From assembly GCA_020057115.1 (NCBI GenBank), contig JAGVGJ010000039.1:52806-116805 (forward strand): a stretch of 64,000 bases of DNA, written 5' to 3'. The stretch comes from Candidatus Omnitrophota bacterium. Its GTDB lineage: Bacteria; Omnitrophota; Gorgyraeia; 2-01-FULL-45-10. This document shows positions 1 through 64,000 of this stretch, in pieces (positions within the stretch are counted from its first letter, which is position 1; each line of letters starts with the position of its first letter). The notes under the pieces were generated by a model. That model ran no database searches, had not been told where the DNA came from, and was given only the letters and a program-made list of their open reading frames with translations. Both the position numbers and the translations under genes were made by a program.

Positions 1-33
1 GTTCTTAGTGCATAGTTCATAGAAACAAAAAAA

Positions 34-70
34 GAACCCGTAAAAAAATTGCGCGGTTCTTTTTTATTTA
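34..70 (+). terminator. Putative intrinsic terminator for a gene upstream of the window
   Basis: Imperfect GC hairpin gaacccg...cgcggttc followed by a T-run (ttttttattta). Confidence 0.35.
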
Positions 71-99
71 TATTTTGGGTATTTTAGTGTAATTAATAA

Positions 100-376
100 T
101 TAAGGTAATAATTAAGGGACGTTTCTAGGTAATTAAGGTAGGTAATTAAGGGACGTTTCTAAATCTGATCTTGGGACGTTTGTAAATTCCATCCCACACC
201 TGTCCCCTAACTTTTTTGTGGACAAATATGATTCTTTATTTTTGGGACATGCTTAAGATGGATTATATAAAGATTCCTATATCCACCTATGTCCATGCCT
301 GTCTCCCCGTTATCCTGAGGGACAGGTGTGGGATGGAATTTGGGGACACATGCAAGATCAGATTTAGAAACGTCCC
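100..376. repeat. Compound repeat element: direct repeats plus a ~57-bp inverted repeat flanking a ~110-bp core
   Basis: Two ~29-bp direct repeats taaggta(a/g)taattaagggacgtttcta at ~100-128 and ~133-162, and a third gggacgtttgt at 173-183. Left arm 150-207 (gggacgtttctaaatctgatcttg...aaattccatcccacacctgtcccc) is the reverse complement of right arm 319-376, except for a ~10-nt divergent middle. Confidence 0.6.
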
Positions 377-452
377 TTATTTTGAGAAGCTGAGGGGTTT
401 GTGGGCGAAAAATACCCCCACCGATACTGCTTATTTGATATAATATTATGTT

Positions 453-1547
453 ATGAAGATGGTTATTTTGCCCTTTAATGTTAAGGTGCCGGTGCTTGCT
501 TGCGGGGCGGATCTGAAGGGGGCTTTTGCGCTTGCCAAGGGCAATAATGCTTATTTGGTCGATGGTTTCGGCGATCTAAGTGACCCAGACAACCTGGAGA
601 AGTATGAGAAGGCAGTAAAGCTCACCTGCCGGAAGCTAAAGATAATACCGAAGACGATCGTTTGTGATATGCATCCCGGTTATTTCTCAACTCGTTTTGC
701 CGAAAACTGGACCCTGGCCCCTGGCCCCTGGACCCTTAGCAAGGTCCAACACCATCACGCCCACGTGGCCGCCGCTATCATCGACAATTCAATAAAAGGC
801 GACGTGATAGGGGTTGCGTTCGATGGCACTGGCTATGGCCTTGACGGAAATATCTGGGGTGGGGAGTTCTTCATCGGGAGCCTGAAAGGCTTTAAGCGAG
901 CCGGGCATCTGGAATATGTCGCAATGCCGGGAGGGGAAGCAGCGATAAGAGAGCCATGGCGCATGGCGGCGAGTTTTTTACATTCCGCCGGAGTCGATGA
1001 CATCGCAAGATCGTTATACGGTAATAAGACGAAACCCATAAAACTATTGATAGACAAGGCCTTCAATTCACCTCTCACATCGAGCGCCGGAAGATTGTTC
1101 GACGCTGCGGCGAGCATCATCCTTAGAAAAGAGAAGGCGATATTCGAGGCTGAACTTCCGATAGCCATCGAAAAGATAGCCGAAGAGTCATGTGGTGATC
1201 ATTATAAGTGCGCTACTACACCTCAACTCGTGAGAGCTGTGGCGCGCGACTCATTAAAAGGCGTCGAGCGTTCTATAATATCGGCAAAATTCCATAATTC
1301 TGTCGCAAGGCTCATATTGAATACGGCGCGGAAGATAAGAAGAAGCACGAAGATAAAAAAAGTCATTCTCGCGGGTGGGGTATTCCAGAACAGATTTTTA
1401 ACAGAGCGCGCTACGGGGCTTTTAGAGAAAGCGGGCTTCGAGGTATTTATTCACACTGACATTTCAACCAATGATTCCGGCATCCCGATAGGGCAGATAG
1501 CGCTCTGCGGGACCCTGGACCCTGGATCCTGGCCCCTGCACGCATAG
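453..1547 (+). CDS. hypF: HypF-like carbamoyltransferase, Kae1/TsaD-like C-terminal domain only; acylphosphatase, Zn-finger and YrdC domains absent
   Basis: 364 aa with the HHHAHVAAA motif and FDGTGYGLDG, aligning only with the C-terminal half of canonical ~750-aa HypF. Sits in a hyp cluster with hypCDE. Confidence 0.75.
   Translation: MKMVILPFNVKVPVLACGADLKGAFALAKGNNAYLVDGFGDLSDPDNLEKYEKAVKLTCRKLKIIPKTIVCDMHPGYFSTRFAENWTLAPGPWTLSKVQHHHAHVAAAIIDNSIKGDVIGVAFDGTGYGLDGNIWGGEFFIGSLKGFKRAGHLEYVAMPGGEAAIREPWRMAASFLHSAGVDDIARSLYGNKTKPIKLLIDKAFNSPLTSSAGRLFDAAASIILRKEKAIFEAELPIAIEKIAEESCGDHYKCATTPQLVRAVARDSLKGVERSIISAKFHNSVARLILNTARKIRRSTKIKKVILAGGVFQNRFLTERATGLLEKAGFEVFIHTDISTNDSGIPIGQIALCGTLDPGSWPLHA
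712..735 (+). repeat. C-rich orientation copy of the (GGGNCCA)n tandem repeat, in frame inside hypF (encodes WTLAPGPWTL)
   Basis: Sequence ccctggcccctggcccctggaccc. Confidence 0.6.
1509..1538 (+). repeat. C-rich orientation (CCCTGGN)n repeat at the hypF 3' end, just upstream of hypC
   Basis: Sequence ggaccctggaccctggatcctggcccctg, encoding the hypF tail ...DPGSWPLHA. Confidence 0.6.
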
Positions 1548-1563
1548 TTTGCGAGGATTTCTT

Positions 1564-1776
1564 ATGTGTTTAGCGATACCAATGAAGATAATCAAGATCG
1601 ACGGCGATACGGCAACAGTAAAGGCTGGCGGCTTGGAACGTAAGGCTAATATAGCACTACTTAAGAATGTCAGGTTGGGTGAGTACATCCTTGTGCATGC
1701 GGGCTTTGCCATAGAGAGGGTCAAGGAGTCCGAAGCGAAGAAGACATTGAAAATAATGCATGAGCTTGAGATGTGA
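1564..1776 (+). CDS. hypC: Hydrogenase maturation factor HypC
   Basis: Starts at the MCLAIP motif (the N-terminal Cys is essential). About 70 aa, HupF/HypC family. The listed ORF starts 5 codons earlier, but MCLAIP is the canonical N-terminus. Confidence 0.85.
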   Translation: MCLAIPMKIIKIDGDTATVKAGGLERKANIALLKNVRLGEYILVHAGFAIERVKESEAKKTLKIMHELEM

Positions 1777-2236
1777 GTTTCACGCGATGCTCGGGCGAAC
1801 CCAGCGGTTCGCCCAACGAGTAAGCCGACATCTCCATGCGGCTCGCTTATGGGTAAGGCTGGATTGGATCACGCTCTATATGGGAAACTGGTGGGTGATC
1901 CAATAAAGTATTAAGGTGTCGCTTCGCGACCTAGATAGGGAAGAAACAAGAACAAACCCTGAGCCCAATTTAGCACATTGAAAATGTTAGGCCTTTTAGA
2001 AGTAGAAAAATGGTTATATATAACAATTTTTTGATATTAAAAGGACCGAGGATGTTTGAGGCCTCCTCCGGAGGCCGAGTTCCGCAAGCCGCTGCTGTAT
2101 TCACCAGGCGGCAGCCCCCGAAGGGGGCTGGTCCCCATTTTTCTACTGAACAAAAGGCCGGCCCTTTAGTTTAACTAGAGGGGCAACATTTTCAGTGATA
2201 AATTGGGTTCAGGGTTTGGAAGCTACATGAGAGAGA
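1777..2236 (+). other. Highly structured 460-nt non-coding spacer inside the hyp operon, a candidate ncRNA or MITE-like insertion
   Basis: No ORF. Many GC-rich hairpins (gggcgaacc/ggttcgccc; attggatcac/gtgatccaat; ggcctcc/ggaggcc; gccccc/gggggc; ggccggcc). An 18-bp inverted repeat with one mismatch, aaccctgagcccaattta (1955-1972) and taaattgggttcagggtt (2199-2216), encloses 226 bp. Confidence 0.3.
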
Positions 2237-3355
2237 ATGATGAAGTATATCGATGAGTTCAGGGACAAGCATCTGATCGTGAAGATCGCTAAGCGCATAC
2301 GCGAAGCGGTCGATCCGAGCCGCACTTATAATTTCATGGAAGTATGCGGCACGCACACTATGAGCATATTCCGCTTCGGCCTGCGGGACCTGTTGCTTAA
2401 GAATATAAGGCTTATTTCAGGCCCGGGATGCCCGGTCTGCGTCACGCCGAACGAATATATCGATAAAGCGATCGCAGCCGCAGAGCTTCCAAATGTCATC
2501 ATAGCCACATTCGGGGATCTCTTCAGGGTCCCGGGATCATATTCAAGTCTTGAAAAAGAAAAAGCCGCAGGCAGAGACATCAGGATGGTCTATTCAAGCA
2601 CCGATGCGATCGAACTCGCCAAGAAGCATCCCGATAAGGAGGTTGTTTTCCTGGGCATAGGGTTCGAGACCACGATACCTACGGTAGCCATGTCGATATT
2701 GATGGCGAAGAAGGAGAAGTTGAATAACTACTCGGTCCTCTCCGGCCATAAGACGATGCCGGAAGTATTAAGAGCGCTCGTCACAGACAGGTCCGTAAAG
2801 GTGGATGGTTTTATCCTTCCGGGGCATGTGAGCGCTATAATAGGCGTAAAGCCTTATCAGTTCCTGGCCAAGACCTACAAAAAGAGGTGCGTCATAACCG
2901 GTTTTGAACCGCTGGATATCTTGCAGGGGATATTGATGCTCGTTTCGCAGAAGAAGCCTAAGGTGGATGTTCAATATACGAGGATAATAGAGGCTTCCGG
3001 CAACAGGCGCGCCGAAGCGAGTATTGAGAAGGTCTTCCAGAAGACGATATCTAATTGGCGCGGGATCGGAGAAGTAAGAAATAGCGGTCTAAAGATACGG
3101 AAAGCTTTTTCCGCCTTCGATGCGGAAGATAAATTCAACATAAGGCCAAGGCCTTCAAGAGAACATGCCGGATGTGTATGTGGGGAAGTGCTTAAGGGCG
3201 TAAAAACGCCGCTTGAGTGCAGATTATTCTCCAAGGTCTGCAACCCTGAGCATCCTGTCGGTGCATGTATGGTAGCTACCGAAGGGACGTGCGCGGCATA
3301 TTATAAATACAGGGGCCAGGGGCCAGGGGCCAGGGGCCAGGAAAAAACATGGTGA
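2237..3355 (+). CDS. hypD: Hydrogenase maturation factor HypD
   Basis: 372 aa with the conserved CGTH, GPGCPVC and CAAYY motifs. The C-terminal ~14 aa (RGQGPGARGQEKTW) are encoded by the G-repeat. Confidence 0.9.
   Translation: MMKYIDEFRDKHLIVKIAKRIREAVDPSRTYNFMEVCGTHTMSIFRFGLRDLLLKNIRLISGPGCPVCVTPNEYIDKAIAAAELPNVIIATFGDLFRVPGSYSSLEKEKAAGRDIRMVYSSTDAIELAKKHPDKEVVFLGIGFETTIPTVAMSILMAKKEKLNNYSVLSGHKTMPEVLRALVTDRSVKVDGFILPGHVSAIIGVKPYQFLAKTYKKRCVITGFEPLDILQGILMLVSQKKPKVDVQYTRIIEASGNRRAEASIEKVFQKTISNWRGIGEVRNSGLKIRKAFSAFDAEDKFNIRPRPSREHAGCVCGEVLKGVKTPLECRLFSKVCNPEHPVGACMVATEGTCAAYYKYRGQGPGARGQEKTW
3312..3341 (+). repeat. Perfect G-quadruplex motif (GGGGCCA)x4 overlapping the hypD 3' end and the hypE Shine-Dalgarno
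   Basis: Sequence ggggccaggggccaggggccaggggccagg, with AGGA at 3339-3342 and 6 nt to the hypE ATG at 3349. Confidence 0.75.
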
Positions 3356-4353
3356 GAAAAATACTTTTAAGTCATGGTTCCGGTGGGAGGATGATGCATG
3401 AACTTCTCGATAAGTTCATATTGAAAGAGCTTGATAACGAGATATTGAGGGAGAAGAAGGATTCGGCCATCCTGGCCCTCGGGAATAAGAAATTCGCATT
3501 TACCACAGACTCTTATGTGGTCGACCCGATAATATTCCCCGGAGGAGATATCGGAAGCCTTGCTGTGTGCGGCACAGTGAATGATCTTGCCGTTTGCGGC
3601 GCCCGTCCGTTATACCTGTCAGTCAGCGCTATTATCGAAGAAGGGCTCGAGATGGCGATATTGGAACGGGTCATAAGATCTGTAAGGGATGCGGCTAAGG
3701 CTGCCGGAGTAAAGGTCGTTACAGGCGACACTAAAGTCGTCAACAAAGGCTCTTGCGACAAGATATTCTTAAATGCGAGCGGTATCGGCGAGATATATTA
3801 CGGCGGGCTTTCAGCGGACAGGATAAAACGCGGAGATGTCATCATAGTTAACGGCCCAATAGGCGAACATGCCATAAGCGTCTTGTCAAAGCGCGAAGGC
3901 ATAGGCTTCAACACAACTGTCAAGAGCGATTCAGCGCCGTTAAACAAGCTTATCACCGGGATATTAGGCGCCTCTAAAAAAGTCAGGTTCATGCGCGACC
4001 CGACGCGCGGGGGCGTCGCAACCACATTGAATGAGATAGTAAAAGAGATGCCTTTCGGGATAATGCTCAATGAAAGCGATATACCCCTCAGCAATGGCGC
4101 AAGAGGGGCGTGCGAATTGCTTGGGCTCGATCCTCTATACCTTGCGTCTGAAGGCAGGGTGCTTGTTGTCGTCGCCAAAGAGGATGCCGGGAAAGTCTTG
4201 CGCGCGATGAAGCGTGATAAACTGGGCAGGAAGGCCAAGGTAATAGGTTGCGCGGTCAAGGAACACGCGGGAAAGGTATTTCTCAATACAGTATCCGGCG
4301 GCAAGAGGATAGTTGACATGCTTTCAGGCGAGCAGCTTCCGAGGATATGCTAG
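3349..4353 (+). CDS. hypE: Hydrogenase maturation factor HypE (carbamoyl dehydratase)
   Basis: 334 aa, PurM-like, with the canonical C-terminal ...PRIC motif. Confidence 0.9.
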   Translation: MVRKILLSHGSGGRMMHELLDKFILKELDNEILREKKDSAILALGNKKFAFTTDSYVVDPIIFPGGDIGSLAVCGTVNDLAVCGARPLYLSVSAIIEEGLEMAILERVIRSVRDAAKAAGVKVVTGDTKVVNKGSCDKIFLNASGIGEIYYGGLSADRIKRGDVIIVNGPIGEHAISVLSKREGIGFNTTVKSDSAPLNKLITGILGASKKVRFMRDPTRGGVATTLNEIVKEMPFGIMLNESDIPLSNGARGACELLGLDPLYLASEGRVLVVVAKEDAGKVLRAMKRDKLGRKAKVIGCAVKEHAGKVFLNTVSGGKRIVDMLSGEQLPRIC

Positions 4354-4357
4354 AACG

Positions 4358-5077
4358 ATGTATAAAGAACGCGCTTACAGGAGATGGGTAAAGTCAGACG
4401 GACTTGTATCATTTGAGGCCGTGGTGAAGGAGACGGATCTATTCGTATCGGCCGATAGCGATCTAAAGAAAGAAGCCGTCGCATCCATAATGCGTTATCG
4501 CGGGGAACTTGAAGATTATATTATGAAGCATGAGGATTTTTTGACATCTCTTGAGCCGGTAGAAGTTAAAGCCGATGCACCCGAGATAGCGAAAGTGATG
4601 GCTGCAGCCGCCAAGAAAGCCGGCGTAGGCCCGATGGCTGCCGTGGCAGGCGCTATGGCGGAATTTGTGGGAAGAGGCCTTCTCAAGTTATCCGGCGAGA
4701 TAGTGGTTGAAAATGGCGGGGATATATTCTTAAAAATAAATAAGAAGCGCTCCATGGGTATATTCGCGGGTGAGCGCTCGCCATTTACGGGAAAGCTTGC
4801 CATTGAGATCGAGCCTGATAAGGATGGAGTTGGGGTCTGCACTTCAAGCGGCACGGTGAGCCATTCTTTAAGTTTCGGGAATGCAGATGCGGCGCTTATC
4901 ATATCGGATAATGCCGCGCTTGCCGATGCGATGGCGACAGCTACAGGCAATCTCGTTAAGAGCGCATCCGACATAGAGAAAGGTGTCGCTTTCGCGAAGT
5001 CTGTAGAAGGCGTCAGGGGAGTGCTTATCATAGTAGGGGATAAATTAGGCAGTTGGGGTGATATAAAGTTAATATGA
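4358..5077 (+). CDS. UPF0280 / COG2122 (ApbE-like) family protein
   Basis: About 240 aa, Ala/Gly-rich (GPMAAVAGAMAE..., GVCTSSGTVSHSLSFGNADAA), resembling the archaeal UPF0280 family. The alternative upstream start at 4313 overlaps hypE. Confidence 0.45.
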   Translation: MYKERAYRRWVKSDGLVSFEAVVKETDLFVSADSDLKKEAVASIMRYRGELEDYIMKHEDFLTSLEPVEVKADAPEIAKVMAAAAKKAGVGPMAAVAGAMAEFVGRGLLKLSGEIVVENGGDIFLKINKKRSMGIFAGERSPFTGKLAIEIEPDKDGVGVCTSSGTVSHSLSFGNADAALIISDNAALADAMATATGNLVKSASDIEKGVAFAKSVEGVRGVLIIVGDKLGSWGDIKLI

Positions 5078-5089
5078 CAAGGAGGGGCC

Positions 5090-5497
5090 ATGGTATCAAA
5101 AAGGATAGTGTTAACATTTCCGCACAAGCTGCTCGACCAGCCGATAGCATATAAGCTGGTGAAGGACCACAACCTGATGTTCAACATCCTTCAGGCGAAG
5201 ATAACCCCAAAGGAAGAGGGCATCATGGTCCTTGAGCTTTCCGGAAAGAAGGAAGATTATGCGCAGGGAATAAAGTACCTTACGGAACTCGGCATAAAGA
5301 TAAAGCCTTTAAGCAAGGATGTCTCAAGAAATGACGTAAAGTGCACGCATTGCGGGGCATGCATCACTATATGCCCGACAGGCGCTTTATACATGGACAG
5401 GGACACGATGAAGGTCATATTTGACGATGAAAAATGCATAGCCTGCGAGCTTTGCGTAAAGGCCTGTCCCCCGAGGGCAATGGTGGTAAAGTTCTAA
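5090..5497 (+). CDS. NIL-domain protein fused to a 2x[4Fe-4S] ferredoxin
   Basis: An N-terminal ~75-aa NIL-like domain followed by CTHCGACITICP and CIACELCVKACP cluster motifs. A good SD (aggagg) lies 8 nt upstream. Confidence 0.75.
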   Translation: MVSKRIVLTFPHKLLDQPIAYKLVKDHNLMFNILQAKITPKEEGIMVLELSGKKEDYAQGIKYLTELGIKIKPLSKDVSRNDVKCTHCGACITICPTGALYMDRDTMKVIFDDEKCIACELCVKACPPRAMVVKF

Positions 5498-5498
5498 C

Positions 5499-5527
5499 TT
5501 GACTTGGCGTATTTCAGGGCATAAAAT
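5499..5527 (+). promoter_or_regulatory. Sigma70-like promoter for the asrA-like / hydrogenase-1 operon
   Basis: ttgact (5499-5504), a 17-nt spacer, then taaaat (5522-5527). Confidence 0.4.
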
Positions 5528-5553
5528 ATATCTCTTTCACCGGCCAGGAGAGC

Positions 5554-6603
5554 ATGGAAAAAACATTTTACACGATAACAAAAAAAGACCTTTTTGACCT
5601 CTTCTCTAGGTTGTCAAAAGAGTACAGGATATTCGTCCCTTACAAGAAGGGCGAAGGCCTGTACTTCGGCGAATTCAACGCCGAGAAGGAAGACGAGATA
5701 GAGCTGGGCGCGATAAGACAGGCTCAGCCGTTCAAGTCTTTTATATCCGTTTCCCGCGAGAATGTCCTGGAGCCCGCAGAGAAGCGTTCCGGCCCTGTCA
5801 TAGTGGCCGGGGTGAAAAGCTGCGACCTCCAGAGCATGGTCCTGCAGGACCATGTATTCCTCGAAGGGGATTTTAAGGATCCTTTCTACGCAAAAAAGAG
5901 AGAAGATACGATCATAATATCCCATGACTGCACCACTGCCAAAGAGACGTGTTTCTGCATGGCGATGGCGGGCATGCCATTCCCCCAAAAAGATTTTGAC
6001 ATGAACCTCTCCCCGGTCGACGGGCACATACTGGTTGAGATCGGAAGCGAAAAGGGCAGGGCGATGGTGGGCGGTTATAAGACCTTCTTTAAGAGCGCCG
6101 ACTCCCGCGATATGAAAGCCAGGGATGAGCTGCGCGCTAAAGTCTCCGAAGAGGTCTCAGGTTTTATAAGTAAGCGTGGCACCCCGAAGACGACCGAACT
6201 GTGGGGGGTGGTAAAAAAGAATTACGACAACATCCCGTTCTGGCAGGATTTTTCTTCGACGTGCGTCGAATGCGGCGCATGCAATCTCGGATGCCCGACC
6301 TGCCACTGCTTTCTTCTTTATGACTCAAAAGGAAAGGACATCCCCAGGAGGATGAAGGCCTGGGATTCGTGTCTTTATAACACTTTTGCAAGGGTGGCCG
6401 GTGACCATAACCCGAGAAAACACCTTTATGAAAGGCTGCGCAACAGAATAGACAAAAAGCTCGACTACTTTCCGCATGTCATGAATTATTTCGCCTGCAC
6501 GGGGTGCGGGCGCTGTATAGAGGCGTGTCCCGGCGATATCGATATCAGAGAGATAATGAAAGGGCTTATGAAGGGCGCCTGGAACAAGCCGCCGAATGAT
6601 TAA
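5554..6603 (+). CDS. AsrA / sulfhydrogenase-beta (HydB)-like Fe-S subunit
   Basis: 349 aa with Cys motifs CFCMAMAG, CVECGACNLGCPTCHC and CTGCGRCIEACP, matching the anaerobic sulfite reductase subunit A / sulfhydrogenase beta architecture. Confidence 0.7.
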   Translation: MEKTFYTITKKDLFDLFSRLSKEYRIFVPYKKGEGLYFGEFNAEKEDEIELGAIRQAQPFKSFISVSRENVLEPAEKRSGPVIVAGVKSCDLQSMVLQDHVFLEGDFKDPFYAKKREDTIIISHDCTTAKETCFCMAMAGMPFPQKDFDMNLSPVDGHILVEIGSEKGRAMVGGYKTFFKSADSRDMKARDELRAKVSEEVSGFISKRGTPKTTELWGVVKKNYDNIPFWQDFSSTCVECGACNLGCPTCHCFLLYDSKGKDIPRRMKAWDSCLYNTFARVAGDHNPRKHLYERLRNRIDKKLDYFPHVMNYFACTGCGRCIEACPGDIDIREIMKGLMKGAWNKPPND

Positions 6604-7423
6604 TATGAAAAATCCGTATAGCTATATTGAGGCCGAGATACTGGACGTCATCGAAGAGTCCCCGACCATCAAGACCTTCAGGCTTAAGCCTAAGGCAGAC
6701 ATAGGTTTCAGGGCGGGCCAGTTCATGGATGTCACCATCCCCGGGGTTGGAGAGGCGCCGTTCACGCCTTCCTCGAACCATGACGTCAAGGAGTATCTGG
6801 ATTTCACCATCATGAAGGCAGGCCGCGTCACGAATCTTCTTCACGGGATGAAAAAGGGAGAGGTCGTGGGCCTGAGGGGGCCTTACGGCAAGGGATATCC
6901 TCTGGACATATTTAAAGGCAAGGATATATTTATCGTAGGAGGCGGCGTAGGGCTTGCGCCATTGAGGGCTCTGTTATACGCACTTTTCAACGAGGTCGAT
7001 GATTACAACAAGATAATACTTAAATACGGTTCAAGGTCCCCGAAGGACATAATATATAAAAGCGAGATAGATACCTGGAGAGACAGGGGCAAGAATGTGA
7101 GCCTTGAGGTCTCGTGTGATACCGGAGACGATACATGGAAAGGCAACGTCGGTCTTGTGACCACGATATTGAAAGACCTTGATATAAATATGGCTAATGC
7201 CGTATCGATAGTATGCGGCCCGCCGATAATGATGAAGTTCGTCACGTTCAAGATCCTGGACCTCGGGTTCAAAGACACGCAAGTCTATCTCTCGATGGAG
7301 AAGAACATGTCGTGCGGCATCGGCAAGTGCGGCCACTGCAGGATAGGGCCGTATTACGCATGTAAGGACGGGCCGGTATTCACTTACGACAAGATCAAGG
7401 ATCTGCCGAATATATGGGATTAA
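6596..7423 (+). CDS. AsrB / sulfhydrogenase-gamma (HydG)-like FAD/NAD(P)H-binding [2Fe-2S] oxidoreductase (PyrK family)
   Basis: 275 aa with a ferredoxin-NADP reductase-like fold (RAGQFMDV, GGGVGLAPL) and C-terminal CGIGKCGHCRIG...C [2Fe-2S] motif. Confidence 0.8.
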   Translation: MINMKNPYSYIEAEILDVIEESPTIKTFRLKPKADIGFRAGQFMDVTIPGVGEAPFTPSSNHDVKEYLDFTIMKAGRVTNLLHGMKKGEVVGLRGPYGKGYPLDIFKGKDIFIVGGGVGLAPLRALLYALFNEVDDYNKIILKYGSRSPKDIIYKSEIDTWRDRGKNVSLEVSCDTGDDTWKGNVGLVTTILKDLDINMANAVSIVCGPPIMMKFVTFKILDLGFKDTQVYLSMEKNMSCGIGKCGHCRIGPYYACKDGPVFTYDKIKDLPNIWD

Positions 7424-7427
7424 TAGA

Positions 7428-7458
7428 GGGACAAGGGGCCAGGGTCAAGGGTCCCAGG
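7428..7458 (+). repeat. G-tract repeat (4 G3-4 tracts) filling the asrB-like / hycB-like intergenic spacer and carrying the SD AGGTGA
   Basis: Sequence gggacaaggggccagggtcaagggtcccaggtg. Confidence 0.7.
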
Positions 7459-7464
7459 TGAAAT

Positions 7465-7968
7465 ATGAAAAGGCTATTCATAGATCTGGACATATGCGAT
7501 CAATGCGACGAATGTGTCTCGTCATGCTCTTATGTCCAGCATCCGAAGAATGAAGGCATCACATCCTTAAGGGAGCTGGCGCATTTCGTCGTAGTCTGCC
7601 GCAGGTGCGATGATGCCCCGTGTGTGGCCTCATGCCCGTGGGAAGCGCTCGAGATGCAGGACTATAATGCGCTCAAGAGATACATGATGAGGTGCACCTC
7701 ATGCAAGTCATGTTCGAGGGCATGCCCGTTCGGGGTCATATATCCGGAGACGATACCTTTCATCATAGCAAGGTGCGATTTCTGTCTCGGAAGGCTCAAA
7801 GAGGGCGAGACGCCGGCCTGTCTCCAGGCATGCACGCATAATGGCGTCAAGTACGGCGAGTTCGAAGAAAATAAGGACGAACATATCTACCAGGTATCGG
7901 AATATCTGGTTGTGAAGACAAATTACAAATGGGAGAGGATCCTCCAGGCTCCTCCGAAGAAGAAATGA
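7465..7968 (+). CDS. HycB/NrfC-like multi-[4Fe-4S] electron-transfer subunit
   Basis: 167 aa with four Cys clusters: CDQCDECVSSC, CRRCDDAPCVASCP, CTSCKSCSRACP and CDFC...C. Confidence 0.7.
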   Translation: MKRLFIDLDICDQCDECVSSCSYVQHPKNEGITSLRELAHFVVVCRRCDDAPCVASCPWEALEMQDYNALKRYMMRCTSCKSCSRACPFGVIYPETIPFIIARCDFCLGRLKEGETPACLQACTHNGVKYGEFEENKDEHIYQVSEYLVVKTNYKWERILQAPPKKK

Positions 7969-8903
7969 ACATTTTTGGATACTTAGGGCTACTCTTGATA
8001 TTCCCGGGCTTTTTGTTCACGGCCTTCATGGGGCTCATGGTGGGCTGGGTGGACAGGAAGGTCACGGCCAGGATACAGTACAGGGTCGGCCCTCCGTGGT
8101 ACCAGAATTTCTTCGATATTGCGAAGCTATTCTTCATAAAGGAGACGCTGATACCGGCGGGCGTGTCTAGGGCGCTGTTCCTCGGGATGCCGGCCTTGGG
8201 CCTTGCAGGGGCTACTCTGGTCTCCACGATGGTGCTCGTTATAAACGCATCCCCGAAGACGGGTTTTATAGGGGACCTTATCGTAATAGCGTACCTTTTG
8301 CTCATACCGCCTATCGCGGTGATGCTCGGCGGGTTCGTCTCCGAGAACAGCCTCGCGTCGCTCGGCGCGTCGAGGGAGATGAAGCTCATGATGTCATATG
8401 AGCTTCCGTTCATCCTTGCCATGACCGTGCCGATAATAAAGTGCGGCTACTCGATAAAGCTGGGGGAGATGATATCGGCGCAATATGTCAATGGCCCGGT
8501 ATTTGCGAGCGCATCCGGGGTGATCGCTTTCTTCGTCATGATGCTGTGCATCCAGGCGAAGCTCGGATTTGTACCGTTCGATATGCCCGAGGCCGAGACC
8601 GAGATAATGGCAGGCCCGTATATCGAATATTCAGGCAAGGCCCTCGGGATATTCAAGCTGCAGAAGGCGATGCTCGGGTTCATCATCCCCGTATTCATGA
8701 TAACTTTGTTCTTCGGCGGGATAAAGGATGACTTCTCCGGTTTTATGAAGAACATAGCCGAGTTCGCAGGGATACTGGTAATAATGATAGTCATAAAGAA
8801 CACCAACCCCCGCGTCAGGATAGACCAGGCGATGGGATTCTTCTGGAAACCTGTCACCGCCGCGGCGGTAATAGCGGTGGCGTTGGCGTATTTCGGGAAA
8901 TAG
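7965..8903 (+). CDS. NuoH/HycD/MbhM-like membrane subunit of group-4 hydrogenase complex 1
   Basis: The ORF from 7929 overlaps the upstream gene, so the likely start is MNIFGYLGL at 7965. Polytopic, with NuoH-like conserved residues (RKVTARIQYRVGP). Confidence 0.85.
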   Translation: MNIFGYLGLLLIFPGFLFTAFMGLMVGWVDRKVTARIQYRVGPPWYQNFFDIAKLFFIKETLIPAGVSRALFLGMPALGLAGATLVSTMVLVINASPKTGFIGDLIVIAYLLLIPPIAVMLGGFVSENSLASLGASREMKLMMSYELPFILAMTVPIIKCGYSIKLGEMISAQYVNGPVFASASGVIAFFVMMLCIQAKLGFVPFDMPEAETEIMAGPYIEYSGKALGIFKLQKAMLGFIIPVFMITLFFGGIKDDFSGFMKNIAEFAGILVIMIVIKNTNPRVRIDQAMGFFWKPVTAAAVIAVALAYFGK

Positions 8904-8905
8904 AT

Positions 8906-9340
8906 ATGGGATTAAAAGAAAAGATACTCGCGCGCTCGATATATGTCTTCCATGTCTCAAGCGGCAGCTGCAATAATTGCGATATCGAGATACTGGATTG
9001 CCTGACGCCGAGGTTCGACCTGGAGAGATTCGGCGTGGTACTGGTGGGAAGCGTCAAGCATGCCGATGCCATGTTATGCACCGGATCGGTCAACCGTCTC
9101 ACCGTGCCGCGTATAAAAAAATTATACGAGCAGATGCCCAAGCCAGGTTTTGTGATAGCATGGGGCGCGTGCGGCTCATCGCGCGGGCTCTTCAAGGACA
9201 GCTACAATACCGGTGCGCCGCTCGACGAGATAATCCCGGTCGATGCCTATATCCCGGGATGCCCGCCTAAGCCGGAGGCCGTAATAGGCGCGCTCGTCAA
9301 GCTTAAAGAGAAGATATTGAACAAGAAAGCCGTAAAATGA
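8906..9340 (+). CDS. Group-4 [NiFe]-hydrogenase small subunit (NuoB/MbhJ/EchC-like)
   Basis: 144 aa with the proximal [4Fe-4S] ligand motifs CNNCDIE, GSVKHAD...C and GCPP. Confidence 0.9.
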   Translation: MGLKEKILARSIYVFHVSSGSCNNCDIEILDCLTPRFDLERFGVVLVGSVKHADAMLCTGSVNRLTVPRIKKLYEQMPKPGFVIAWGACGSSRGLFKDSYNTGAPLDEIIPVDAYIPGCPPKPEAVIGALVKLKEKILNKKAVK

Positions 9341-9825
9341 CGCTGGACGATATACTCGCAAGCCTTGATAAAAGGTTTAAAGATAGCATCCAGAAGATAG
9401 AGAAGACATCGCCGAAGAAGGCATTCGTGGATATGGACGCGGCGAAGATAACGCAATTCGTTATCCATATCTTCAAGGACCTGGGATTGAGGCCGAATAC
9501 CATAAGCGCTGTCGATACTTTTGGCGGCTTTGAGCTGCTTTACCATTTTTCATATGACCGTTCTGGCGTTACGCTGTCATTAAGAGCTTTATTAAAAGAC
9601 AGGACGGAGCCGACGATAGATACGATCACCGGCATTACCAGATCAGCCTGGTGGATAGAAAGAGAGATACATGAGCTCTTCGGTATAAATTTCAGGGATA
9701 ACAAGGACTTGAGGACTCTGCTATTGCCTGACGACTGGCCGAAGGGCGTATATCCTTTAAGAAAAGATTTTATACCTCCGAAGAGAGATTCGCGGGGCCA
9801 TACCCATAAACCGGGAGCAGCATGA
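9337..9825 (+). CDS. NuoC/MbhK/EchD-like subunit
   Basis: 162 aa, NuoC-like, with a conserved C-terminal segment (ERE.HELFGI, PDDWPKG.YPLRKD). Confidence 0.85.
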   Translation: MTLDDILASLDKRFKDSIQKIEKTSPKKAFVDMDAAKITQFVIHIFKDLGLRPNTISAVDTFGGFELLYHFSYDRSGVTLSLRALLKDRTEPTIDTITGITRSAWWIEREIHELFGINFRDNKDLRTLLLPDDWPKGVYPLRKDFIPPKRDSRGHTHKPGAA

Positions 9826-11009
9826 GCCATAAAGCTACTATACCAATAGGTCCATATCATCCTCTGCAGGAAGAGCCTGAGTTTTATAAGCTGGTGGTAG
9901 AAGGCGAGCGGGTGGTGGATGTTGACGTCAGAATAGGATATAACCACCGCGGCATCGAGAAGATATCCGAGGGAAAGAGCTTCGACCAGGCGATATTTGC
10001 CGTAGAGCGCATATGCGGCATATGTTCTGGCAGCCACCCGATAGCGTGCGTGCAGGCCATAGAAGAGATCGCAAAGGTCGAGATCCCCGAGAGGGCTTTA
10101 TTTATCCGCTCCATCATACAGGAACTCGAGAGGCTCCATTCACACATGTTATGGCTGGGCCTTGCCGGGCACTTCCTGGGATATAACACCATATTTATGT
10201 GGGGATGGAAATACAGGGAGCCGATATGCGATATCATGGAGACTGTCACAGGCAACAGGCAGAACTATGGCATCATGAAGGTGGGCGGCGTAAGGCGCGA
10301 CATAGAGAAGGAACATGTCCCGTATATATTATCAAGGCTCGACGAATTCACTAAACAGCTCGATATGCTGAAAGGCGCCATACTCGACGATCCGGTGCTT
10401 CACGCGCGGCTTAAAGGCGTCGGGATCCTGACAAAAGAGAAGGCCATCGATTATGCAGCCCTTGGCCCGACCGCCAGGGCCTCCGGCGTAGATATAGACG
10501 CAAGGCGCGACTATCCTTATGCGGCATACCCAAGGGTCAAGTGGAATGTCATTACCCAGAAAGAGGGCGACGTATTCGCAAAGACGGTGGTGAGGATACT
10601 TGAGATGTATGAATCGGTCAATATCATAAGGCAGTGCCTGGATAAAATGCCGCAAGGGCCGATCGACGCGAAGGTAAAGGATGTTCCGCCGGGTGAAGGA
10701 ATAGGCCAGATAGAGGCTCCGCGCGGCGAATGTTTCCATTATATAAAATCGGACGGCACGAATTCTCCCATGAGGCACAAAATAAGGGCCCCGACCTTCA
10801 TGAATTTTGCCACGTTCCGCGAAACTGTCATAGGCGAGACGGTCTCCGACGCTACGATAATACTGGCCGCGATCGATCCGTGCTATTGCTGCACCGAGAG
10901 GATGGTAGTAGTCAACTCCAAAGATAGAGAGCTGTATAAAGGACCGGACCTGATAAAGCTGTCGCAGGAAAAGACAAGGCTCATAAAAGAGAAGATGCAG
11001 AGGCTATAA
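9822..11009 (+). CDS. Group-4 [NiFe]-hydrogenase large subunit-like (NuoD/MbhL/EchE-like), possibly Mbx/MBS-type
   Basis: 395 aa with N-terminal L1 motif RICGICSGSH and C-terminal L2 motif DPCYCCTER (an extra Cys where Ech/HycE have Ser). A 32-aa C-terminal extension follows the Arg, the expected substrate of the HycI-like protease. Confidence 0.85.
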   Translation: MSHKATIPIGPYHPLQEEPEFYKLVVEGERVVDVDVRIGYNHRGIEKISEGKSFDQAIFAVERICGICSGSHPIACVQAIEEIAKVEIPERALFIRSIIQELERLHSHMLWLGLAGHFLGYNTIFMWGWKYREPICDIMETVTGNRQNYGIMKVGGVRRDIEKEHVPYILSRLDEFTKQLDMLKGAILDDPVLHARLKGVGILTKEKAIDYAALGPTARASGVDIDARRDYPYAAYPRVKWNVITQKEGDVFAKTVVRILEMYESVNIIRQCLDKMPQGPIDAKVKDVPPGEGIGQIEAPRGECFHYIKSDGTNSPMRHKIRAPTFMNFATFRETVIGETVSDATIILAAIDPCYCCTERMVVVNSKDRELYKGPDLIKLSQEKTRLIKEKMQRL

Positions 11010-11011
11010 GG

Positions 11012-12823
11012 ATGTACGCGAATATATTAGCGAATATGGTTCTTTTGCCGATATCGGCCGGGCTTGCCATGTTCATCATCCCGGAGCGGTACGGCAGGCT
11101 GGCTAAATTTTTAAGCTTTATCATAGCGCTCGGCCTTTTCGCCGCATCGATATATGTCTTTAATGTTAAGCCGGCATTCTGGCCGGGAGTGGATAAGCCG
11201 ATATTTATGGCAGATACTCTCTCGTCATTTATAGGGCTCGGGATAGCCTTCTTCGCGCTTGTCACTTTGACATATTCATTCGCTTTCATAGATAAAGATA
11301 TCGTGAAGTATAACAGTTATGTCCTCATCACCCTCGGCAGTTCTTTAGGAGCTTGCTACAGCGCGAACTTCCTGGGGCTTCTGATATTCTGGGGGGTCCT
11401 CGCGCTTGCCCTGTATCTACTGGTAAATATGTCCGGGACATCCGGAGCGGCAAAGGCGTCCGAGAAGGCGCTTGTGATAATAGGCGGCACCGACGCCCTC
11501 ATGTTGTTCGGCGTAGGCATACTCTGGGCCGCGACAGGCTCGTTCTCAATGGATAAGACGCACCTGCCGCTGGACAGCGCGCTATCCATAATAGCGTATC
11601 TTTCCATAGCGAGCGCTTCCCTGGCAAAGGCCGGTGCGATGCCGTTCCACTCGTGGCTGCCCGACGTGGCTGAAGAGGCCAAAGTGCCGGTCACAGCGTA
11701 TCTTCCGGCATCGCTCGACAAACTTCTGGGGATATATCTCCTCGCCAGGATATCGCTCGATATCTTCGCGATGAACAGCATATCTAACACCATACTCCTT
11801 GTCATCGGATCGGTAACCCTCATATTCGCCGTGACGCTCGCGCTCGTCCAGCATGACATGAAGAGGCTCCTCGGATATCATGCCGTATCTCAGGTTGGTT
11901 ATATGATCATCGGCATCGGCACGGCAAGCCCCATAGGGATAGCCGGAGCGCTGTTCCACATGCTCAATAACGCGATCTATAAATCATGCCTCTTCCTTAC
12001 GAGCGGCGCGGTAGAGCAGAAGACCGGCTCGACCGACATGTCGAAACTCGGCGGGCTTTCGAAATATATGCCCGTGACCTTCGCCGCGTGCCTTGTGTCA
12101 TCGCTTGCCATATCGGGCATTCCGCCGTTCAACGGGTTCGTCTCAAAATGGATGATATATCAGGGCATCATAGAATCGGCCAAGAGTTCCGGCCCGCTCT
12201 GGGTAATATGGCTGGTCGCGGCGATGTACGGGAGCGCGCTGACGATAGCAAGCTTCATGAAACTCCTGCATTCGGTATTTCTGGGTCGCCCTGCGAGGAA
12301 TTTCGGGGACGTGAAAGATGTCGGGCTTCTTATGGCAGTCCCCATGGCGATACTTGCGCTTCTTTCGATAATATTCGGGATATTTGCGTTCACCATACCG
12401 CTGAAGCTTTTCATAATACCGGCTGCCGGCAGCGCGGTATTTTATATAGGGACATGGAGCCCGGGCGCGGCTACCATGATGCTTGTAGCCGGCCTTATCA
12501 TAGGCCTCGGGATATACGCGTTCATGAAGTCCAAGTCATTCCGCACGACTACCACTTTCATAGGGGGCGAGGAGCCGTCGTCGATGGACAGGGTCTCCGG
12601 CACGGAATTCTATGACACGTTGAAGGATATGAAATGGCTCGGCAGGATATATAAGAAGGAAGATTCCGGCTCTTTTGATATATATGTCCAGACGAAGAAC
12701 CTTATATCGGTATTCACCGGTGTCCTCCAGCGCCTTCACAACGGAGTGCTGCCGACTTATATAGTATGGTGCCTTCTCGGGATGATCGGTTTGTTCATCG
12801 TCCTGTTCATGGGTAAGATATGA
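11012..12823 (+). CDS. MrpA/MrpD/NuoL-like antiporter subunit (MbhH-like)
   Basis: 603 aa, polytopic, with conserved WLPDV..A and HAVSQ.GYM motifs. Confidence 0.85.
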   Translation: MYANILANMVLLPISAGLAMFIIPERYGRLAKFLSFIIALGLFAASIYVFNVKPAFWPGVDKPIFMADTLSSFIGLGIAFFALVTLTYSFAFIDKDIVKYNSYVLITLGSSLGACYSANFLGLLIFWGVLALALYLLVNMSGTSGAAKASEKALVIIGGTDALMLFGVGILWAATGSFSMDKTHLPLDSALSIIAYLSIASASLAKAGAMPFHSWLPDVAEEAKVPVTAYLPASLDKLLGIYLLARISLDIFAMNSISNTILLVIGSVTLIFAVTLALVQHDMKRLLGYHAVSQVGYMIIGIGTASPIGIAGALFHMLNNAIYKSCLFLTSGAVEQKTGSTDMSKLGGLSKYMPVTFAACLVSSLAISGIPPFNGFVSKWMIYQGIIESAKSSGPLWVIWLVAAMYGSALTIASFMKLLHSVFLGRPARNFGDVKDVGLLMAVPMAILALLSIIFGIFAFTIPLKLFIIPAAGSAVFYIGTWSPGAATMMLVAGLIIGLGIYAFMKSKSFRTTTTFIGGEEPSSMDRVSGTEFYDTLKDMKWLGRIYKKEDSGSFDIYVQTKNLISVFTGVLQRLHNGVLPTYIVWCLLGMIGLFIVLFMGKI

Positions 12824-13341
12824 TAGAGATACATCTTCTTCTGCTTTTTATGATCGCCGCGGCCGTGATAGCCGTAGAGGCGAAAGACCTTTTGTCGAGC
12901 GTCATAGCGGTCGGCGCTGTCGGGATAGGCCTCTCGCTGTCATTTCTGGTACTGAAAGCGCCTGACCTCGCAATAATGCAGCTTGTGGTCGAGATATTGA
13001 GCCTCATCATACTCATCAGGGGCACGATACGGAGGGACCTTCCGTTCTCTGCTTCAGGAAGATGGTATTTTAATACGATAACCACGGTATGTTTTGTGAT
13101 AGTCTTCATAGGCCTTGCGCTCCTGACATTTAGGAGCCTGCCGGATCTGGGCAATGCCACGATGAGGGTATCGAAAGCCTATATCGCGGAAGGGATGCTT
13201 AGGACAGGCGCCAAGAACATAGTCGCAGCCATAACCCTTAATTACAGGGCATACGACACCCTGGGCGAGGCGACTATGATATTCGCCGCCGTAATAGGCG
13301 TCCTTGTGATAGCAAGGAAGACAGGCAAAAAGGAAAAATAA
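12820..13341 (+). CDS. MnhB/MrpB-domain membrane subunit (MbhD/E-like)
   Basis: 173 aa hydrophobic protein within the Mrp module. Confidence 0.55.
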   Translation: MIEIHLLLLFMIAAAVIAVEAKDLLSSVIAVGAVGIGLSLSFLVLKAPDLAIMQLVVEILSLIILIRGTIRRDLPFSASGRWYFNTITTVCFVIVFIGLALLTFRSLPDLGNATMRVSKAYIAEGMLRTGAKNIVAAITLNYRAYDTLGEATMIFAAVIGVLVIARKTGKKEK

Positions 13342-13342
13342 T

Positions 13343-13804
13343 ATGGCCGATATAGCCAGAGAGCATGGGATGACGGTGATAGTGAAGACGGTGACGCGTC
13401 TTACGCTGGCATTCATCCTTCTCTACGGCATATACATAGCCCTGAACGGCCACATATCTCCGGGGGGCGGGTTCGTGGGCGGTGTCATAGTCGCGCTTTC
13501 ATTCGTCCATGTGATGCTCGCCTTCGGCAAAGAGGCCGCGCTGAAGAGGCTCCATTCCAAGGGCTTGAGGCTCGCCGTGAATATCGGCGCGCTCATGTTC
13601 CTCTACATAGTCATGATGCGTTTCGCCTGGAAATTCCCGGCCGGAAGGTTCATCATAGAGAAGATGAGGCCTCACGAGATATTCGCGAATGAGATAATAT
13701 TACCTCTTTGCGAATTAGCGATAGTCGGGGCGGGATTATTCACCGTATTTATCGCGCTGGTGCTGCTCTGTAAGTATGAAGAAAAAATAGAGAAGGAGAA
13801 GTAG
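13343..13804 (+). CDS. MnhB/MrpB-family subunit (MbhF-like)
   Basis: The HISPGGGFVGG signature of the MnhB family. Confidence 0.7.
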   Translation: MADIAREHGMTVIVKTVTRLTLAFILLYGIYIALNGHISPGGGFVGGVIVALSFVHVMLAFGKEAALKRLHSKGLRLAVNIGALMFLYIVMMRFAWKFPAGRFIIEKMRPHEIFANEIILPLCELAIVGAGLFTVFIALVLLCKYEEKIEKEK

Positions 13805-13808
13805 GCCT

Positions 13809-14147
13809 GTGACAGCGTATATATTATGCCTTGTATTATTCTCGATAGGCCTTTACTGCGCCCTAAGGAAGAGGAACGTGGTCAAGATAATAATCGGGAT
13901 CGGCATCATGGAATATGCGGCGAATTTCCTATTCGTCTTGATAGGATACCGCTCCGGCGGCCGCTCGCCGATATATGCCAATGACCAGGTTATAAAGAGC
14001 ATGGTAGATCCGCTTCCGCAGGCCGTGGTGGCAGTAGCGATCGTGCTCAACCTGTCCGTGACGCTACTACTGGTCGCGATAGCGATAAAGCTTTATGAAA
14101 AGTACGGGACATTTGACATAACCAAGATAAATGACTTGAAGGGGTAA
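13809..14147 (+). CDS. MrpC/NuoK-like subunit (MbhG-like)
   Basis: 112 aa with three TM helices, NuoK-like. Confidence 0.7.
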   Translation: MTAYILCLVLFSIGLYCALRKRNVVKIIIGIGIMEYAANFLFVLIGYRSGGRSPIYANDQVIKSMVDPLPQAVVAVAIVLNLSVTLLLVAIAIKLYEKYGTFDITKINDLKG

Positions 14148-14156
14148 TAAAACAAC

Positions 14157-15653
14157 ATGGCTTTCATCCCATTCTTCATAGCGATACCTTTAGGAGCGGC
14201 ATTCTTGATCTCGCTTGCGGGAAAGAGGTTCAGGGCGTCTTCCGGCCCAATCGCGTGCGCGGCATCGCTCTTCCTCCTTGCGGCATCCCTCGCAATTGTG
14301 AAGCCGGTCCTGGCCCACAAGACGCTTGTATACAGGGTGGGGAACTGGCTTCCGCCGTTCGGCATACCCATGATAGTAGACAGCCTGACGGCGCTCATGC
14401 TCGTACTTGCCGGTATCGTCGTATTTTTTGTCACCATTTATTCTATAGGATATATGAAGCCATATACGGACAAGTGGAAGTATTATACCCTCCTCATGCT
14501 TCTGGTGGGAGGGTCTAACGGCGTTCTTCTGGCCGGCGACATATTTAATATGTTCGTCTTTCTCGAGATAGCGTCCATATCCGTATACGCGCTTGTCGCC
14601 TATGGTACCGAAAAACATTCTCTGGAAGGGGCATTCAAATATGCAGTAATGAGCTCCATAGGCTCGGTCTTCATATTTCTGGGTATAGCCATCCTCTATA
14701 GCTACACATCCACGCTTAACATGGCAGACATGGCCGCTGTCCTTATGCAGAAGGGGCCGGGAATGATAGTGCCTTTTGTCACGACCCTCTTCCTGGTCGG
14801 CTTCGGCCTCAAGGCGGGCCTCATGCCTTTCCACGCGTGGCTTCCGGACGCGTATTCCGCGGCTCCGGCGACGGTTCCGGCATTATCATCCGGAGTCCTG
14901 ATCAAGGTATTGGGGTTATACGCGATATCAAGGATCGTCTTCAACGTGTTCGGCATAAATGCCGAGGTCTCCAATATCCTCGTGATATTAGGTTCTCTGT
15001 CCATGGTAGGCGGAAGCATCCTCGCTTTCGGGCAGACGAAGATGAAGCGGCTCCTTGGGTATTCGAGCATCAGCCAGGTCGGATATATAGCTATCGGCCT
15101 GGGCGTCGGGACGCCGCTCGCGCTCTTCGGGAGCATATTCTATCTTTTGAACCACAGCCTTTCAAAGGCCCTCTTATTCTTAAGCGCCGGAGCGATCGAA
15201 CATTCGACGGGCACCGATGAGCTTGGATCTATAAGGGGAACCTGCAGGAGATCTCCGCTGGCCGGATGGGCCAGCCTTGTGGGCGCGCTATCCATAAGCG
15301 GCATACCGCCTCTCGGAGGATTCTGGGCGAAGCTCATTATAATATTCGCGTGCATACAGGCCGGAAGGCCGATGCTCGCATTCCTCATGGTGCTGGCAAG
15401 CATATTTACGCTCATCTATTATTTTAAAGCGTTTACCGGCGTCCTGTTCGGCTCTGAGTCAGAAAAGTCCAGGCCGTTCGAAAAGGCACTGTCGCCCCAT
15501 ATGGCCCTTGCGCTATTCTGCCTTACCGCTCTTGTGGTTGCCGCGGGGCTTGTGCTCCTTCCGGGGAAATGGCAGGCGCTTATTAACGGCGCGGTGGGCG
15601 TTCTTTCAGGCGGAAGGGATTACGCGATCATACTATTTGGAGCCATGAGATGA
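14157..15653 (+). CDS. Second MrpD/NuoN-like antiporter subunit of complex 1 (H'-like paralogue)
   Basis: 498 aa with FHAWLPDAYSAAPA and the SISQVGYI motif. Confidence 0.85.
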   Translation: MAFIPFFIAIPLGAAFLISLAGKRFRASSGPIACAASLFLLAASLAIVKPVLAHKTLVYRVGNWLPPFGIPMIVDSLTALMLVLAGIVVFFVTIYSIGYMKPYTDKWKYYTLLMLLVGGSNGVLLAGDIFNMFVFLEIASISVYALVAYGTEKHSLEGAFKYAVMSSIGSVFIFLGIAILYSYTSTLNMADMAAVLMQKGPGMIVPFVTTLFLVGFGLKAGLMPFHAWLPDAYSAAPATVPALSSGVLIKVLGLYAISRIVFNVFGINAEVSNILVILGSLSMVGGSILAFGQTKMKRLLGYSSISQVGYIAIGLGVGTPLALFGSIFYLLNHSLSKALLFLSAGAIEHSTGTDELGSIRGTCRRSPLAGWASLVGALSISGIPPLGGFWAKLIIIFACIQAGRPMLAFLMVLASIFTLIYYFKAFTGVLFGSESEKSRPFEKALSPHMALALFCLTALVVAAGLVLLPGKWQALINGAVGVLSGGRDYAIILFGAMR

Positions 15654-16150
15654 TGAAGAAGGCATTCCTGTTCATGCTTTGGTATCTGGTCTGGTGCCTT
15701 CTCGCATGGCCGCCAAGCATGCAGCACATGATAATAGGTATATTCGTAGCCTCGTTCGTGTCATTGATGACGAACGACATGTTCTCCGGAAAGCCGCTGG
15801 ATACCAGGTTGAATCCCGCCAGATATATGTGGTTCCTTTATTATGTAGCAGTGTTCGCATGGGAATGTTTCAAAGCGAATATAGACGTGGCGTACAGAGT
15901 GTTGCACCCGGACCTTCCGATAAAGCCCGGGACGATAAGGGTGAAGACAAGCCTTAAATCCGACGCCGGCCTCACTTTCCTGGCAAATTCGGTTACGCTT
16001 ACCCCGGGGACCACGAGCGTCGATATCGACAGGGATAAAGGTCTTATATATATTCACATGCTTTATATCAGCGACAGTTATGACAAGGATTCCATGAAGC
16101 TCAAAGTCGTAGACAAGTTCGAGAAGATATTGAGGAGGATATTCGAATGA
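15650..16150 (+). CDS. MrpE-like subunit (MbhA-like)
   Basis: 166 aa. The size, position in the Mrp module and hydrophobic N-terminus fit MnhE. Confidence 0.55.
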   Translation: MMKKAFLFMLWYLVWCLLAWPPSMQHMIIGIFVASFVSLMTNDMFSGKPLDTRLNPARYMWFLYYVAVFAWECFKANIDVAYRVLHPDLPIKPGTIRVKTSLKSDAGLTFLANSVTLTPGTTSVDIDRDKGLIYIHMLYISDSYDKDSMKLKVVDKFEKILRRIFE

Positions 16151-16512
16151 TCCCCGGAAGGGTCCGCTGGTTCATAGGCCTCGTGGCGTCATTTGCGGTC
16201 CTGGCGCTGATATTATTCCTGCCGCTTCCGTCGATGTTAAAGTGGCAGTCGGGCTTCCTGGGCCGCGCGTTCCTGTGGCTTCTGGTATGCGCCATACTTT
16301 GTCTGGCAAGGGTGGTGAGGGGGCCGACCGCGCCGGACAGGTCGGTCGCCATAGACATGCTCGGGATATTGATAGTCGGTTTCTGCGCCATCTTAAGCCT
16401 TTCTACGGGAAGAGATTGGTACATAGATATAGGGATAGCGTGGGCGCTGCAGAGCTTTATCGGCGTTATGGCTCTTGCCAAATACCTGGAAGGAAGGGAC
16501 TTCGATGAATGA
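16147..16512 (+). CDS. MrpF-like subunit (MbhB-like)
   Basis: 121 aa with three TM helices, positioned between the MrpE-like and MrpG-like genes. Confidence 0.55.
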   Translation: MIPGRVRWFIGLVASFAVLALILFLPLPSMLKWQSGFLGRAFLWLLVCAILCLARVVRGPTAPDRSVAIDMLGILIVGFCAILSLSTGRDWYIDIGIAWALQSFIGVMALAKYLEGRDFDE

Positions 16513-16840
16513 GAAGATAGGGATGGTGGTCATAGTGCTAGGGCTTGCATTCGACTTCTTCGGGTGCGTAGGCCTCATAAGGTTCCCGGATGTATATAAC
16601 AGGCTGCAAGCTTCGGCTAAGTGCGTGACCCTCGGGACATGCGGCATTCTCCTGGGGCTGTTCCTGTTCAAAGGTTTCAGCGGTGCCGGTATAAAGGCGT
16701 TATTGTGCATGGTATTCATATTGTTGACCGCTCCCGTCTCAGCCCACGCCCTCGCGCGGGCGGCATACCGCTCAGGGGTGAAGCCCTGGGGCGGTACGGT
16801 TGTGGATCATTACGGCGAAGACCTTGAAAATATAAAGTAG
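16505..16840 (+). CDS. MrpG-like subunit (MbhC-like)
   Basis: The MnhG signature RFPDVYNRLQASAK. The likely start is MNEKIG at 16505 (the ORF is listed from 16475). Confidence 0.75.
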   Translation: MNEKIGMVVIVLGLAFDFFGCVGLIRFPDVYNRLQASAKCVTLGTCGILLGLFLFKGFSGAGIKALLCMVFILLTAPVSAHALARAAYRSGVKPWGGTVVDHYGEDLENIK

Positions 16841-16848
16841 AGGAGCCT

Positions 16849-17457
16849 ATGAATATAAATGATATCAGGACGAAGACCATGATAATGGCCGATAAGGCCT
16901 ATGAGATGCTCGGCCTTGTCGAAAAAGGTTTTATGGAGAACAAGTCTGAGCCGCTGTCCCAGGCCATGAGGGTCGAAGACGATATAAATGACCTGGAAAA
17001 GTCCCTCACGAGGAACATCCTTGACATATCGATGGCGTCTACCAGCGAGAAGGACAGAAGAGAGCTTGCCACGCTCCAGCAGACGGTGGAGATGCTGGAA
17101 AGGATGGGCGATGAAGCGGCAAGCCTCATCGAGCGCATAGAGATAAAGGTGGCGGAGAAACTGCTCTTCAGCGACTCCGGGGTCGTCCAGTATAACGAGA
17201 CTTACCACGCGATGAAGCGTTCGGTAGAGATGATGCGCGAATTCCTCGCGAAGAATGATAAAGTCTTAAGGGAGAAGGTGATCGAGAACGGCTTCCACGT
17301 AAAGGAACTGGTGGAGCGATACCGCAAAGAACATACAGACAGGCTCCTGAAAGGGCTCTGTACGCCCATGGGCGCGAACATGTATTTCGACATGCTAGAT
17401 TTTACCGGCAACCTGGCGAGGCATTCCTCGACGATCACCAAATTTTTCGATTGCTAA
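16849..17457 (+). CDS. PhoU-like / DUF47 family protein
   Basis: 202 aa helical protein with PhoU-like repeats (D.INDLE....M.ER.GDEA), embedded in the hydrogenase operon. Confidence 0.55.
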   Translation: MNINDIRTKTMIMADKAYEMLGLVEKGFMENKSEPLSQAMRVEDDINDLEKSLTRNILDISMASTSEKDRRELATLQQTVEMLERMGDEAASLIERIEIKVAEKLLFSDSGVVQYNETYHAMKRSVEMMREFLAKNDKVLREKVIENGFHVKELVERYRKEHTDRLLKGLCTPMGANMYFDMLDFTGNLARHSSTITKFFDC

Positions 17458-17458
17458 A

Positions 17459-18079
17459 ATGAGATATCCTAAATTAAGAGAACTGATCGAAGCCGTAAAG
17501 GCCGTCATGAAGGGGCCGTATACGACGAGCTATCCGCGCAAGCCGCACAAGCCGGCGAAGCGTTTTCGCGGGAAGCCCGAATATTCGAATATCGGCTGCA
17601 TTGCGTGCGGTGCCTGCGCGCTCGTCTGCCCTGCCAGGGCGATAGAGTCCCGCGACAACATAACGAAAGACAATGCTACCAGGAAGATGGTCCTCCACCT
17701 TGACGAGTGCCATTATTGCGGCCAGTGCAGCGCTCTGTGCACCACCAAAGACGATGATCCGCCGGGCGTGCAGCACACCACAGAGTTCGATCTTGCGGGA
17801 TTTGACAGGGAGGCCATGGTCTCTACCACAGACGAAAAAGAGCTGGCCCTTTGCGAGGTATGCGGGGATGTCATAACTGCCAAAGCGCATCTTGCCTGGA
17901 TAGTGAAGAGGCTGGGGCCGCTCGCATATTCCAATCCGACGCTCTTCTTGTCTTCCTTGAAAGAGATGGGCCTTGCCGATGACATATTCTCCGCCGCCAA
18001 AGATTATGTGCTCAGGTCCGACAGGATCAAGATCCTCTGTTCCGACTGCAGGAGGAAGGCTACGATCGAAAGGTACTAA
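17459..18079 (+). CDS. NuoI/MbhN-like 2x[4Fe-4S] ferredoxin subunit with a C-terminal Cys-containing extension
   Basis: CIACGACALVCP and CHYCGQCSALC motifs, plus CEVCG...CSDC in the extension. Confidence 0.75.
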   Translation: MRYPKLRELIEAVKAVMKGPYTTSYPRKPHKPAKRFRGKPEYSNIGCIACGACALVCPARAIESRDNITKDNATRKMVLHLDECHYCGQCSALCTTKDDDPPGVQHTTEFDLAGFDREAMVSTTDEKELALCEVCGDVITAKAHLAWIVKRLGPLAYSNPTLFLSSLKEMGLADDIFSAAKDYVLRSDRIKILCSDCRRKATIERY

Positions 18080-18080
18080 G

Positions 18081-18563
18081 ATGCCCCAAAATACGCCCCT
18101 TACAAGAGATATAAAAGACAAGATAAGAGGCAATGTCACCATCGTCGGCATAGGCAACATCATGCGGGGCGACGACGGCCTCGGGCCTAAATTGATAGAG
18201 CTGTTAAGGACCGAGAAGGTGAACGCGAAACTCTTCGATTGCGGCACGGCGCCTGAAAATTACGCCATCCCGATACTGGCCACTTCGGCGGATACCATAA
18301 TATTCATAGACGCGGCAGAGATGGGCCGCTCTCCCGGAGAGATAGCGGTGCTCGGGTTAGAGGACATATCCAATGTTAGTTTCTCGACCCACAGCCCTTC
18401 GCCGAGGCTTTTCGTTGACCTGCTGAAGACCGGCAAGGAAGATATCAACGTCTTCTTCATATCCATCCAGCCGAAATCGACATCGCTAGGCGCTCACTTA
18501 AGCGGCGAGGTGATGGCGAGCCTTGACATGGTAAAGAGCGCCCTCGTAGAGACCCTGGTCTAG
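18081..18563 (+). CDS. hycI: Hydrogenase maturation endopeptidase (HycI/HybD family)
   Basis: Starts MPQNTPL. Motif IVGIGN.MRGDDG.G with conserved His later in the sequence (STHS). The larger ORF from 17973 overlaps the ferredoxin gene. Confidence 0.8.
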   Translation: MPQNTPLTRDIKDKIRGNVTIVGIGNIMRGDDGLGPKLIELLRTEKVNAKLFDCGTAPENYAIPILATSADTIIFIDAAEMGRSPGEIAVLGLEDISNVSFSTHSPSPRLFVDLLKTGKEDINVFFISIQPKSTSLGAHLSGEVMASLDMVKSALVETLV

Positions 18564-18572
18564 AAGAGCTAT

Positions 18573-20015
18573 ATGGCAAGATCTAAAATAATCCCCGTGA
18601 TCGAAGAGCTGAGATCCCCGCTTCCGCCCGAAGAGATGTTCGCCGCGCTCTCGGATCTTCCTTACAGTTTCTTCCTCGACAGTTCGCTTGTGTCCGAAAA
18701 GCTCGGACGATATTCTTTCTTCGGGTGCGAGCCTTTCCTCGTATTCAAGTCCAAGGCGGACCGCATAACCCTCGAGCGGCAGGACGGCAGCTTCGAGTCT
18801 TTAAAAGGGGACCCGTTCACGGTTCTTAAGTCTATCTTCGGAAGATATGAAGTTTCCGGAGATAAAAATATCCCGCTTGTCTCAGGAGGAGTGGGGTACT
18901 TTTCCTATGACCTAAAAAGATTCGTAGAAGAGCTACCGAATATTTCTATGGATGACATGGAGATACCGGATTCTATCATCTGCTTCTACGATGTTATCGC
19001 CTGTTATGACAACCTGACCAAGCGCGCTTACATATCAAGCTCCGGGCTTCCCGAAGAGGACCCGGGCAGGATCGCTTTGCGCGCCGGACAGAGGCTGAAA
19101 GAGTTTAAGCGAAAATTATCTTCTCCGCCGGCCAAGAAGAGAGGATCATATTTCCTGGAAGATGTCAGCATGCGGTCCAACTTCTCGAAAGATGCTTACA
19201 TAAAAGCCGTGCTCAAGGCCAAGGAGCATATAAAATGCGGAAACATATATCAGGTCAACCTCTCCCAGCGCTTTGAGGCCCAGATCGACGTGGATCCGTT
19301 CGATCTCTATTCTCATTTAAGGAAGGCGAGCCCCGCGCCATTCTCGGCATACCTTGGATTTGGGGATGTCGCGATATTAAGCTCCTCTCCCGAAAGGTTC
19401 CTGCTTAAAAATGGCGACTACATAGAGACAAGGCCCATAAAAGGCACAAGACCCAGGGGAGCAGATCCGAAATCTGACGCGCTTCTTGCAAAAGAGCTTC
19501 TCGCGAGCCCGAAGGACAGGGCGGAGCATATCATGATAGTAGATCTGGAGCGCAATGACCTCGGGCGGATATGCGAATACGGCTCTGTCAAACCGGAGGA
19601 GTTTGTCATACTTGAAAGATACGCAAATGTCTTTCACCTGGTCTCGACAGTTACGGGAAAGCTTAAAGATGACGTCGGTGCCGTCGATTGTCTTAAAGCT
19701 GCTTTCCCGGGCGGGTCGATAACAGGGGCCCCAAAGATACGCGCCATGGAGATAATAGAAGAGCTGGAGCCCGTAAAGCGCTCCGTTTACACCGGCGCCA
19801 TAGGATACATGTCATTCGACGGCAAGATGGATACGTCCATAGCCATAAGGACCTTTATCGTAAAGAGAAATGTGGCGTATTTTCAGGTCGGGGGAGGCAT
19901 AGTGGCCGACTCAGATCCGGCGCTTGAGTATGAAGAGACGCTTCATAAGGCAAAGGGATTGATAGAGGCCCTTAAGATGGCCCAAGAGGCGAGGGGAGGC
20001 TTCGTGCGCGCATGA
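18573..20015 (+). CDS. pabB: Aminodeoxychorismate synthase component I (chorismate-binding enzyme, PabB/TrpE family)
   Basis: 480 aa with chorismate-binding motifs (PFSAYL, ERNDLGR, GGSITGAPK, YTGAIGY). An adjacent class-IV aminotransferase favours PabB over TrpE. Confidence 0.75.
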   Translation: MARSKIIPVIEELRSPLPPEEMFAALSDLPYSFFLDSSLVSEKLGRYSFFGCEPFLVFKSKADRITLERQDGSFESLKGDPFTVLKSIFGRYEVSGDKNIPLVSGGVGYFSYDLKRFVEELPNISMDDMEIPDSIICFYDVIACYDNLTKRAYISSSGLPEEDPGRIALRAGQRLKEFKRKLSSPPAKKRGSYFLEDVSMRSNFSKDAYIKAVLKAKEHIKCGNIYQVNLSQRFEAQIDVDPFDLYSHLRKASPAPFSAYLGFGDVAILSSSPERFLLKNGDYIETRPIKGTRPRGADPKSDALLAKELLASPKDRAEHIMIVDLERNDLGRICEYGSVKPEEFVILERYANVFHLVSTVTGKLKDDVGAVDCLKAAFPGGSITGAPKIRAMEIIEELEPVKRSVYTGAIGYMSFDGKMDTSIAIRTFIVKRNVAYFQVGGGIVADSDPALEYEETLHKAKGLIEALKMAQEARGGFVRA

Positions 20016-20890
20016 AGAGGATGAAGGTCTATATTAACGGCAGATTTACGGACATCTCTTCGGCAAAGGTCTCAGTCTCCGACCGCGGCTTTCTTTATGG
20101 AGACGGCGCGTTCGAGACTATGAGGGCTTACGCAGGCATCGCATTCAAACTCGACGCGCATATCGACAGATTATTCCATTCGCTTAAAGTCATAGATATA
20201 AGACCGCCCTTAGCAAAGAAAGATCTCCGCGATGCGGTAAGACGGGCTATAAAGATCAACAAATTGAAGAGCGCTTACGTCCGCCTTGCCGTTACGCGCG
20301 GGGAGGGAAGGTTCGGGATCGACGCGTTTGTCGGAGCTAAACCGAATACCGTGATCATCGCTAAAGAGCTGGACGGATATCCGGAGGCTTTCTACCGAAG
20401 GGGGATAAAGGTATCGATCGCAAGGAATACCAGGCAGAATGGACATTCGCCGGTATCCGGCGTAAAGAGCCTCAACTTCCTTAACTATATCATCGCCCGA
20501 ATGGAGGCTAAAAAAAGAGGTTTTGACGAAGCCATCCTTCTTAATACGGAAGGATATGTCGCCGAAGGCGCTTCATCTAATATCTTCATCGTAAAACGCG
20601 GCCGTATTATGACCCCTTCTCCGGATAGCGGCATATTACAGGGCATTACAAGAGACATCGTGATCAAGCTCGCGCGAAGGCTTAAGGTGGCCCTCGAAGA
20701 GCGGCGCGTCCGCGAGAACGAGCTTCTCGGCGCGGACGAGGCATTCGTTACAAATTCCATGCAGGAGGTAGTTCCGGTGACTGGCGTCGATAATCGGAAG
20801 GTGGGCGGTGGAAAGCCCGGGGATGTCACAAGGCTTATCCGCATAGCCTATCAGAAAGAAGTGATCTATGATACAATACACCGGATATGA
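20012..20890 (+). CDS. pabC: Class-IV aminotransferase, probable aminodeoxychorismate lyase
   Basis: 292 aa, class IV fold (FLYGDGAFET...), translationally coupled to the pabB-like gene. Confidence 0.65.
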   Translation: MKRMKVYINGRFTDISSAKVSVSDRGFLYGDGAFETMRAYAGIAFKLDAHIDRLFHSLKVIDIRPPLAKKDLRDAVRRAIKINKLKSAYVRLAVTRGEGRFGIDAFVGAKPNTVIIAKELDGYPEAFYRRGIKVSIARNTRQNGHSPVSGVKSLNFLNYIIARMEAKKRGFDEAILLNTEGYVAEGASSNIFIVKRGRIMTPSPDSGILQGITRDIVIKLARRLKVALEERRVRENELLGADEAFVTNSMQEVVPVTGVDNRKVGGGKPGDVTRLIRIAYQKEVIYDTIHRI

Positions 20891-22554
20891 ACATGAATAT
20901 TAGCATCAAAAGGACTTCGGTGGTGATGATAGCGCTCGTGATCCTCTCGGGCTACCTGTTCTTTTTTCATCTCGGCAATATGGCGCTCACCGACCCCGAC
21001 GAGACATTCTACGGCCAGACGGCCAAAGAGATGTTGAACAGGAACGAGTGGAGCACTCCGTACCTCTACGGCAAGCCGCAGTTCGAGAAGCCGATATTCT
21101 TCTATTGGATGGTGGAGGCGTCTTATAGGATATTTGGCGTAAATGAGTTCGCTGCGCGGCTCCCCTCGGCCGTATTCGGCATGGCCGGGATCATCGCGGT
21201 ATTTTTTCTCGGGTCGCTTCTTTATGATAAGCGCATAGGGATATTGGCTGCGGTGATACTTGCCACGAACGTGGAATATATCATCCTCTCAAGGGCCTGC
21301 ATAACGGATATGGCCCTCGGGACATTCATCCTATTCGGTATGCTCTTCTTCCTCCATGGCTACATTAAAGATAAGCCGGCATTCTATTCTCTTTCGGCGG
21401 CGGCATTTGCTTTTGCGGTCCTGACAAAAGGGCCTGTCGGCCTGGCGCTTCCGGGCCTGTCCATACTGCTATATTTGGTGATCACCGGAGGGCTGGTGAA
21501 ATTTATAAAGCGCTCTAAGCTGTACTGGCCTCTCCTCATATTTATCGCGATAGCAGCGCCTTGGTATATCCTTATGTACAAGGTCCACGGCCAGCCTTTT
21601 ATCGACGAGTTTTTCGGGTTCCGCAACATGAACAGGTTCCTCGTGCCCGAGCATAAGATAGGCTCCCAGTTCTATTATTATGTGCCGGTCGTATTCGGCG
21701 CGCTCTTTCCCTGGAGCGTTTTCCTGCCGCTCGCCCTATGGCGTTCGCTCGAGAGCGCTTTTGACAAAAGCTCGCCCGGCCGCAGCAATTCGATATTCCT
21801 TATTTTATGGTTTTTAGTGATATTCATATTCTTTTCGATATCCGGGACTAAGCTGGCTACCTATATATTCCCGACATTCGCCGCGCTGGCGGTGATGATA
21901 GCCGTCCTGTGGGAGGAGCTGTTTAAAGAAAGGCCATCTCCCGGAACGGAGAAGTGGATGAAGGTGTCATTCGTCTTGTTATTCTTCGTGATAGCCATAG
22001 GAGCGGTGGTATTCTTCTTCTTTATGAAGAAGCGCTATCCCATAGCGATGGCTGGCGCGGCCATGACAGGCGCGCTTCTCACGCTCGGCTTCGGATTATC
22101 GATGCTGTCGTTCTTTAAGAAAAGATACGCGGCTTCATTATTCTTCATCGTCTACGCCATAGTCATATTCCTTTATCCGCTCTCCGTCCTTGTCCTTCCT
22201 TCGGTGGAGCGCTACGAGACGAGCAAGGAGATATCTCTCCACCTGAACAAGATGATGGAAGAGACCGAGGCCGTGGCCTCCGAGAGCCATTATCGCGCCG
22301 GCGTGGCATTTTATACCGGACATTTTCCGATCGACATAGATGTACATGAAGATCTCGTGAGGTTTCTTGATACGGATAAGCGGGTCTGGATAGTAATGAA
22401 AGATAAGAATCACCAGCAACTCTACGAGCTCGATACAAAACCATTCCACACCAAGCCGTCATACATGGTCTATAAACTGCGGAAGAAGGCTATAGTGACC
22501 AACCTTCCGCCGGAGGACGGCAAATATATCCTGAAAAGGGAGAGAATTAAGTGA
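20887..22554 (+). CDS. GT39/GT83 (ArnT/PMT-like) membrane glycosyltransferase
   Basis: 555 aa, polytopic, with an N-terminal DPDE.FYG motif typical of ArnT-like glycosyltransferases. Confidence 0.8.
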   Translation: MNMNISIKRTSVVMIALVILSGYLFFFHLGNMALTDPDETFYGQTAKEMLNRNEWSTPYLYGKPQFEKPIFFYWMVEASYRIFGVNEFAARLPSAVFGMAGIIAVFFLGSLLYDKRIGILAAVILATNVEYIILSRACITDMALGTFILFGMLFFLHGYIKDKPAFYSLSAAAFAFAVLTKGPVGLALPGLSILLYLVITGGLVKFIKRSKLYWPLLIFIAIAAPWYILMYKVHGQPFIDEFFGFRNMNRFLVPEHKIGSQFYYYVPVVFGALFPWSVFLPLALWRSLESAFDKSSPGRSNSIFLILWFLVIFIFFSISGTKLATYIFPTFAALAVMIAVLWEELFKERPSPGTEKWMKVSFVLLFFVIAIGAVVFFFFMKKRYPIAMAGAAMTGALLTLGFGLSMLSFFKKRYAASLFFIVYAIVIFLYPLSVLVLPSVERYETSKEISLHLNKMMEETEAVASESHYRAGVAFYTGHFPIDIDVHEDLVRFLDTDKRVWIVMKDKNHQQLYELDTKPFHTKPSYMVYKLRKKAIVTNLPPEDGKYILKRERIK

Positions 22555-23243
22555 AGAAGCACAGCATATCTTTCGTGTTCCCGATGTATAACGAGGCCGA
22601 TAATATCGCAGCCACTTTGGCCAAGGCGACGCGCCTTGCGCGGGAACTGTCCGATGATCATGAGCTTATCGTAGTCGATGATGCCTCGACGGACGCCTCT
22701 CCTTACATCGTCAAGGAGCTTGCCGCGAAAGACGATAGGATAAAGCTCATAAGGCTCCAGAAGAATACCAAGTTCGGTGGGGCGCTCGCCAAAGGGCTTT
22801 TAAGCGCAGCCAAGGAGACGGTGGTCTATACAGATTCCGACTTTCCCGCGAAGGAGAAGGACATATGGAATGTCTTAGGCATGCTTGAGCGCGCAGATAT
22901 AGTGAGTGCGTATAGCCTCGTAATAAAGGACTGGAGCCTGAAGCGCATCATCATGTCTAAGGGGTATAATTTCCTGGTGAGGCTACTGTTCGGCCTTAAG
23001 ATGCGAGATATAAACGCAGGGCTTAAGGCCTACAGGCGAGATGTCTTTAAAGATATGAAGCTTATCTCTAACAGTCCGTTCGTGGACGCCGAGATATTCG
23101 TCGAGGCGCTGCGGAAGGGCTTTAAGATCGAACAATACGGCCTGATATTCGATTTGCGGACGAAGGGGAGATCCATGATCTCCAGACCCAGCATAGTCGC
23201 TCGCACTTTCTGGGACATGCTGGTCTACAGGTTCTCCAGATGA
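22551..23243 (+). CDS. Family-2 glycosyltransferase (polyprenyl-phosphate sugar transferase, ArnC/DPM1-like)
   Basis: GT-A fold with FPMYNE and VVDDASTD motifs. Confidence 0.85.
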   Translation: MKKHSISFVFPMYNEADNIAATLAKATRLARELSDDHELIVVDDASTDASPYIVKELAAKDDRIKLIRLQKNTKFGGALAKGLLSAAKETVVYTDSDFPAKEKDIWNVLGMLERADIVSAYSLVIKDWSLKRIIMSKGYNFLVRLLFGLKMRDINAGLKAYRRDVFKDMKLISNSPFVDAEIFVEALRKGFKIEQYGLIFDLRTKGRSMISRPSIVARTFWDMLVYRFSR

Positions 23244-24076
23244 AGCAGCTTATAATAACAGCTGATGATTTCGGGATAACGAAGAGCGTCAATGAGGGCA
23301 TAGCCAGGGCCTACAGGGAAGGCGCCATTACATGCGTATCTTTTTTGCCTTCGGGAGACGCTTATCAGGATGCCGTCGCCCGGGCCGGGGCGCTGGGCAT
23401 AAAAGAGATGGCCGCGCATCTTGCGCTCACGGAAGTTTCGCCGGTCTCAGATCCCGCCAAAGTCTCGAGCCTCGTAACAAAGTCCGGACGGTTCAATAAA
23501 AGTCGCATATCGTTCTTCTTGAAGTTTTTCCTCGGCAGCATAAAGACCGAAGAGATATATTCAGAGTTAAAAGCCCAGCTCGATCTATTAAAGAAGGCCG
23601 GTATCCCGATAGCGTGTTTAAGCGGCCATGAACATATCCACATGATGCCGGGGATCCTCGAGATATTCATTAAGCTTGCCAAAGAATACGATATCCCGTC
23701 CATAAGATACATGAATGACAATTCAAAGATCGCCGGATTCGATCTTGCGAAAATTTTCAGGGCCATGGTCCAATATCTTTACAGGGACAATATGAAGAAG
23801 TCTTTCGGCGCTTCCTCTATAAAATACGCAGACAGGCTGCTTGGTTTTATCGATTCGGGCAGGATGGGGGAGAAGAAACTCATGATGATGCTCGGGGGAC
23901 TCCCCGACGGCGTTACGGAGCTCGTCACCCATCCCGGTCTCATGGGCCCGGAAATCGCAAGCCGCTACAAATTCCACTCTAACTGCGAGCGCGAACTGAA
24001 AGCGCTCACCAGCCCCAGCGTCAGATCTCTCATCTCCAAGAACAACATCACCCTCACCACTTTCGGTTCACTGTAG
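23240..24076 (+). CDS. YdjC/ChbG-family carbohydrate deacetylase
   Basis: N-terminal ITADDFG motif and the conserved HEHIH. Confidence 0.7.
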   Translation: MKQLIITADDFGITKSVNEGIARAYREGAITCVSFLPSGDAYQDAVARAGALGIKEMAAHLALTEVSPVSDPAKVSSLVTKSGRFNKSRISFFLKFFLGSIKTEEIYSELKAQLDLLKKAGIPIACLSGHEHIHMMPGILEIFIKLAKEYDIPSIRYMNDNSKIAGFDLAKIFRAMVQYLYRDNMKKSFGASSIKYADRLLGFIDSGRMGEKKLMMMLGGLPDGVTELVTHPGLMGPEIASRYKFHSNCERELKALTSPSVRSLISKNNITLTTFGSL

Positions 24077-24077
24077 C

Positions 24078-24212
24078 CCTCTCGGGGTGGGGTATCCTTA
24101 CGCGAACGCTCCATTCCCAGAGGGAATGTCGCTCGGAAGGTTGCTAAATTCGTTGAAATTTAGCAACCTTCGACGTCGCTTCAGGACACCCCACCCCTCG
24201 AGAGCACACATG
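24078..24212. repeat. Large compound palindrome downstream of the ydjC-like gene
   Basis: Outer inverted repeat ctctcggggtggggtatcc ... ggacaccccacccctcgagag, enclosing a perfect 14-bp hairpin (aggttgctaaattt cgttg aaatttagcaacct). Confidence 0.5.
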
Positions 24213-24276
24213 CAGCGAAATTATAGACGGTTTTAAAAGGAAATTCAAAATTTCAACTTTAGGGGGAAAAGGTCTT

Positions 24277-24318
24277 AAAGGGAAAGGAGGACATACTCCT
24301 CCTTTCCCTTTTATATAG
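24277..24318 (+). terminator. Intrinsic terminator, possibly bidirectional
   Basis: A 14-15-bp perfect stem (aaagggaaaggagga / cctcctttcccttt) followed by ttttatatagatttt. Confidence 0.5.
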
Positions 24319-24431
24319 ATTTTCGCGAATTTTTCGCGTGCGTACATTTAAGGAAAGGGGGTTCAGTGAGCGAGTCGTTGTTTTTACTTGAGACGAGCGA
24401 ACGCCGAAGGGGGAAAACAACGTTTTCCCCC

Positions 24432-24486
24432 TTGGAAAAACGGAAAACCCCTGCTCGCGAAACTACGCGGGAGGGGTTTCCGTTTT
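24432..24486 (-). terminator. Intrinsic terminator of ssrA
   Basis: Long imperfect GC hairpin (ggaaaacccctgctcgcg / cgcgggaggggtttcc) immediately 3' of the tmRNA CCA, followed on the minus strand by a U-run (ccgtttttcc). Confidence 0.6.
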
Positions 24487-24900
24487 TGGTGGAGGTGGGG
24501 GGAATCGAACCCCCGTCCCCGGGTATCAGAATAAAGGTCTCTACATGTTTATCCTAATCTTTGATTTCCCTCCCGCGGGCTTCAATAGGAGGAATCCCGC
24601 AGGAAGTATCCTTTATAGATTTCATCCCGCCGGCAAAAGGCTATGTCGCCGGGACTATCCCGCTAGTGTCGTCTTACCCGTTCCCGCAGGCTGGAACAGA
24701 AGACGGGTTAGCTTATAAAGCTAACGCTGCCGGAAGAACCGGTCCCGGCACTACTTGCATAGTGCGTAGGAGCTGGTCTACCGTTGCTGGAACCTTTAGG
24801 TTTTCAGCATTTGATTTGTGCCAGGTTTTTTAAGAGGCCTCCTAGCAACCTCTACATGCCGCCCTTACCTTGCTTACCTGGGTCGAATCCAGTCACCCCC
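24487..24900 (-). ncRNA. ssrA: tmRNA (SsrA)
   Basis: The minus strand ends ...GGGGGTTCGATTCCCCCCACCTCCACCA (T-arm plus CCA). The 5' end GGGGGTGACTGGATTCGACCCAGG pairs with the 3' end to form a 7-bp acceptor stem with the G3:U70 alanine identity pair. An internal tag-like frame ends ...PAALAL followed by UAA within a hairpin. smpB lies immediately upstream on the same strand. Confidence 0.85.
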
Positions 24901-25060
24901 TCAAATGAGACCACAACTTATGGAGCGATAGCGACATAAGTTGTTCGCGTCGCTTGCCGGCTGGGTCGAATTTGATCCCGCAAGATACCTTTAAATATTC
25001 GTAGTCTACGATAAATCTATCTTGCGGGAAAAATAATTCAGGTTAGCGTTTCAAAGAACA

Positions 25061-25516
25061 TTACTTATTGCGGTCTCTCAAGGCGCGCTTAAGCTCGCGG
25101 TCGGATTCACGCTTCTTGATCGCGTCGCGCTTGTCATAAAGCTTCTTGCCTTTGGCAAGCCCGAGCTCGACCTTGACGATACCATTCTTAAAATATAGCT
25201 TAAGAGGGATCAATGTGAGGCTCTTCTGCGAGAGCTCTACCGAAAACCTCTTGATCTGGTTTTTATGAAGTAATAGCTTCCTCGGCCTTATCGATTCGAC
25301 ATTGGCTATATTGCCGAACTCGTAAGGGGGTATATGCATATTATACAGGAAAATCTCCGCACCTTCAAGCCTTGCGTAACTATCGACCAGGCTCGCTTTG
25401 CCTGCCCTTAAGGACTTTACTTCAGTCCCTTTAAGCTGGATGCCGGCCTCAAGGCTCTCAAAGATAGCATAGTTATGGCGGGCCTTCCTATTAGTTGCAA
25501 TAACTTTATCGTCCAT
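25061..25516 (-). CDS. smpB: SsrA-binding protein SmpB
   Basis: 151 aa, clear SmpB family (ATNRKARHNY...KGTEVKSLR...). Confidence 0.95.
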   Translation of the reverse strand: MDDKVIATNRKARHNYAIFESLEAGIQLKGTEVKSLRAGKASLVDSYARLEGAEIFLYNMHIPPYEFGNIANVESIRPRKLLLHKNQIKRFSVELSQKSLTLIPLKLYFKNGIVKVELGLAKGKKLYDKRDAIKKRESDRELKRALRDRNK

Positions 25517-25560
25517 ATTGGCTTAAACATATCATAATATACATGTAAAATCAAGACGGA

Positions 25561-25589
25561 TTGACAGGAAGGGCGTTTTGGGATATACT
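25561..25589 (+). promoter_or_regulatory. Sigma70-like promoter for the 1094-aa membrane/spermidine-synthase-like gene
   Basis: ttgaca (25561-25566), a 17-nt spacer, then tatact (25584-25589). An 85-nt leader hairpin (25603-25687) follows. Confidence 0.45.
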
Positions 25590-25717
25590 ATTTCAACAAT
25601 TTGTGCGGACGTGGCGGAACTGGCATACGCGTACGGCTCAGAACCGTATGGGGCAACCCTTAAGAGTTCAACTCTCTTCGTCCGCACCACTATCTTTACT
25701 CTTCTGACAAAGGAAAA

Positions 25718-28700
25718 TTGATGAAAAAGATGTTCTCCATCAAGGCGATAGTATTTATAGCCGCATTCCTGCTATTCCAGATCGAACTCATAATATCCAA
25801 GCTTTTATTGCCTAAGTTCGGCGGGAGTTATACTGTATGGGGCGCGGCCATCGTATTTTTCCAGGCGACCCTGTTATTGGGCTACCTCTATTCCCATTTT
25901 GTCATTCAGAAGTTCGGCATAGAGCGATACCGCCGCTTCCATATCGGGCTCATCCTTCTTACGCTATTATTCTTTCCGGGAAGGCCGCTGCCGGCCATCG
26001 CTCCGGTGGAGCACCTGCCTATGGTGCTCAATATATTCTGGCAATTATCCCGCACCATAGGGGTCTCATTCTTCCTCTTGTCAACGACGAGCATAATATT
26101 CCAGAGCTGGCTGGCCTCATCCGAATTACCCGAAAAGAAAGACCCTTATTCACTGTACGGCGTATCCAATCTAGGGTCATTCGCGGCGCTTTTGACCTAC
26201 CCGTTCCTGTTCGAGATGTCATTCGATCTAGGCGTGCAGCTGGGGATATGGAGGTTCTTTTATATTATTCTGGTCTTGCTGCACATCGTAGCGCTTCGTT
26301 CGGTAAAGGTGGTTTCTCCTGTAGCGGAAGAGGCCCGGCCCGTCGAAAGCGCGCCCATAAAAACAAAACTCCGCTGGTTTGCGCTCGGCGGGGCAGGCGT
26401 TATCATGTTCCTCTCCATAACCAATATCATCACCTATGAGATAGCCCCCATACCGTTATTATGGATAGTCCCGCTCTCGATCTATCTTTTGTCATTCGTA
26501 TTGAACTTTAAAAGAAAATCATGGTGCCCGGCGTGGATAAGGGATAAATTCCATCTTGTCATCGCCTTCGGCGTGATGCTCTATTTCATGACCGAGATAG
26601 CGGCCCTTGAGTTTATGATCAAGGTCATGTGCTATATATTCGTACTATTTGCGACATGCATGTTCTGCCAAAACGAGCTTTATGCGCGCAAGCCGCAGGA
26701 TAGCCGCAACTTGACGGAGTTCTATCTGGTGATCGCGCTGGGAGGTTTTTGCGGCGGGGTGCTGGTAAGCTGGATCATGCCGCTTGTCACGGCGTCAATG
26801 GCGGAATATCTGATAGGGTTATTACTTATCACCGGGGCCATGGCGCTCGGCGAGGAGAAATGGCGCATTGATAACTACAGCATTAAGCTGATAGCCTACC
26901 TGCTCATACTGGTGATAGTTTGGCCTTTCATATTCAGCGGCTACAACATCTTCGGCATCCTTATACTTTGGGCGGTATTCGCTTTCGTATATTCCAAGCT
27001 TAAAGCCAGGCCGGTGGCCATGGCTGTCAGCGTGCTGGTGCTCCTCGGCCTTTCGCTTACGTCATTCTTACCTTCCATCTGGGGCAATTACACATATCTG
27101 TACCGCCACCGCAACTATTACGGATTTTACAAGGTATACGAGGCCAAGGAGAAAAGGAGTCTTACGAACGGCAGCATATTGCACGGCGCGCAGTACCTTT
27201 CCAAGGACAGGCAGTCAGAGCCGCTCACATACTACAGCTATTCCACTCCGGTCGGCGCTGTGCTGAAGTCACCGTTCTTCGATTTCAAGCGCATAGGTAT
27301 TGTGGGGCTCGGGACCGGAACGCTTGCCGCTTACGGCGCGCCTGATCGAACGATAGATTTTTTTGAGCTGGACCCCGAAGTCTACGGGATAGCCAAAAAG
27401 TATTTTACATATCTAGACGACAGTAAGAGCAAGATCACTTATGTGATCGGCGACGCGCGGCTCTCGCTTGCGGCGGTCCCGGCCGAATACTACGACATCC
27501 TTATCGTCGACGCTTTCAGCGGGGATTCTATACCGATACACCTTCTTACGGTAGAAGCGATCACGGAATACCAGAAACGCATCACCAGGAAGGGCATCGT
27601 GTTGTTCCATGTATCTAACAGATATCTGGACCTCGCTCCCGTATTGTTCGCCAACGCGAACACAGTGCTTGCCTACGCATGCATGGACCGGAACAGGTCA
27701 TTGTTCGATGACACAGCCGCATCGGAATGGGTGGCCATGACATGGAGCCCTGCGACCTATGACATCATGATGTCTCAGATGAAATGGAAGAAGTCTCCCG
27801 GAGGAGCGAATAAGGTCTCAAGGCCGTGGACGGATACATACTCCAACATCTTAAGCGTGTTCCAGTCCGAGAACCTGCTCGCCCAGGTACGCAACTTCAG
27901 GCCATTCTACTGGGATGCTAATCCCGTTGCCGATAAAGCAAGAGATGCATATTACTATTTTGTTGAAGGAAGCTTTTACATGAGTAAGAACGAGATAGAC
28001 AAAGCTATCCGTTCCTACCAGAAATCTTTGAAGTCCAATCCTGCGAGCGCTTCGGTATTGAACGGGATGGGCTTCGCTTATTACCGGAAGGGGGATTATC
28101 CGCTCGCTTTGGAGTATTTTAAGAAAGCTGTCACTGCGAAGCCGAACGACGAAAACATACTATACAATATGGGCAACGTCTATTTCAAGATCAATGATTA
28201 TGAGCAGGCAATAGAATGCTACAAGAAGTCTCTGGAGATAAAACCCAATGATCCGGATTCCCTGCGCAATCTTGCGCGGGCTTACAGTAAGACGGGCCAG
28301 CCCCGGGAGGCGAAGGCATATTTTAAGAAGGCCATAGACGTCAATCCCAACGCATTTGACGTGCGGCTTGCATATCAATTCGAGCAGGAGGTGAGCCGGC
28401 TGGAAGAGGCTATCAGGAAAGACCCTAAAGACGCCGCGTCACTGAACTCTCTCGGCGGTGTATACTTTCGCCAGGCCGAATATGGGAAGGCCATAGAGTG
28501 TTATAAGCGCGCCATGGATGTAAAGCCGGATGACGTAGAGAGCGTTAATAGTCTCGGTTATGCCTATTATACGCAGGGTAATTATCCGAAAGCTCTCGAG
28601 CTTTATCAGAAGGGACTTTCGATGCGTCCGAAAGACGCTGATGTGCTCCACAACCTGGGCAATACTTATTACAAGACCGGCGCTTTCCAGAAGGCAGTAG

Positions 28701-29002
28701 AACATTATCAAAGTTCTATCGATCTCAATCCGAAGAACTTCAATGCCCTGCATAATCTGGGTAAAACATATATAAAGCTCAAGAAGTATCAGGAAGCGCT
28801 CGCATGCTACCAGAAGATCGTCGATGCCAATGCGGCCGACGGCGTAGTCTATGTAGATATGGCGCTGGCCTACGGCCTTCTGGGCGACCGGGATAAGGCG
28901 GTCGAGATCCTGAAGCAGGCGAAGAAGGTATACGAAGACCGGGGAGACGAAAATAGCGTCAGGCAGATAGACGAGTGTCTTGTCAAATTAAAGACGCCCT
29001 GA
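25718..29002 (+). CDS. Fusion protein: N-terminal polytopic membrane domain, spermidine-synthase-like (PABS) methyltransferase-fold domain, and C-terminal TPR repeats
   Basis: 1094 aa with about 12 TM helices. The central region carries GLGTGTLAAY, ELDPEVY, DAR and DILIVDAFSGDSIPIHLLT (spermidine synthase-like). The C-terminal ~350 aa hold at least 8 TPR-like repeats (...YY..G.Y..A...Y.KAL...P...). Confidence 0.7.
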   Translation: MMKKMFSIKAIVFIAAFLLFQIELIISKLLLPKFGGSYTVWGAAIVFFQATLLLGYLYSHFVIQKFGIERYRRFHIGLILLTLLFFPGRPLPAIAPVEHLPMVLNIFWQLSRTIGVSFFLLSTTSIIFQSWLASSELPEKKDPYSLYGVSNLGSFAALLTYPFLFEMSFDLGVQLGIWRFFYIILVLLHIVALRSVKVVSPVAEEARPVESAPIKTKLRWFALGGAGVIMFLSITNIITYEIAPIPLLWIVPLSIYLLSFVLNFKRKSWCPAWIRDKFHLVIAFGVMLYFMTEIAALEFMIKVMCYIFVLFATCMFCQNELYARKPQDSRNLTEFYLVIALGGFCGGVLVSWIMPLVTASMAEYLIGLLLITGAMALGEEKWRIDNYSIKLIAYLLILVIVWPFIFSGYNIFGILILWAVFAFVYSKLKARPVAMAVSVLVLLGLSLTSFLPSIWGNYTYLYRHRNYYGFYKVYEAKEKRSLTNGSILHGAQYLSKDRQSEPLTYYSYSTPVGAVLKSPFFDFKRIGIVGLGTGTLAAYGAPDRTIDFFELDPEVYGIAKKYFTYLDDSKSKITYVIGDARLSLAAVPAEYYDILIVDAFSGDSIPIHLLTVEAITEYQKRITRKGIVLFHVSNRYLDLAPVLFANANTVLAYACMDRNRSLFDDTAASEWVAMTWSPATYDIMMSQMKWKKSPGGANKVSRPWTDTYSNILSVFQSENLLAQVRNFRPFYWDANPVADKARDAYYYFVEGSFYMSKNEIDKAIRSYQKSLKSNPASASVLNGMGFAYYRKGDYPLALEYFKKAVTAKPNDENILYNMGNVYFKINDYEQAIECYKKSLEIKPNDPDSLRNLARAYSKTGQPREAKAYFKKAIDVNPNAFDVRLAYQFEQEVSRLEEAIRKDPKDAASLNSLGGVYFRQAEYGKAIECYKRAMDVKPDDVESVNSLGYAYYTQGNYPKALELYQKGLSMRPKDADVLHNLGNTYYKTGAFQKAVEHYQSSIDLNPKNFNALHNLGKTYIKLKKYQEALACYQKIVDANAADGVVYVDMALAYGLLGDRDKAVEILKQAKKVYEDRGDENSVRQIDECLVKLKTP

Positions 29003-29020
29003 CGCTGATTCGCGGTATTT

Positions 29021-30136
29021 ATGAAAAGATGTTTTAGATATATGGTGCTGGGACTGGCGATATTTCTCGGAGGCTGTGCCTCCGGAACGCCGTATCTCAA
29101 GCTTGACCAAGCCCTGCAGAAAGATGTGAAGGTGTTTAACGGCGGGCAATATATCCCGCTCGTTAAACTTTGCGACGTATACGGCCTTGACTGGAAGTGG
29201 GATCCGTACACGAAGAGCGCCGTTATAGAGAGAAAGGGCAAGATAGCGCTTGTCGCCGGAAGCGACAGCATACTGATAAATGGCGCTTTAGTAAAACTCG
29301 ACAGGCCCGTAATACAGACGGACGGCGCTATGTATGTTCCGATATCTTTCATGAAGCAGGCCTTAAGCCGCATAGTCGAATATCCTCTTTCCAAGAGGCC
29401 GGCCGAAATGCCCATATCCGGAGGGTCTGGTAGATTTACGATAAGAAGCGTAGTCATAGATCCGGGCCATGGAGGAAAAGATCCGGGCGCCATAGGCGGG
29501 AGACTGCACATAAAAGAGAGGGATCTCACTCTTGCCGTATCAAAGAGGCTCAAGAATAAGCTTGAGGAGAACGGCATGAAGGTGATCATAACAAGAGACA
29601 CAGATACGTTCATACCGCTTCCTAAGAGGGCTGATATAGCCAACAGGAGCGGTGCTGACCTCTTCATCAGCGTTCATATAAATGCTTCCCGTTCCAGGGC
29701 GATGAACGGCTTTGAATGTTATTACCTATCGGAAGCCACCGATGATAACGCAAGGGCCCTCGAAGCGCTCGAGAATGCGTCCATAAAGCTGGGCGAGGGC
29801 GCGGCGCTTGAGCACTCAAGCGGCGTGGACAAGGCGCTCTGGGACATGACGCTCACCGAGAACAGGCGCGAATCTGCGGCGCTCGCAAGCTACGTATGCA
29901 GCGCCGTAGAGAGTAGTTCCGCCGCCAGGAACAGGGGCATAAGGACCGCCAGGTTCTCCGTCCTTAAAGGCACGCGCATGCCGGCGGTGCTCCTTGAGAT
30001 GGGATATATTAGCAACAGGGATGAAGAGCGGCGTATGACCGATGACCGTTATTGGGACAGGATGATCGATGCAGTGGCTCAGGGCATCCTGGCATACAGG
30101 AGTGAATACGAAAGAACGGAAGGATTCACAAATTAA
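29021..30136 (+). CDS. N-acetylmuramoyl-L-alanine amidase (AmiC-like) lipoprotein
   Basis: Lipobox LGGC, the Amidase_3 motif VIDPGHGGKDPGAIG, and a DLFISVHINA segment. Confidence 0.85.
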   Translation: MKRCFRYMVLGLAIFLGGCASGTPYLKLDQALQKDVKVFNGGQYIPLVKLCDVYGLDWKWDPYTKSAVIERKGKIALVAGSDSILINGALVKLDRPVIQTDGAMYVPISFMKQALSRIVEYPLSKRPAEMPISGGSGRFTIRSVVIDPGHGGKDPGAIGGRLHIKERDLTLAVSKRLKNKLEENGMKVIITRDTDTFIPLPKRADIANRSGADLFISVHINASRSRAMNGFECYYLSEATDDNARALEALENASIKLGEGAALEHSSGVDKALWDMTLTENRRESAALASYVCSAVESSSAARNRGIRTARFSVLKGTRMPAVLLEMGYISNRDEERRMTDDRYWDRMIDAVAQGILAYRSEYERTEGFTN

Positions 30137-30137
30137 T

Positions 30138-30932
30138 ATGAGCGACAATAGACCTATAGGCGTCTTCGATTCAGGCCTGGGCGGGCTTACCGTAGTCGGC
30201 CAGATGCAGTCGATACTGCCGAAAGAGACCATCGTATATTTCGGGGACACGGCAAGGGTGCCGTACGGGACGAAATCAAAAGAGACGGTCACCAAATTTT
30301 CAGTAGAGAATGTCGAATTCCTGATGAAGCATGACGTGAAAATGATAGTCGTCGCCTGTAATACCGTATCAAGCTTGAGCCTCGACTTTCTTAAGAGGTG
30401 TTTCAGGGTCCCGATAATAGGGGTTATAGAGCCGGGCGCCAAGGGCGCCTTGAGCGCGACAAGGAACAACAAGGTCGGCGTGATAGGCACTGCCGCAACA
30501 ATATCATCCGGAGCTTATGAGCGGACGATAAGGAAACTAAATACGAGGATATCTTGCTTTAGCCAGAGCTGCGCGCTGTTCGTTCCGCTCGTAGAGGAAG
30601 GGTGGCTCGATAAGGGCGTGACGGCTGATGTCGCACAGACGTATCTCGTTCCGCTCAAGAAGAAGGGCGTCGATACGCTGATACTCGGGTGCACGCATTA
30701 TCCCATCTTAAAAAGGGTCATCGGCAAGGTCATGGGGCCCAAGGTGGTCCTGATAGATTCCGCGAAAGAAGTGGCAAAATGCGCCAGGGAAGTGCTCGAT
30801 GCGAACGGGCTGCTTAATGATTCAAATGCCAAACCGAGGCACAAGTTCTTCGTCTCGGATGAACCTGAGAAGTTTGCCCGGTCAGGAGAGAAGTTCCTGA
30901 AGAAAAATATGGGCATGGTGAAGAGGGCGTAA
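30138..30932 (+). CDS. murI: Glutamate racemase
   Basis: Starts MSDNRPIGVFDSGLGGLTV. Conserved VVACNT and GCTHYP active-site motifs. The listed ORF from 30069 overlaps the amidase gene. Confidence 0.9.
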   Translation: MSDNRPIGVFDSGLGGLTVVGQMQSILPKETIVYFGDTARVPYGTKSKETVTKFSVENVEFLMKHDVKMIVVACNTVSSLSLDFLKRCFRVPIIGVIEPGAKGALSATRNNKVGVIGTAATISSGAYERTIRKLNTRISCFSQSCALFVPLVEEGWLDKGVTADVAQTYLVPLKKKGVDTLILGCTHYPILKRVIGKVMGPKVVLIDSAKEVAKCAREVLDANGLLNDSNAKPRHKFFVSDEPEKFARSGEKFLKKNMGMVKRA

Positions 30933-30951
30933 GGCAAGGAGTTTTGCTCGA

Positions 30952-31323
30952 ATGTATGAAATAAAAGTGAAGAGCAGTTTCAGCGCGGCACATAACCTTA
31001 AGAACTATAAGGGCAAGTGCGAGCACCTGCATGGCCACAACTGGGCCGTCGAGGCGGTATTCCGTTACGAAGCCCTCGACAAGGACGGGATGGCTATAGA
31101 TTTCAGGCTTGCCAAGAAGGTGCTCAAAACCGTTACCGAAAAATTGGACCATTCGTATATGAACGAACTGAAGATCATAAAGCACATCAATCCCACGTCG
31201 GAGAACATGGCAAGATTCATCTACGATTCCGTAAAGAAGAAGAATAAGAATATATATCATATTTCCGTATGGGAAAACGAGAACTCCTGCGCCACATACA
31301 GTGAGGAGCGAGTTTTACGTTGA
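30952..31323 (+). CDS. queD: 6-carboxy-5,6,7,8-tetrahydropterin synthase
   Basis: 123 aa with the CEHLHGHNW motif, in a queDCEF operon. Confidence 0.85.
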   Translation: MYEIKVKSSFSAAHNLKNYKGKCEHLHGHNWAVEAVFRYEALDKDGMAIDFRLAKKVLKTVTEKLDHSYMNELKIIKHINPTSENMARFIYDSVKKKNKNIYHISVWENENSCATYSEERVLR

Positions 31324-31991
31324 AACCTAAGGCGGTCATTCTTCTTTCGGGCGGGCTTGATTCAGCCGTCATGTTATATTACGCCTCAGATAAAGGCTAT
31401 GATTGCCATTGCCTCGCTTTCGATTATGGCCAGAGGCACAAGAAAGAGACGGATTTCTCAAGGCTGATAGCCCGCAAGGCCGGGGCAAAGTTCACTGTCT
31501 TCAAGCTCGACCTTCCATGGAAAGGGTCAAGCCTCCTGGACAGGAAGATGGCGCTGCCCTCCGGCAGGAGCCCGTTAAAGATAAAAGGGGGCGGTATCCC
31601 GACGACATATGTGCCGGCCAGAAATACGCTATTTTTAAGCGCGGCGGCATCTTTTGCGGAGGCGATAGGCGCAAGGGCGATATTCATAGGAGCGCATTAT
31701 GAGGATTCGAGCGGCTATCCGGATTGCCGCAAGGAATACCTCGAAGCTTTTGATAAGGTGATACGGCTCGGCACGAAAGCCGGGACCGAAGGCAGGCTGG
31801 CGTTAAAGTATCCGCTTATAAGCCTTAAGAAGAGCGGCATAATAAAATTGGGACAGAAGTTTAAGGCCCCTTTTCGCCTCACATGGTCCTGTTATAATGG
31901 CGGCCCCAAGCCGTGCGGAAAGTGCGACTCCTGCGTCTTGAGGGCAAAAGGCTTTAAGGACGCCGGGATAAAAGATCCGGCGACGAGTTAA
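31320..31991 (+). CDS. queC: 7-cyano-7-deazaguanine synthase
   Basis: LLSGGLDS PP-loop motif and a C-terminal CGKCDSC zinc motif. Confidence 0.9.
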   Translation: MKPKAVILLSGGLDSAVMLYYASDKGYDCHCLAFDYGQRHKKETDFSRLIARKAGAKFTVFKLDLPWKGSSLLDRKMALPSGRSPLKIKGGGIPTTYVPARNTLFLSAAASFAEAIGARAIFIGAHYEDSSGYPDCRKEYLEAFDKVIRLGTKAGTEGRLALKYPLISLKKSGIIKLGQKFKAPFRLTWSCYNGGPKPCGKCDSCVLRAKGFKDAGIKDPATS

Positions 31992-32702
31992 ATGAAAAAT
32001 AAAGACTTGAAAGCTGACATAGCGGAGATATTCTCGTCCGTTCAGGGTGAGGGCATATTTGTAGGCGCGAAGCAAATTTTCGTCCGGTTCAGCAAGTGTA
32101 ACATGAACTGCGCTTACTGCGACGAGCCGAGGAGCCGAAAGGCGAAGAGTTATTCGGCCTCCGGCCTCATGACCGAGATAAGAAGGCTGAATAAGAAGTC
32201 CGGCCCCCACCACTCCGTATCATTTACCGGAGGCGAGCCGCTCCTTTACGCGGATTTCCTGCGAGATCCGCTCGAGCTGTTAAAAGAAGAGGGTTTGCGT
32301 TCATACCTTGAGACGAATGGCACGCTCCCGGAAGAATTGGCTAAGATAATAGGGCTCCTTGACATAATAGCAATGGACATCAAACTCCCTTCGTCTACAG
32401 GGGAGAGGGAGTTCTGGGTGGAGCATTACGAGTTCCTTAAGATAGCTTCGGCGAAGAAGGTGTTTGCGAAACTCGTCGTGACGGCGAATACGGTAGCGGA
32501 AGACATACAGAGATCAGTAGAGCTTATTAAGAGCGTAGATGAATCTATCCCGCTCATACTGCAGCCTGCGACAGCGATCAATCCTCTTGAGAACAGGATA
32601 GACAGTCAGACCATAATGTCATTCCTTGATATCTGCTCAAAGAACAGGCTGGATGACGTCAGGGTGATACCGCAGGTACATAAAATACTGGGGATAAAAT
32701 AG
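31992..32702 (+). CDS. queE: 7-carboxy-7-deazaguanine synthase (radical SAM)
   Basis: CNMNCAYCDE radical-SAM-like motif, QueE family. Confidence 0.85.
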   Translation: MKNKDLKADIAEIFSSVQGEGIFVGAKQIFVRFSKCNMNCAYCDEPRSRKAKSYSASGLMTEIRRLNKKSGPHHSVSFTGGEPLLYADFLRDPLELLKEEGLRSYLETNGTLPEELAKIIGLLDIIAMDIKLPSSTGEREFWVEHYEFLKIASAKKVFAKLVVTANTVAEDIQRSVELIKSVDESIPLILQPATAINPLENRIDSQTIMSFLDICSKNRLDDVRVIPQVHKILGIK

Positions 32703-32705
32703 AGT

Positions 32706-32732
32706 AGGGGCAAGGGTCCTGGGCCCAGGGTC
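32706..32732 (+). repeat. G-tract repeat in the queE-queF spacer
   Basis: Sequence ggggcaagggtcctgggcccagggtcc. Confidence 0.7.
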
Positions 32733-32751
32733 CAAAAGAAACGGTGATACG

Positions 32752-33204
32752 ATGAAGAGTCCGACATACGAAGGGTTGCAGTGCAAAATAAAGAAGTTAA
32801 ACACGCCGGAGATAGAGGTCTGGGAAAATAATTATCCGGAGCGGGATTATGTGATAGAGATAGATATCCCGGAATTTACCTGCATATGCCCCAAGACGGG
32901 ATTGCCGGATTTCGCGGATATAAAAATAAGATATATAGCCGATAAGCAGTGTATCGAGCTAAAGTCGCTCAAATACTACACTCTGTTTTACAGGGATGTG
33001 GGGATATTCAATGAAAACGTCGTAAATAAGTTCATGGATGACTTTGTGAAGGCTGTGAAGCCGCGCTGGGCCCAGATAACGGGCGTGTTCAACGCAAGAG
33101 GCGGGATAAAGACGACGGTTGTGGCTGAATATAAAAGGGGCAAGGGGCCAGGGTCTCCCGCCCATATGGTATCGAGGGGCGGGACAGGCGGGGTCCAGAG
33201 ATAA
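32752..33204 (+). CDS. queF: NADPH-dependent 7-cyano-7-deazaguanine reductase with an unusual Gly/Pro-rich C-terminal tail
   Basis: FTCICPKTGLPDFA and E.KSLKYY motifs. The last ~25 aa (GKGPGSPAHMVSRGGTGGVQR) are encoded by the G-repeat at 33137-33198. Confidence 0.85.
   Translation: MKSPTYEGLQCKIKKLNTPEIEVWENNYPERDYVIEIDIPEFTCICPKTGLPDFADIKIRYIADKQCIELKSLKYYTLFYRDVGIFNENVVNKFMDDFVKAVKPRWAQITGVFNARGGIKTTVVAEYKRGKGPGSPAHMVSRGGTGGVQR
33137..33198 (+). repeat. Extended G-tract repeat at the queF 3' end, just upstream of the fumarase alpha start
   Basis: Sequence ggggcaaggggccagggtctcccgcccatatggtatcgaggggcgggacaggcggggtcc, with six or more G3-4 tracts. Confidence 0.7.
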
Positions 33205-33208
33205 AAAG

Positions 33209-34051
33209 ATGCGAAAGATCCATGTTTCAAAAATAAAAGAAACCGTAAAAAAACTTTGCCTCAAGGCGAATTTTGAGCTGAGGAAAGATATCCTTTGCGC
33301 TCTCAGAGCAGCCGAGAAAAAAGAGAAAAGCCCGAGAGCCCGCACCATCCTTAAAGAGATAATAGAGAATGCGGAGCTCGCGAAGAAGAAGAGAGTCGCC
33401 ATATGCCAGGATACAGGTGTAGTATCGGTCTTCTTGGAGATAGGGCGCGATGCGGCGCTTACCGGAGGCAATCTTGAGAAAGCTATAAATTCCGGAGTGG
33501 CCGAGGCTTACAAGGAAGGATATCTCCGCAAATCTGTGGTCGGAGATCCTTTCTTAAGAAAAAATACAGGGACGAACACCCCGTCGGTCATCAATATAGA
33601 TGTCGTCGAAGGCAGCAGGGTCAGGATAGCAGTTTCGCCGAAAGGTTTCGGGAGCGAGAATAAATCCAGGATAAAGATGTTCAACCCGACCGCTCCTATA
33701 AAAGAGATAAAGAAGTTCATAATCGATACTGCCGTTGAAGCAGGCCCGTCCGCATGTCCTCCGCTTGTTTTGGGGGTGGGGATCGGCGGGACTTTCGACA
33801 AGGCGGCTCACTTGGCGAAGAAGGCCTTGCTCAGGCCGATAAACAAGCCGAACCCTAATAAGCGCATCAAAATATTGGAAAAGGATATCTTGAAAGAGAT
33901 AAATGCCTCAGGCATGGGGCCGATGGGCCTGGGTGGAAAGACGACGATACTCGGAGTGAACATGCTCGAGTACCCGACCCACATCGCCGGTCTTCCCGTA
34001 GCTGTCAATATCAGCTGCCATGCGACAAGGTCGGCCGAGGCTGTCTTATGA
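33209..34051 (+). CDS. Class-I (Fe-S) fumarate hydratase / tartrate dehydratase alpha subunit
   Basis: Starts MRKIHVS. Has the Fe-S hydro-lyase alpha catalytic-domain motifs (CQDTGV, SPKGFGSEN). The listed ORF from 33119 overlaps queF. Confidence 0.8.
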   Translation: MRKIHVSKIKETVKKLCLKANFELRKDILCALRAAEKKEKSPRARTILKEIIENAELAKKKRVAICQDTGVVSVFLEIGRDAALTGGNLEKAINSGVAEAYKEGYLRKSVVGDPFLRKNTGTNTPSVINIDVVEGSRVRIAVSPKGFGSENKSRIKMFNPTAPIKEIKKFIIDTAVEAGPSACPPLVLGVGIGGTFDKAAHLAKKALLRPINKPNPNKRIKILEKDILKEINASGMGPMGLGGKTTILGVNMLEYPTHIAGLPVAVNISCHATRSAEAVL

Positions 34052-34590
34052 TAAAGTTAAAGTTGCCTCTTAGTAAAGACGCGATAAAGAGCCTTAAAGC
34101 AGGTGATGAGGTTTCATTGAGCGGCACGATATTTACCGCGAGGGATGCCGCTCACCAGCGGCTCTCAGAGCTTATTAAAAAAGGAAAGCGTTTACCGATA
34201 GATCTTGCGGCCTCATGCATATATTACGCAGGCCCGACGCCTGCGCGCCCGGGCATGGCGATAGGTTCATGCGGCCCTACTACAAGCTCCAGGATGGATG
34301 CATTCACCCCCGCGCTTATCGATCGCGGACTTATGGGCATGATCGGTAAGGGCGGAAGGTCGTCGGATGTCAGGAATGCTATAAAAAAACACGGAGCCGT
34401 ATATTTTCTTGCGACAGGCGGAGTGGGGGCGCTATTGGCCGCAAAAGTGAAGTCCTCCAAAGTCATCGCTTACGCCGATCTCGGGACTGAAGCGATCCAC
34501 AGATTAGTGGTAGAGGATTTTCCGGTTATAGTCGGCATAGATCCGAAAGGAAGAGATATATATGACAAGGCAAAACGGAAGAAAGCCTAA
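34048..34590 (+). CDS. Class-I fumarate hydratase / tartrate dehydratase beta subunit
   Basis: 180 aa with [11 protein letters not shown] and [10 protein letters not shown] motifs. Confidence 0.8.
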
Positions 34591-35287
34591 CGAGTTACGC
34601 AAGATAAAGATAGTCAAGGATTTTATAGAATACGCGGAAGGCTCATGCCTCATCGAATTCGGCAATACGAAGGTCATAACTACTGCGTCGGTAGAGAATA
34701 CAGTCCCACCGTTCTTAAAAGGTAAGGGAGTGGGCTGGGTGACGGCCGAGTATGCCATGATACCCCGCTCTTGCAAGACGAGAGTCCCGCGCGAATCCTC
34801 GAAAGGCAAGGCAAGCGGCAGGACGCATGAGATCCAGCGGCTTGTCGGCAGGGCGATGAGATCGGTCGTAGACACTTCAAAGCTGGGCGAGAGGACTATA
34901 TGGCTCGACTGCGACGTCATCCAGGCCGATGGCGGCACGCGCTGCGCCAGCATCACGGGCAGCTTCATATCTCTTATCCTCGCCCTTGAGAAGATAAGAG
35001 GAAGCGGGCTCATCAAAGATATCCCCGTAGGCGACTATGTGGCGGCCGTATCTGTCGGGATGTCTAGCGGCAAGCCGATACTCGACCTTGATTATGAGGA
35101 AGATTCATCGGCGGAAGTGGACATGAACATCGTTATGACAGGGTCCGGAAAGTTCATAGAGGTGCAGGGTACCGCCGAAAGGGAGCCTTTTGAAAAGAAG
35201 GACCTTGATTCGCTCATAACGCTGGCGAAGAAGGGCGTGGATGAGCTTGTGGCCATACAGAAAAAGGCGTTAAAAGGGATATTTTAA
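34562..35287 (+). CDS. rph: Ribonuclease PH
   Basis: 241 aa, RNase PH family ([21 protein letters not shown]). Confidence 0.9.
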
Positions 35288-35884
35288 TTGGCACGAAAGC
35301 TTGTGGTAGCCACAAAGAATCCTAAGAAACTCCGTGAGCTGCAGAGGTACCTTAGGACGGTAAAGGCGAACGTCGTCTCCCTTAATAGTTTTGACAGGCC
35401 GCCTGACGTGAGGGAGGACGGCGATACGTTCAAAAAGAATGCCGTCAAGAAAGCCGTCAGGATATCAAAATTCGCCAAAGGTCTGGCGCTTGCGGATGAT
35501 TCAGGGCTTGTCGTGGACGCCCTTAAAGGCGCCCCAGGAGTAAGAAGCGCGCGTTTCGCCGGCCCGGGCAAGAACGATAAAGATAATTGCCGAAAAGTCC
35601 TCGCGCTCCTTGAAGAAGCATCTTCAAGAAAGAGGACGGCGCGTTTCGTCTGCGCGGTCGCGATCGCCGATCATGGCAAAGTCGTAAAAGTAATAGAAGA
35701 GGATTGCAGGGGCTTGATAGCGTTCGAGGCGAAGGGAAGGCACGGCTTTGGCTATGACCCGTTATTCCTGATACCTAAATACAACAAGACATTCGGCCAG
35801 CTAGGTTTAAAGGTAAAGGATAAGATGAGCCACCGTTCCAAGGCCCTTAAAAAAGCAAGAGTGTTTTTGAAGAAATATCTTTAG
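35288..35884 (+). CDS. rdgB: Non-canonical purine NTP pyrophosphatase (RdgB/HAM1)
   Basis: KLVVATKNPKK.RE aligns with the RdgB N-terminus. Conserved GFGYDP and SHR motifs. Apparent TTG start. Confidence 0.8.
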   Translation: MARKLVVATKNPKKLRELQRYLRTVKANVVSLNSFDRPPDVREDGDTFKKNAVKKAVRISKFAKGLALADDSGLVVDALKGAPGVRSARFAGPGKNDKDNCRKVLALLEEASSRKRTARFVCAVAIADHGKVVKVIEEDCRGLIAFEAKGRHGFGYDPLFLIPKYNKTFGQLGLKVKDKMSHRSKALKKARVFLKKYL

Positions 35885-35918
35885 CGCATAGCATGGATTT
35901 TTGATATAATTTTTGCCC

Positions 35919-35995
<77 letters not shown>

Positions 35996-36000
35996 TTTTC

Positions 36001-36077
36001 GTCCCTGTAGCTCAGTTGGATAGAGCATCTGCCTTCTAAGCAGGTGGCCGCCTGTTCGAATCAGGCCAGGGACGCCA
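36001..36077 (+). tRNA. tRNA-Arg (anticodon UCU)
   Basis: Acceptor GTCCCTG/CAGGGAC, anticodon loop cTTCTAa, T-arm GCCTGTTCGAATCAGGC, and encoded CCA. Confidence 0.9.
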
Positions 36078-36087
36078 TATTTAGGAT

Positions 36088-36615
36088 ATGCAAGATATGA
36101 AAATCGGAAGACCGCCAATGTTCTTTGTGCTTATAGGCATATCTTGCGCAGTTTTATCGTGTGCCGTATCGGCCAGGGCTACAGCCGCGGGCGCTGGCGG
36201 CGAAGAGCCGCGCAGGTCCCTAGTCAAAGCCACAGGGACGGGATATATCTCACGGGACGCCCGAGACCCGAGACAGGCCAAGTTACTCGCCAGGCGGGCC
36301 GCGATCATTGACGGATACAGGAAGCTCTCGATCTCCCTCGGGGAGATAACAACATATATGAACGACAATGATGCAGTGGTGGAGAAGAGCGGATTTATAA
36401 GAGGAGCAAAAGTGCTGGGCGTCCGCTACCTGGATGGCGGGAAGGTTGAGGCGGATGTGGGCGTGGGCATAGGCATTACGAGCGAAGCTCGGGAGAAGAT
36501 CTCCGGAGAGGGCCATGCGGTTGTCTATAGCGGGAAGACGCTCGGCTCCAAAGGAAGAGTGATAACTAAAGAGGAATGGGTTGAATTGACAAACAAGAAA
36601 GGGGTGTCCGAATGA
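36088..36615 (+). CDS. LPP20-like secreted protein (one LPP20 domain)
   Basis: Signal peptide, then KATGTGY...ARRAAIIDGYRKL...GAKVLGVRYLDGGKVEADV (LPP20 pattern). Confidence 0.6.
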   Translation: MQDMKIGRPPMFFVLIGISCAVLSCAVSARATAAGAGGEEPRRSLVKATGTGYISRDARDPRQAKLLARRAAIIDGYRKLSISLGEITTYMNDNDAVVEKSGFIRGAKVLGVRYLDGGKVEADVGVGIGITSEAREKISGEGHAVVYSGKTLGSKGRVITKEEWVELTNKKGVSE

Positions 36616-37427
36616 AGATCTTAAAAACGGCCGCATTGTTCTCGATATGCATCGTTCTTATGATGGGCTCAGGCTATGCCGAATCCACGGGACAAGAGAA
36701 GCTTATGGCGAAGAGGGCGGCTACGGTCGACGCCTACAGGAACTTGGCCGAGAAGGTGAATGGCCTGCAGATAAATGCGCAGACTTACGTCAGGGATTTC
36801 GTTGCGGCAAGTGACCAGGTGAATACGGCTCTGGACGCATTCTTAAAAGGAGCTCGAGTAACCAACACCAGATATCTTCCGGACGGGACATGCGAGGTGG
36901 ATGTCGAGATGGGCGTAAAAGAGCTTGTGCGGGAGCTTGAGACGATAAAGAAGCAGACCGGGTTTCTTATTTTCTGGCAGACCGTATATTTCGATAAGAT
37001 AACGGAATACTATAAGGAGAGCATTGTGAAGGCCACAGGAGCCGGAGTTCCGCCAGAAAAGTATTCTGCCGGCACCGCTCAGGCTGCAGCCGCAGCCCCA
37101 GATTGGTCTTCGCGCAAAGAGGTCGCTACCGGTACCGGCGTGCCGCCTAAGGATGCTACGGGCGCAGAGGCGAGGATCATGGCGGAGCGCGCAGCAAAAC
37201 TCGACGGATTGAGGAACCTGGCCGAAAGGGTATACGGCGTCAAGATAGACTCTTCTACTACGGTAAAAGATTTTGTAACGAAGAATGACCAGATCAAGGC
37301 TGAGGTCGACGCGTTCTTAAGAGGCGCAGAGGTCTCAGATACGCGCTATAAGGATGACGGCTCTGTAGAAGTGGATGTTTCGGTGGACCTGAACGGCGTA
37401 TGGGGCATACTTAAAAATGCCCAATAA
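36612..37427 (+). CDS. Tandem-LPP20-domain lipoprotein
   Basis: Signal peptide and two repeats of ATG.GVP..AKRAA.VDAYRNLAE.V.G..I...T.V.DFV...D.....VDAFL.GA.V...RY..DG..EVDV. Confidence 0.65.
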   Translation: MKILKTAALFSICIVLMMGSGYAESTGQEKLMAKRAATVDAYRNLAEKVNGLQINAQTYVRDFVAASDQVNTALDAFLKGARVTNTRYLPDGTCEVDVEMGVKELVRELETIKKQTGFLIFWQTVYFDKITEYYKESIVKATGAGVPPEKYSAGTAQAAAAAPDWSSRKEVATGTGVPPKDATGAEARIMAERAAKLDGLRNLAERVYGVKIDSSTTVKDFVTKNDQIKAEVDAFLRGAEVSDTRYKDDGSVEVDVSVDLNGVWGILKNAQ

Positions 37428-37442
37428 GCAGGGAGATAGAAC

Positions 37443-38564
37443 ATGATGCGTAAGCTTACAGCGTTTTTACTTGTTTTACTTTTTGCCTCTTCCGTATCTT
37501 TTGCCGAATTAGCCGAGAAAGAGATCGTGGCGGAGGGAACAGCCCGCGCAGGCTCGGCTCAGTCGAAAGAGGCCGCGCTGAACCGAGCGCTCCGTAACGC
37601 CGTCGAACAGGCGGTCGGCACCATAATAGACTCCGAGACTATGGTGGAGAATTTTCAGCTATTGGATGACAAGATATATTCCGAGACGAAAGGATATGTC
37701 AAGAGTTATGAGATACTGTCGGACAATGGCGGGGAGGGGAGCGTCTACACCGTAAAGGTGAAGGCTGTCGTCGCGCTGGGGGCGCTCGGACAGAGCATCA
37801 AGGGCCTCGGCATAATACGCGAGAAGATGAATTATCCCAGGGTGATGGTGCTGGTGGGAGATTATGTCGACGGAGTCGAGCAGGCCAGCCATGTGATCGG
37901 CACCGAGATCGAAAAGGTCTTTATGGAGAGCAAATTCCCCATCGTCTCCAAGAACCAGATGGAGATGATAAAGGAGCGGGATGCGACGCTGTCTTACGCT
38001 GATCCGGCGAAAGCGGCTGCTCTGGGAAGGCGTTACGGCGCCGAGGTCGTCATAGTCGGGCAGGGTTCGTCAAGCCTTATGGATACCAGCACGCCTTACG
38101 GCGTGAGCGTATTCGCATATCAGGCGCATGTGGAAGTTAAGGCCGTAAAGACCGACAACGCGCAGATCCTGGCCGTAGATAGCCTGAACCAGACCGCCCG
38201 TGCCAACGGTAGGGTGCCGGCAGCGAATAAAGCGCTTGCCGATGCGGCGCAGTCTGTCTCGAAGAACATAATGGCGAAGATAGTGGAGGCATGGAGAAGC
38301 GAGGTATATAATGAGACATCGGTCGAGATCATATGCGACAATGCCGATGTTGCAAAGTCCTCGGCCATGAAGAAGGCGCTCGGCGCCATAAACGAAGTCA
38401 AAGGAGTGAGCGAGCGGTCACTCGTCGGCAGCACGCTCGAACTGGACGTGAGGTTCTTCGGAACGCCAGACCAGCTTGCGACCATACTTTCGGAACTTAA
38501 AGAGCCGGCCGTAAAGATAATATCCAAAACGCCGAGCAGGATAGATATCAGGTTTATAGATTAA
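37443..38564 (+). CDS. Secreted protein with an N-terminal LPP20-like domain and a ~250-aa C-terminal domain of unknown function
   Basis: Signal peptide, then EGTARAGSAQSKEAALNRALRNAVEQAVGTIIDSETMVENFQ...GSVYTVKVKAVV. Confidence 0.5.
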   Translation: MMRKLTAFLLVLLFASSVSFAELAEKEIVAEGTARAGSAQSKEAALNRALRNAVEQAVGTIIDSETMVENFQLLDDKIYSETKGYVKSYEILSDNGGEGSVYTVKVKAVVALGALGQSIKGLGIIREKMNYPRVMVLVGDYVDGVEQASHVIGTEIEKVFMESKFPIVSKNQMEMIKERDATLSYADPAKAAALGRRYGAEVVIVGQGSSSLMDTSTPYGVSVFAYQAHVEVKAVKTDNAQILAVDSLNQTARANGRVPAANKALADAAQSVSKNIMAKIVEAWRSEVYNETSVEIICDNADVAKSSAMKKALGAINEVKGVSERSLVGSTLELDVRFFGTPDQLATILSELKEPAVKIISKTPSRIDIRFID

Positions 38565-38580
38565 AACGGAGGAGGAGTGT

Positions 38581-39528
38581 ATGAATAAGAAGTTTTTTAT
38601 CATGACATGCGCGCTATGCTGCGTGTTATGCCTGCTGCCTTTAGATTCTTACGCAAGATCGAAAAATGAGCAGGTTGAGGAGATGTCGGCTTTAAAAGGG
38701 CCGAAAAAGACGATAGCCGTCATGGAATTCGAGAACAAGGCCGGAGCGGATTCGCAATGGCAGCTGGGCACGGGCATGGCCGAGATGCTTACAACAGCGC
38801 TTGTCAATACGGGCAGGTTCATAGTCGTTGAGCGCCAGGCAGTCACGGATGTCCTGAAAGAACAGGATTTCGGAGCGAGCGGCAGGACGACGGAAGTTGG
38901 CGCGGCAAAGATAGGCAAGATATTGAATTCGCAGATACTTGTAAGAGGGGCCATAACGGAATTCAGCAATCAAACATCCGGCGGGGATTCCGGCATAGGA
39001 TATATGGGCGTATCGCTCGGCATGTCCAGCTCGAAAGCCCACGTAGCCGTCAATATACGCATATTCGACTCGGTTACCGGAGAAGTGCTCGACTCGATGC
39101 GCTGCGCAGGCACTGCTAAGTCGAGCGGGGCATCCGTCGGTTATTCGGGTATTGTGAATGTCGGCGGCAGCGGGTTCGCCAAGACCCCGCTCGGAAAGGC
39201 CACCCAGCAAGCCATAGATGAAGCCGTCGCTTTCATTACGGCTAAGATGAACAATGTCCCCTGGTCAGGGAAGGTAGTTTCCGTAAAAGGGGATATCGTA
39301 TTCATCAATGCCGGACAGAACTCGAATGTAAATCCCGGGGACGAATTCACCGTTTATAAGAAGGGCGAGGATATGCTGGATCCTGATACCGGCGCCAGCC
39401 TGGGGTGTGAGATCAAGAAGGCCGGTCGCATACAGATAACGAGCGTGGAAGAGAAATTCTCAAAGGCTAAAGCCGCAGCAGGATCTGCCGCCTCTTTTGC
39501 TACAGGAGATATCATAAAGCTGGATTAA
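38581..39528 (+). CDS. CsgG-family (curli production assembly/transport component-like) lipoprotein
   Basis: Lipoprotein signal (LCCVLCL), TIAVMEFENKAG and SQILVRGAITEF motifs typical of CsgG-like proteins. Confidence 0.7.
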   Translation: MNKKFFIMTCALCCVLCLLPLDSYARSKNEQVEEMSALKGPKKTIAVMEFENKAGADSQWQLGTGMAEMLTTALVNTGRFIVVERQAVTDVLKEQDFGASGRTTEVGAAKIGKILNSQILVRGAITEFSNQTSGGDSGIGYMGVSLGMSSSKAHVAVNIRIFDSVTGEVLDSMRCAGTAKSSGASVGYSGIVNVGGSGFAKTPLGKATQQAIDEAVAFITAKMNNVPWSGKVVSVKGDIVFINAGQNSNVNPGDEFTVYKKGEDMLDPDTGASLGCEIKKAGRIQITSVEEKFSKAKAAAGSAASFATGDIIKLD

Positions 39529-39534
39529 CCGGAT

Positions 39535-40572
39535 CTAGCGCAGGAATTCATCAAAGTCGGCCGGTGTCAGTATCTCCGCTCCCGGGATGCAGTCAGACCC
39601 GAAGATATTCCCGGCGAGCGGGGTAAGGTCCTCTTTTACGCGCGCTCCCGCAGTCTCCATAGTTACGCGCACCGAACCGTCGGAAAAATATTGCGAACTG
39701 GTTTCTCTGGCCCCGCGCACGATCCCCTGGACGGTCGTGCGTATAGTGTCATCCTTCACCGCGAAGTTCTCGACCGTCGTACTGGAGTCTATCACGACCC
39801 CGTATATCTTTTCTGCAAGTTTTCTGTAACAATCGGTCACAGCCGCGCGTTTTGTCGTTACGCGCGCAAGGGCGCCGAACTTTTTGCCGTATTCGTCATC
39901 CGTCATCTCGACCGGAGGCCCTGAAGACGCCGCGCTCACGACCTCTTTTTCCAATATGGCTTTTGAGAGGATCCCGGAGCCCCTTGCGGTTATTATAGCC
40001 TTATCCCACGGCGAGATCTCGCGCTCCTCGCACTCTTTTATCAGGACATACTTATTTGCCTCATCCTTGCTCCGCAGGTCTACGGAGCTCTCCAGGACAC
40101 GGACCGCCGTAACAGGCCTGTCTTTTAAGACGAGCACCTCGTATTTCGTTCCGCGGGCGCCGGTCGTGCCTTGAGGCGTTTTGACGGTGAAGTCGGACTT
40201 TCCGGCTAATGACTTCAATTTTATCAGCAGGTCTCCATGGGACATCGACAGCTCGATCAGCTTGACCATGGACGCGAACGTCACCTCGGAGTTCTCGTTT
40301 ATCTTTACGCTCGATGCGCCGAAACTTATTTCGCACGAGCCGCCGCCCTGGGTCCTTACTATATCATTGGCCCGGATCGTACAAGGGATCGTCATATCCT
40401 GCCAGGAGTTCTTCTCGGCGCTGAATATAGCAACAGGCCCTTGGGCCTTCACCGCTGTGAGGACATAAGTTTCCTGGTCCGTATCCGAGGCAGATACGCG
40501 CAAAACAGCCGCCGCCAGGAATAGGGACGCCAGAAGCAGTATCTTACTAATACGCATATACATATGCATCAT
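39535..40572 (-). CDS. Secreted protein with an N-terminal FecR-like beta-sandwich region and a C-terminal LPP20-like domain
   Basis: Signal peptide, then VRTQGGGSCEISFGASSVKINENSEVTF (FecR-like). The C-terminus carries KRAAVTDCYRKLAEKIYGVVIDSSTTVENF...GSVRVTMET. Confidence 0.55.
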   Translation of the reverse strand: MMHMYMRISKILLLASLFLAAAVLRVSASDTDQETYVLTAVKAQGPVAIFSAEKNSWQDMTIPCTIRANDIVRTQGGGSCEISFGASSVKINENSEVTFASMVKLIELSMSHGDLLIKLKSLAGKSDFTVKTPQGTTGARGTKYEVLVLKDRPVTAVRVLESSVDLRSKDEANKYVLIKECEEREISPWDKAIITARGSGILSKAILEKEVVSAASSGPPVEMTDDEYGKKFGALARVTTKRAAVTDCYRKLAEKIYGVVIDSSTTVENFAVKDDTIRTTVQGIVRGARETSSQYFSDGSVRVTMETAGARVKEDLTPLAGNIFGSDCIPGAEILTPADFDEFLR

Positions 40573-41530
40573 CCTGGTATCTGTAGTTCCCCAGACATTG
40601 ATTAGCCCACCCGGATACCTGTACTGGCGTCAGCGGCCGCCAGAACCCGAATCCCAGGCCGAAGCCGGTGCCGTAGAAGCGCGAATAGCCAGGGTAGTCG
40701 TAGTAATTCCTGAAGGCTGTGTAATACTGCTGGTCCTTTTTATCCTTCTTCTCGATCGCGGCGAGGTATTCGCGTTTACTCTTTATGTCGCTATCGGCCG
40801 ACGCGAGCATGGCCTTCTGGGTTTCCACGCTTACCTTATCGGGGCCGGCAATGCTTTCGCCGTATGGCGTCCAGCCGGGAGGCGGGGGAGCGGTTGGCTT
40901 TCCTGAGCCGCCGAACTTCTTGGCCATATCCACGCACTCTTTATTTATGTCCGGGAACCCAAGTTCTTTAGCGGTCTCACCCAGGGTCAACGCGGCCATT
41001 TCACTGCTCGTGCCCTTAACTAGCTCCTTCGCCGATGTTAGCGCTTTTTTAGCAGCCTGCTTCTCGCCAATATTTGAGTATATCTTGGCTATCTCTATAA
41101 GACCGCGCCAATCCTTAGCGGCTAATGTCAGGGGCAGTGCTTTTGCAAGAGAAGAAGACGCATTCTTCTTAGGACCCAGCTTCTCAGGAAGGACCATGTA
41201 ACCATATGCTACCGAGACAAGTCCCCTCCAGTCCTTCTGCGAACTTGCCAGGGCGCGAGCCTCGTTAAAAGGACCTGCGGCATCCTCAGGTCTTCCCAGG
41301 GCTGAAAATGCATTCCCGGCGTCCACGAATCCTTTCCAGCTTGAGCATTTTTTGGCATATTCGAGGCTCTTCGTAAAGTTGCCCAGAGCCCCGTCAATAT
41401 CGTTTTTGCTGGCGGCGAGATATCCGCGGCCCAGCTCATTTTCCATCTTGTCGGAATCGGTATCTTTGGCGATAGCAGGTTGAACAAATAGGAATATTAC
41501 GGCAAGGATAATGATGAAATTTTTTGGCAT
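40547..41530 (-). CDS. Secreted TPR/SEL1-like repeat protein with a Gly/Tyr-rich C-terminus
   Basis: The likely start is MPKNFIIILAV. Repeated W(K/R)GL...A..Y...G helical repeats. C-terminal YGTGFGLGFGFW. Confidence 0.5.
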   Translation of the reverse strand: MPKNFIIILAVIFLFVQPAIAKDTDSDKMENELGRGYLAASKNDIDGALGNFTKSLEYAKKCSSWKGFVDAGNAFSALGRPEDAAGPFNEARALASSQKDWRGLVSVAYGYMVLPEKLGPKKNASSSLAKALPLTLAAKDWRGLIEIAKIYSNIGEKQAAKKALTSAKELVKGTSSEMAALTLGETAKELGFPDINKECVDMAKKFGGSGKPTAPPPPGWTPYGESIAGPDKVSVETQKAMLASADSDIKSKREYLAAIEKKDKKDQQYYTAFRNYYDYPGYSRFYGTGFGLGFGFWRPLTPVQVSGWANQCLGNYRYQDDAYVYAY

Positions 41531-41663
41531 AGTGCCCTCCCTTTTTAATATAAATGACATAGATAAAGGCGTTTGTCAACGATTTATTGTAGCAGCATAA
41601 ACCTGATATTTGAATAATTTACATTATTAAAGGTTAAGGAAAAAAAAGGAAGATAAATTTTTA

Positions 41664-41691
41664 TTGACTTAACTATCACTTGTGATATAAT
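41664..41691 (+). promoter_or_regulatory. Strong sigma70-like promoter with an extended -10, driving the giant gene
   Basis: ttgact (41664-41669), a 16-nt spacer, then TGaTATAAT (41683-41691). The promoter lies in an AT-rich divergent region. Confidence 0.5.
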
Positions 41692-41734
41692 TGATTATCA
41701 AATTACAAAAATATAGAAGAGGCTATCCTTAAGA

Positions 41735-44700
41735 ATGCGAAACACTATTTGGTTCAAAACAATCTGCATGCTTTTGGCGGCGGCGTTTTTGTCTTTAGAT
41801 GTCGCCTGGGCATACCCGCCTGACCGGATGGAGCCTTCCAGGCATAACCTTGCGCCAGAGTCGATATTCGGCGAGAGAGTGATGACTGATGGCACCAGGG
41901 CGCGCAAGGCCGATCTGCTCAAAGAGGAGGAATTAGCCGGATGCGTGATGAGCGTAGCCGTCCTCTTGTTCCGCGACCGCACGCCCGTAACTCGCCTGGA
42001 AACTACGCTTAGCCCCGAGTTTAAGAAGTCCATTGACGGCATAGACCTTTCGAAAGTCACTGCAGCTACCATAAAAGACAATAAGCTTGATCTCATCCCT
42101 CTGGAAGATGACAGGCTGATACCCAAAGACCAGATAGCGGGCATCCCCTACAAGAAAGACGGTAAATATTATTATATTCAAATAACGCCAAAAGGCAGCC
42201 CTGTCGCAGGGCGGCTTATCGGAAAGGCGTGGCCTATATCAGATATGTATGAGATAAGCGTATATGCCCCTGACGCATTGGTCACTATGCCTGTCAGGAG
42301 CACTGACGCCGGTATTGTGGAAACCGCAGAAGAGGTCGCGAGATCTCCGGAAGCTGTTATTCCGCCATCCATGGCTCCTCCGAGCGCGCCTACCGTTAAG
42401 ATGCCGGAAGCCTCCAGAAATCCGCCAGGCACTACATCATACTCGTTCACTTTCCCGGCCGCGCTGGCATTCTTGGTCCCGATCTTTGAAACAGCCAAAA
42501 ATTTTATAGCGGAGCATCCTTTCATTTCGGCTGGGGCCGGAATTGCCGCAGGAGCTGTTGTAGGGATGCTCGCATATCGTAAATTTTTGCGCATGAAAAG
42601 ATTCGCCGCCGGATCCTTCAGTAATGAAAAAGAGGCCGCTCTTACGCAGATATTTGATGACCTCGCGGATGTGGAAGATAAGACAAACAATGTAACAGGA
42701 GACAAAAAGAGAGTAGAGGCAAAAGAAAAAACAGCCGTTGTCATCGGAGCCGGGAGGATAGGACGCGGCCTGATAGGCAAGCTCCTCAATGATTCCGGTT
42801 ACAAAATAACATTTGTCAACAGGAGCTCCGGAATAGTCGATGCTTTAAATAGAGACGGCGGTTATAACCTTCAGATAGTGGGAAATGACGGGAGCGTGAT
42901 ATCCAGGCGCATAGGCAACGTGATCGCCATAGCAAAGTCAGATACAAACGGCGTAACCAATGCTATCTATGATACAGATACGGTGTTCCTCGCCGTATTC
43001 GACCAGGATTTTGATGACGTCTCTTCCGTGATAGCTAAAGGAATAGAGAATAGGCTGGCGGGAGGCGTGAGGCGGCCTATCAACGTCATAGTCGTCTCGA
43101 ACAGGTTCTCCGCGAAACACGTTGTAAGGGATGCCATATTGCGTCATGTCTCGCCCATGATGAGGACCGATGCGGACGCGCTCCTGGGGGTCGTTGATAC
43201 GGCGACATTCGATATAATACCCGGGATCCCGGACTTATTGGCCGAAAAAGACCCGAGCCTGATACAAGTATACAGCGACATGCATCTGTTTGCGGATAAT
43301 AGCGGATTCAGGGGAGAGCTTTTAAGGTTAAAAGGCATCGATATGACCGATAATATCAAGGATATAAAACTCAGGAAGCTATTCGTATATAACGGCGCGC
43401 ACGCGATATGCGCGTACCTCGGGTATCTTAAGAGGTACGAATATATACAGGAGGCGATAAATGATCCGGCCATAAGAGGCGTTGTGGGAGCCGCTTTCGA
43501 AGAGATGAGGGGCCTTTTGGGAGAGTGGCCTGATTATGATGAGTTTACCAGGTTTGTTATCGCAAGACTTGCCGATAAAAGGTTCAATGACAAACTCGAG
43601 AGAGTCGCAAAGGACCCTATAAGAAAACTGTCAAGTTACGACCGTCTCGTAAGCCCGGCTCTATTGGCCATTAAAAATAACAAAACCCCGCACGCTTATG
43701 CCATGGGCATAGCCGCGGCGCTTCTCTATGATGACCCGGCAGACGAAGAGGCCGTAAAGATGCAGGCAAGACTCGCTGAAGAAGGCGGCATTGGCAAGGT
43801 CATAAGCGAGATATGCGGTCTCCGGTCGCAATATAAAGATGAGTTTGTTCTCATCGATCTCATCAGAACGAAGATCGCCATAGCCCGCAGAGAGAAGGCA
43901 AAGGCAGAGCTTGCAAAATCTATGAAGGCCGGAATATTTGATGAAGATAATTATGACAAGGTGGTGCACGTCTTGGGCAAGGTGCCTAAAAATGTCAAGC
44001 TTGTAGTATGGGACTTTGACAATGTCATAGGCAATACGCAGAAGCTCTATGCCGAGGCGACAGCCATAGTCTATTGGAAGATAAGAAAAGGCATCAAAGA
44101 AGCGGACGCTATTCCCGAAGATAATGATCCTGTATATCGGAAAGGAAAAGACCTCTATAACCAATTTTTGGCCGAAGGCCCGGCTACTTTCCGCACCATA
44201 CAGAAAGCTATCGAAGAGGTGAAGTCGGAAAAGGAGCTTGCGTCCGGCCTGCTTCCCGAAGCTGAATATTACAAACAGTTCGAGGCGATAAGAGAGGCCA
44301 TGTTCAGCGTGCTCGACCCATCAGACTTTTTTAATCCCAGGATGAGAGAGCTATTGTGTATCGTAAGGGCGCTCAATCCAGACGTAGAATTTTGCGTGAA
44401 TACGGCTCTTGAAAAGAGTTTCTTTGAGCGGCAGTTCATGAGGCCCGGATTCAGGGGTTACTTCACTTCCGCCAAAGCGCTCAGCGTAGAGCAGAGGAAT
44501 GCCGGGAATATAGAGGAGGCGAAAGCGCGTAATCTGATGGTGCTGCTCCAGGAGAAAGGCGTCAAGCCCGAAGAGACCGTAGTCATAGATGATTCGAGCA
44601 GGTTCATGAATACGGTGAGGATGAGAGCTCCTGATATATTCAGGATAGGGGTCGCCACAGATATCAGGTTCGGCAAGAACCTTATCGATAAGGAAGTCAA

Positions 44701-47700
44701 CGTAGTATTCATGAACATGAAGCCTACGCCGGAAAAATTGATGATGCTTGGCCTTAACAAGAAGCTCCTCGAGAGCAATCAGGACGGCTCAAGCGTAATA
44801 AAGAGCGTAGCCCCCGATGTCTATATGATCAGGTCTGAACCCAAGGTCCAGCACGATCCCGGCGCCATAGATTGGGATATAGAGACCGCGTTCAGCAAGA
44901 AGCACGGGATGCAGCCTGTGAGGAGCGAAACGGCGAGAAAGGTCATGGAGCAGTCGTTCGAAGCGCTCGTCAGAAAAGGCAGCATAAAACCAAATGTCAT
45001 AGTGAACATAAAAGATTTCAGCCCTAATGCGGTCGCTGTCTACATGAGTAAATTGAAGGAGGTCTCGGAATATTATAACGGGAATGTCACTTTCGTGCTG
45101 GTAGTGGAAAACAACATAGAGCGCTTCCGGAACGACATGCCGAGCATGTTCAGCGCGGTGGCTAAAGCGCAGGCTGCTATAAGAGAGGCCGCAAAAGCGA
45201 AGAATGCGGATAGCGAGCATTTCGGGACCGAATACACGATGATGATAGCGGACGGCGGCCGGAAGATGAGGAACATGCCTCTCACGCTGGCGTATCTGTA
45301 CGAAGGCCTTATGCCGTACGAGAAGGACAGGATAAGGCTCCAGGAGGTATTCGTAAGGACCGGGGCGCTTCTCATGCAGATGCCGAAGTGCGGCGTGGAC
45401 GACATGGCGGTCGTCGGCTCCGACAGCGTATTCAACTCGGAGAAGATGGTGACAGCGGAGGGAGGGCCGCTGGCTTCTCTTAGGCAAAGAGCCCTGGTGG
45501 TCCCGGTGGTCCAGTATGATGCCAAAGAAGATATGTCGACAAAGATAGTCCGCGCTGCAGACGCCCAAGACAAGACGCAATATGTCCTTGTCAAGCCAGG
45601 AAAAGAGCTCTTGGATAAATACAGGCTCAAATATAAAGATAGCAGCTATTCGGGCCTCCACTTCCTTGCCATATGGAAGAAGTCCTTCCTCTCAGATTTT
45701 CTTCAGGTCATGCAGGGCGAGAAGATGGATAACGGAGATACGTTCTTAGAGCTCCCGTGCGACATGTTCATGCTCTTCTTCCAGAGCGTATTGATGCCGG
45801 AGGATGAGTGGGCAGCTTTAAGGCCAAGCGGGATATCGGAAAGGGACTGGAAGAAGGCAAGAGAACTTTCGACAAGATGCTTCGGCCAGGACCTGGCCCA
45901 GGTCAGGTTCGTGAAGATGGAGGCGGAAGAAGCCTTTACCGACGAGGGCATCCTTGAGACTTCACTGCCCAGATTCAGCCACCTTATAACGGATGACAGG
46001 AATGTCGTGAAGAAGAGCCCTGATGTGGATTTTGCCAATGCCACGGCCGCCAGCCTTGATCACGTGATCGTAAAAGGCAGCGGCAAAATAGTATTCGGCA
46101 AGAACGTGAAATTGTCGAAGGTCATCATAGAACTTAACGGCGAGGAGCTCAACATACCGGACAACTGGACGATCGTTAACTCATATTTGAGCGGCGATTG
46201 CAAATTTAAAGAGTGCAACTCCTGTGTAGAAAGAGATGCTGCCAAGGCGCCGCGTCCGGGATACATCTTGAACGGGGTCTTTGTCAAAGATGGCAAGCTT
46301 AAGCCTTTGGCCGGCATGACATTCGAAGATGATACGGCATCAACGGTCCTTTACACTATACACGGCGAGCAGATAGTCGTGACCGTATCGATAGATGCAT
46401 CCAAAGCTGAACTCGACAAGATGAGGTTCACCAAGCGCAATCGCAGTCTTATGGGCCTTCAGGTAGATGCAGATATACAGGCCAATATAAGGGCTAAAGA
46501 TGCGATAGAAAAAGCCGTAAGAGAAGAGATACTGTCGATGCCAAAGATATTTCCTCTGTCGAAGGATGCCGTTAGGAAAAGGGTCTCCATAGGAACGAAG
46601 AAGTTCGATAAGCCGGTCGAGTATGCGGAAATAATAAAGACCCTGGAGGATCGCATCAAAAGAGACAGCAAGGGTGAAGATCAATACTGGGTCACTATCG
46701 AAGGCATACAGGGCGCAGGCAAGACATATATGATCAATGAGCTTAAGAGAGTGCTGGAGGCGCGCGGTAAGAACGTGGTAGTGATAGAAGAGGACTGGTA
46801 TCACAGATCGCGTATGGAGCGAGACCACGAGATGGATTCTCTTGATAAGCCCGAGAAAAAAACAAGGATATATCACGCTGAGAACTGGCACAAGTGGGGC
46901 AGATTAAGAGACGACATTAAAGATGTAAAGGATGCAGCTATGTCCGGCAATGAAGTCACATTGACCCTGAAAGATCTGTATAATAGGGATGATGAAGGCC
47001 AGCTGACCAGGGTTGAGAAATTGGCCATAAAACCCGGTACCATATTCATATACTCCGGATTCTACGTATCCGACAAGGGGAAGGTTGATATAGATTCCGA
47101 TCTTTCGATCTATATAGGCATAAATCAGGAAGATTCGCTTATAGTTAAACGCGAAAGAGACAAATGGAGGCCCCGCGGTGAAGTGTGGCAGCTTGACGAT
47201 GTGATATATAGACCGGCTTTCGAGCAATATATAAGCACATATGATCCGGCAGCCTCCTCCGACATAGTGATCAGATTCGATAATATAGATAACCGCAAGA
47301 AGGCGAGCTTTGTAATGCCTCTTACGAAAGCCGAATATAAAGATTATTATGATAATGAAAAGAAAGAGGCGGCCAAGAGAGAGCGCGAGATACAGAAGCA
47401 GGCGAGATCTCAAATAACCGAAAAACTTAAAGATATGATGAGATCCTCCAATAATACCAAGGCCATGTTTGAGGAAGCGGCCAACAGGGTGGTGAGTCTA
47501 TTGCGCAGCGAAAGCATGCTAAAGGGCCCCTCATCCGACCATGAGATCAAAAGACAGATGACTGCGGCCGAGATCAGGGAGAGGGCGGAGAAGATCATAG
47601 TAGCGGCCAAGGCGGCAGATAGATCCAGGCTGCCGCCTGATTTCGGTGAATATGTCGCTCTTCTGAAAGATAATCTGGAGCGCCTTGAGCCAGATGCCAT

Positions 47701-48328
47701 AACGGCAAGCCTCATAGTGAAGGCCAGGAGGGCGTCAAGGGAAGGCAAGAAGCTTATAATCGGCATCGAGACGGACTGGATACCGGGGATCAATGATAAA
47801 TCAAGCCTCCAGCATAATACCGTAAGCCCGCTCATAAAGGCCGTAGAGGCGGTGGCAGCGACATTACGCTCTCTTAATCTTGAGGATGTCGTAGAGGTTG
47901 TGCATTCAGACGCAAAGAACCTGGCGGGAGAGATCATGAAGAGGGCTGGCAATGATACGTCAAACCTTTCGAACGTGGTGATCCTCGCCTCAAGCAATAC
48001 GGTGGATTCCCCGGGATTTGAGATATTAAAGAGCACCCCGCTGGAGGAGAGGGCTTTCATAGCCGCGGTAGATACGACCGAGCTCGAAAAATGGTATAAA
48101 GAGAATGAATATTCGACCAAACAGCCGGATGTCAAGATAGTTGAGATGCTATCGATAGCCCTGGAGTTATCTGTCGGGAATATTGAATTCTCAAAATTAC
48201 CGATAGTCCTCGGTTATGATGCCGGTAAGAGGTTAGTTATATTCCTGCCCAGGGCCGTTTCCAAGGACATAGAAGAGCTTAAGAAGATCTATGATCTGCA
48301 GATAGGCGCTTTGAGAAGGATGGCATAA
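41735..48328 (+). CDS. Giant multidomain protein (2197 aa): signal/TM region, mannitol-1-phosphate dehydrogenase-like domain, HAD phosphatase-like domain, a region resembling hexapeptide/LbH repeats, P-loop nucleoside-kinase-like domain, and a C-terminal domain of unknown function
   Basis: N-terminal signal-like hydrophobic segment and a second TM segment. VIGAGRIGRGLIGKLL...NGAHAICAYLGY (MtlD family). VVWDFDNVIG...VVIDDSS (HAD motifs I and IV). VTIEGIQGAGKTY (Walker A, dNK/Tmk-like). DHVIVKGSGKIVFGKNVKLSKVIIELNG (LbH-like). Confidence 0.7.
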   Translation: MRNTIWFKTICMLLAAAFLSLDVAWAYPPDRMEPSRHNLAPESIFGERVMTDGTRARKADLLKEEELAGCVMSVAVLLFRDRTPVTRLETTLSPEFKKSIDGIDLSKVTAATIKDNKLDLIPLEDDRLIPKDQIAGIPYKKDGKYYYIQITPKGSPVAGRLIGKAWPISDMYEISVYAPDALVTMPVRSTDAGIVETAEEVARSPEAVIPPSMAPPSAPTVKMPEASRNPPGTTSYSFTFPAALAFLVPIFETAKNFIAEHPFISAGAGIAAGAVVGMLAYRKFLRMKRFAAGSFSNEKEAALTQIFDDLADVEDKTNNVTGDKKRVEAKEKTAVVIGAGRIGRGLIGKLLNDSGYKITFVNRSSGIVDALNRDGGYNLQIVGNDGSVISRRIGNVIAIAKSDTNGVTNAIYDTDTVFLAVFDQDFDDVSSVIAKGIENRLAGGVRRPINVIVVSNRFSAKHVVRDAILRHVSPMMRTDADALLGVVDTATFDIIPGIPDLLAEKDPSLIQVYSDMHLFADNSGFRGELLRLKGIDMTDNIKDIKLRKLFVYNGAHAICAYLGYLKRYEYIQEAINDPAIRGVVGAAFEEMRGLLGEWPDYDEFTRFVIARLADKRFNDKLERVAKDPIRKLSSYDRLVSPALLAIKNNKTPHAYAMGIAAALLYDDPADEEAVKMQARLAEEGGIGKVISEICGLRSQYKDEFVLIDLIRTKIAIARREKAKAELAKSMKAGIFDEDNYDKVVHVLGKVPKNVKLVVWDFDNVIGNTQKLYAEATAIVYWKIRKGIKEADAIPEDNDPVYRKGKDLYNQFLAEGPATFRTIQKAIEEVKSEKELASGLLPEAEYYKQFEAIREAMFSVLDPSDFFNPRMRELLCIVRALNPDVEFCVNTALEKSFFERQFMRPGFRGYFTSAKALSVEQRNAGNIEEAKARNLMVLLQEKGVKPEETVVIDDSSRFMNTVRMRAPDIFRIGVATDIRFGKNLIDKEVNVVFMNMKPTPEKLMMLGLNKKLLESNQDGSSVIKSVAPDVYMIRSEPKVQHDPGAIDWDIETAFSKKHGMQPVRSETARKVMEQSFEALVRKGSIKPNVIVNIKDFSPNAVAVYMSKLKEVSEYYNGNVTFVLVVENNIERFRNDMPSMFSAVAKAQAAIREAAKAKNADSEHFGTEYTMMIADGGRKMRNMPLTLAYLYEGLMPYEKDRIRLQEVFVRTGALLMQMPKCGVDDMAVVGSDSVFNSEKMVTAEGGPLASLRQRALVVPVVQYDAKEDMSTKIVRAADAQDKTQYVLVKPGKELLDKYRLKYKDSSYSGLHFLAIWKKSFLSDFLQVMQGEKMDNGDTFLELPCDMFMLFFQSVLMPEDEWAALRPSGISERDWKKARELSTRCFGQDLAQVRFVKMEAEEAFTDEGILETSLPRFSHLITDDRNVVKKSPDVDFANATAASLDHVIVKGSGKIVFGKNVKLSKVIIELNGEELNIPDNWTIVNSYLSGDCKFKECNSCVERDAAKAPRPGYILNGVFVKDGKLKPLAGMTFEDDTASTVLYTIHGEQIVVTVSIDASKAELDKMRFTKRNRSLMGLQVDADIQANIRAKDAIEKAVREEILSMPKIFPLSKDAVRKRVSIGTKKFDKPVEYAEIIKTLEDRIKRDSKGEDQYWVTIEGIQGAGKTYMINELKRVLEARGKNVVVIEEDWYHRSRMERDHEMDSLDKPEKKTRIYHAENWHKWGRLRDDIKDVKDAAMSGNEVTLTLKDLYNRDDEGQLTRVEKLAIKPGTIFIYSGFYVSDKGKVDIDSDLSIYIGINQEDSLIVKRERDKWRPRGEVWQLDDVIYRPAFEQYISTYDPAASSDIVIRFDNIDNRKKASFVMPLTKAEYKDYYDNEKKEAAKREREIQKQARSQITEKLKDMMRSSNNTKAMFEEAANRVVSLLRSESMLKGPSSDHEIKRQMTAAEIRERAEKIIVAAKAADRSRLPPDFGEYVALLKDNLERLEPDAITASLIVKARRASREGKKLIIGIETDWIPGINDKSSLQHNTVSPLIKAVEAVAATLRSLNLEDVVEVVHSDAKNLAGEIMKRAGNDTSNLSNVVILASSNTVDSPGFEILKSTPLEERAFIAAVDTTELEKWYKENEYSTKQPDVKIVEMLSIALELSVGNIEFSKLPIVLGYDAGKRLVIFLPRAVSKDIEELKKIYDLQIGALRRMA
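42254..42312 (-). pseudogene. Antisense relic fragment of an mrpD/nuoL-family gene embedded in the 5' region of the giant gene
   Basis: The minus strand reads ccggcgtcagtgctcctgacaggcatagtgaccaatgcgtcaggggcatatacgcttat, about 85% identical to 54871-54929 of the MrpD-like gene (ccggcgtcagtgctcctggcaggcatagttaccaaggtatcaggcatatatacccttat). It translates to PASVLLTGIVTNASGAYTLI versus PASVLLAGIVTKVSGIYTLI. Confidence 0.6.
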
Positions 48329-48355
48329 GTCCGTTAATTACCCCGCCAAAAAATA

Positions 48356-48383
48356 GTTGACAAAAATATATCAGGTTGTATAA
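48356..48383 (+). promoter_or_regulatory. Near-consensus sigma70 promoter upstream of hppA
   Basis: ttgaca (48356-48361), a 16-nt spacer, then tataat (48378-48383). Confidence 0.55.
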
Positions 48384-48406
48384 TACGACCTAACGCATAA
48401 GACTGT

Positions 48407-48499
48407 GATGTCTTCTAGTATAGTTATGCTAGAAGACATTTTATTTTTACTATACGGGCCTCTTTGATTAGAAGGCATATTATAGAGGCCCTGTTTTTT
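48407..48499 (+). terminator. Two tandem terminator-like hairpins in the hppA leader; a possible ~100-nt sRNA or attenuator
   Basis: Hairpin 1 is atgtcttctag/ctagaagacat (48407-48438) followed by tttatttttact. Hairpin 2 is gggcctct/agaggccc (48455-48490) followed by tgttttttt. Confidence 0.5.
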
Positions 48500-48522
48500 T
48501 AACAGATAAGGAGCGAAAGGCC

Positions 48523-50847
48523 ATGGTTTACGGACTCACATTGTTCGAGCAGGTCGCCATATGGAGCGTCTTGGGAATAGCGCTGCTAGGTCTTCTTTAC
48601 GCCCTATTCCTGCGCAAGCAGATACTTGCGGAAGATAAGGGGACTGCCAAGATGCAGGAGGTTTGGAATGCCATCCGCGAAGGCGCAGACGCCTACCTTA
48701 AGAAACAGCTAGTCTCCATCCTTCCCTTGATAGGCATACTCACATTTGCTCTATTCTTCTCAGTTTATATAGTTCCGCCTTCCCAGGAGGCCATGCAGAG
48801 GTTCGCCGGCCACTCCACAGACCAGGTGCGCCTTATTATAGGTATAGGAAGAGCCATTGCATTCATCATGGGCGCCATATTCTCACTGCTGGTCGGCCAG
48901 CTTGGCATGAGGATGGCTGTCCAGGCCAATGTCCGCGTTGCTTCAGCATCAAAAAGGTCTTTTGGGGATGCGCTGCGCATAGCCTACCGCGCGGGTACGA
49001 TCACAGGCATGTTGACTGACGGCCTGGGACTCTTCGGCGGCACCATCATATTCATAATATTCGGCATAGCTGCTCCTGATGCCCTTCTCGGTTTCGGTTT
49101 CGGCGGAACACTCTTAGCGCTCTTCATGAGGGTGGGCGGCGGTATCTTCACAAAGGCAGCTGACGTAGGCGCTGACCTCGTGGGTAAGGTCGAGGCAGGC
49201 ATACCCGAAGATGATCCGCGTAACCCGGCGGTTATAGCGGACCTTGTCGGTGACAATGTCGGCGACTGCGCAGGTATGGCAGCTGACATATTCGAATCAT
49301 ACGAAGTCACGATCGTTTCCGCCTTGATACTGGGGCTTGCGCTATACCACATCACCCATAGGCTGGAGTGGATAGTCTATCCGCTACTTGTCCGCGGCAT
49401 AGGCGTCATCTGCTCTATTATAGGTACTTATGCGGTCAGGAGCAGCCCTTCCAAGAGCGGCAATGCCATGGTCGCCATCTTTAAAGGCTTCCTGACATCG
49501 GCGGTTATTTCGATAGCTATGTTCGGCGTGCTTGCATTCTTCTATATGAAGAACACGCCGGGCGGATGGTGGAGACCGTTCCTTGCCACTACTGTCGGCG
49601 TATTATTGGCCATCATGATAGACCGCCTTACCGAATATTTCACCGGCACGCACGGAAGGCCTGTCCGTGAGATAAGAAAGTCCACCAATACAGGCGCTGC
49701 TACGACGATACTTTCAGGTCTTGCGGTGGGCCTCGAGTCTTCCGTATGGTCCATACTTGTTATTGCCGGCACGATATTCTCTTCGATATTGATATTTGGG
49801 ACTATGTCAGGGGTGAGCGGCGTAGACAGGGTTGCATACATCCTTTACGGCGTTGCGATGACCGGTATCGGCATGTTGACGCTGACAGGCAACAACGTCG
49901 CGATGGACTCATTCGGTCCCATAGCCGATAATGCTAACGGCATAGGCGAGATGGCATGGCACGGCCAGACTGACAAAGATACTAAGGATGCCCGCCAGAT
50001 CATGGCTGACCTGGACGGCGTAGGCAATACCACGAAGGCCATTACAAAGGGGGTCGCCATAGGCTCGGCCGTTATAGCTGCAGTTTCGCTATTTGGCGCA
50101 TATATGGTCGATGTCTCAAAAGTCCAGGCGGCTATGGGCGTTGCGGCGGCCGACCAGCTTAGTGCTGTCGGTATCCGCGTATCAGTTCCTCAAGTTTTCG
50201 TCGGCATGCTTATCGGCGGGGCGCTTCCGTGGTTATTCTCCTCTTTCTGCATACAGGCTGTCAGCCGCGCTGCTTCATTAATAGTGGAAGAGGTCCGCCG
50301 CCAGTTCAAGATGGGCGTCCTGGAGGGCAAAGTGAAGCCTGATTATAAACAGGCCGTTGCTATTTCCACTACCGCCGCCCAGAAAGAGCTTATAAGCCTT
50401 GCGGCGATGAGCGTCATTGCTCCGATACTCGTAGGGCTCGTTCTTCAGGTAGAGGCGCTAGGCGGATTCCTTGCAGGCATAATCCTTTCAGGCCAGCTCT
50501 TAGCGGTATTCATGTCAAATGCGGGCGGCGCGTGGGATAATGCGAAAAAGACGATCGAGGATGAACCTCGCGATACAGCCAAAAATACAGGCAAGGGTTC
50601 GGAGCGCCATAAGGCAAGCGTTGTCGGTGATACCGTTGGAGATCCGCTAAAGGATACAGCGGGCCCGGCATTGAATCCAATGATCAAGGTTGTAAACCTT
50701 GTATCGGTCATCATAGCTCCGATAGTCGTTCAGTATAACAAACTAGGTCTAGGCGGATGGCTCGTAGTCGCAGGGCTTTCGGCTGCGATGGTGTGGGCTA
50801 TAATGCATTCCAAGAAGCCGACGCCTGAATTAGCGCCGGTAAAGTAG
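48523..50847 (+). CDS. hppA: Membrane-bound H+/Na+-translocating pyrophosphatase (V-PPase)
   Basis: 774 aa, polytopic. Signature motifs GGIFTKAADVGADLVGKVE, DNVGDCAGMAAD and GDTVGDPLKDTAGPALN. SD aaggag lies 10 nt upstream. Confidence 0.95.
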   Translation: MVYGLTLFEQVAIWSVLGIALLGLLYALFLRKQILAEDKGTAKMQEVWNAIREGADAYLKKQLVSILPLIGILTFALFFSVYIVPPSQEAMQRFAGHSTDQVRLIIGIGRAIAFIMGAIFSLLVGQLGMRMAVQANVRVASASKRSFGDALRIAYRAGTITGMLTDGLGLFGGTIIFIIFGIAAPDALLGFGFGGTLLALFMRVGGGIFTKAADVGADLVGKVEAGIPEDDPRNPAVIADLVGDNVGDCAGMAADIFESYEVTIVSALILGLALYHITHRLEWIVYPLLVRGIGVICSIIGTYAVRSSPSKSGNAMVAIFKGFLTSAVISIAMFGVLAFFYMKNTPGGWWRPFLATTVGVLLAIMIDRLTEYFTGTHGRPVREIRKSTNTGAATTILSGLAVGLESSVWSILVIAGTIFSSILIFGTMSGVSGVDRVAYILYGVAMTGIGMLTLTGNNVAMDSFGPIADNANGIGEMAWHGQTDKDTKDARQIMADLDGVGNTTKAITKGVAIGSAVIAAVSLFGAYMVDVSKVQAAMGVAAADQLSAVGIRVSVPQVFVGMLIGGALPWLFSSFCIQAVSRAASLIVEEVRRQFKMGVLEGKVKPDYKQAVAISTTAAQKELISLAAMSVIAPILVGLVLQVEALGGFLAGIILSGQLLAVFMSNAGGAWDNAKKTIEDEPRDTAKNTGKGSERHKASVVGDTVGDPLKDTAGPALNPMIKVVNLVSVIIAPIVVQYNKLGLGGWLVVAGLSAAMVWAIMHSKKPTPELAPVK

Positions 50848-50863
50848 AGAGATATTTACCACG

Positions 50864-50911
50864 CTGTCATTGCGAGGAGCGAACGAAGTGAGCGACGAAG
50901 CAATCTATCAA
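50864..50911 (+). repeat. Bipartite repeat copy A, upstream boundary of the hydrogenase-2 operon
   Basis: Conserved flanks ctgtcattgcgagg ... gaagcaatctatcaa around a variable core (gagcgaacgaagtgagcgac). Copy B is at 60739-60778. Confidence 0.6.
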
Positions 50912-50916
50912 CTATC

Positions 50917-52353
50917 ATGAAGAATATGATCCTTTTGTCAGCCATATTCGTTCCGGTAATAGGTTCATTTATATTGCCTGTTATCGGAAAGATCTCTGAG
51001 CGCGCGAGAAATGGTCTCGCGCTCTGTTTTGTCCTCGTATCTTTAGTCGGATCATCACTCCTGATACCGTCTGTCCTGGCAGGCAATGCCGTTACATTCT
51101 CAAGAGCCCTGCCGGTAGGGTTCAATATGGTATTTACCGCAGACTCGCTTGCGGTATTCATGGCTATCTGTTCTTCTTTAGTGGGCGCCGTCATAGTACT
51201 GTTCTCGTTCGGTTATATAAGCCATTATGAGAACAGGAACGAATATTACCTTATGGTCGTGCTGTTCCTGGGCGCCATGATGGGGATCATATTTTCGGCC
51301 AACCTTATATGCATGTTCCTCTTCTGGGAGATAACGGCGATAGCGAGCTGGAGGCTGATAGGTTTCTTCAGGGGCAAGAACGACGTCTTGAAGGCGGACA
51401 AAGCGTTCCTTGTGACAGTATTCGGAGCGCTCGTCATGCTGCTGGGTTTTGTGCTCATCGCTCAACAGGCGGGATCGTTCGACCTCTCGGTTATAAAAGA
51501 GACATTTAAGGCAAGCCCCGTACCCGATATAGCGGTCCTGCTGATACTTATCGGCATACTCACGAAATCAGCCACATTGCCTTTCCACACATGGCTTCCG
51601 GACGCCGGCGTGGCGCCATCGCCTGTCACCGCACTCCTGCACGCCGCAGTCTTAGTCAAGATAGGCGTCTATGTATTCGCAAGGTTATTCATAGTGACAT
51701 TCACCTTTAGCCAGATGTGGCATGTGATAGTGCCGTGGATCGCCGCCTCCAGCGCTCTCGTATCGGCAGGCGCAGCGCTCATCGACACCGACTTAAAGAG
51801 GATCATAGCTTATTCTACGGTGAGCCAGATAGCTTTTATATTCCTTGGCCTTGCGATAGGCGGGCCGCTCGGGGTCGCGGGAGCGATGCTCTACATATTG
51901 ATGCATGGTATCGCCAAGGGCGGGCTATTCCTTTGCGCCGGCATAATCGAGCAGAACACGCACACGAAAGATATCACGAAGATGGGGGGGCTTGTCGCGA
52001 CGATGCCTGTCACGGCAGTGGCTTTCTTGTTCTGCGCCTTCTCAGTCATGGGCATCCCGCCGTTCGGAGGATTCTTCTCAAAGTATATGGTCATGTCGAG
52101 CGTTTTCACAAGCGGGCAAATGGCCCTGGCGTTGACATTTTTAGTCGGAGCGTTCCTGACGATACTCTACATGTTCAGGTTGTTTAATATGATATTTATG
52201 GGCGACGCTCAAGGCGCTCCTGCAAAAGAGGGGAGCCGGGTCATGGTCGTGTCTGTCGCGATACTCGGCGCCTTATCATTGCTTGGCGGATTATATATAA
52301 TCTATCCTTCAAATTATGTGCAGATAGCCGTAAAACAGATGCTCGGGATGTAA
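50917..52353 (+). CDS. MrpD/NuoN-like antiporter subunit (complex 2)
   Basis: 478 aa with FHTWLPDAGVAPSP and TVSQIAFI motifs. Confidence 0.85.
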   Translation: MKNMILLSAIFVPVIGSFILPVIGKISERARNGLALCFVLVSLVGSSLLIPSVLAGNAVTFSRALPVGFNMVFTADSLAVFMAICSSLVGAVIVLFSFGYISHYENRNEYYLMVVLFLGAMMGIIFSANLICMFLFWEITAIASWRLIGFFRGKNDVLKADKAFLVTVFGALVMLLGFVLIAQQAGSFDLSVIKETFKASPVPDIAVLLILIGILTKSATLPFHTWLPDAGVAPSPVTALLHAAVLVKIGVYVFARLFIVTFTFSQMWHVIVPWIAASSALVSAGAALIDTDLKRIIAYSTVSQIAFIFLGLAIGGPLGVAGAMLYILMHGIAKGGLFLCAGIIEQNTHTKDITKMGGLVATMPVTAVAFLFCAFSVMGIPPFGGFFSKYMVMSSVFTSGQMALALTFLVGAFLTILYMFRLFNMIFMGDAQGAPAKEGSRVMVVSVAILGALSLLGGLYIIYPSNYVQIAVKQMLGM

Positions 52354-52354
52354 G

Positions 52355-54175
52355 ATGAGACCAGAGATATTATTATTACCTATATTGATACCGTTCGCCT
52401 CAGGGGTGCTGGCGTTATTCACCTCCCGTAAGTACCGCGGCATGGTTGCCCTTATAGCCGCAGCCATGAATCTGGCGCTAGCCTGTTTCCTGTTCAAGGC
52501 CAACGTCATATTTACAGCTCCCTGGGCGGGTTTTGGTTTCGAGTTCATCTTAAGGGCATACCAGTTCTCAGGTTTTATAATCGGCGCCGCGGCATGTTTC
52601 GCGATACTCATTACCTTATACTGCACCGTATTCCTGAAGGAGAAGGCGTTCTCCAACCAGTTTTACGCGTACCTTTTGATATCCATAGCCATGCTGAACG
52701 GGGCTGTCCTGGCGGACAACCTGGTGGCCATGCTCTTCTTCTGGGAAGGCATGCTCCTGACGCTCTTCGGCCTCATCGCCATAGGAAGGCCCGGCGCATT
52801 CAAGACCGCTACGAAAGCCTTCGTGATCGTCGGCATATGCGACCTCTGCATGATGGCAGGGATAGCCCTCTCAGGCCATCTCGCCGGCACGCTCACGATC
52901 TCCAAAATAAGCCTTGATATAACCGGGCTCGGAGGGCTGGCGTTCATCCTCCTCATGATAGGCGCGATATCCAAGGCAGGCTCGATGCCATTCCACAGCT
53001 GGATACCGGATGCCGCGCTCGACGCGCCGCTTCCGTTCATGGCCATATTCCCGGGAGCTTTGGAAAAACTTATAGGGATATATTTCCTGACGAGGATATC
53101 GCTCGACATGTTTAAACTCGACCCTCATTCGTGGGTAAGCATGGTGATGATGATAGTCGGCTCCCTCACAATAGTGCTTGCCGTATCGATGGCGCTCATC
53201 CAGAAAGATTACAAGAGACTCCTCTCTTATCACGCCATAAGCCAGGTAGGATATATGATACTGGGCATAGGCACTCTCGTGCCGGCCGGCATAATCGGCG
53301 GGCTATTCCACATGCTCAATAATGCCATATACAAATCCTGCCTGTTCCTGACCGGCGGAGCGGTGGAGAAAGAGACGGGCACTACAGACCTTAAGAAGTT
53401 GGGGGGCTTGTGGAAGAAGATGCCGGTCACGTTCGCGTGTTTTGCTGTCGCGGCAGTTTCAATATCCGGCGTTCCGCCTTTCAACGGTTTCTTCTCGAAA
53501 GAGCTCGTCTACGACGGCGCTTTAGAGAGGGGAATGATATTCTATATTGCGGCGCTTTTAGGATCATTCCTTACGGCGGCGTCATTCTTAAAGCTCGGGC
53601 ATGCGGCATACCTGGGAAAGATATCTAAAGAGAATGAACGAGCGAAAGAGGCGCCCATTCAGATGCTTCTTCCCATGATAGTGATCGCGTCTTTTTGCAT
53701 CATCTTCGGCCTCTGGAATACGCTGCCCATACAGAAGCTGATACAGCCGATACTCGGCGAGAGGCTGGAGGGGCATAATTACGGAGGCTTCCCGACCAAT
53801 ATGATGCTTGTGATAGCGACGGTGGCAGTGCTATTGGCGGCGCTCATAAACCATATCTTCGGCGTGAAAAAGTCGGGCTCAGGCCTGGGCGCAGTTGACC
53901 ACATACATCATGCGCCCGTACTTTCCGGCATATACGATAAAGCAGAGAAGAGGCTCTTCGATCCTTATGCAATAGGCCTCAAGATAGTTGACGTAGTGTC
54001 GAAGATAGCCTGGTCGGTCGACAGGGGGATAGACTGGGTCTATAACGTATTTTTTGTGGATGCGGCGTTTGCCGTATCAAATGGCATAAGGAGCCTGCAC
54101 AACGGAAGCTACGCCGCGTATCTTGCGTGGTCGCTTGCGGGCGCGGGTCTAGTGATAATATTTTTGATGAGATAG
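52355..54175 (+). CDS. MrpA/NuoL-like antiporter subunit (MbhH-like, complex 2)
   Basis: 606 aa with FHSWIPDAALDAP and AISQVGYMILG motifs, and an extended C-terminus. Confidence 0.85.
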   Translation: MRPEILLLPILIPFASGVLALFTSRKYRGMVALIAAAMNLALACFLFKANVIFTAPWAGFGFEFILRAYQFSGFIIGAAACFAILITLYCTVFLKEKAFSNQFYAYLLISIAMLNGAVLADNLVAMLFFWEGMLLTLFGLIAIGRPGAFKTATKAFVIVGICDLCMMAGIALSGHLAGTLTISKISLDITGLGGLAFILLMIGAISKAGSMPFHSWIPDAALDAPLPFMAIFPGALEKLIGIYFLTRISLDMFKLDPHSWVSMVMMIVGSLTIVLAVSMALIQKDYKRLLSYHAISQVGYMILGIGTLVPAGIIGGLFHMLNNAIYKSCLFLTGGAVEKETGTTDLKKLGGLWKKMPVTFACFAVAAVSISGVPPFNGFFSKELVYDGALERGMIFYIAALLGSFLTAASFLKLGHAAYLGKISKENERAKEAPIQMLLPMIVIASFCIIFGLWNTLPIQKLIQPILGERLEGHNYGGFPTNMMLVIATVAVLLAALINHIFGVKKSGSGLGAVDHIHHAPVLSGIYDKAEKRLFDPYAIGLKIVDVVSKIAWSVDRGIDWVYNVFFVDAAFAVSNGIRSLHNGSYAAYLAWSLAGAGLVIIFLMR

Positions 54176-54185
54176 GAGACAATAA

Positions 54186-55616
54186 GTGCCGGCATTGTTT
54201 TTCTTAATACCGCTTATCGGAGTGATAACGCTGAACCTGCCGTTCAGAAAGCTGATGAAGAAGACGGCGTTCTGGTTTGCCGCGGTTCTTTTTATCTTTC
54301 AAATAGTCCTCGTCTCATCTCATCGCACAAGTTTCTGGGGGACGGGGCTAGTCCAGGGTTCCTTCTTTAACGTCAATTTTTACGTCGATCATCTAACCCT
54401 CATAATGCTTTTCTCTATCAGCATAGTTTCTCTTGCCAGCCTCCTTGTGGCCCGCGCCATGATATCCGACGAGAATAAGAGGTTTAATTTTATAAACTTG
54501 CTGATAACCGCCGCCATCGGCATGAACGGCATCGTGATGGTGAAGGACATATTCTCATTGTACGTTTTCCTCGAAGTCGCGGCCGTATCGGCGTTCATCA
54601 TGATAACCATAAATAAAGACAAGCCGGCCCTTGAAGGGGCGTTCAAATATATATTGCTCTCGGCGATAGCGACGATAATGATGCTCTCGTCGATAGGCTT
54701 ATTGCTATTGATCGCAGGCGACACTTCTTTTGGCGCGATAAGCGCGGCCATATCCTCTTCTCCACAGAGCATGCTGGTCAAGCTTGCCATGGCGATATTC
54801 CTGTGCGGGCTGTTCATAAAGGGCGGCCTCATCCCGTTCCACGGCTGGCTTCCGGACGCATACTCCGCGGCCGCAGCGCCGGCGTCAGTGCTCCTGGCAG
54901 GCATAGTTACCAAGGTATCAGGCATATATACCCTTATAAGGATAGTGACGTCACTATTCGGCTTTACCCCGGCCGTTTCAAAAGTACTCCTTCTTATCGG
55001 AGCCGCCTCAATAGTCATCGGCGCTTTTGCGGCGTTAGGGCAAAAAGATCTTAAAAGGATGCTGGCCTATTCAAGCATAAGCCAGGTGGGATACATAATA
55101 ATAGGTTTTGGCACGGGCTCAGTGCTTGGCGTAACCGGAGCGGTCTTCCATCTGTTTAACCATGCCATATTTAAATCTCTTCTCTTCGTAAATGCAGCCG
55201 CGGTTGAGAAAGAGGCTGGAACGGTAGATATGGATAGATTGGGAGGATTATCCCAGACGATGCCTATAACGGGGACGACATCCGCGATAGCGTTTCTGTC
55301 GACATCAGGCATACCGCCTCTTGCCGGGTTCTGGTCAAAGGTCATAATAATAATCGCGCTCTGGCAGGCGGGATATATAGCTTATGCGGCAGTTGCGGTC
55401 CTGACGAGCGTCCTGACCGCGGCATATCTTATTACGATGCAGAGGAAGGCATTCTTTGGCAATATCGCCCCAGGCTTGGAAAGGACTAAAGAGGCTCCTC
55501 TGGCCATATGCGTCGCTTCGATAATACTTGCGGCAGTTACGGTAGGCGTCGGCGTATTCTTCCCGTTCGTCTTTAATAATTTTATTATGCCTGTAAAAGA
55601 AATATTGATAAAATGA
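54186..55616 (+). CDS. MrpD/NuoN-like antiporter subunit (complex 2), source-like copy of the antisense relic at 42254-42312
   Basis: 476 aa with a GTG start. FHGWLPDAYSAAAAPASVLLAGIVTKVSGIYTLIRI. Confidence 0.85.
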   Translation: MPALFFLIPLIGVITLNLPFRKLMKKTAFWFAAVLFIFQIVLVSSHRTSFWGTGLVQGSFFNVNFYVDHLTLIMLFSISIVSLASLLVARAMISDENKRFNFINLLITAAIGMNGIVMVKDIFSLYVFLEVAAVSAFIMITINKDKPALEGAFKYILLSAIATIMMLSSIGLLLLIAGDTSFGAISAAISSSPQSMLVKLAMAIFLCGLFIKGGLIPFHGWLPDAYSAAAAPASVLLAGIVTKVSGIYTLIRIVTSLFGFTPAVSKVLLLIGAASIVIGAFAALGQKDLKRMLAYSSISQVGYIIIGFGTGSVLGVTGAVFHLFNHAIFKSLLFVNAAAVEKEAGTVDMDRLGGLSQTMPITGTTSAIAFLSTSGIPPLAGFWSKVIIIIALWQAGYIAYAAVAVLTSVLTAAYLITMQRKAFFGNIAPGLERTKEAPLAICVASIILAAVTVGVGVFFPFVFNNFIMPVKEILIK

Positions 55617-56107
55617 CCATCGATCTTATATTGCTCGTAATGATGACGATCGCGGCCCTCTGGGCCGTAATGGCGCGCAGCCTGTTAAAAGCGGCCATCG
55701 CGCTTGCTGTCACAAGCGCCGTAGTCACGATAATCATGTTCCGCCTCGCCTCGCCGCTTGCGGCAGTATTCGAGCTCTCCGTCTGCACGGGCCTCATAAC
55801 GGCGATATTTGTCAGCGCCATAAGCCTGACCAGGCCGCTTACCCACGCGCAGACGATAGCGATGTCAAAGAATAAGTTCAGGAGGTATTGGTATCTCCCG
55901 GTCATCATGGTCATCGCGGCCGCGGCGCTATTTCTCCTTAAGATCAAGGTCGATGTGCCGCTTCCTCAAGTTCTGGCTATCGACGATGTCCGCAATATCA
56001 TGTGGAACTTAAGGCAGCTCGACATGTACGGCCAGATAGTGCTCATCCTTGCGGGTTCGTTCGGCATAGTGATACTTTTTAGAGAGAGCGACAAAGATGG
56101 AAGCTAA
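55613..56107 (+). CDS. MnhB-domain membrane subunit (MbhD/E-like)
   Basis: 164 aa hydrophobic protein, in the same position as the MnhB-domain subunit in complex 1. Confidence 0.55.
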   Translation: MTIDLILLVMMTIAALWAVMARSLLKAAIALAVTSAVVTIIMFRLASPLAAVFELSVCTGLITAIFVSAISLTRPLTHAQTIAMSKNKFRRYWYLPVIMVIAAAALFLLKIKVDVPLPQVLAIDDVRNIMWNLRQLDMYGQIVLILAGSFGIVILFRESDKDGS

Positions 56108-56417
56108 TAACATACAATTATTCTCGATATTCGGCATATTTATCGTGATGCTCTTCATCGCGGGCCTTTACTGCATATTGATGACGCGTAACATGATGAG
56201 GGCGCTTATAGGCCTTGAGATATTGACCAAGGCTGTCACCGTCCTTCTTATATTGGCAGGATATGTGACCGGCAACATGGCCTTCGCCCAATCGATAGTA
56301 ATAACGCTCATCATCATAGAAGTCGTGGTCATCGCCATAACGGCAGGCGTGATATTAAGCATATACAGGCATACCAATTCATTGGACAGAAGCACTATCA
56401 GGGACTTAAAAGGTTAA
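56097..56417 (+). CDS. MrpC/NuoK-like subunit
   Basis: 106 aa with three TM helices. Confidence 0.65.
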   Translation: MEANNIQLFSIFGIFIVMLFIAGLYCILMTRNMMRALIGLEILTKAVTVLLILAGYVTGNMAFAQSIVITLIIIEVVVIAITAGVILSIYRHTNSLDRSTIRDLKG

Positions 56418-56420
56418 TAT

Positions 56421-56756
56421 ATGAATAATATGCTGCTTTCACCACCTATAGCTTTTTCGATACTTCTTGTTGTCATGCTCGTGATCTCAGGGCTATTGTC
56501 AAAGCTTTCTTATAAGAGGAAGGACTCCCCGGGCGCGGTAGGGGAGTCATATGCCTGCGGCGAAGATAATTACAGCACATTCGTCCAGCCGGACTATACG
56601 CAGTTCTTCCCATTCGCATTTTTCTTTACCATACTTCACGTTGTGGCGCTTATCATAGCGACCGTGCCGAAACAGACGATCCAGGCTTTTGCCATAGCCG
56701 TGGTCTATATAATCGGCGCCGTTATAGGGTTATTTATACTTTTCAGGAAGGATTAA
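56421..56756 (+). CDS. NuoA/MbhI-like small membrane subunit
   Basis: SYACGE (NuoA/ND3 E-C-G motif) between TM helices. Confidence 0.6.
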   Translation: MNNMLLSPPIAFSILLVVMLVISGLLSKLSYKRKDSPGAVGESYACGEDNYSTFVQPDYTQFFPFAFFFTILHVVALIIATVPKQTIQAFAIAVVYIIGAVIGLFILFRKD

Positions 56757-56758
56757 AG

Positions 56759-57232
56759 ATGGGCCTGGTTCGAAAGATAGTGACATGGGCAAGGATAAAG
56801 TCGCCGTGGATCATCCACTTTAATACAGGCGCGTGCAATGCCTGCGACATAGAGATAGTTGCCGCGCTTACTCCGCGTTATGATCTGGAGAGGTTCGGCA
56901 TCCAGCTTAAAGGCACGCCACGCCACGCAGATGTGCTCGTATGCTCCGGCCCTGTCACGAAGCAGATCACGCCCAGGTTGAAACGCATATATGAGCAGAT
57001 GCCCGAGCCGAAGTTCGTAGTGGCGGTAGGCACCTGCTCCTGCTCAGGCGGAGTATTCCAGGGATGTTATAATGTCGAGTCTGGGATCGACGAGGTCCTT
57101 CCGGTATCAGCCTATATACCCGGATGCCCTGCGAGCCCGAAGGCGATAATAGACGGCGTGACGAAACTTTTAATGAGTCTCGAGGATAAAGAAGGGTCCA
57201 GGATCCAGGGTCCAGGGTCCGGAAAAAAATAG
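56759..57232 (+). CDS. Group-4 [NiFe]-hydrogenase small subunit (NuoB/MbhJ-like, complex 2)
   Basis: CNACDIE, GTPRHADV, GTCSCSGG and GCPASP motifs. The C-terminal tail KEGSRIQGPGSGKK is encoded by the G-repeat. Confidence 0.9.
   Translation: MGLVRKIVTWARIKSPWIIHFNTGACNACDIEIVAALTPRYDLERFGIQLKGTPRHADVLVCSGPVTKQITPRLKRIYEQMPEPKFVVAVGTCSCSGGVFQGCYNVESGIDEVLPVSAYIPGCPASPKAIIDGVTKLLMSLEDKEGSRIQGPGSGKK
57194..57222 (+). repeat. G-tract repeat at the small-subunit / NuoC-like junction
   Basis: Sequence gggtccaggatccagggtccagggtccgg. Confidence 0.7.
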
Positions 57233-57237
57233 ATCAA

Positions 57238-57711
57238 ATGACAAGTGAAGAGAATATACAGGAAGGGCTACTGAAGAAGTTCGCTTTCCTCGATGGCAAT
57301 ATAAAAGTCCAGAGGGCGAGGAGGATCTTCGGCATTGTCGATCACGGTAAATTTAGAGAAGTTTTCGAATCCCTCATAAAGGACTTCGGATTTACGCTTC
57401 TTTGCACGATCACCGGCTTTGACGAGGGGGAAGTGTTCAGCCTGATGTACCACATGGCGAGGCCCGACGGAATAGTCTTGAGCATAAAGACGAGCGCTCC
57501 AAAAGATAAGCCGATATTCAAGACCGTTACCGCCTATTTCCCGGATGCGGAGATATATGAAAGGGAAGTCGTGGGCCTGTTCGGGGTGACTGTCGAGGGC
57601 CTTGGGCCCGGAAACAGCTATCCGCTCCCGGATGATTGGCCGAAAGGACAATATCCATTACGCAAAGATTGGAAACCGGCACCAAAGAAGGGTGAGGTGA
57701 AAGATGCATAA
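57238..57711 (+). CDS. NuoC/MbhK-like subunit (complex 2)
   Basis: 157 aa with EREV.GLFG and PDDWPKGQYPLRKDW. Confidence 0.85.
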   Translation: MTSEENIQEGLLKKFAFLDGNIKVQRARRIFGIVDHGKFREVFESLIKDFGFTLLCTITGFDEGEVFSLMYHMARPDGIVLSIKTSAPKDKPIFKTVTAYFPDAEIYEREVVGLFGVTVEGLGPGNSYPLPDDWPKGQYPLRKDWKPAPKKGEVKDA

Positions 57712-58927
57712 AGTCATTATACCCATAGGTCCTCAACACCCGGCACTCAAAGAACCTGAGAGCTTCAGGATCCAGCTAAGCGGCGAGAGGATAACAGGTT
57801 TCAGCGTAAAGCTCGGCTATAACCATCGCGGCATAGAGAAGGCCTGCGAGGAGAGGACGTATCTGCAGGATGTTTATTTGACAGAGCGTATCTGCGGCAT
57901 CTGCTCGCATGCCCATTCGACGGCTTTTACGCAGGCGGTTGAAGAGATAGCGGCTCTGGCCGTGCCGAAAAGGGCCCTTTACATAAGGACGCTTATAGGC
58001 GAGCTTGAAAGGATACACAGCCATCTATTATGGCTCGGCGTCGCGGGGCATGAGATAGGTTTTGATACGCTCCTCATGTACACCTGGCGCGACCGCGAGG
58101 TCGTGATGGATATCCTTGCTACGACAACAGGCAACCGCGTAAATTACGGCATCAATACCATCGGCGGGGTAAGGCGCGACATCTCCCTGGCTCAGGTGAA
58201 AGATATCCTTAAGGCTGTCGATATCCTCGAGGAGAGGACCAAATACTATATAGACATCTCCACAAAAGAGACGACCATGATAAAGCGCCTTTCAGGCGTA
58301 GGCGTGCTCTCCCATAAAGATGCCGTGAGGCTGGGGGCAGTAGGCCCGACAGGCCGAGCGTCAGGCGTAGACAGGGATGTCCGGCGCGACGATCCTTACG
58401 CGGCTTACGGCGAGCTCGATTTCAATGTAATAACAGACGATCATTGCGATGTTTACGGCCGGGCTGTCGTGCGCTTAAAAGAGCTCATGGAGTCCTATAG
58501 ATTGATAAGGCAGATATTAAAGAACATGCCCGAAGGGCCTATTGCAGTAAAGGCTCCGCGCAAGATACCTGCGGGCGAGGCAGTGAGCCGTTATGAAGCC
58601 CCCAGAGGCGAAGATGTTCATTATGTGAAGTCAAACGGCACTGACAAGCCCGAGAGAGTAAAGGTAAGGGCCCCGACGTTGGCTAATGTCCAGACGGTCG
58701 CCAAGATGCTTGAGGACGGACAACTCGCGGACCTTCCGATAGTGATAGCGGCCATAGATCCCTGCTTCTCCTGCACCGACAGGCTTATATCGATAAAAGA
58801 TACGAAATCAAAGAAGACGAATATCCTCATGTGGGATGACCTGCATAGTTACAGCGTCAAGTGGTATCGCGACAAGGGGATAGATTTTACGAAGCTGAAC
58901 AGAAAACTTCAAGGAAAGATGAGCTGA
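57704..58927 (+). CDS. Group-4 [NiFe]-hydrogenase large subunit (MbhL/EchE-type, canonical)
   Basis: RICGICSHAH (L1) and DPCFSCTDR (L2), with a 46-aa C-terminal extension after the Arg. Confidence 0.9.
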   Translation: MHKVIIPIGPQHPALKEPESFRIQLSGERITGFSVKLGYNHRGIEKACEERTYLQDVYLTERICGICSHAHSTAFTQAVEEIAALAVPKRALYIRTLIGELERIHSHLLWLGVAGHEIGFDTLLMYTWRDREVVMDILATTTGNRVNYGINTIGGVRRDISLAQVKDILKAVDILEERTKYYIDISTKETTMIKRLSGVGVLSHKDAVRLGAVGPTGRASGVDRDVRRDDPYAAYGELDFNVITDDHCDVYGRAVVRLKELMESYRLIRQILKNMPEGPIAVKAPRKIPAGEAVSRYEAPRGEDVHYVKSNGTDKPERVKVRAPTLANVQTVAKMLEDGQLADLPIVIAAIDPCFSCTDRLISIKDTKSKKTNILMWDDLHSYSVKWYRDKGIDFTKLNRKLQGKMS

Positions 58928-59868
58928 TGATAGCAGCATTCTTTAATCTTTTGATATTTCCAGGGTTCCTCTTTCTGGCGATATTCGGCCTGGCGGCTGA
59001 ATATATCGATAGGATAATATACGCAAGGCTCCAGAACAGGATGGGGCCGCCATGGTTCCAGCCGCTCGCCGACCTTATAAAGCTCATCGCCAAAGAAGAC
59101 GTGATACCTTGCGAGGCAAATCCCAGGATGTTCAAGATGATGCCTATACTTGCCCTGACAGCGGCCGTTACGGCATCTTTCTATATTCCGCTATGGGGTG
59201 AAAGGGCGCTCTTCAGTTTTAATGGCGACTTGGTCGTGGTCTTATACCTCTTAACTATACCGACGCTCACGTTCTTCCTGGGGGGATGGTATTCGACATC
59301 GCTTTTTTCAAAGATCGGGGCGATGCGCGCCATCACGCAGCTATTCGCGTACGAGGTCCCGTTATTTATATGCATACTGGCCCCGGCACTCCTTGCGAAT
59401 ACATGGTCCTTGAGCGAGATGGCGGCCTTTTACGCGGCGCACCCGTTTTACTGGACATTCAATCTTATAGGCTTCGGGGTCGCTTTAATAGCCATGCTCG
59501 GAAAACTGGAGAAGGTGCCCTTTGACATACCTGAAGCCGAGACGGAGATCGTGGCCGGGACATTCACCGAATACAGCGGCAAGCTTCTCGGATTCTTCAA
59601 GCTCGCCATAGACGTAGAGGCCGTGGTAGGCGCATCGCTTTTAGCGGCGGTATTTTTACCGTTCGGCTATGGCATAGGTTCTTATTTGGGATTTGTCATA
59701 TATGTCGCGAAGGTATTATTTATAATATGCCTATTAGCGCTTTCCAGGACGATATTCGCGCGCTTGAGGATCGACCAGATGATGGAGTTCTGCTGGAAAT
59801 ACGTGGCGCCGCTCGCCTTCGTGCAGCTCGTGATAGATCTGGCGCTTAAGGGAGTTCTCATAAGATGA
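58927..59868 (+). CDS. NuoH/MbhM-like membrane subunit (complex 2)
   Basis: The likely start is MIAAFFNLLIF (the ORF is listed from 58861). Motif RLQNRMGPPW. Confidence 0.85.
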   Translation: MIAAFFNLLIFPGFLFLAIFGLAAEYIDRIIYARLQNRMGPPWFQPLADLIKLIAKEDVIPCEANPRMFKMMPILALTAAVTASFYIPLWGERALFSFNGDLVVVLYLLTIPTLTFFLGGWYSTSLFSKIGAMRAITQLFAYEVPLFICILAPALLANTWSLSEMAAFYAAHPFYWTFNLIGFGVALIAMLGKLEKVPFDIPEAETEIVAGTFTEYSGKLLGFFKLAIDVEAVVGASLLAAVFLPFGYGIGSYLGFVIYVAKVLFIICLLALSRTIFARLRIDQMMEFCWKYVAPLAFVQLVIDLALKGVLIR

Positions 59869-60266
59869 TAAGACCGGGCAAGATGCTAAAAGAGGTCCTC
59901 GAGACGATATTCAAGAAGCCGGCGACCGTCAATTATCCCCATGACAAGTCCGGCATGCCGGACCATTTCAGGGGCGCGATAAAGTTCATCCCCCAGAATT
60001 GCATCGGCTGCAAGCTCTGCGTTAAGGACTGCCCCGCAAATGCCATTACCATCAACAAGGTGGGCGATAAGCAGTTCGAGTGCATCATAGACATGGGCAA
60101 ATGCATCTACTGCGGCCAGTGCGTAGACTCCTGCATGAAGAAGGCCCTGGAGATCACAAAAGAGTTCGAGCTCGCCCAGCTCGACAGAGAGAAGCTCAAG
60201 GTGACATTCCATGCCGTCCCGGCCCCAGCAACACCCCCTAAAGACGACCTTAAGCCAAAGGCTTAA
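59865..60266 (+). CDS. NuoI/MbhN-like 2x[4Fe-4S] ferredoxin subunit
   Basis: CIGCKLCVKDCP and CIYCGQCVDSC. Confidence 0.85.
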   Translation: MIRPGKMLKEVLETIFKKPATVNYPHDKSGMPDHFRGAIKFIPQNCIGCKLCVKDCPANAITINKVGDKQFECIIDMGKCIYCGQCVDSCMKKALEITKEFELAQLDREKLKVTFHAVPAPATPPKDDLKPKA

Positions 60267-60732
60267 AGGCGCCAAGCGCATAGCGATCCTCGGAATAGGC
60301 TCTGACCTGAGACAGGATGATGTTGCAGGTATGCTCGTCGCCCAAAGCCTTGAGAAGTTCTACAGGAAAAGAAGATCCTCACCAAAACTTAAGTCATTCC
60401 TCGGGGCGACTGCTCCTGAAAACCTCACAGGCGAGATAAGGGATTTCAAACCTGACCATATTATCCTCGTTGACACCATAGATATAAAAGAAAAACCCGG
60501 AACGATACTTCTTCTCATGGCCGATGAATTGGGCGGGGGAGTGTCATTCTCGACGCACAAGCTTCCGGCGGAGGTCCTCGTAGACTATTTCGTAAAGTCG
60601 ATCGGAAGCAAAGTAATGATCATAGGTATCCAGCCCAAAAGCCTCGATTTCGGTAAATCCCCGTCAAAGGTCGTTATCAGCGCCGCAAAAGAAGTTTCCC
60701 AATCCATCAAAGACGCGTTAAGAACTATTTAA
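60211..60732 (+). CDS. hycI: Hydrogenase maturation endopeptidase (HycI family), second copy
   Basis: ILGIGSDLRQDD.AG motif. The true start is probably downstream of 60266 and is unresolved. Confidence 0.75.
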   Translation: MPSRPQQHPLKTTLSQRLKGAKRIAILGIGSDLRQDDVAGMLVAQSLEKFYRKRRSSPKLKSFLGATAPENLTGEIRDFKPDHIILVDTIDIKEKPGTILLLMADELGGGVSFSTHKLPAEVLVDYFVKSIGSKVMIIGIQPKSLDFGKSPSKVVISAAKEVSQSIKDALRTI

Positions 60733-60738
60733 TCCTTA

Positions 60739-60778
60739 CTGTCATTGCGAGGCCCGAAGGGCCGAAGCAATCTATCAA
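60739..60778 (+). repeat. Bipartite repeat copy B, downstream boundary of the hydrogenase-2 operon
   Basis: Sequence ctgtcattgcgagg cccgaagggccg gaagcaatctatcaa. Confidence 0.6.
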
Positions 60779-61014
60779 AGAGATGGCGGAAGGCCGCTCC
60801 AGACCCACCCCAGCGGGTCGCCACTCAATTTCTGCTCCACTTTTTTGCTTTTTCCAATCACGCACCAATTTTACTCAAGATAGTGAACCAGTTTCCACTC
60901 CCCATATTTTTTGGCCCACTCGAAGGGGCCCCCGAGAGGTAGAGGAGAGGAGGGACTAACAATAGGCTTGATATATTACTGCGTCGGGTATAAAATATTG
61001 AAACGAATTTCGTG

Positions 61015-61091
61015 GTGGGCGTAGTTCAGCCTGGCAGAACACTTGACTGTGGCTCAAGACGTCGCGGGTTCAAATCCCGTCGCCCACCCCA
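61015..61091 (+). tRNA. tRNA-His (anticodon GUG) with G-1
   Basis: Acceptor GTGGGCG/CGCCCAC, G at -1 opposite C73, anticodon loop cTGTGGc, T-arm GCGGGTTCAAATCCCGT, and encoded CCA. A ttgata-17-taaaat promoter lies ~20 nt upstream. Confidence 0.9.
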
Positions 61092-62654
61092 TTTTTTGTT
61101 TTGAGCATATAAAGCCTCCCAATCTGTCGTAGAATCAACGAGTTGCGCTGGTTCTAACCGGTTGTGGAGGCTTTGTACGTCCGGGGCGACCTCTTGGAAG
61201 AGGGCAAGGCTTTTGTCGACCTGAAATCGCAGTTGTTTGCCCGTCAGGACGAGGTTCGAACCTAAACACGAGAGAACATACCGCTTGTCCTCCAAAGTGC
61301 CCGTTTCGAAGCGGTTTTGAGCGGTTTGAGCGAAAGTGAAGGCTTTGTCAGCCCGTTCTAACCAAGTCTCGATCCTCGCTTGAGTATCGCCGATCAACTC
61401 CTCATATTTCTGTTTTTCCCGCAATAGATCGTCTTTTTTCTTAGCATATTCCTCTGGGCCAATCTCTTCGTTTAAACGCATATTAAAAAGCGCGTCCAAT
61501 TTCTTCGCGCAGGCATCCAGATTATGCCGATGCGCCTTCGTGATCTCATCGCGGTCGACTATTTCTTTTGATTGATCAACTTTCAGTTGTTTTATCGCCC
61601 AATCCCGGAATTGCGGCGGTATGGTTATTTTTCCTAAAATGTCACGGATCTGATTCTCGAGATCCTCTAAGCGGATAGGCGGCTCGGAGCAATCCCGCTT
61701 GATCCTTTTTGTGCAACGATAATAAGTGTGATGATTTGTGCCACCGTTCTTTAAGTGCTTAAATTTTTCCTCAGCGGTAATATAAGCCCCGCATTCTCCG
61801 CAACGCATCAGGCCGGTGAAGGCAAAAGTGTGCGTTTGCTCCCGAGGGAAACTCCGGCTATTGATAATTTTTTGTGCTAAATCAAACTCGGTCTTGGTGA
61901 TCATCGGTTCATGCTTTCCCGGATATACCTCGTCATTCCAGAGGAATGAGCCGTAATAGAAGGGATTGCGGAAGAGCAGGTAGAAGTTGTGGCTCGACAT
62001 TTTAGTGCCCTTAGCCATTTTTAGGCCCATCCCGTGAGCGATATCAAAAAGTTTGTCAATGGAACAGCGTTTCTCCAAAAGAATCGCCCAAAGTTTCTTC
62101 ATGATCGGGAAAGAAACAGTGTCTGGGTATATCGGCGGTTTATCCGGCTGATTGTAAAGATTATTGAGATACCCAACCGGCGGCTTATGCGGAAGCCAGC
62201 CCTGCTGAATTTTATTCCGCTGGCCGCGCTTGGTATTGACGCTTAAATCGAGAATGAATTGATTGGCCATCCCGAACTCAAGATTCATCATCAGGACGTT
62301 GTCTGTCGGGTGATAGGCGCGCTGGAATGTCTGAATATGCCGGATAATCGACTGCTGAAGCATCCAGCTAATCGTGCCGCCGTCTATTGGGTTGCGCGCC
62401 AGACGGTCTAATTTCCAGCAGAGAATACCCTCGGCGCGGCCTTTGTGAATGTCCGCGATCATCTGACTAAAGACCGGCCGTCCCGGGGCCTTGGCAGATT
62501 TCTCCTCGGTAAAGATTTCAACGATGTTTAGATTCATCTCTTGGGAAAGCTTCTTGAGCTCTTCGATCTGCGAGGGGACGGAAGCGACTTGCTTGTCTTC
62601 GTTCTCCGATGACTTGCGGGCGTAAAGAAAATATCTGACGGGCTTGGTGATCAT
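61026..62654 (-). CDS. Large serine recombinase (resolvase/invertase N-terminal catalytic domain, recombinase domain, Zn ribbon, C-terminal coiled coil)
   Basis: YARKSSE...QVASVPSQ catalytic-Ser region, and the recombinase domain with a CGECGA...C zinc ribbon. The last ~22 codons are the antisense of the tRNA-His 3' half, so the true stop is uncertain. Confidence 0.85.
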   Translation of the reverse strand: MITKPVRYFLYARKSSENEDKQVASVPSQIEELKKLSQEMNLNIVEIFTEEKSAKAPGRPVFSQMIADIHKGRAEGILCWKLDRLARNPIDGGTISWMLQQSIIRHIQTFQRAYHPTDNVLMMNLEFGMANQFILDLSVNTKRGQRNKIQQGWLPHKPPVGYLNNLYNQPDKPPIYPDTVSFPIMKKLWAILLEKRCSIDKLFDIAHGMGLKMAKGTKMSSHNFYLLFRNPFYYGSFLWNDEVYPGKHEPMITKTEFDLAQKIINSRSFPREQTHTFAFTGLMRCGECGAYITAEEKFKHLKNGGTNHHTYYRCTKRIKRDCSEPPIRLEDLENQIRDILGKITIPPQFRDWAIKQLKVDQSKEIVDRDEITKAHRHNLDACAKKLDALFNMRLNEEIGPEEYAKKKDDLLREKQKYEELIGDTQARIETWLERADKAFTFAQTAQNRFETGTLEDKRYVLSCLGSNLVLTGKQLRFQVDKSLALFQEVAPDVQSLHNRLEPAQLVDSTTDWEALYAQNKKWGGRRDLNPRRLEPQSSVLPG

Positions 62655-62830
62655 TTCTTCTCGATTTTGTTTAAAAGCTTAATCAAATCAGACTTCTTAT
62701 ACAGACGGTAATTGTTGAGCGGATGGCGATGAGGCGTTAGTTTTCCCTGCTTATCCCAATTGCGCAATGTTTGCTTGGTGATTTTAAGCAGGTCCGCCGC
62801 TTCATGGATTTTTAAATATTCAGGCATAGG
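62651..62830 (-). CDS. MerR/excisionase-family HTH DNA-binding protein
   Basis: MPEYLKIHEAADLLKITKQTLRNWDKQGKL, an HTH_17-like motif, translationally coupled to the recombinase. Confidence 0.7.
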   Translation of the reverse strand, partial: PMPEYLKIHEAADLLKITKQTLRNWDKQGKLTPHRHPLNNYRLYKKSDLIKLLNKIEKK

Positions 62831-63072
62831 TTTCTCTCCTTTAAGGTTATAAAGCATTATAACTTGTGTTTTCGATTGGTTCAAGTAGTTTGTCGCCTAT
62901 ATCAGGCGCCGAGCGTTTCATAAAAAAGAATTCTTTTTTGTTGAATTGACCATGACATGACATTTTAAAATTTTAAATCACTGACAGACCGCGCCTCGCC
63001 TGACCCGCACCCGACACCCCCTTCCAAGGACCCGTAAACTTACACAAGCATTTGTGCCAAAACAAAGCCATT

Positions 63073-63708
63073 CTACCGCATAGATTGAAGCCGTTTTAAG
63101 AGGGCAAGGTTCTGCAATATAGACCGCTGAACGGCCTTCTCATACTTAATGACCTTATCCCAATCATCCCCGGCAGGCAGACTGCCTATCCTGACAACTA
63201 CCTCTTCGGCGAGCTTATTCTTAAGCTTCTGCCGGGTAAGATCAGCGACCTGCTTCTGCGAGCTTGCGTCTTGCTTGTCTTCATATCCTGCGATCTCCTT
63301 ATCTAATTGCTCATTGTCCTTATGTTCCTTGTTGCCGAAGTAATCCGTCTTCTCGTAATAATCGCTGATTGCCATATCGAGGATTTTGCGGATACTGCCG
63401 GACTCGAAGCGCAATACTCGCCGTAATCGCCAGTAATCAGCGGCAATTTTCTCAACCAATAGGCACTCCATTTGTCCGGAAGGGTTAAGGCTTACGATAA
63501 GGCCGTCTAAAAGCTCGTTATACTCCTGTTCGTCTTCCTTGCCGTCGCCTGACATGATGATTAAATCCCGAGCAAAGATGCCATGCTTGACGGCGTTCTG
63601 CGAAACAAGGGCTTTACCTTCCGGGCTTACCGGCCCGGTTGAAACAAGTGCGTTCTGTTTGTTTGTCTCGATCTGTTTCTTCGTGGTCATGAACAAATCT
63701 CCTTTCAA
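63073..63708 (-). CDS. Hypothetical protein (element cargo)
   Basis: 211-aa ORF, charged and coiled-coil-rich, with no recognisable motif. Confidence 0.4.
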   Translation of the reverse strand: MKGDLFMTTKKQIETNKQNALVSTGPVSPEGKALVSQNAVKHGIFARDLIIMSGDGKEDEQEYNELLDGLIVSLNPSGQMECLLVEKIAADYWRLRRVLRFESGSIRKILDMAISDYYEKTDYFGNKEHKDNEQLDKEIAGYEDKQDASSQKQVADLTRQKLKNKLAEEVVVRIGSLPAGDDWDKVIKYEKAVQRSILQNLALLKRLQSMR

Positions 63709-63944
63709 AATGGTCTTGGCCCAAGCTCGTCTAAGTAGTCTGCTTCAGTCTCTGGGACGCTTGGGACACTATCTGTCGGTTCTTCTTGCGCTTTATACTC
63801 CTTTTTATTTAGATGACTTTCAAAACTCTTTCGGGCGTGAGTTGATGGAATGCGTCCCAAATGTCCCAGAATATCCTTTTGAATGACCGAAGCACCTGCT
63901 GGAGTAGAGAGGGGCTTTCTGACTTCAAAGCTTTTACTCGGCAT
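63705..63944 (-). CDS. Hypothetical protein (element cargo)
   Basis: 79-aa ORF translationally coupled to the upstream gene. Could be longer if the start lies beyond 63944. Confidence 0.3.
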   Translation of the reverse strand: MPSKSFEVRKPLSTPAGASVIQKDILGHLGRIPSTHARKSFESHLNKKEYKAQEEPTDSVPSVPETEADYLDELGPRPF

Positions 63945-64000
63945 TTCCTTGACTCCTGCCAGCTCAAATATGCGCTGGCGGTGCTGTTGGCCACTTTGCC

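Follow-up and report, generated by a model that had tools for sequence, protein, structure and literature searches.

A Kae1-only HypF of the HypF1 type next to a putative REP/REPIN-like repeat cluster in a hyp operon of Omnitrophota

The window, by which we mean the whole 64-kb stretch of Omnitrophota DNA analysed here, begins with an intergenic region that leads into a hyp operon on the plus strand. The first gene of the operon is a short hypF (453-1547), which starts with ATG and codes for a protein of 364 aa. It is followed on the same strand by hypC (1564-1776), whose product starts with MCLAIP and matches the Pfam family HupF_HypC (7e-27), by hypD (2237-3355; Pfam HypD, 1.5e-148) and by hypE (3349-4353; Pfam AIRS and AIRS_C), which codes for the carbamoyl-group acceptor. 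The gene order hypF-hypC-hypD-hypE, with hypF in the first position, is common to the window and the related loci L001, L085, L089 and L090. The window also encodes two group-4 [NiFe] hydrogenase clusters. Within the hypC-hypD spacer we observed an inverted-repeat element (1953-2218) with 24-nt arms that are 92% complementary and 218 nt apart; it is unrelated to the repeats upstream of hypF. This spacer was aligned across relatives in search of a conserved RNA or a small gene, and no conservation was found.

The region upstream of hypF is delimited by two control features. A terminator-like, bidirectional hairpin (A-run, stem, T-run) is positioned at 28-65. On the plus strand its RNA folds with -16.8 kcal/mol (z = -5.0) and UUUUUUAUUU follows. 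The hairpin probably closes the upstream operon. An Rfam search of positions 1-2400 (E ≤ 1) returned no family except two sub-threshold sRNA matches on this terminator. The predicted hyp promoter region (405-452, plus strand) contains an A-tract at about 409-415 and an extended -10 element, TGATATAAT, at 436-444. Since only 8 nt separate this element from the hypF ATG, the hyp mRNA is predicted to be leaderless or nearly leaderless, with a transcription start at about 449-453. A simple -35/-10 scan found no promoter, and the promoter was called from the cross-genome conservation of the extended -10: TGnTATAATATT or a sequence closely resembling it is located 6-14 nt upstream of the ATG in 12 genomes (the window, L001, L004-L007, L009, L085, L087, L089, L090 and L146). 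The blastn matches to L006 and L007 were confined to the promoter region 405-452.

Next, we looked at the domain content of the short HypF. Its only Pfam matches were HypF_C (residues 11-110, 7.6e-28) and HypF_C_2 (residues 120-348, 3.3e-70), and there was no Pfam match to acylphosphatase (PF00708), to the two zf-HYPF fingers (PF07503) or to the YrdC-like domain (PF01300) in this ORF. It covers only positions 383-738 of the 741-position HypF model TIGR00143 and scores 252.3 bits, which is under the curated cut-off of 466.1. In the HypF structure 3VTH (761 residues), residues 392-752 align with it. Taken together, the limits of these three alignments mean that the ORF begins at the boundary of the Kae1-like carbamoyl-transfer domain, exactly as the original prediction had stated. 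The catalytic motifs are intact, and the metal/nucleotide motifs QHHxxH, DGTG, GRxxDA, GGxFQN and D341 were unchanged in all 22 aligned sequences. A tandem array of 4.3 CTGGACC-type heptamers lies in a variable loop of hypF (707-736, plus strand), and a heptamer array is also found in the corresponding loop of L146, the closest relative. A second array was seen at the 3' end of hypF (1510-1538).

All of the best 120 database relatives were Kae1-only proteins as well, with 348-412 aa and 52-71% identity. Many of their names, indeed most, were Candidatus Omnitrophota or Omnitrophica, and the NCBI pipeline labels these short relatives as 'hypothetical protein'. Among species-representative genomes, short open frames were found at nine Omnitrophota loci and in one MAG labelled Planctomycetia, and the hypF frames of nearly all other phyla were 750-830 aa long. 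In a neighbour-joining tree built without HypF1 of Cupriavidus necator, the 16 non-adjacent short forms fell into one clade, beside a full-length HypF of Omnitrophota. The literature was searched for papers that contain both HypF and Omnitrophota or Omnitrophica, and none was returned. Judged from these sequence comparisons, the short HypF is the normal, conserved and ancient state of the whole clade, and the ORF at 453-1547 represents this lineage-typical form: an intact short HypF under selection, belonging to the HypF1 type.

The repeats are located between the terminator (28-65) and the promoter (436-444), thus in intergenic DNA upstream of the promoter. They start with an AT-rich direct-repeat block (94-184, plus strand), in which TAATAATTAAGG occurs twice (94-117) and the 19-mer TAATTAAGGGACGTTTCTA is present at 109-127 and 143-161, with a degenerate third copy at 166-184. 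The block holds three GGGACGTTT(C/G)T units of the same direction, at 116, 150 and 173. The 11-mer GGGACGTTTCT, for which the original prediction had named two or three direct copies, was found in two exact ones (116-126 and 150-160) and one with a single mismatch (173-183), and it returns inverted at 366-376. The whole 64 kb contains four such matches versus 0.77 expected.

The block overlaps a compound inverted repeat. Its left arm (144-206, plus strand) consists of an outer module (144-173) and an inner module (184-206, AAATTCCATCCCACACCTGTCCC), and its right arm (319-382, minus strand) of the inner module at 319-341 and the outer one at 353-382, which includes the inverted GGGACGTTTCT. The outer modules are 30 nt long and 97% complementary. 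The inner ones are 23 nt long, 100% complementary, and flank an AT-rich core of 112 nt (207-318) with no convincing ORF; a 75-aa ORF at 216-443 had no Pfam match. Unpaired stretches of 10-11 nt separate the outer from the inner modules. The earlier estimate of a 57-bp inverted repeat around a core of about 110 bp was close, although the arms are compound and measure 63-64 nt in full. As single-stranded DNA, the region 100-390 folds with -60.2 kcal/mol, compared to -26.1 ± 3.5 for shuffled sequences (z = -9.8). Reading the sequence at both candidate boundaries of the element revealed no target-site duplication. Its absence is expected for REP and IS200-type elements.

To place these repeats, the corresponding site of related genomes is informative. 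In nine relatives the gene upstream of the short hypF is PvlArgDC (pyruvoyl arginine decarboxylase), and the PvlArgDC-hypF spacer, in which the repeats at 109-382 are located, varies in length among relatives between about 30 nt and 4.5 kb. In L009 and L089 this spacer contains a gene for a 161-aa Y1 transposase, and the two proteins share 54% identity. They score 74-78 bits on the NCBIfam model 'REP-associated tyrosine transposase' (RAYT), just below its cut-off of 80, versus 17-21 bits on IS200. Both RAYT genes have 36-nt inverted repeats on either flank, and L089 has a third palindrome unit 67-100 nt upstream of the hypF ATG. L001 carries a REPIN-like doublet upstream of hypF, with 38-nt units that are 82% complementary (fold z = -8.8). 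The inner module of the window's arm is identical to the REP-like unit of L001 at 24 of 29 positions (score 33 versus 17.9 ± 2.4 for shuffles). Moreover, ACCTGTCCC...GGGACAGGT is common to the window, the flanking repeats of L009 and the doublet of L001, with the same polarity towards hypF. Another REP family, GACCTTGCGGGG, was found in several hyp intergenic spacers of L090, L085 and L005, which means that such repeats colonise hyp operon spacers in this clade.

We also searched for further copies. REPs are normally multi-copy. The inner-arm 23-mer did not recur anywhere else in the 64 kb (0.00 expected), and blastn-short and nhmmer with either module gave no further copy in the window or in the related loci compared. 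JGI metagenome contigs, scanned for exact 20-mers, yielded a single match, which fell inside a coding sequence and is no more than chance would give, and two IMG/VR scans yielded none for the element modules. A RAYT protein had no tblastn match in the window, including the 112-nt core, which holds no residual coding sequence. The hairpin pattern GGGACAGGT-N8-30-ACCTGTCCC was tried as a diagnostic and rejected: it matched 51 unrelated IMG/VR contigs, nested-palindrome families among them, with no RAYT nearby and no further likeness to the element. The 9-mer GGGACAGGT alone is consequently not diagnostic.

On balance we lean slightly towards a REP/REPIN-like cluster as the identity of the repeats at 109-382; it may be a relic without a RAYT. 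The element would then be either such a relic or a non-autonomous doublet which could be mobilised by a RAYT encoded elsewhere. The window has neither a second copy of a module nor a RAYT, and arms of 63 nt with a 112-nt spacer exceed classical REPINs, all of which speaks against this assignment.

We wondered if the GGGAC palindromes could instead be a cis-regulatory operator array of the hyp operon, bound by a regulatory protein, perhaps a domesticated one of the Y1/RAYT-like kind. Across about 327 kb of Omnitrophota DNA, GGGACAGGT units were found in the window, L001 and L009, and every one of them is no more than about 700 nt ahead of a short hypF. The window and L085 show a similar clustering of GGGACGTT units upstream of hypF. 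The first 480 nt of the window are enriched in GGGAC (6 + 2 copies), and the two unpaired stretches of 10-11 nt between the arm modules both contain it in the same orientation. However, the motif, the copy number and the distance from the promoter (-36 to -340) vary between genomes. GGGAC units are absent in 11 of the 16 non-adjacent short-hypF loci, several of which have other palindromes upstream of hypF, and quite different palindromes occupy the corresponding site in L089 and L090. The L085 palindrome, a stem and then a U-run, looks like an intrinsic terminator belonging to the gene upstream, and the neighbourhood of the hyp operon includes no conserved regulator gene. We regard an operator array as unlikely.

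The original prediction had named a MITE or a transposon end. A transposon-related origin is plausible, but of the REP/RAYT type. A MITE, here a non-autonomous element derived from a DDE transposon that inserted upstream of hypF without any relation to RAYT/REP, would fit the long terminal inverted repeats, the non-coding length of about 240 bp and the AT-rich core, and the element in the hypC-hypD spacer shows that a second inverted-repeat element exists in this operon. The lack of a target-site duplication at both boundaries and of a second copy in the window, the JGI metagenome contigs and IMG/VR argues against it, as does the homology of the inner arm to REP-like units at the same locus of other genomes. 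A MITE thus seems about as improbable as the operator.

It had also been proposed that insertion of the element cut the 5' half off a canonical hypF, or that a separate gene immediately before the window encodes the N-terminal half. At the locus itself, only the fact that the element and the short gene are neighbours speaks for this. Adjacent split hypF genes do occur elsewhere: in L091 a 395-aa N-terminal-half gene is followed after 77 nt by a 339-aa C-terminal-half gene. This split, on an unrelated contig, is possibly a frameshift. Against the proposal, the short form is monophyletic and conserved clade-wide, the related genomes have the same short hypF mostly without the element, an outcome that the original prediction had itself named as refuting, and the promoter conserved in 12 genomes sits between the element and the ATG. 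The upstream gene of nine relatives is PvlArgDC and not an N-terminal half. Searches by tblastn with eight N-terminal halves gave no match in any of the six frames of the window, remnants included, and none in the 19 related loci with a short hypF, of which 15 extend several kb to either side of the gene. No acylphosphatase/Zn-finger/YrdC half was found within 10 kb in the related loci, and a Pfam scan of 62 window ORFs gave no match to acylphosphatase, zf-HYPF or YrdC. Two candidates for stand-alone N-terminal halves from Omnitrophica/Omnitrophota, P0127 and P0138, turned out to be full-length genes cut by contig ends. A severed or split hypF is therefore highly improbable, and the repeat cluster, which is located upstream of the promoter, played no part in the shortening of hypF.

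The three direct copies of the 11-mer (spacings 34 and 23 nt) in AT-rich surroundings could suggest iterons, as in a replication origin or a plasmid-like module, but this reading can practically be dismissed. The annotated neighbours include no rep, dnaA or par gene and no other replication gene, and origin features are missing apart from one weak DnaA-box-like match (7/9). Housekeeping and hydrogenase genes of chromosomal character flank the repeats, their synteny is conserved, and the array belongs to an inverted repeat.

We consider it fairly probable that an intact, lineage-typical short HypF and an independent REP/REPIN-like cluster simply lie side by side here. The locus would then be largely ordinary, as the short kind of HypF is already known from C. 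necator. Building on the observed domain content, conservation and operon order, we infer that the short HypF would perform the carbamoyl transfer, and HypE would dehydrate the product to thiocyanate. The cyanide would pass to the Fe held by HypC/HypD and would serve the two group-4 [NiFe] hydrogenase clusters of the window.

For the carbamoyl-AMP used by the short HypF we can likewise only infer a source. It is conceivable, though we hold it to be rather doubtful, that a large Omnitrophota clade has the Kae1-only protein as its sole HypF, in genomes devoid of any acylphosphatase/Zn-finger/YrdC module. If so, the carbamoyl-AMP for the cyanide ligands of the [NiFe] hydrogenases would come from a non-HypF enzyme, such as a TsaC/Sua5-type protein with a moonlighting function or some unrecognised partner, or else the Kae1-like domain would itself activate carbamoyl phosphate. 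Genomes that truly have no N-terminal module would offer a natural test of where the carbamoyl adenylate for cyanide ligand synthesis comes from, a question standing since HypF1 of C. necator was described. A smaller possibility is that a RAYT/REP locus became fixed by the hyp promoter and was co-opted for the control of the operon. The value of the repeat cluster itself is chiefly that it records elements of the REP/RAYT type in an uncultured phylum.

These findings also point to an annotation trap. Hundreds of short Omnitrophota HypF genes are called 'hypothetical protein' by NCBI or could be mistaken for pseudogenes, while they appear to be a conserved HypF1-type maturase which heads a complete hypFCDE operon near group-4 hydrogenases.

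When compared to known systems, the element is closest to REP/REPIN sequences. In E. coli and Pseudomonas fluorescens SBW25 these are intergenic palindromic units which form an inverted doublet and a long hairpin and have no target duplication. The window element is likewise an intergenic inverted doublet that folds into a hairpin and has no target duplication, but it occupies a single locus in 64 kb, and both its 63-nt arms and its 112-nt spacer are longer than usual. In the REP/REPIN-RAYT systems, reportedly described by Nunvar and colleagues in 2010 and by Bertels and Rainey in 2011, we see a likeness to the RAYT-like gene flanked by inverted units at the syntenic site of L009 and L089; the window differs in having no RAYT.

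The short HypF aligns over its full length with the Kae1-like part of canonical HypF from E. coli and Caldanaerobacter subterraneus (3VTH) and keeps HHxAH, DGTG and the C-terminal Asp. In contrast to canonical HypF, it lacks all of the acylphosphatase, the two Zn-finger and the YrdC-like domains. A division of half-reactions between two proteins has a precedent in t6A synthesis, where the YrdC-type TsaC/Sua5 makes an acyl-adenylate and the Kae1-type TsaD/Kae1 uses it, although there threonylcarbamoyl-AMP is used and the acceptor is tRNA A37.

The closest parallel is HypF1 of C. necator H16, encoded on the megaplasmid pHG1. Truncated HypFs had been said to normally keep YrdC, and HypF1 contradicts this, since it consists of the two Kae1-like Pfam domains HypF_C and HypF_C_2 only (394 aa versus 364 aa here). 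The starting boundary is identical, with a pairwise alignment from residue 1 of both proteins (E = 2e-51), and the gene is located directly before hypC-hypD-hypE, as in the window (453-4353). According to PMC9100943, HypF1 contains one canonical domain out of three and probably depends on preformed carbamoyl adenylate. It differs in sequence (31% identity) and phylum, and in gene order: pHG1 has hypA1-hypB1-hypF1-hypC-hypD-hypE, whereas hypF is the first operon gene in the window. In addition, pHG1 carries full-length hypF copies, its record giving three matches. Our guess is that HypF1 and the short HypF of Omnitrophota arose by independent truncation.

The hypF gene at 453-1547 (+ strand) encodes a 364-aa protein whose only Pfam matches were HypF_C (residues 11-110) and HypF_C_2 (120-348), both from the Kae1-like part. 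On the TIGR00143 HypF model (741 positions) it covers 383-738 with a score of 252 bits (cut-off 466), and in the structure 3VTH (HypF, 761 residues) residues 392-752 align with it. The original prediction of a Kae1-only hypF beside an inverted-repeat element was thus confirmed by the domain matches, as well as by the structure and fold of the repeat.

The gene is followed by hypC (1564-1776), hypD (2237-3355), hypE (3349-4353), a UPF0280/ApbE-like gene (4313-5077; NCBIfam PRK04334-type, 302 bits) and a NIL-domain ferredoxin gene (5090-5497). The order short hypF, hypC, spacer, hypD, hypE, UPF0280/ApbE-like, NIL-ferredoxin and group-4 [NiFe] hydrogenase is common to four loci of other genomes (L001, L085, L089 and L090). 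The UPF0280/ApbE-like and NIL-domain ferredoxin pair, which is tied to sulfur trafficking in methanogens, was found 3' of hypE in every related operon. Two distinct group-4 (Mbh/Mrp-type) [NiFe] hydrogenase clusters are present in the window (5554-18563 and 50917-60732), each closed by a HycI-type protease; the first has an additional FAD/NAD-binding and Fe-S module. An H+-pyrophosphatase is encoded at 48523-50847, and neither hypA nor hypB turned up in the scanned window ORFs.

Sequence comparison indicates that hypF is normally short throughout a clade and has not been truncated here. The best 120 matches in a collection of 5.8 billion proteins were all 348-412 aa long, had Kae1-like domains only and were 52-71% identical to the window protein; the named entries among them were Candidatus Omnitrophota/Omnitrophica. 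When 22 of the best matches were aligned, the metal/nucleotide motifs Q99-H100-H101-x-x-H104 and D124-G-T-G127 were invariant, as were G213-R214-x-x-D217, G308-G309-x-F-Q-N313 and D341. We also compared the open frame around the HypF match at 80 loci from species-representative genomes. Nine Omnitrophota loci, together with a single MAG that bears the label Planctomycetia, had frames of 369-423 codons; almost every other phylum, and one Omnitrophota genome (L060), had frames of ~750-830 codons. A neighbour-joining tree built from the Kae1-like domains, which is without bootstrap support and indicative only, grouped the 16 non-adjacent short forms into one clade beside the full-length L060.

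Upstream of the gene, TGnTATAATATT or a close variant was found 6-14 nt 5' of the hypF ATG in the window (436-447) and in L001, L004-L007, L009, L085, L087, L089, L090 and the closest relative, L146 (71% protein identity). It is a conserved extended -10, and there is no Shine-Dalgarno sequence 5' of the ATG. This promoter region was the sole part recovered when 60-460 was compared with relatives by blastn. Since a simple -35/-10 scan flagged no promoter, the call rests on conservation. An extended -10 so close to the ATG would imply a leaderless or near-leaderless mRNA and such translation of the first hyp gene. The conserved promoter position also means that the repeat, which ends at 382, lies outside the transcription unit. 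The idea that the element severed hypF was not borne out, because the short form is clade-wide and the promoter separates the repeat from the ATG.

To find the N-terminal half, eight full-length HypFs, one of them from Omnitrophota, supplied their corresponding parts (393-463 aa) as tblastn queries. Translated in six frames, the window and 19 related short-hypF loci served as targets; 15 of these loci span several kb on either side of the gene. The best E was 0.27. Acylphosphatase, zf-HYPF and YrdC had no Pfam match in the 62 scanned window ORFs. In nine relatives the gene 5' of short hypF encodes a pyruvoyl-dependent arginine decarboxylase (PvlArgDC) with the C-terminus ...AVFLF*. The window start, g ttc tta g..., could conceivably be the end of such a gene, and just beyond it, at 28-65, is a bidirectional terminator hairpin. 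A database search with the Omnitrophota N-terminal half returned for that phylum only contig-end fragments of full-length genes, and one adjacent split on an unrelated contig, L091. There (6001-8284 of a 654-kb metagenome contig) a 395-aa acylphosphatase/Zn-finger/YrdC gene is followed after 77 nt by a 339-aa Kae1-like gene; this could be a genuine split or stem from a frameshift in the assembly. The tblastn and Pfam scans, the PvlArgDC neighbours and the fragment-only matches argue that the N-terminal half is not near the short hypF; its proposed location just upstream did not hold, given PvlArgDC at this place in nine relatives and the tblastn result. In two Omnitrophota loci with full-length hypF, the gene follows hycI-hypA-hypB (L092) or chorismate-binding and aminotransferase-IV genes (L093); the window has the latter pair at 18573-20890, then a glycosyltransferase in place of hypF.

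The element lies within 109-382. Direct copies of GGGACGTTTCT are present at 116 and 150, a one-mismatch copy at 173 and an inverted copy at 366, with no matches beyond those four in 64 kb (0.77 expected). The inverted repeat has outer arms at 144-173 and 353-382 (30 nt, 97% complementary) and inner arms at 184-206 and 319-341 (23 nt, 100% complementary) with a 112-nt core. As single-stranded DNA, 100-390 had a fold z of -9.8. The element has no target-site duplication, and no REP-associated tyrosine transposase (RAYT) was found in the window.

Among relatives the PvlArgDC-hypF spacer is highly variable in length and content: about 30 nt in L007, about 220 nt in L006, about 390 nt in L005 (one GACCTTGCGGGG-type unit), about 660 nt in L004, 682 nt in L009 (a Y1 transposase gene), 730 nt in L090 (palindromic repeats), 3.1 kb in L089 (a Y1 transposase gene and another gene) and 4.5 kb in L085 (one large gene). 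The Y1 proteins of L009 and L089 (161 aa each, 54% mutual identity) scored 74-78 bits on the NCBIfam model 'REP-associated tyrosine transposase' (cut-off 80), compared to 17-21 bits on IS200. Each gene is flanked by 36-nt inverted repeats, and L089 has a third repeat unit 67-100 nt 5' of the hypF ATG. At the same site in L001, two palindromic units of 38 nt, inverted relative to each other, make up a REPIN-like doublet (fold z = -8.8). A window arm was identical to one L001 unit at 24/29 positions, with a local alignment score of 33 versus 17.9 +/- 2.4 (maximum 32) in 200 shuffles. The window inner arms carry CACACCTGTCCC ... GGGACAGGTGTG and the L009 flanking repeats CCAACCTGTCCC ... GGGACAGGTTGG, with the same polarity towards hypF. 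The GACCTTGCGGGG family, distinct from the window units, occurs in several hyp spacers of L090, L085 and L005.

Given the RAYT-like genes and flanking repeats in relatives, the L001 match, GACCTTGCGGGG in hyp spacers and the lack of a target-site duplication, we lean towards a cluster of REP/REPIN type, at a locus where a RAYT is present ancestrally or recurrently, here with no transposase between the arms. The original suggestion of a mobile element keeps a probable REP-like origin, while a role in shortening hypF is unsupported. It is doubtful that the element is an operator for the hyp operon. In ~327 kb of Omnitrophota DNA, every GGGACAGGT unit seen is 5' of hypF, which RAYT-locus synteny explains and an operator role would explain too. 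Against an operator, motif, number and position differ between genomes, these GGGAC units are missing from 11 of the 16 loci with non-adjacent short hypF (several have other palindromes at the site), and in L085 the GGGGACGTTTAAACGTCCCC palindrome resembles a terminator belonging to the gene upstream. Counting against the REP/REPIN reading, no second copy of the element was found in the window, JGI metagenome contigs or IMG/VR, the window has no RAYT, and the 9-mer by itself lacks specificity, since 51 IMG/VR contigs carry GGGACAGGT-stem hairpins with no RAYT nearby. Twelve IMG/VR loci have 46-nt nested palindromes GGGACAGGT-N28-ACCTGTCCC set inside another inverted repeat, (GA)ATCA(R)G ... 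C(Y)TGAT(TC); this family is found on many viral-labelled contigs (~53% G+C, up to 3 copies per contig) with no RAYT nearby. We also consider it unlikely that the element is a MITE, a reading against which the missing second copy weighs as well; the inner-arm 23-mer has no further copy within the 64-kb window. Severing, an upstream split and an iteron are, even jointly, highly improbable.

The hypC-hypD spacer (1777-2236, 460 nt) has GC-rich hairpins and an inverted repeat unrelated to the first, with 24-nt arms (1953-1976 and 2195-2218; 92% complementary) 218 nt apart. In relatives this spacer is of similar length and unrelated, non-conserved sequence; in L001 it contains a 554-aa ORF without a Pfam match. 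Six tandem arrays (2.7-4.6 copies) of the heptamer GGNCCCT / AGGGNCC were observed at 707-736, 1510-1538, 3310-3341, 7427-7453, 33135-33153 and 57193-57220, mostly at gene 3' ends, with GPW/GPG-type tails on HypF, HypD and a hydrogenase small subunit. One array lies within a variable loop of hypF, where L146 has a different one (GTGGTCC/GTGGACC). A 7-nt period is not divisible by 3, so a change in copy number would shift the frame. At the other end of the window, a large serine recombinase gene (61026-62654, - strand, 542 aa) overlaps tRNA-His (61015-61091) with its 3' end. Next come a MerR/HTH excisionase-like ORF (62651-62884, - strand) and a 211-aa ORF; 61015-64000 probably represents one margin of an element that integrated at tRNA-His and extends beyond the window. 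A 2197-aa ORF (41735-48328) has a mannitol-dehydrogenase-like segment (residues ~330-680) and a weak P-loop kinase-like segment (residues ~1650-1830), which leave the greater part of the protein unassigned.

The point of real interest is whether the short-hypF clade possesses a source of N-terminal HypF functions. In tRNA t6A synthesis the YrdC-type and Kae1-type activities are on separate proteins, and such a split pathway can work. Canonical HypF carries out three half-reactions (summarised in PMC9633730). By analogy with these, the short HypF would likely need the adenylate as its substrate. The premise that truncated HypFs keep YrdC was incorrect, since HypF1 of C. necator H16 (pHG1 10034-11218, 394 aa), encoded within hypA1-hypB1-hypF1-hypC-hypD-hypE, likewise carries only HypF_C and HypF_C_2. 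Its alignment with the window protein starts at residue 1 (31% identity, E = 2e-51). The Kae1-only architecture is therefore already known from C. necator HypF1, and the window gene and its relatives are a new, very large member set of this HypF1-type truncated HypF.

Follow-up and report, generated by a model that had tools for sequence, protein, structure and literature searches.

Several kinds of described element resemble, in part, the repeat that is the subject of this paper, a foldback sequence lying between hypC and hypD in the window (by which we mean the whole stretch of Candidatus Omnitrophota DNA that was analysed, 64 kb in length). The ERIC/IRU sequences of enterobacteria and the Correia/NEMIS sequences of Neisseria, like our element, are imperfect-palindrome repeats without ORFs, roughly 100–300 bp long, that lie either way round between the genes of operons, in regions that are transcribed, that vary in presence between close relatives and that are predicted to put long hairpins into mRNA. 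The element shares no sequence similarity with them, however; it is longer and branched, and it has an asymmetric core whose conservation reaches far beyond one genus or phylum, covariation and a strand-specific enrichment of G·U pairs, while the TA duplication and IHF site of the Correia repeats were not seen in it. Classical MITEs derived from insertion sequences are likewise small, non-coding, dispersed and non-autonomous, with inverted termini, and the element falls within their size range (below about 500 bp, without coding) and has the terminal inverted repeats. Unlike them, it has no parent insertion sequence with matching ends that we could find and no consistent target-site duplication, and it conserves its interior, whereas a classical MITE conserves its ends.

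Two other comparisons are instructive. REP/BIME sequences (RAYT, Y1 HUH) and the PATEs of IS200/IS605 share with the element strand-specific hairpins, an apparent lack of target-site duplications and a habit of occurring in inverted pairs (compare the pairs of family (c) and the locus L054, below), and both may act as single-stranded DNA. REPs, though, are 20–40 nt long with a GTAG motif, whereas the element has units of 230–340 nt and no GTAG-type head; no RAYT, TnpA or TnpB gene lies near it in the 120 loci listed; and its copies within one region stand on both strands, which means that, unlike REP/BIME, it has no replication-strand bias. The ncRNA classes of unknown function (raiA, HEARO and the “motif” families of Rfam) also have a covarying core, variable peripheral hairpins and a wide distribution in metagenomes, but the element resembles a mobile repeat in having many copies that are present in some genomes and missing from others, and it has no match in Rfam 15.

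What, then, sits between hypC and hypD, and how did it come to be there? The features on which the answer depends are these.

453–1547: a short hypF-like gene, with which the window begins
1564–1776, + strand: hypC, whose ORF opens with MCLAIPM and closes with the stop TGA at 1774–1776
1771–2242, + strand: the whole insertion, about 472 bp, as delimited against the empty site of the closest relative
1777–1952, + strand: left part of the insert, unique, moderately structured and outside the repeat family
1953–2218, sense on the window's + strand and co-oriented with hypCDE: the foldback repeat element, a member of family (a), 266 nt
1953–1976, + strand: 5' arm of the outer stem, pairing with 2195–2218
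2043–2047, + strand: 5' strand of P1, GGACC, pairing with 2130–2134 (GGUCC)
2048–2060, + strand: 5' block of the core, GAGGAUGUUUGAG, invariant in the pattern matches by design
2061–2076, + strand: P2 hairpin of the core, variable in sequence and covarying
2077–2086, + strand: 3' block of the core, GAGUUCCGCA
2087–2129, + strand: two extra hairpins, confined to the window, L072 and L082, that separate the core from P1'
2123–2146, + strand (hyp-sense): a terminator-like site predicted by consensus scan only, a G+C hairpin followed by AUUUUUCUAC
2160–2184, + strand: P3, a side hairpin at the three-way junction, variable in sequence and length within the family
2195–2218, + strand: 3' arm of the outer stem, pairing with 1953–1976
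2237/2240–3355, + strand: hypD, its start kept directly 3' of the insert
3349–4353: hypE, 3' of hypD

The preliminary description had reported a gap of 460 nt without an ORF, and that is how the genes are laid out: the spacer, 1777–2236, holds only short reading frames (54 aa at most), and these are unconserved, homologous copies showing indels that are not multiples of three and a conserved 3' block in differing frames. It had also taken hypC and hypD to be normally adjacent, which is true of many relatives and untrue of some. The exact HypC and HypD sequences of the window returned no record in a look-up, but a HypD search places the window in Candidatus Omnitrophota, the closest relative found (P0002; loci L014/L015) having 82% identity. 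In L014/L015, hypC overlaps hypD by 17 nt; the two genes also overlap in L004, stand 8 nt apart in L002 and are separated by about 20 nt in L007/L008/L013. Several other Omnitrophota, by contrast, have long and unrelated spacers (461 nt in L001, 372 nt in L006).

Because hypC overlaps hypD in the closest relative, the spacer is, by comparison of the junctions, a lineage-specific insertion. Aligned with L014, the insert sits after ...GAGATG, and GATG/ATG at both of its junctions makes the boundary ambiguous by 3–4 nt. The HypD N-termini align (MKYIDEFRD in the window, MKYVDEFRD in L014), hypD keeping its own ATG, and the last codons of hypC with its stop TGA come from the start of the insert when read against the uninterrupted L014 junction. 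The insertion abolished the overlap of the two genes and left hypC to end on an insert-derived TGA. A 460-nt gap in a gene pair that normally overlaps is explained in this way as an insertion, and it warns against annotating the spacer as a hyp regulator.

The insert is not of one piece. An 18-bp inverted repeat at 1955–1972/2199–2216 had been described as bounding all of it; the repeat is real but longer, with arms of 24 nt (1953–1976/2195–2218) that are 92% complementary, lie 218 nt apart and include one G·U pair on the + strand, and what it bounds is the 266-nt element, leaving about 180 nt (1771–1952) outside. That left part matched nothing by BLAST among 135 fetched loci and nothing in Rfam, and it folds at -67.6 kcal/mol (z = -3.5). 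The arm has no second place in the window, and two matches were reached in 0 of 100 shuffles. Within the inverted repeat lie nested long-range stems (1976–88/2185–97, 1990–97/2152–59 and 2001–13/2135–47), so that 1953–2218 forms a single branched hairpin. The dense structure claimed for the spacer was borne out (-205 kcal/mol and z = -11.9 on the + strand, for 1777–2236), and the hairpin itself reaches -135 kcal/mol when its + strand is folded (z = -12.1) and -124 kcal/mol for its - strand (z = -11.0), a difference of 11 kcal/mol in favor of the + strand. Folds of this stability lie well outside what chance would give. The U-run of the terminator-like site doubles as the 3' strand of the stem 2001–13/2135–47.

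Is this a known RNA? The absence of RNase P, SRP, 6S and tmRNA, first judged from the letters alone, agrees with a scan of Rfam 15, in which nothing matched here (window, spacer and hairpin) at gathering thresholds or at E ≤ 10; the window's tmRNA sits elsewhere, at 24487–24900. Neither did Rfam 15 give a match at the core motif in 29 other loci, and its HEARO, IS605-orfB and self-cleaving ribozyme models have no match to the element. When the core was looked for in full-text literature, spelled as DNA and as RNA, the only matches were primers and miRNAs without relation to it, and searches by concept found no description of the element. The repeat family is apparently new and uncatalogued.

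All copies have in common a core that can be written P1 – GAGGAUGUYYGAG – P2 hairpin – GAGUUCCRCA – P1', which in the window and in the copies of L005 takes the form GAGGATGTTYGAG – hairpin – GAGTTCCGC, closed by a stem; the covariance model R1 scores the window core copy at 59 bits (E = 6e-20). An exact-pattern scan of metagenome contigs found the core in at least 120 of them, with a pattern of about 21.5 specified bases for which, by our own estimate, a few chance matches are expected. The matches listed come from sediments, groundwater, microbial mats and the human gut, and they divide into subfamilies whose outer sequences are mutually unrelated. The 5' block is invariant in these matches by design, and the natural variation is read instead from second copies found by covariance model: GAGGA-UGU(U/C)(U/C)GAG … GAGUUCC(G/A)C. 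No viral contig matched either of the two DNA patterns, and neither the window element nor the gut elements found a counterpart by BLAST in plasmid and phage collections. Family (c) is rich in copies, and its cores often stand as divergent pairs about 200 nt apart. The locus L054 has two copies, partial and inverted.

Within family (a), to which the window copy belongs, the relationships can be followed along the whole hairpin. In L005 (a MAG labelled Planctomycetia, its HypD 61% identical to that of the window), the hypC–hypD spacer matches the hairpin at 79–80% in the opposite orientation, and there are three copies in 6.3 kb, 86–96% alike and on both strands. Between these and the window copy whole hairpins have been gained or lost, and bases have changed in compensating pairs, as in GAAAAAUGG/CCAUUUUUC versus GAAAAACGG/CCGUUUUUC. 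Among the matches listed, about twenty belong to family (a), whose copies sit in more than 15 metagenome contigs with unrelated flanks; the best homologues are those of L082 (77% over 243 nt, extra hairpins included), L043, L021 and L044, along with L005. Most copies in the family have the termini ACCTAAG…CTTAGGT; the window copy has different termini and the same interior. No clear target-site duplication is shared around some twelve other copies; in the window, the hairpin lies between two copies of GAA and the 472-bp insert as a whole between two of GATG, repeats of 3–4 bp that could be chance. A covariance-model search with filters off found a single copy in the 64 kb. Further copies of the repeat arm, for which the preliminary description had suggested looking, are absent from the rest of the window, but homologous elements exist in other genomes. 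It had also envisaged relatives with adjacent hypC and hypD, unrelated spacer sequence and no copies elsewhere; the overlap of the two genes is seen in the closest relative, unrelated spacers are seen in L001 and L006, and homologous copies do occur elsewhere. The element belongs to a dispersed, ORF-less and orientation-independent repeat family with inverted termini, which has several copies in at least one genome.

Where do the copies lie? Among the matches listed, 113 of 124 element sites are intergenic, and the orientation classes of the flanking genes are nearly equal (20/16/14/13). The L072 copy lies between miaA and hflX, and others lie near histidine kinase or HD-GYP genes. Orthologous sets of loci (the gut subfamily; L044/L108/L110; L017/L127) keep one orientation relative to their flanks, the gut subfamily doing so at conserved syntenic positions. 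Clustering of ORFs, within 3.5 kb and over whole loci, brought up no recurrent neighbor protein other than orthologous neighbors and members of generic large families. Among the 120 loci listed, no transposase, reverse transcriptase or recombinase is recurrently linked to the element, and among their 743 ORFs of at least 150 aa, tnpA, tnpB and iscB do not recur; tblastn with two Y1_Tnp proteins, directed at Y1 transposase/RAYT, found nothing in the motif loci. A link to a Der GTPase, considered from two neighborhoods, was discarded: the L072 gene is hflX, and the L099 gene is 3 kb distant.

Folding homologous loci for covariation was productive. In 14 full-length members of family (a), RNAalifold gives six helices and 15 pairs with compensatory change. 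The core alignment (A3) holds 79 sequences, kinship not being controlled, and in it P1 appears as GGACC/GGUCC, CUGC/GCAG, CGGC/GCCG and GUAUC/GAUAC; in P1 and P2 together, 84.9% of cells are paired, as against 54% in shuffles (and 30–47% in controls with the register slid), and 296 cells are double changes, as against 107, a level reached by 0 of 500 shuffles. Double changes occur in six of the seven P2 pairs, and P2 is closed by G:C in 62 of the sequences, the other 17 having G:U there. The two strands, moreover, are not equivalent. Among the matches listed, the strand with GAGGAUGUU is the better folder at 89 of 96 loci, its mean advantage being 14 kcal/mol, and outside the core it forms 785 G·U pairs, as against 496 for the antisense strand; counted by locus, the excess lies with the sense strand in 70 and with the antisense strand in 15 (p = 2e-8, with kinship and base composition uncontrolled). 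Part of this asymmetry could come from skewed base composition, and the sequences are phylogenetically non-independent. Because stability and G·U pairs both favor one strand, the data nonetheless point to selection on a single strand, as RNA or as single-stranded DNA.

The reading that we favor, by a little over an even chance, is that the element is a non-autonomous, selfish foldback repeat of MITE or ERIC-like kind that acts as a single strand and whose core is recognised by a factor encoded elsewhere. A small MITE was among the first suggestions for this spacer and comes closest of them: the nearest relative has no such spacer, and the hairpin belongs to a dispersed, ORF-less family. No cognate insertion sequence turned up in the loci examined. 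The element would spread, or once have spread, through a single-stranded intermediate of its sense strand (RNA or ssDNA); this strand is predicted to fold into a conserved branched rod with the core near its tip, where the core would serve as the site for the trans-acting factor, and the long outer stems would mainly present the core and make the insertion tolerable. The sense strand being co-oriented with hypCDE, transcription of the hyp genes should yield an mRNA that contains the folded element. If expression of these genes is altered (by attenuation where the hairpin and U-run lie, 2123–2146, by processing or by stabilisation of the mRNA), that would be a side effect rather than a purpose. 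Several considerations weigh against this reading, besides the points made above on target-site duplications and the G·U asymmetry. The window holds one copy only, which leaves mobility in this genome a supposition; the loci examined yielded neither an autonomous partner nor a mobilising enzyme; a core of about 35 nt that is conserved across phyla between variable termini reverses the pattern of a classical MITE; and three genomes have the element beside hypC.

There is another view of the core, which we hold tentatively, as a possibility clearly behind the one just described: the core may be a new and widespread structured RNA module carried by different selfish hairpin elements. Such a module could bind a universal cellular factor, or it could be a small catalytic or ligand-binding fold; its carriers would be PVC-group, human-gut and mat/sediment bacteria, and the window copy would then represent a new class of RNA and be more than a new MITE. 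The motif is short, very strongly conserved, covarying and abundant in metagenomes, the human gut included. If it acts as RNA, it is a candidate for a new class of structured RNA, for which an alignment and a covariance model are already to hand. Action as ssDNA would point instead to an unrecognised system for mobilising long hairpin repeats. Either way, the spread of palindromic repeats between genes, and the tolerance of operons for them, can be put to the test through this motif.

Could the family consist of free-standing genes for a structured ncRNA, with promoters of their own and a function as RNA? A universal cellular factor might then bind the core, or the core might work as a module for catalysis or ligand binding; the dispersal would be secondary, through gene duplication or horizontal transfer. 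A structured ncRNA had been one of the original suggestions, and it was partly right: there are the compensatory changes in the six family (a) helices and in P1 and P2, and there is the G·U strand asymmetry. Hairpins are gained and lost as modules at fixed positions, as they are in real RNAs; the gut subfamily is syntenic in one orientation; and orientation elsewhere is independent of the neighboring genes, as it would be for independent genes. Yet the three near-identical copies within 6 kb of L005 and the divergent pairs of family (c) look like proliferation, presence or absence differs between close relatives, and the outer sequences of the subfamilies are unrelated. No sigma-70-like promoter was predicted in or before the window copy, a point that weighs little, as the promoters of Omnitrophota may differ from this consensus. 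On balance, we find independent RNA genes doubtful, though they are the chief rival to the reading that we favor.

An ordinary double-stranded MITE, whose inverted termini are bound by a transposase from elsewhere, is unlikely. It would account for the hairpin, and for the “covariation” as well, by supposing that both arms keep one binding sequence, and it agrees with the conserved inverted termini of family (a) and with an element that is small, ORF-less and dispersed. L054 seemed at first sight to supply the enzyme, for a transposase gene stands between its two partial copies, which are inverted. That gene belongs to the IS4 family (DUF4372 + DDE_Tnp_1) and lies in an element of 1.3 kb with short, unrelated terminal inverted repeats of its own (ends CACTNGTGTCCAAATTA), which has inserted into a palindrome built from two element halves, at its ATAT centre. 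Ten other copies of this insertion sequence have no core beside them, and with its unrelated ends this disposes of a MITE derived from it. A double-stranded binding site, furthermore, does not predict the strand asymmetry in G·U pairs; what is conserved across subfamilies is an asymmetric core near the tip rather than the ends; the window copy has other termini around the same interior; and no target-site duplication is consistent. A purely double-stranded MITE accounts neither for the compensatory changes nor for the G·U asymmetry.

We think it very improbable that the element is a regulator linked to the hyp genes, that is, an RNA or a DNA site that sets hypD/hypE expression or the stoichiometry of hypC and hypD, although the idea has some appeal. 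The element adjoins hypC in three genomes, which is more than random dispersal predicts: in the window (its end 21 nt from hypD), in L005 and in L082 (where the distance from the hypC stop to its beginning is 17 nt and 15 nt, respectively), the last of these, with hypF'–hypC followed by the element in antisense, having come from the unbiased motif scan. Two further copies flank the hyp genes of L005, and a terminator-like hairpin with a U-run lies on the hyp-sense strand of the window. But the element runs with the hyp genes in the window and against them in L005 and L082, and most family (a) copies lie in unrelated contexts (miaA–hflX, histidine kinase, HD-GYP), so the hyp cis-regulatory RNA of the preliminary description is not supported. 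No element stands at the hypC–hypD junctions of the closest relatives (L002, L004 and L014/L015), and the covariance model found no copy in the spacers of L001 and L006, which carry an unrelated insert at this same junction. Since the closest relatives are without it and most copies are elsewhere, we read the site beside hypC as a permissive or preferred place for insertion and not as a sign of hyp function, and the unrelated inserts of L001 and L006 likewise suggest a permissive or hot site.

Least credible of all is an inverton, in which a recombinase would flip the segment between the 24-bp inverted repeats and so turn a promoter toward or away from hypD: a segment of about 220 bp is typical in size, the orientations at the hypC junction are opposite in different genomes and a XerC/D-like tyrosine recombinase is encoded 290 nt from the L082 copy, but orthologous sets of loci show one orientation, no promoter-like site lies inside the segment, no recombinase recurs near the copies and invertons have no need of nested, full-length complementarity with compensatory changes.

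The core itself invites comparison with much that is familiar. Possible likenesses, none of which we take to fit well enough, include the K-turn, the T-loop (UUYGA) and loop E of 5S RNA, “GAGAUGUUGGGUUAAGUCCCGCAA” of 16S RNA and “AGGAUGUU” of the 23S GTPase centre, and, on the DNA side, dif/Xer sites and the MOB_P nic sequence YATCCTG; the pC194/phiX nick site, CTTGATA, is a poor fit too and is unconserved in the family. A small protein read as GAGG-AUG-UUY-GAG was also considered and set aside, as P2 varies from 12 to 24 nt in steps other than three and the 3' block falls in differing frames. The human-gut subfamily, for its part, is recognised by “GGCACUUGCAGC…”.

How conserved is the DNA that separates hypC from hypD? 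Long spacers occur at this junction in other Omnitrophota as well, at 461 nt in L001, 372 nt in L006 and 247 nt in the P0003 contig, and the first two of these lie at:

L001:3540-4000, hypC–hypD spacer
L006:3629-4000, hypC–hypD spacer

The L001 spacer is a homologue of the L006 one (79% over 91 nt); both are plentiful in AAAATTTT words and unrelated to the insert in the window (z = -3.2 for the L001 and L006 spacers). The hypC–hypD junction looks like a hotspot for differing insertions. At L082, a metagenome locus, a recombinase gene lies 290 nt past the hypC-adjacent element:

L082:978-1766, minus strand, XerC/D-like tyrosine recombinase gene

Because this gene is nearby and hypD is absent from its usual position, we suggest that the hyp locus there has been rearranged or is borne on an island.

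Omnitrophota are also rich in a 1.3-kb IS4-family element (DUF4372 + DDE_Tnp_1; L054:1-1524 and L136-L145) with the ends CACTNGTGTCCAAATTA / TAATTNGGACAGCNNTG. In L054, its insertion point is the very ATAT centre of a perfect palindrome. That palindrome consists of two family (a) half-elements in divergent orientation, family (a) being the repeat family to which the 266-nt foldback element of the window's insert belongs, and it resembles an inverted duplication whose centre is the small AT-rich hairpin of the family (a) element.

In family (c), the mat-metagenome subfamily that shares the conserved core, the cores form divergent pairs: a minus-strand copy is followed by a plus-strand copy ~200 nt away, and the two belong to different sub-types (L030, L060, L062, L064, L055, L093 and others, from mat metagenomes Ga03162xx). 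The 3' extension of each unit is a conserved hairpin, GGUUACUUUUCUG…CAGAAAAGUAACC, with YUUUUGG just before it, and CUUUUGAY words flank the units. A similar hairpin, ACUUUUUG/CAAAAAGU, lies 3' of the gut, L099, L125, L040 and L105 elements. TTTTGAC heptamer arrays adjoin family (c) elements.

The window holds a further foldback element upstream of its short hypF, unrelated to the one between hypC and hypD, with a fold z-score of -8.5 and these repeats:

110-400, foldback element
144-173/353-382, nested inverted repeat, 30 nt, 97%
184-206/319-341, nested inverted repeat, 23 nt, 100%
110-127 and 144-161, direct repeat AATTAAGGGACGTTTCTA

No homologue of it was found in any fetched locus, and a scan with the R1 covariance model did not find the R1 core in it. 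The 'hypF' ORF itself (453-1547) has only 364 aa, a length close to that of the C-terminal half of a full-length HypF; non-coding repeat DNA lies upstream instead of an N-terminal half. In L005, a 386-aa ORF (L005:2097-3257) is directly upstream of hypC.

Past its TGA, the hypC frame stays open for 46 further codons, to a TAA at ~1912 (window 1774-1914), and SECIS-type readthrough was considered; an opening of this length has a chance probability of ~0.1. Rfam matched only tmRNA and four tRNA genes in the window:

24487-24900, minus strand, tmRNA (Rfam, 172 bits)
25605-25686, 35919-36074, 61015-61088, tRNA genes (four in all; Rfam)

Scattered across the window are short tandem arrays, each of 2-4 units of the heptamer GGGGCCA, which are similar to the STRR heptamer repeats of cyanobacteria; a window scan for GGGGCCAGGGGCCAGGG at <=3 mismatches gave 15 matches vs 0.25 expected.

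705-735, minus strand, GGGGCCA array
1513-1536, minus strand, GGGGCCA array
3312-3342, plus strand, GGGGCCA array
7428-7451, plus strand, GGGGCCA array
32707-32730, plus strand, GGGGCCA array
33137-33153, plus strand, GGGGCCA array
57194-57217, plus strand, GGGGCCA array

Several arrays lie in gene interiors or at gene 3' ends, and one encodes the C-terminal tail 'GQGPGARGQ' of HypD, for which the 82%-identical homologue has no room (359 aa vs 372 aa in the window). L005 also carries heptamer arrays, with the unit RTACGCN.

Follow-up and report, generated by a model that had tools for sequence, protein, structure and literature searches.

A dispersed family of (GGGKCCA)n heptamer arrays at gene ends in an Omnitrophota genome

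Short tandem repeats with a heptanucleotide unit, the STRR, were reportedly described in heterocystous cyanobacteria by Mazel and colleagues in 1990. The strict STRR units of these cyanobacteria are CCCCA(A/G)T, TT(G/T)GTCA and CAACAGT. For the LSSR5-11 of Mrazek et al. (2007), the summary in PMC4679880 gives heptamers as the commonest class of long simple sequence repeat (SSR). The closest published precedent for the arrays considered here is the G-rich heptamers of Rehm et al. (2015; PMC4692102), the Xanthomonas unit GGGAATC (GGGNATC) and the Nostoc unit GGGGA(C/T)T: these are mostly non-coding and lie between genes in the same direction, no more than about 50 bp from the upstream stop codon, which they sometimes overlap. 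In marine Beggiatoaceae, TAACTGA direct repeats of 2-6 units end just a few nucleotides ahead of start codons, towards which they are oriented, and array numbers decay monotonically (from 68 arrays with two units through 40, 19 and 2 to a single one with six); their role in translation is a proposal only, with S1, Csp and CsrA as candidate binders (MacGregor, 2015; PMC4679880). The heptamer-repeat class is described in both PMC4692102 and PMC4679880 without an assigned function. Among other short dispersed sequences, REP/REPIN elements are mobilised by RAYT transposases (PMC3116915, PMC3733652).

The window analyzed here, a 64-kb stretch from the genome of an uncultured Omnitrophota bacterium, contains seven (GGGKCCA)n arrays, at gene ends and, in one case, in a HypF loop (Table 1). 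All seven had been proposed in an earlier sequence-only reading, and all were located where it had placed them. Exactly four full units are present in six of the seven, with Tandem Repeats Finder (TRF) giving 3.9-4.6 copies; the array at 3312-3341, said to be a perfect (GGGGCCA)x4, has 4.6 copies with 100% matches. Over the 27 units in the window, positions 1 and 2 are always G (27/27) and position 3 nearly so (25/27), deviations numbering 2/120 in the G-tract as against 20/120 at CCA positions (p=6e-5). Unit variants are not identical from one array to another. The claim that this is “not random low complexity” is upheld by shuffling the window, array counts being far above chance: a two-unit pattern with at most two mismatches has 26 matches where 4.3 +/- 2.2 are expected (0/100 shuffles reach 26), and six arrays have at least three units with at most one mismatch per unit, versus none in 50 shuffles. 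Lone GGGKCCA units outside the arrays are at chance level (17 vs 17.7 expected). Each unit contains GGNCC, but a restriction-site decoy can be rejected both from this chance frequency of single units and from the abundance of GGCC, GGNCC and CCWGG outside the arrays, at 0.87-0.94 of Markov expectation.

Table 1. Heptamer arrays of the window and the gene ends and starts next to them (SD, Shine-Dalgarno).
Position	Strand	Units or sequence	Gene context and coded residues	Downstream start
708..735	-	GGGTCCA GGGGCCA GGGGCCA GGGTCCA; C-rich on sense strand	In frame in HypF C-terminal-half gene (453-1547); encodes ..WTLAPGPWTL.. in variable loop	
1509..1543	-	GGGGCCA GGATCCA GGGTCCA GGGTCCC + degenerate fifth unit	Last 13 hypF codons; tail GTLDPGSWPLHA	hypC ATG 1564, 25 nt after array end
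3312..3341	+	Perfect (GGGGCCA)4 + GG	Directly after last conserved HypD codon (..YYKY); encodes most of HypD tail RGQGPGARGQEKTW	
3339..3351	+	AGGA AAAAAC ATG	SD-like array end, A-rich spacer	hypE start
3353-3355		TGA	hypD stop, past the hypE start	
7428..7458	+	GGGACAA GGGGCCA GGGTCAA GGGTCCC AGG	Begins 4 nt past stop of FAD/NAD oxidoreductase gene (6596-7423)	Fer4 gene start 7465, with AGGTGA as SD
32707..32734	+	GGGGCAA GGGTCCT GGGCCCA GGGTCCA	4 nt past radical-SAM (QueE-like) stop	queF ATG 32752, 17 nt on
33137..33198	+	Composite: GGGGCAA GGGGCCA GGGTCTC, 33-nt GC-rich insert (hairpin-forming CCCGCCC...GGGCGGG), GGGTCCA	QueF tail RGKGPGSPAHMVSRGGTGGVQR	Fumarase ATG 33209, 10 nt on
57194..57222	+	GGGTCCA GGATCCA GGGTCCA GGGTCCG G	Tail GSRIQGPGSGKK of NuoB-like subunit (56759-57232)	NuoC-like start 57238, 15 nt on

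Orientation and placement can be described for seven arrays in 64 kb of a single genome. On this scale, six occupy 6 of the 49 tight co-directional junctions, and the 13 longer gaps between genes (3,583 nt) contain none. The next start codon comes 6-25 nt past the end of these six arrays or array composites (hypC being counted from its true ATG), in agreement with the proposal that they lie at cistron junctions just upstream of starts. The seventh, given as 712-735, is indeed in frame within the C-terminal-half gene of HypF, but spans 708-735. In it and in the copy at 1509-1536 the + (sense) strand is the C-rich one, again as proposed, making two of seven in this orientation; of the six at junctions, five have their G-rich strand in the transcript. 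At four of the six junctions the upstream ORF contains the array, whose displacement of the stop codon gives HypF, HypD, QueF and the NuoB-like subunit tails of 12-22 residues; translation and the ends of the Pfam domains confirm the Gly/Pro/Gln tails that had been described. Phase-variation SSRs belong to surface or virulence genes, where they lie in the promoter or the 5' part of the coding sequence and switch expression as their unit number varies between cells or strains; the window arrays differ in being at the 3' ends of genes with housekeeping roles (hydrogenase maturation, queuosine synthesis, hydrogenase subunits), and this identity was rejected.

The search for relatives found no contigs nearly identical to the window. 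In the closest relative (L171; HypD 82% at the amino acid level, 73.5% at the nucleotide level over 5.4 kb), neither hyp junction has an array: the window carries a 41-nt insertion (1506-1546) at hypF/hypC, and one of 40 nt (3312-3351) at hypD/hypE, where the L171 genes overlap as ATGGATAA. In another relative, with a 90% identical oxidoreductase, there is a 1-nt gap to the next gene, versus 41 nt around array 7428. Absence from homologous junctions of close relatives, which the sequence-only reading had listed, in combination with unchanged expression, as counting against its interpretation, was thus seen at all three junctions testable. Four internal indels of at least 6 nt separate the window from L171, and three are heptamer arrays, two of them in the window and one, (AGCTCAA)3.3, L171's own at another junction; the fourth is a 471-nt element, and the remaining indels of this size are only at the two alignment ends. 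On a broader scale, HypD tails coded by G-rich heptamers occur in at least four HypD clusters (from average-linkage clustering), scattered among tail-less neighbors. At the DNA level, then, the arrays are insertions, about 28-33 nt long and with approximately four units, and they are gained and lost quickly. Judging from these alignments, they have turned stop/start overlaps into spacers of 40-50 nt.

Our preferred interpretation, to which we would give a probability of roughly 0.55, is that the arrays are a lineage-specific family, with unit (A)GGGKCC, of the dispersed bacterial heptanucleotide repeats (STRR / LSSR5-11 type), present as tolerated insertions. Fast-turnover insertion tolerated at permissive sites is the most likely history: arrays would survive only where insertion does little harm, either where tightly packed cistrons used to overlap, with the array at the upstream stop codon or directly ahead of it, or, as a second kind of permissive site, in frame in variable protein loops. 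Purely neutral insertions would be expected to accumulate in long gaps, unless the process or constraints bias placement. Other observations that do not sit easily with tolerated insertion are the preferential retention of GGG, the four-unit size of six of seven arrays, and the recurrence of G-rich arrays at hypD/hypE in diverged lineages; selection on a G-tract-dependent function would equally give the placement, the GGG conservation, the four units and this recurrence.

The same sites hold other heptamers in other genomes. Arrays in relatives have about 4.3-4.7 units of unrelated, often AT-rich sequence. The HypF loop between YxST(K/R)(Y/F)A and VQHHHAH, which is variable in length among homologs, has (TGGNCCC)4 in the window and (ACGAATG)4.7 in a relative (L124); a HypD loop in relatives has in-frame (ATTTCGG)4(TCCGCAA)4 or (AAATCCG)4.7; and the hypD/hypE junction has different G-rich units in L170, L173, L174 and L175. 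A scan of genome contigs for heptamer arrays gave at least 118 loci. Copy number at period 7 is bimodal, with peaks at 2 and 4, while at periods 6, 8 and 9 it simply decays; unique period-7 arrays without GGG or CCC in the unit number 39, 7, 17 and 2 for two, three, four and five units. Single-linkage clustering of heptamer units chained all of them into one group. Since heptamers of unrelated and often AT-rich sequence make up arrays of the same size, some of which are in frame in the same HypF and HypD loops, neither G-quadruplex (G4) formation nor a junction function defines the class. The published account of the four-unit preference is that four G-tracts are required for a quadruplex: this does not generalize, because heptamers free of G-tracts in relatives and other phyla also prefer about four units.

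For tolerated insertions, too, slippage of local sequence in situ cannot yield one shared unit at seven sites, so that some form of copy-paste, of gene conversion or of selection for a particular unit has to be invoked. Might the arrays be miniature mobile cassettes, units of about 30 nt and four heptamers pasted in by an unrecognized enzyme or by templated synthesis, with a heptamer specific to each genome? Such cassettes would explain a unit common to seven sites with singletons at chance, the size of about four units whatever the sequence, the share of arrays among the internal indels, and permissive sites struck repeatedly by different units. However, Pfam scans of roughly 50 window ORFs found no transposase, RAYT or reverse transcriptase (the sole recombinase among them is a large serine recombinase adjoining a tRNA), and around the window arrays there are no convincing conserved flanks, conserved ends or target-site duplications; the AT-rich sequence to their left is explained by stop codons and C-terminal codons, and unit variants differ between arrays. 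The wider distribution is more favorable to cassettes: GGGKCCA, GGATTKC and GGGAATC arrays are also found in unrelated phyla and viral contigs, among the matches listed, and 32% of arrays in other phyla are accompanied by an inverted one no more than 150 nt away, much as in REPINs. On balance we consider mobile cassettes distinctly unlikely. It is equally doubtful, in our view, that four-heptamer arrays of about 30 nt are in general the product of an unrecognized, widespread insertion process, with a small recurring vocabulary (these three units and others) in many phyla and viruses and a size set by mechanism, not by G4. If such a process does exist, it would underlie most short indels between close relatives as well as 10-residue inserts in enzyme loops.

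A functional intercistronic RNA element, in which a hairpin and/or G4 tunes translational coupling or protects the upstream mRNA as enterobacterial REP do, would account for arrays being at tight junctions only, for the G-rich transcripts and nearly invariant GGG, and for the usual number of exactly four G-tract units. Related G-rich heptamers fold into G4 in vitro (PMC4692102). Five copies in the window had been called textbook G4 motifs; the canonical motif (4 x G3, loops of at most 7 nt) is found in four, on the sense strand at 3312, 7428 and 32707 and on the antisense strand only at 708-735. Arrays 1509 and 57194 each carry a GGA unit, which breaks it, and the 33137-33198 composite, with its insert between the third and last units, has no canonical G4. 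The hairpin-forming insert has no second copy in the window. G4 prediction, one of the checks suggested in the sequence-only reading, favors the perfect copy, for which ViennaRNA gives -31.1 kcal/mol with G4 allowed vs -15.6 for the hairpin; 3312-3341 is a strong candidate for a predicted four-tier G4. In the other six arrays the predicted minimum-energy fold is the hairpin: because CC follows every G-tract in GGGKCCA, most copies are predicted to favor a competing hairpin. Of the four simple G-rich sense arrays, three have z between -1.7 and -2.2 for their sense-strand hairpins (-11.6 to -15.6 kcal/mol), and the 33137 composite has a minimum free energy of -27.3 kcal/mol (z -1.84), both in keeping with an RNA element, but the hairpins are weak and in three of seven arrays barely beat shuffles (z +0.7 to -1.0). 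G-rich arrays do recur at hypD/hypE in the four relatives named above, but with changes in the loops, and these unit changes abolish the self-complementarity of GGNCC. Moreover, terminating ribosomes would unwind the four junction arrays within upstream ORFs, the nearest relatives have no arrays at the same junctions, and same-size AT-rich heptamer arrays occupy equivalent sites in relatives. A functional RNA element of this kind therefore seems unlikely to us. Two other searches for RNA features bear on the same sequences. Intrinsic terminators, GC-rich hairpins with a T-run behind them, were rejected, none of three arrays in the scanned region (1-9000) being called on either strand; A-rich sequence downstream of most sense-strand G-rich arrays had hinted at antisense terminators. 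In Rfam, the window reaches gathering score only for tmRNA and four tRNAs, and no array matches.

The Shine-Dalgarno sequence was expected often to be inside or abutting the repeat, but this is the case at only two of six junctions, those of the starts at 3349 and 7465. Against a generic anti-SD sequence, the hypE SD gives -5.7 kcal/mol, and the genes behind arrays have ordinary SD strengths (-1.5 to -6.1 kcal/mol vs a window median of -5.05). A pair of GGGKCCA units by itself gives -5.5 to -6.0 kcal/mol. In G-rich sense orientation the spacer thus offers AGGG(G) every 7 nt, a motif whose pairing with the generic anti-SD is roughly on a par with the window's median SD, and insertion may for this reason be self-compensating for downstream translation. 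Expansion in situ from an SD seed accounts for the hypD/hypE site (tails such as RVKGNG); it fails on the C-rich copies and the shared unit, and is therefore kept only as an argument for retention.

Another possibility is that each array serves as a platform with four heptamer sites, to which a sequence-specific DNA- or RNA-binding protein, such as a regulator or nucleoid-associated factor, would bind. The fixed copy number and invariant core positions would suit this, and there are parallels: in Nostoc, deletion of heptamer repeats changed the effects of NtcA and LexA on a promoter, and a binding partner was postulated (bioRxiv 10.1101/2022.06.06.494920), while S1, Csp and CsrA have been put forward for the TAACTGA repeats (PMC4679880). 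We think it very unlikely for the window arrays, which are present in both orientations and of which one lies within a coding loop; no common regulon is evident for the neighboring genes (hyp, que and those of hydrogenase subunits), and close relatives have the same operons without arrays. Single genomes of other phyla hold many unrelated heptamer units, and so many binders would be needed.

What stands of the original suggestion of a dispersed regulatory element is the genuine dispersed family and its non-random placement, together with the well-kept G-tracts and the perfect copy as a strong G4 candidate. The regulatory part is weakened by absence from the nearest relatives, by a canonical G4 motif on the mRNA in only three of seven arrays and a predicted preference for the hairpin in six, by the two C-rich copies and the one in a coding loop, by ordinary SD strength, and by the non-G arrays of relatives. 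If the arrays are tolerated insertions, they may still have a modest cis effect on expression: small hairpins, and the possible RNA G4 of the perfect copy, would be by-products that modestly modulate it, and probably not the reason for the existence of the class. The arrays alone reveal no new regulatory system. In annotation, they falsely extend ORFs with Gly/Pro/Gln tails and split overlapping cistrons; in strain comparison, they supply most of the short indels by which related Omnitrophota genomes differ. The old questions of why the unit is a heptamer and why arrays have four of them become testable with filled and empty sites in close genomes.

A literature search with the literal repeat sequence returned unrelated papers only. 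Like the Xanthomonas and Nostoc repeats, the window arrays are dispersed tandem heptamers with a G3-4 tract in each unit, a preference for four units and G positions best conserved, and in both cases length and sequence differ among close relatives; within the 64 kb, placement between same-direction ORFs, near or overlapping the upstream stop, is also similar. They differ in unit (GGGKCCA) and phylum (Omnitrophota), in that G4 here is predicted in silico only, and in lying within operons, mostly extending the upstream ORF, with no convergent pairs in the window. Copies that are in frame within enzyme loops or that code for C-terminal tails are not known from the STRR/LSSR5-11 surveys. As far as the summary of these surveys goes, the general features are shared: tandem heptamers in dispersed short arrays, mainly intergenic, with several lineage-specific unit families, relatives of the window genome likewise having other units; GGGKCCA is none of the strict STRR units, and the taxon differs as well, the window being placed in Candidatus Omnitrophota by its HypD homologs. 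With the TAACTGA repeats the window arrays share a position shortly before start codons, in some cases with an overlap into the upstream ORF, and a unit that is also found in distant phyla, but GGGKCCA is not AT-rich, its copy number peaks at four, and where TAACTGA repeats usually replace a recognizable ribosome-binding site, the window arrays are themselves SD-like. REP/REPIN elements are similarly short (20-40 nt), abundant, extragenic, hairpin-capable and found after gene 3' ends, including within operons, and their inverted doublets resemble heptamer arrays in other phyla; they are not tandem heptamers, however, and the window copies are single arrays without a GTAG/CGTC tag or, in roughly 50 ORFs, a RAYT. 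The bacterial heptamer-repeat class is thus already described, and what is new here is the local GGGKCCA family.

Each of the seven repeat copies described in the sequence-only reading is present in the window where it was placed, the first two in C-rich orientation as described, and six of the seven have exactly four units. The reading's contention that they are not random low complexity held up: a two-unit pattern has 26 matches versus 4.3 expected, a number reached in 0 of 100 shuffles, and there are 6 arrays of at least three units versus 0 in 50 shuffles. Single units outside the arrays are at chance frequency (17 versus 17.7 expected), so the GGGKCCA family exists only as arrays. Deviations number 2 of 120 at GGG positions and 20 of 120 at CCA positions (p=6e-5); in relatives, loop changes abolish GGNCC self-complementarity and leave the G-tracts intact. 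One single GGGGCCA unit (5075-5092) is part of the ribosome-binding site of the NIL-ferredoxin gene (AAGGAGGGGCCATGG), and GGAGGGG-type Shine-Dalgarno (SD) sequences are therefore normal in this organism.

Heptamer arrays and neighboring genes (window coordinates unless a locus around a HypD relative, L-number, is named)
Feature	Position	Strand	Units or basis
Array	708-735	-	GGGTCCA GGGGCCA GGGGCCA GGGTCCA (G-rich strand reading)
Array	1509-1536	-	GGGGCCA GGATCCA GGGTCCA GGGTCCC (G-rich strand reading)
Array	3312-3341	+	(GGGGCCA)4 GG, perfect
Array	7428-7458	+	GGGACAA GGGGCCA GGGTCAA GGGTCCC AGG
Array	32707-32734	+	GGGGCAA GGGTCCT GGGCCCA GGGTCCA
Array	33137-33198	+	three units, 33-nt hairpin-forming insert, one unit
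Array	57194-57222	+	GGGTCCA GGATCCA GGGTCCA GGGTCCG G
HypF C-terminal half	453-1547		Pfam
HypC, HypE			Pfam
HypD	2237-3355		Pfam
FAD/NAD oxidoreductase, then ferredoxin	oxidoreductase 6596-7423		Pfam
QueC, QueE-like protein, fumarase			Pfam
QueF	32752-33204		Pfam
NuoB-like and NuoC-like subunits, second group-4 hydrogenase-type complex			Pfam
HypD-loop AT-rich arrays, (ATTTCGG)4(TCCGCAA)4	L127 1087-1150; L130 5506-5569; L131 3081-3143; L133, L141, L142, L155		
HypD-loop AT-rich arrays, (AAATCCG)4.7	L138 4387-4419; L144 2392-2424		

Array placement is non-random (about 1e-3 to 1e-4 under a generous null, by our own estimate). As had been proposed, six of the seven lie at tight same-strand junctions; these end 6-25 nt before the next start, and the remaining copy is in frame within a variable HypF loop. 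Within the 64-kb window, arrays occupy 6 of the 49 junctions whose gap is at most 60 nt, and none of the 13 longer gaps (3,583 nt in total). The suggested Gly/Pro tails on upstream ORFs are also there: four arrays shift the upstream stop, adding tails to HypF (GTLDPGSWPLHA), HypD (RGQGPGARGQEKTW), QueF (RGKGPGSPAHMVSRGGTGGVQR) and the NuoB-like subunit (GSRIQGPGSGKK).

Some other features of the window may be recorded here. HypF consists of only the C-terminal Kae1-like half (HypF_C and HypF_C_2, 364 aa), a short form also found in relatives L174 and the P0043 contig (377-393 aa); no N-terminal acylphosphatase, zinc-finger or YrdC part was seen in the window. An AT-rich direct repeat (94-161; 34-nt unit, 1.9 copies, 93% matches) with TAATTAAGG motifs precedes the hyp genes. 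At 61015-61088 a tRNA gene touches or overlaps the gene for a large serine recombinase (61026-62654, minus strand), possibly the border of an integrated element. In a 2,197-residue ORF (41735-48328), Pfam matches only mannitol-dehydrogenase domains (residues 333-677), the remainder being unannotated.

All source-named HypD homologs are from Candidatus Omnitrophota. The closest relative with DNA available, L171 (HypD 82% identical in amino acids; 73.5% nucleotide identity over 5.4 kb), differs from the window by four internal indels of at least 6 nt, any others being at the two alignment ends. The hypF/hypC and hypD/hypE arrays of the window make up two of these, the latter junction being a plain overlap in L171 (ATGGATAA); the third, 471 nt long, is a structured element separating hypC from hypD; and the fourth is an array of L171's own, (AGCTCAA)3.3, at a different junction. 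Similarly, a relative with a 90% identical oxidoreductase has 1 nt between this gene and the ferredoxin gene versus a 41-nt array spacer in the window. At these three junctions the close relatives lack the arrays, an outcome that the sequence-only reading had itself named, if joined by no difference in expression, as counting against a regulatory role. G-rich heptamers do recur at hypD/hypE in L170 (AGGGACC AGGGACA AGGG), L173 (AGGGGCC AGGGTTC AGGGTCC AGGGACC) and L174 (AGGGTTC AGGGGGC AGGGAGC), and L175 has (AAGGGTC)4.3 there, offset by 14 nt. HypD tails coded by such G-rich heptamers are scattered across at least four HypD clusters, amid tail-less neighbors. Another recurrent HypD C-terminal tail, ..RLGIGYRV, is found in several lineages (P0014, P0026, P0065, P0086, P0099) and may derive from another kind of element at the junction.

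The 471-nt insertion (1756-2226), at a point where hypC and hypD overlap in L171, resembles a MITE or structured RNA. Region 1777-2236 folds at -205.3 kcal/mol (z = -11.85), and the insertion includes inverted repeats of about 36 nt (1953-1988/2185-2218, 89%) and a terminator-like hairpin (2123-2136); L124 holds a 45-nt match to it.

The 435 kb surrounding HypD relatives lacks GGGNCCA arrays altogether, and the commonest tandem period there is 7, with units including ATTTCGG, TCCGCAA, ACGAATG, TAGTACA, CTGTAAA and TGAAGTT. For these loci and the window together, period-7 copy number is bimodal (2 units, 58; 3 units, 9; 4 units, 27; 5 units, 2), whereas numbers for periods 6, 8 and 9 merely decay; the four-unit mode remains in unique arrays without GGG or CCC in the unit (39, 7, 17 and 2 for 2-5 units). 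It is heptamer arrays, rather than G-tracts, that are general. A variable HypD loop of more distant relatives contains in-frame AT-rich arrays of two kinds, in seven and two loci, and the HypF loop that holds an array in the window has (ACGAATG)4.7 in L124. Outside the window, ORFs are simple calls of our own.

Several arrangements in these loci are of separate interest. Adjacent (ATTTCGG)4 and (TCCGCAA)4 arrays are, by eye, about 6/7 mutually complementary. L124, a 63%-identity relative, has (ACGAATG)n at 785-817 and 1612-1636, one copy being that in the HypF loop. In L173, ACGAATG-type units flank a hairpin between the AbpE-like and NIL-ferredoxin genes (~3740-3890); in its hypE/AbpE-like spacer (2885-3015), another junction of the same operon, degenerate G-rich heptamers precede their inverted, C-rich complement, a doublet that would form a long hairpin.

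A (GGGKCCA)3 scan of the genome collection found at least 118 loci. Among the matches listed, those beyond Omnitrophota include Acidobacteria, Gemmatimonadota, Planctomycetota, Chloroflexota, Nitrospirota and Desulfobaccales MAGs, often with several arrays per genome. These listed loci of other phyla are rich in further heptamer arrays, whose copy numbers likewise peak at 3.3-5.3 units; an inverted partner lies no more than 150 nt from 32% of arrays, and a direct one from 4%, and the arrays avoid long open frames, which span 62.5% of them versus 89.5% of random sites. Units recurring across phyla, again among the matches listed, include GGATTKC and the Xanthomonas unit GGGAATC, the first (GGATTKC/AATCCGC) in Pirellulaceae, Nitrospirota and HypD relatives and the second in a Gemmatimonadaceae MAG. 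The same listed loci (L003, L095, L013 and many others) show a small secondary copy-number bump at 8-9 units, and about a third of their arrays form inverted pairs 20-80 nt apart. Fifteen IMG/VR viral contigs (L176-L190) have (GGGKCC[A])4 arrays, in some cases two of them about 50 nt apart.

The arrays, then, are fixed-size insertions (about four units) that one genome has and a close relative lacks. Permissive sites are occupied repeatedly, by different units and in either orientation, and each genome has one shared unit, which local sequence cannot supply. We put at roughly 55% the probability that they are a tolerated, fast-turnover heptamer simple sequence repeat (SSR). They would be generated by an insertion or conversion process, and purifying selection would remove them except at gene ends and in loops that tolerate them. 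Another possibility is that a dedicated mobile-cassette mechanism makes them, which we consider quite unlikely.

A genuine cis-function as RNA hairpin or G-quadruplex (G4) also seems unlikely. Sense-strand RNA folds of the window arrays are small hairpins (-10.6 to -17.9 kcal/mol, z +0.7 to -2.2). Textbook G4 motifs had been ascribed to five copies; the canonical motif is in four of the seven, three on the mRNA strand and one antisense, and once G4 folding is permitted, a quadruplex is favored over the hairpin for the perfect 3312 copy alone (-31.1 versus -15.6 kcal/mol). A terminator scan of region 1-9000 called none of the three arrays there, and no window array matches any Rfam family. That the arrays are a protein-binding platform is improbable. 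Such functional readings stay alive because the window's long intergenic gaps lack arrays, G-tracts are invariant, units number exactly four, and arrays recur at hypD/hypE; these points favor the regulatory element first proposed, while turnover and heptamer arrays without G-tracts weigh against it.

Under the tolerated-SSR reading, arrays that are G-rich in the sense orientation come with SD-like motifs built in, and this would account for the survival of such copies between formerly overlapping cistrons. With a generic anti-SD rather than this organism's own, G-rich units pair at -5.5 to -6.0 kcal/mol (window median SD, -5.05), and SD scores of genes behind arrays are ordinary.

In bacteria, long SSRs are most often heptamers, according to Mrazek as summarized by MacGregor (PMC4679880), who described TAACTGA arrays directly upstream of start codons; a survey considered species-specific heptamer satellites "probably transposed." Heptamer repeats in Nostoc had modest reporter effects, and an unknown binder was postulated (bioRxiv 10.1101/2022.06.06.494920). 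Rehm et al. (PMC4692102) described GGGAATC and GGGGA(C/T)T repeats that include convergent pairs, fold into G4 in vitro and differ between Xcc and Xac; they identified no function and explained the preference for four units by what a G4 requires. While G4 formation, seen in vitro for those repeats, is predicted here as the favored fold of the perfect copy alone, the window arrays share every defining feature examined of this class of G-rich heptameric repeats from Xanthomonas and Nostoc.
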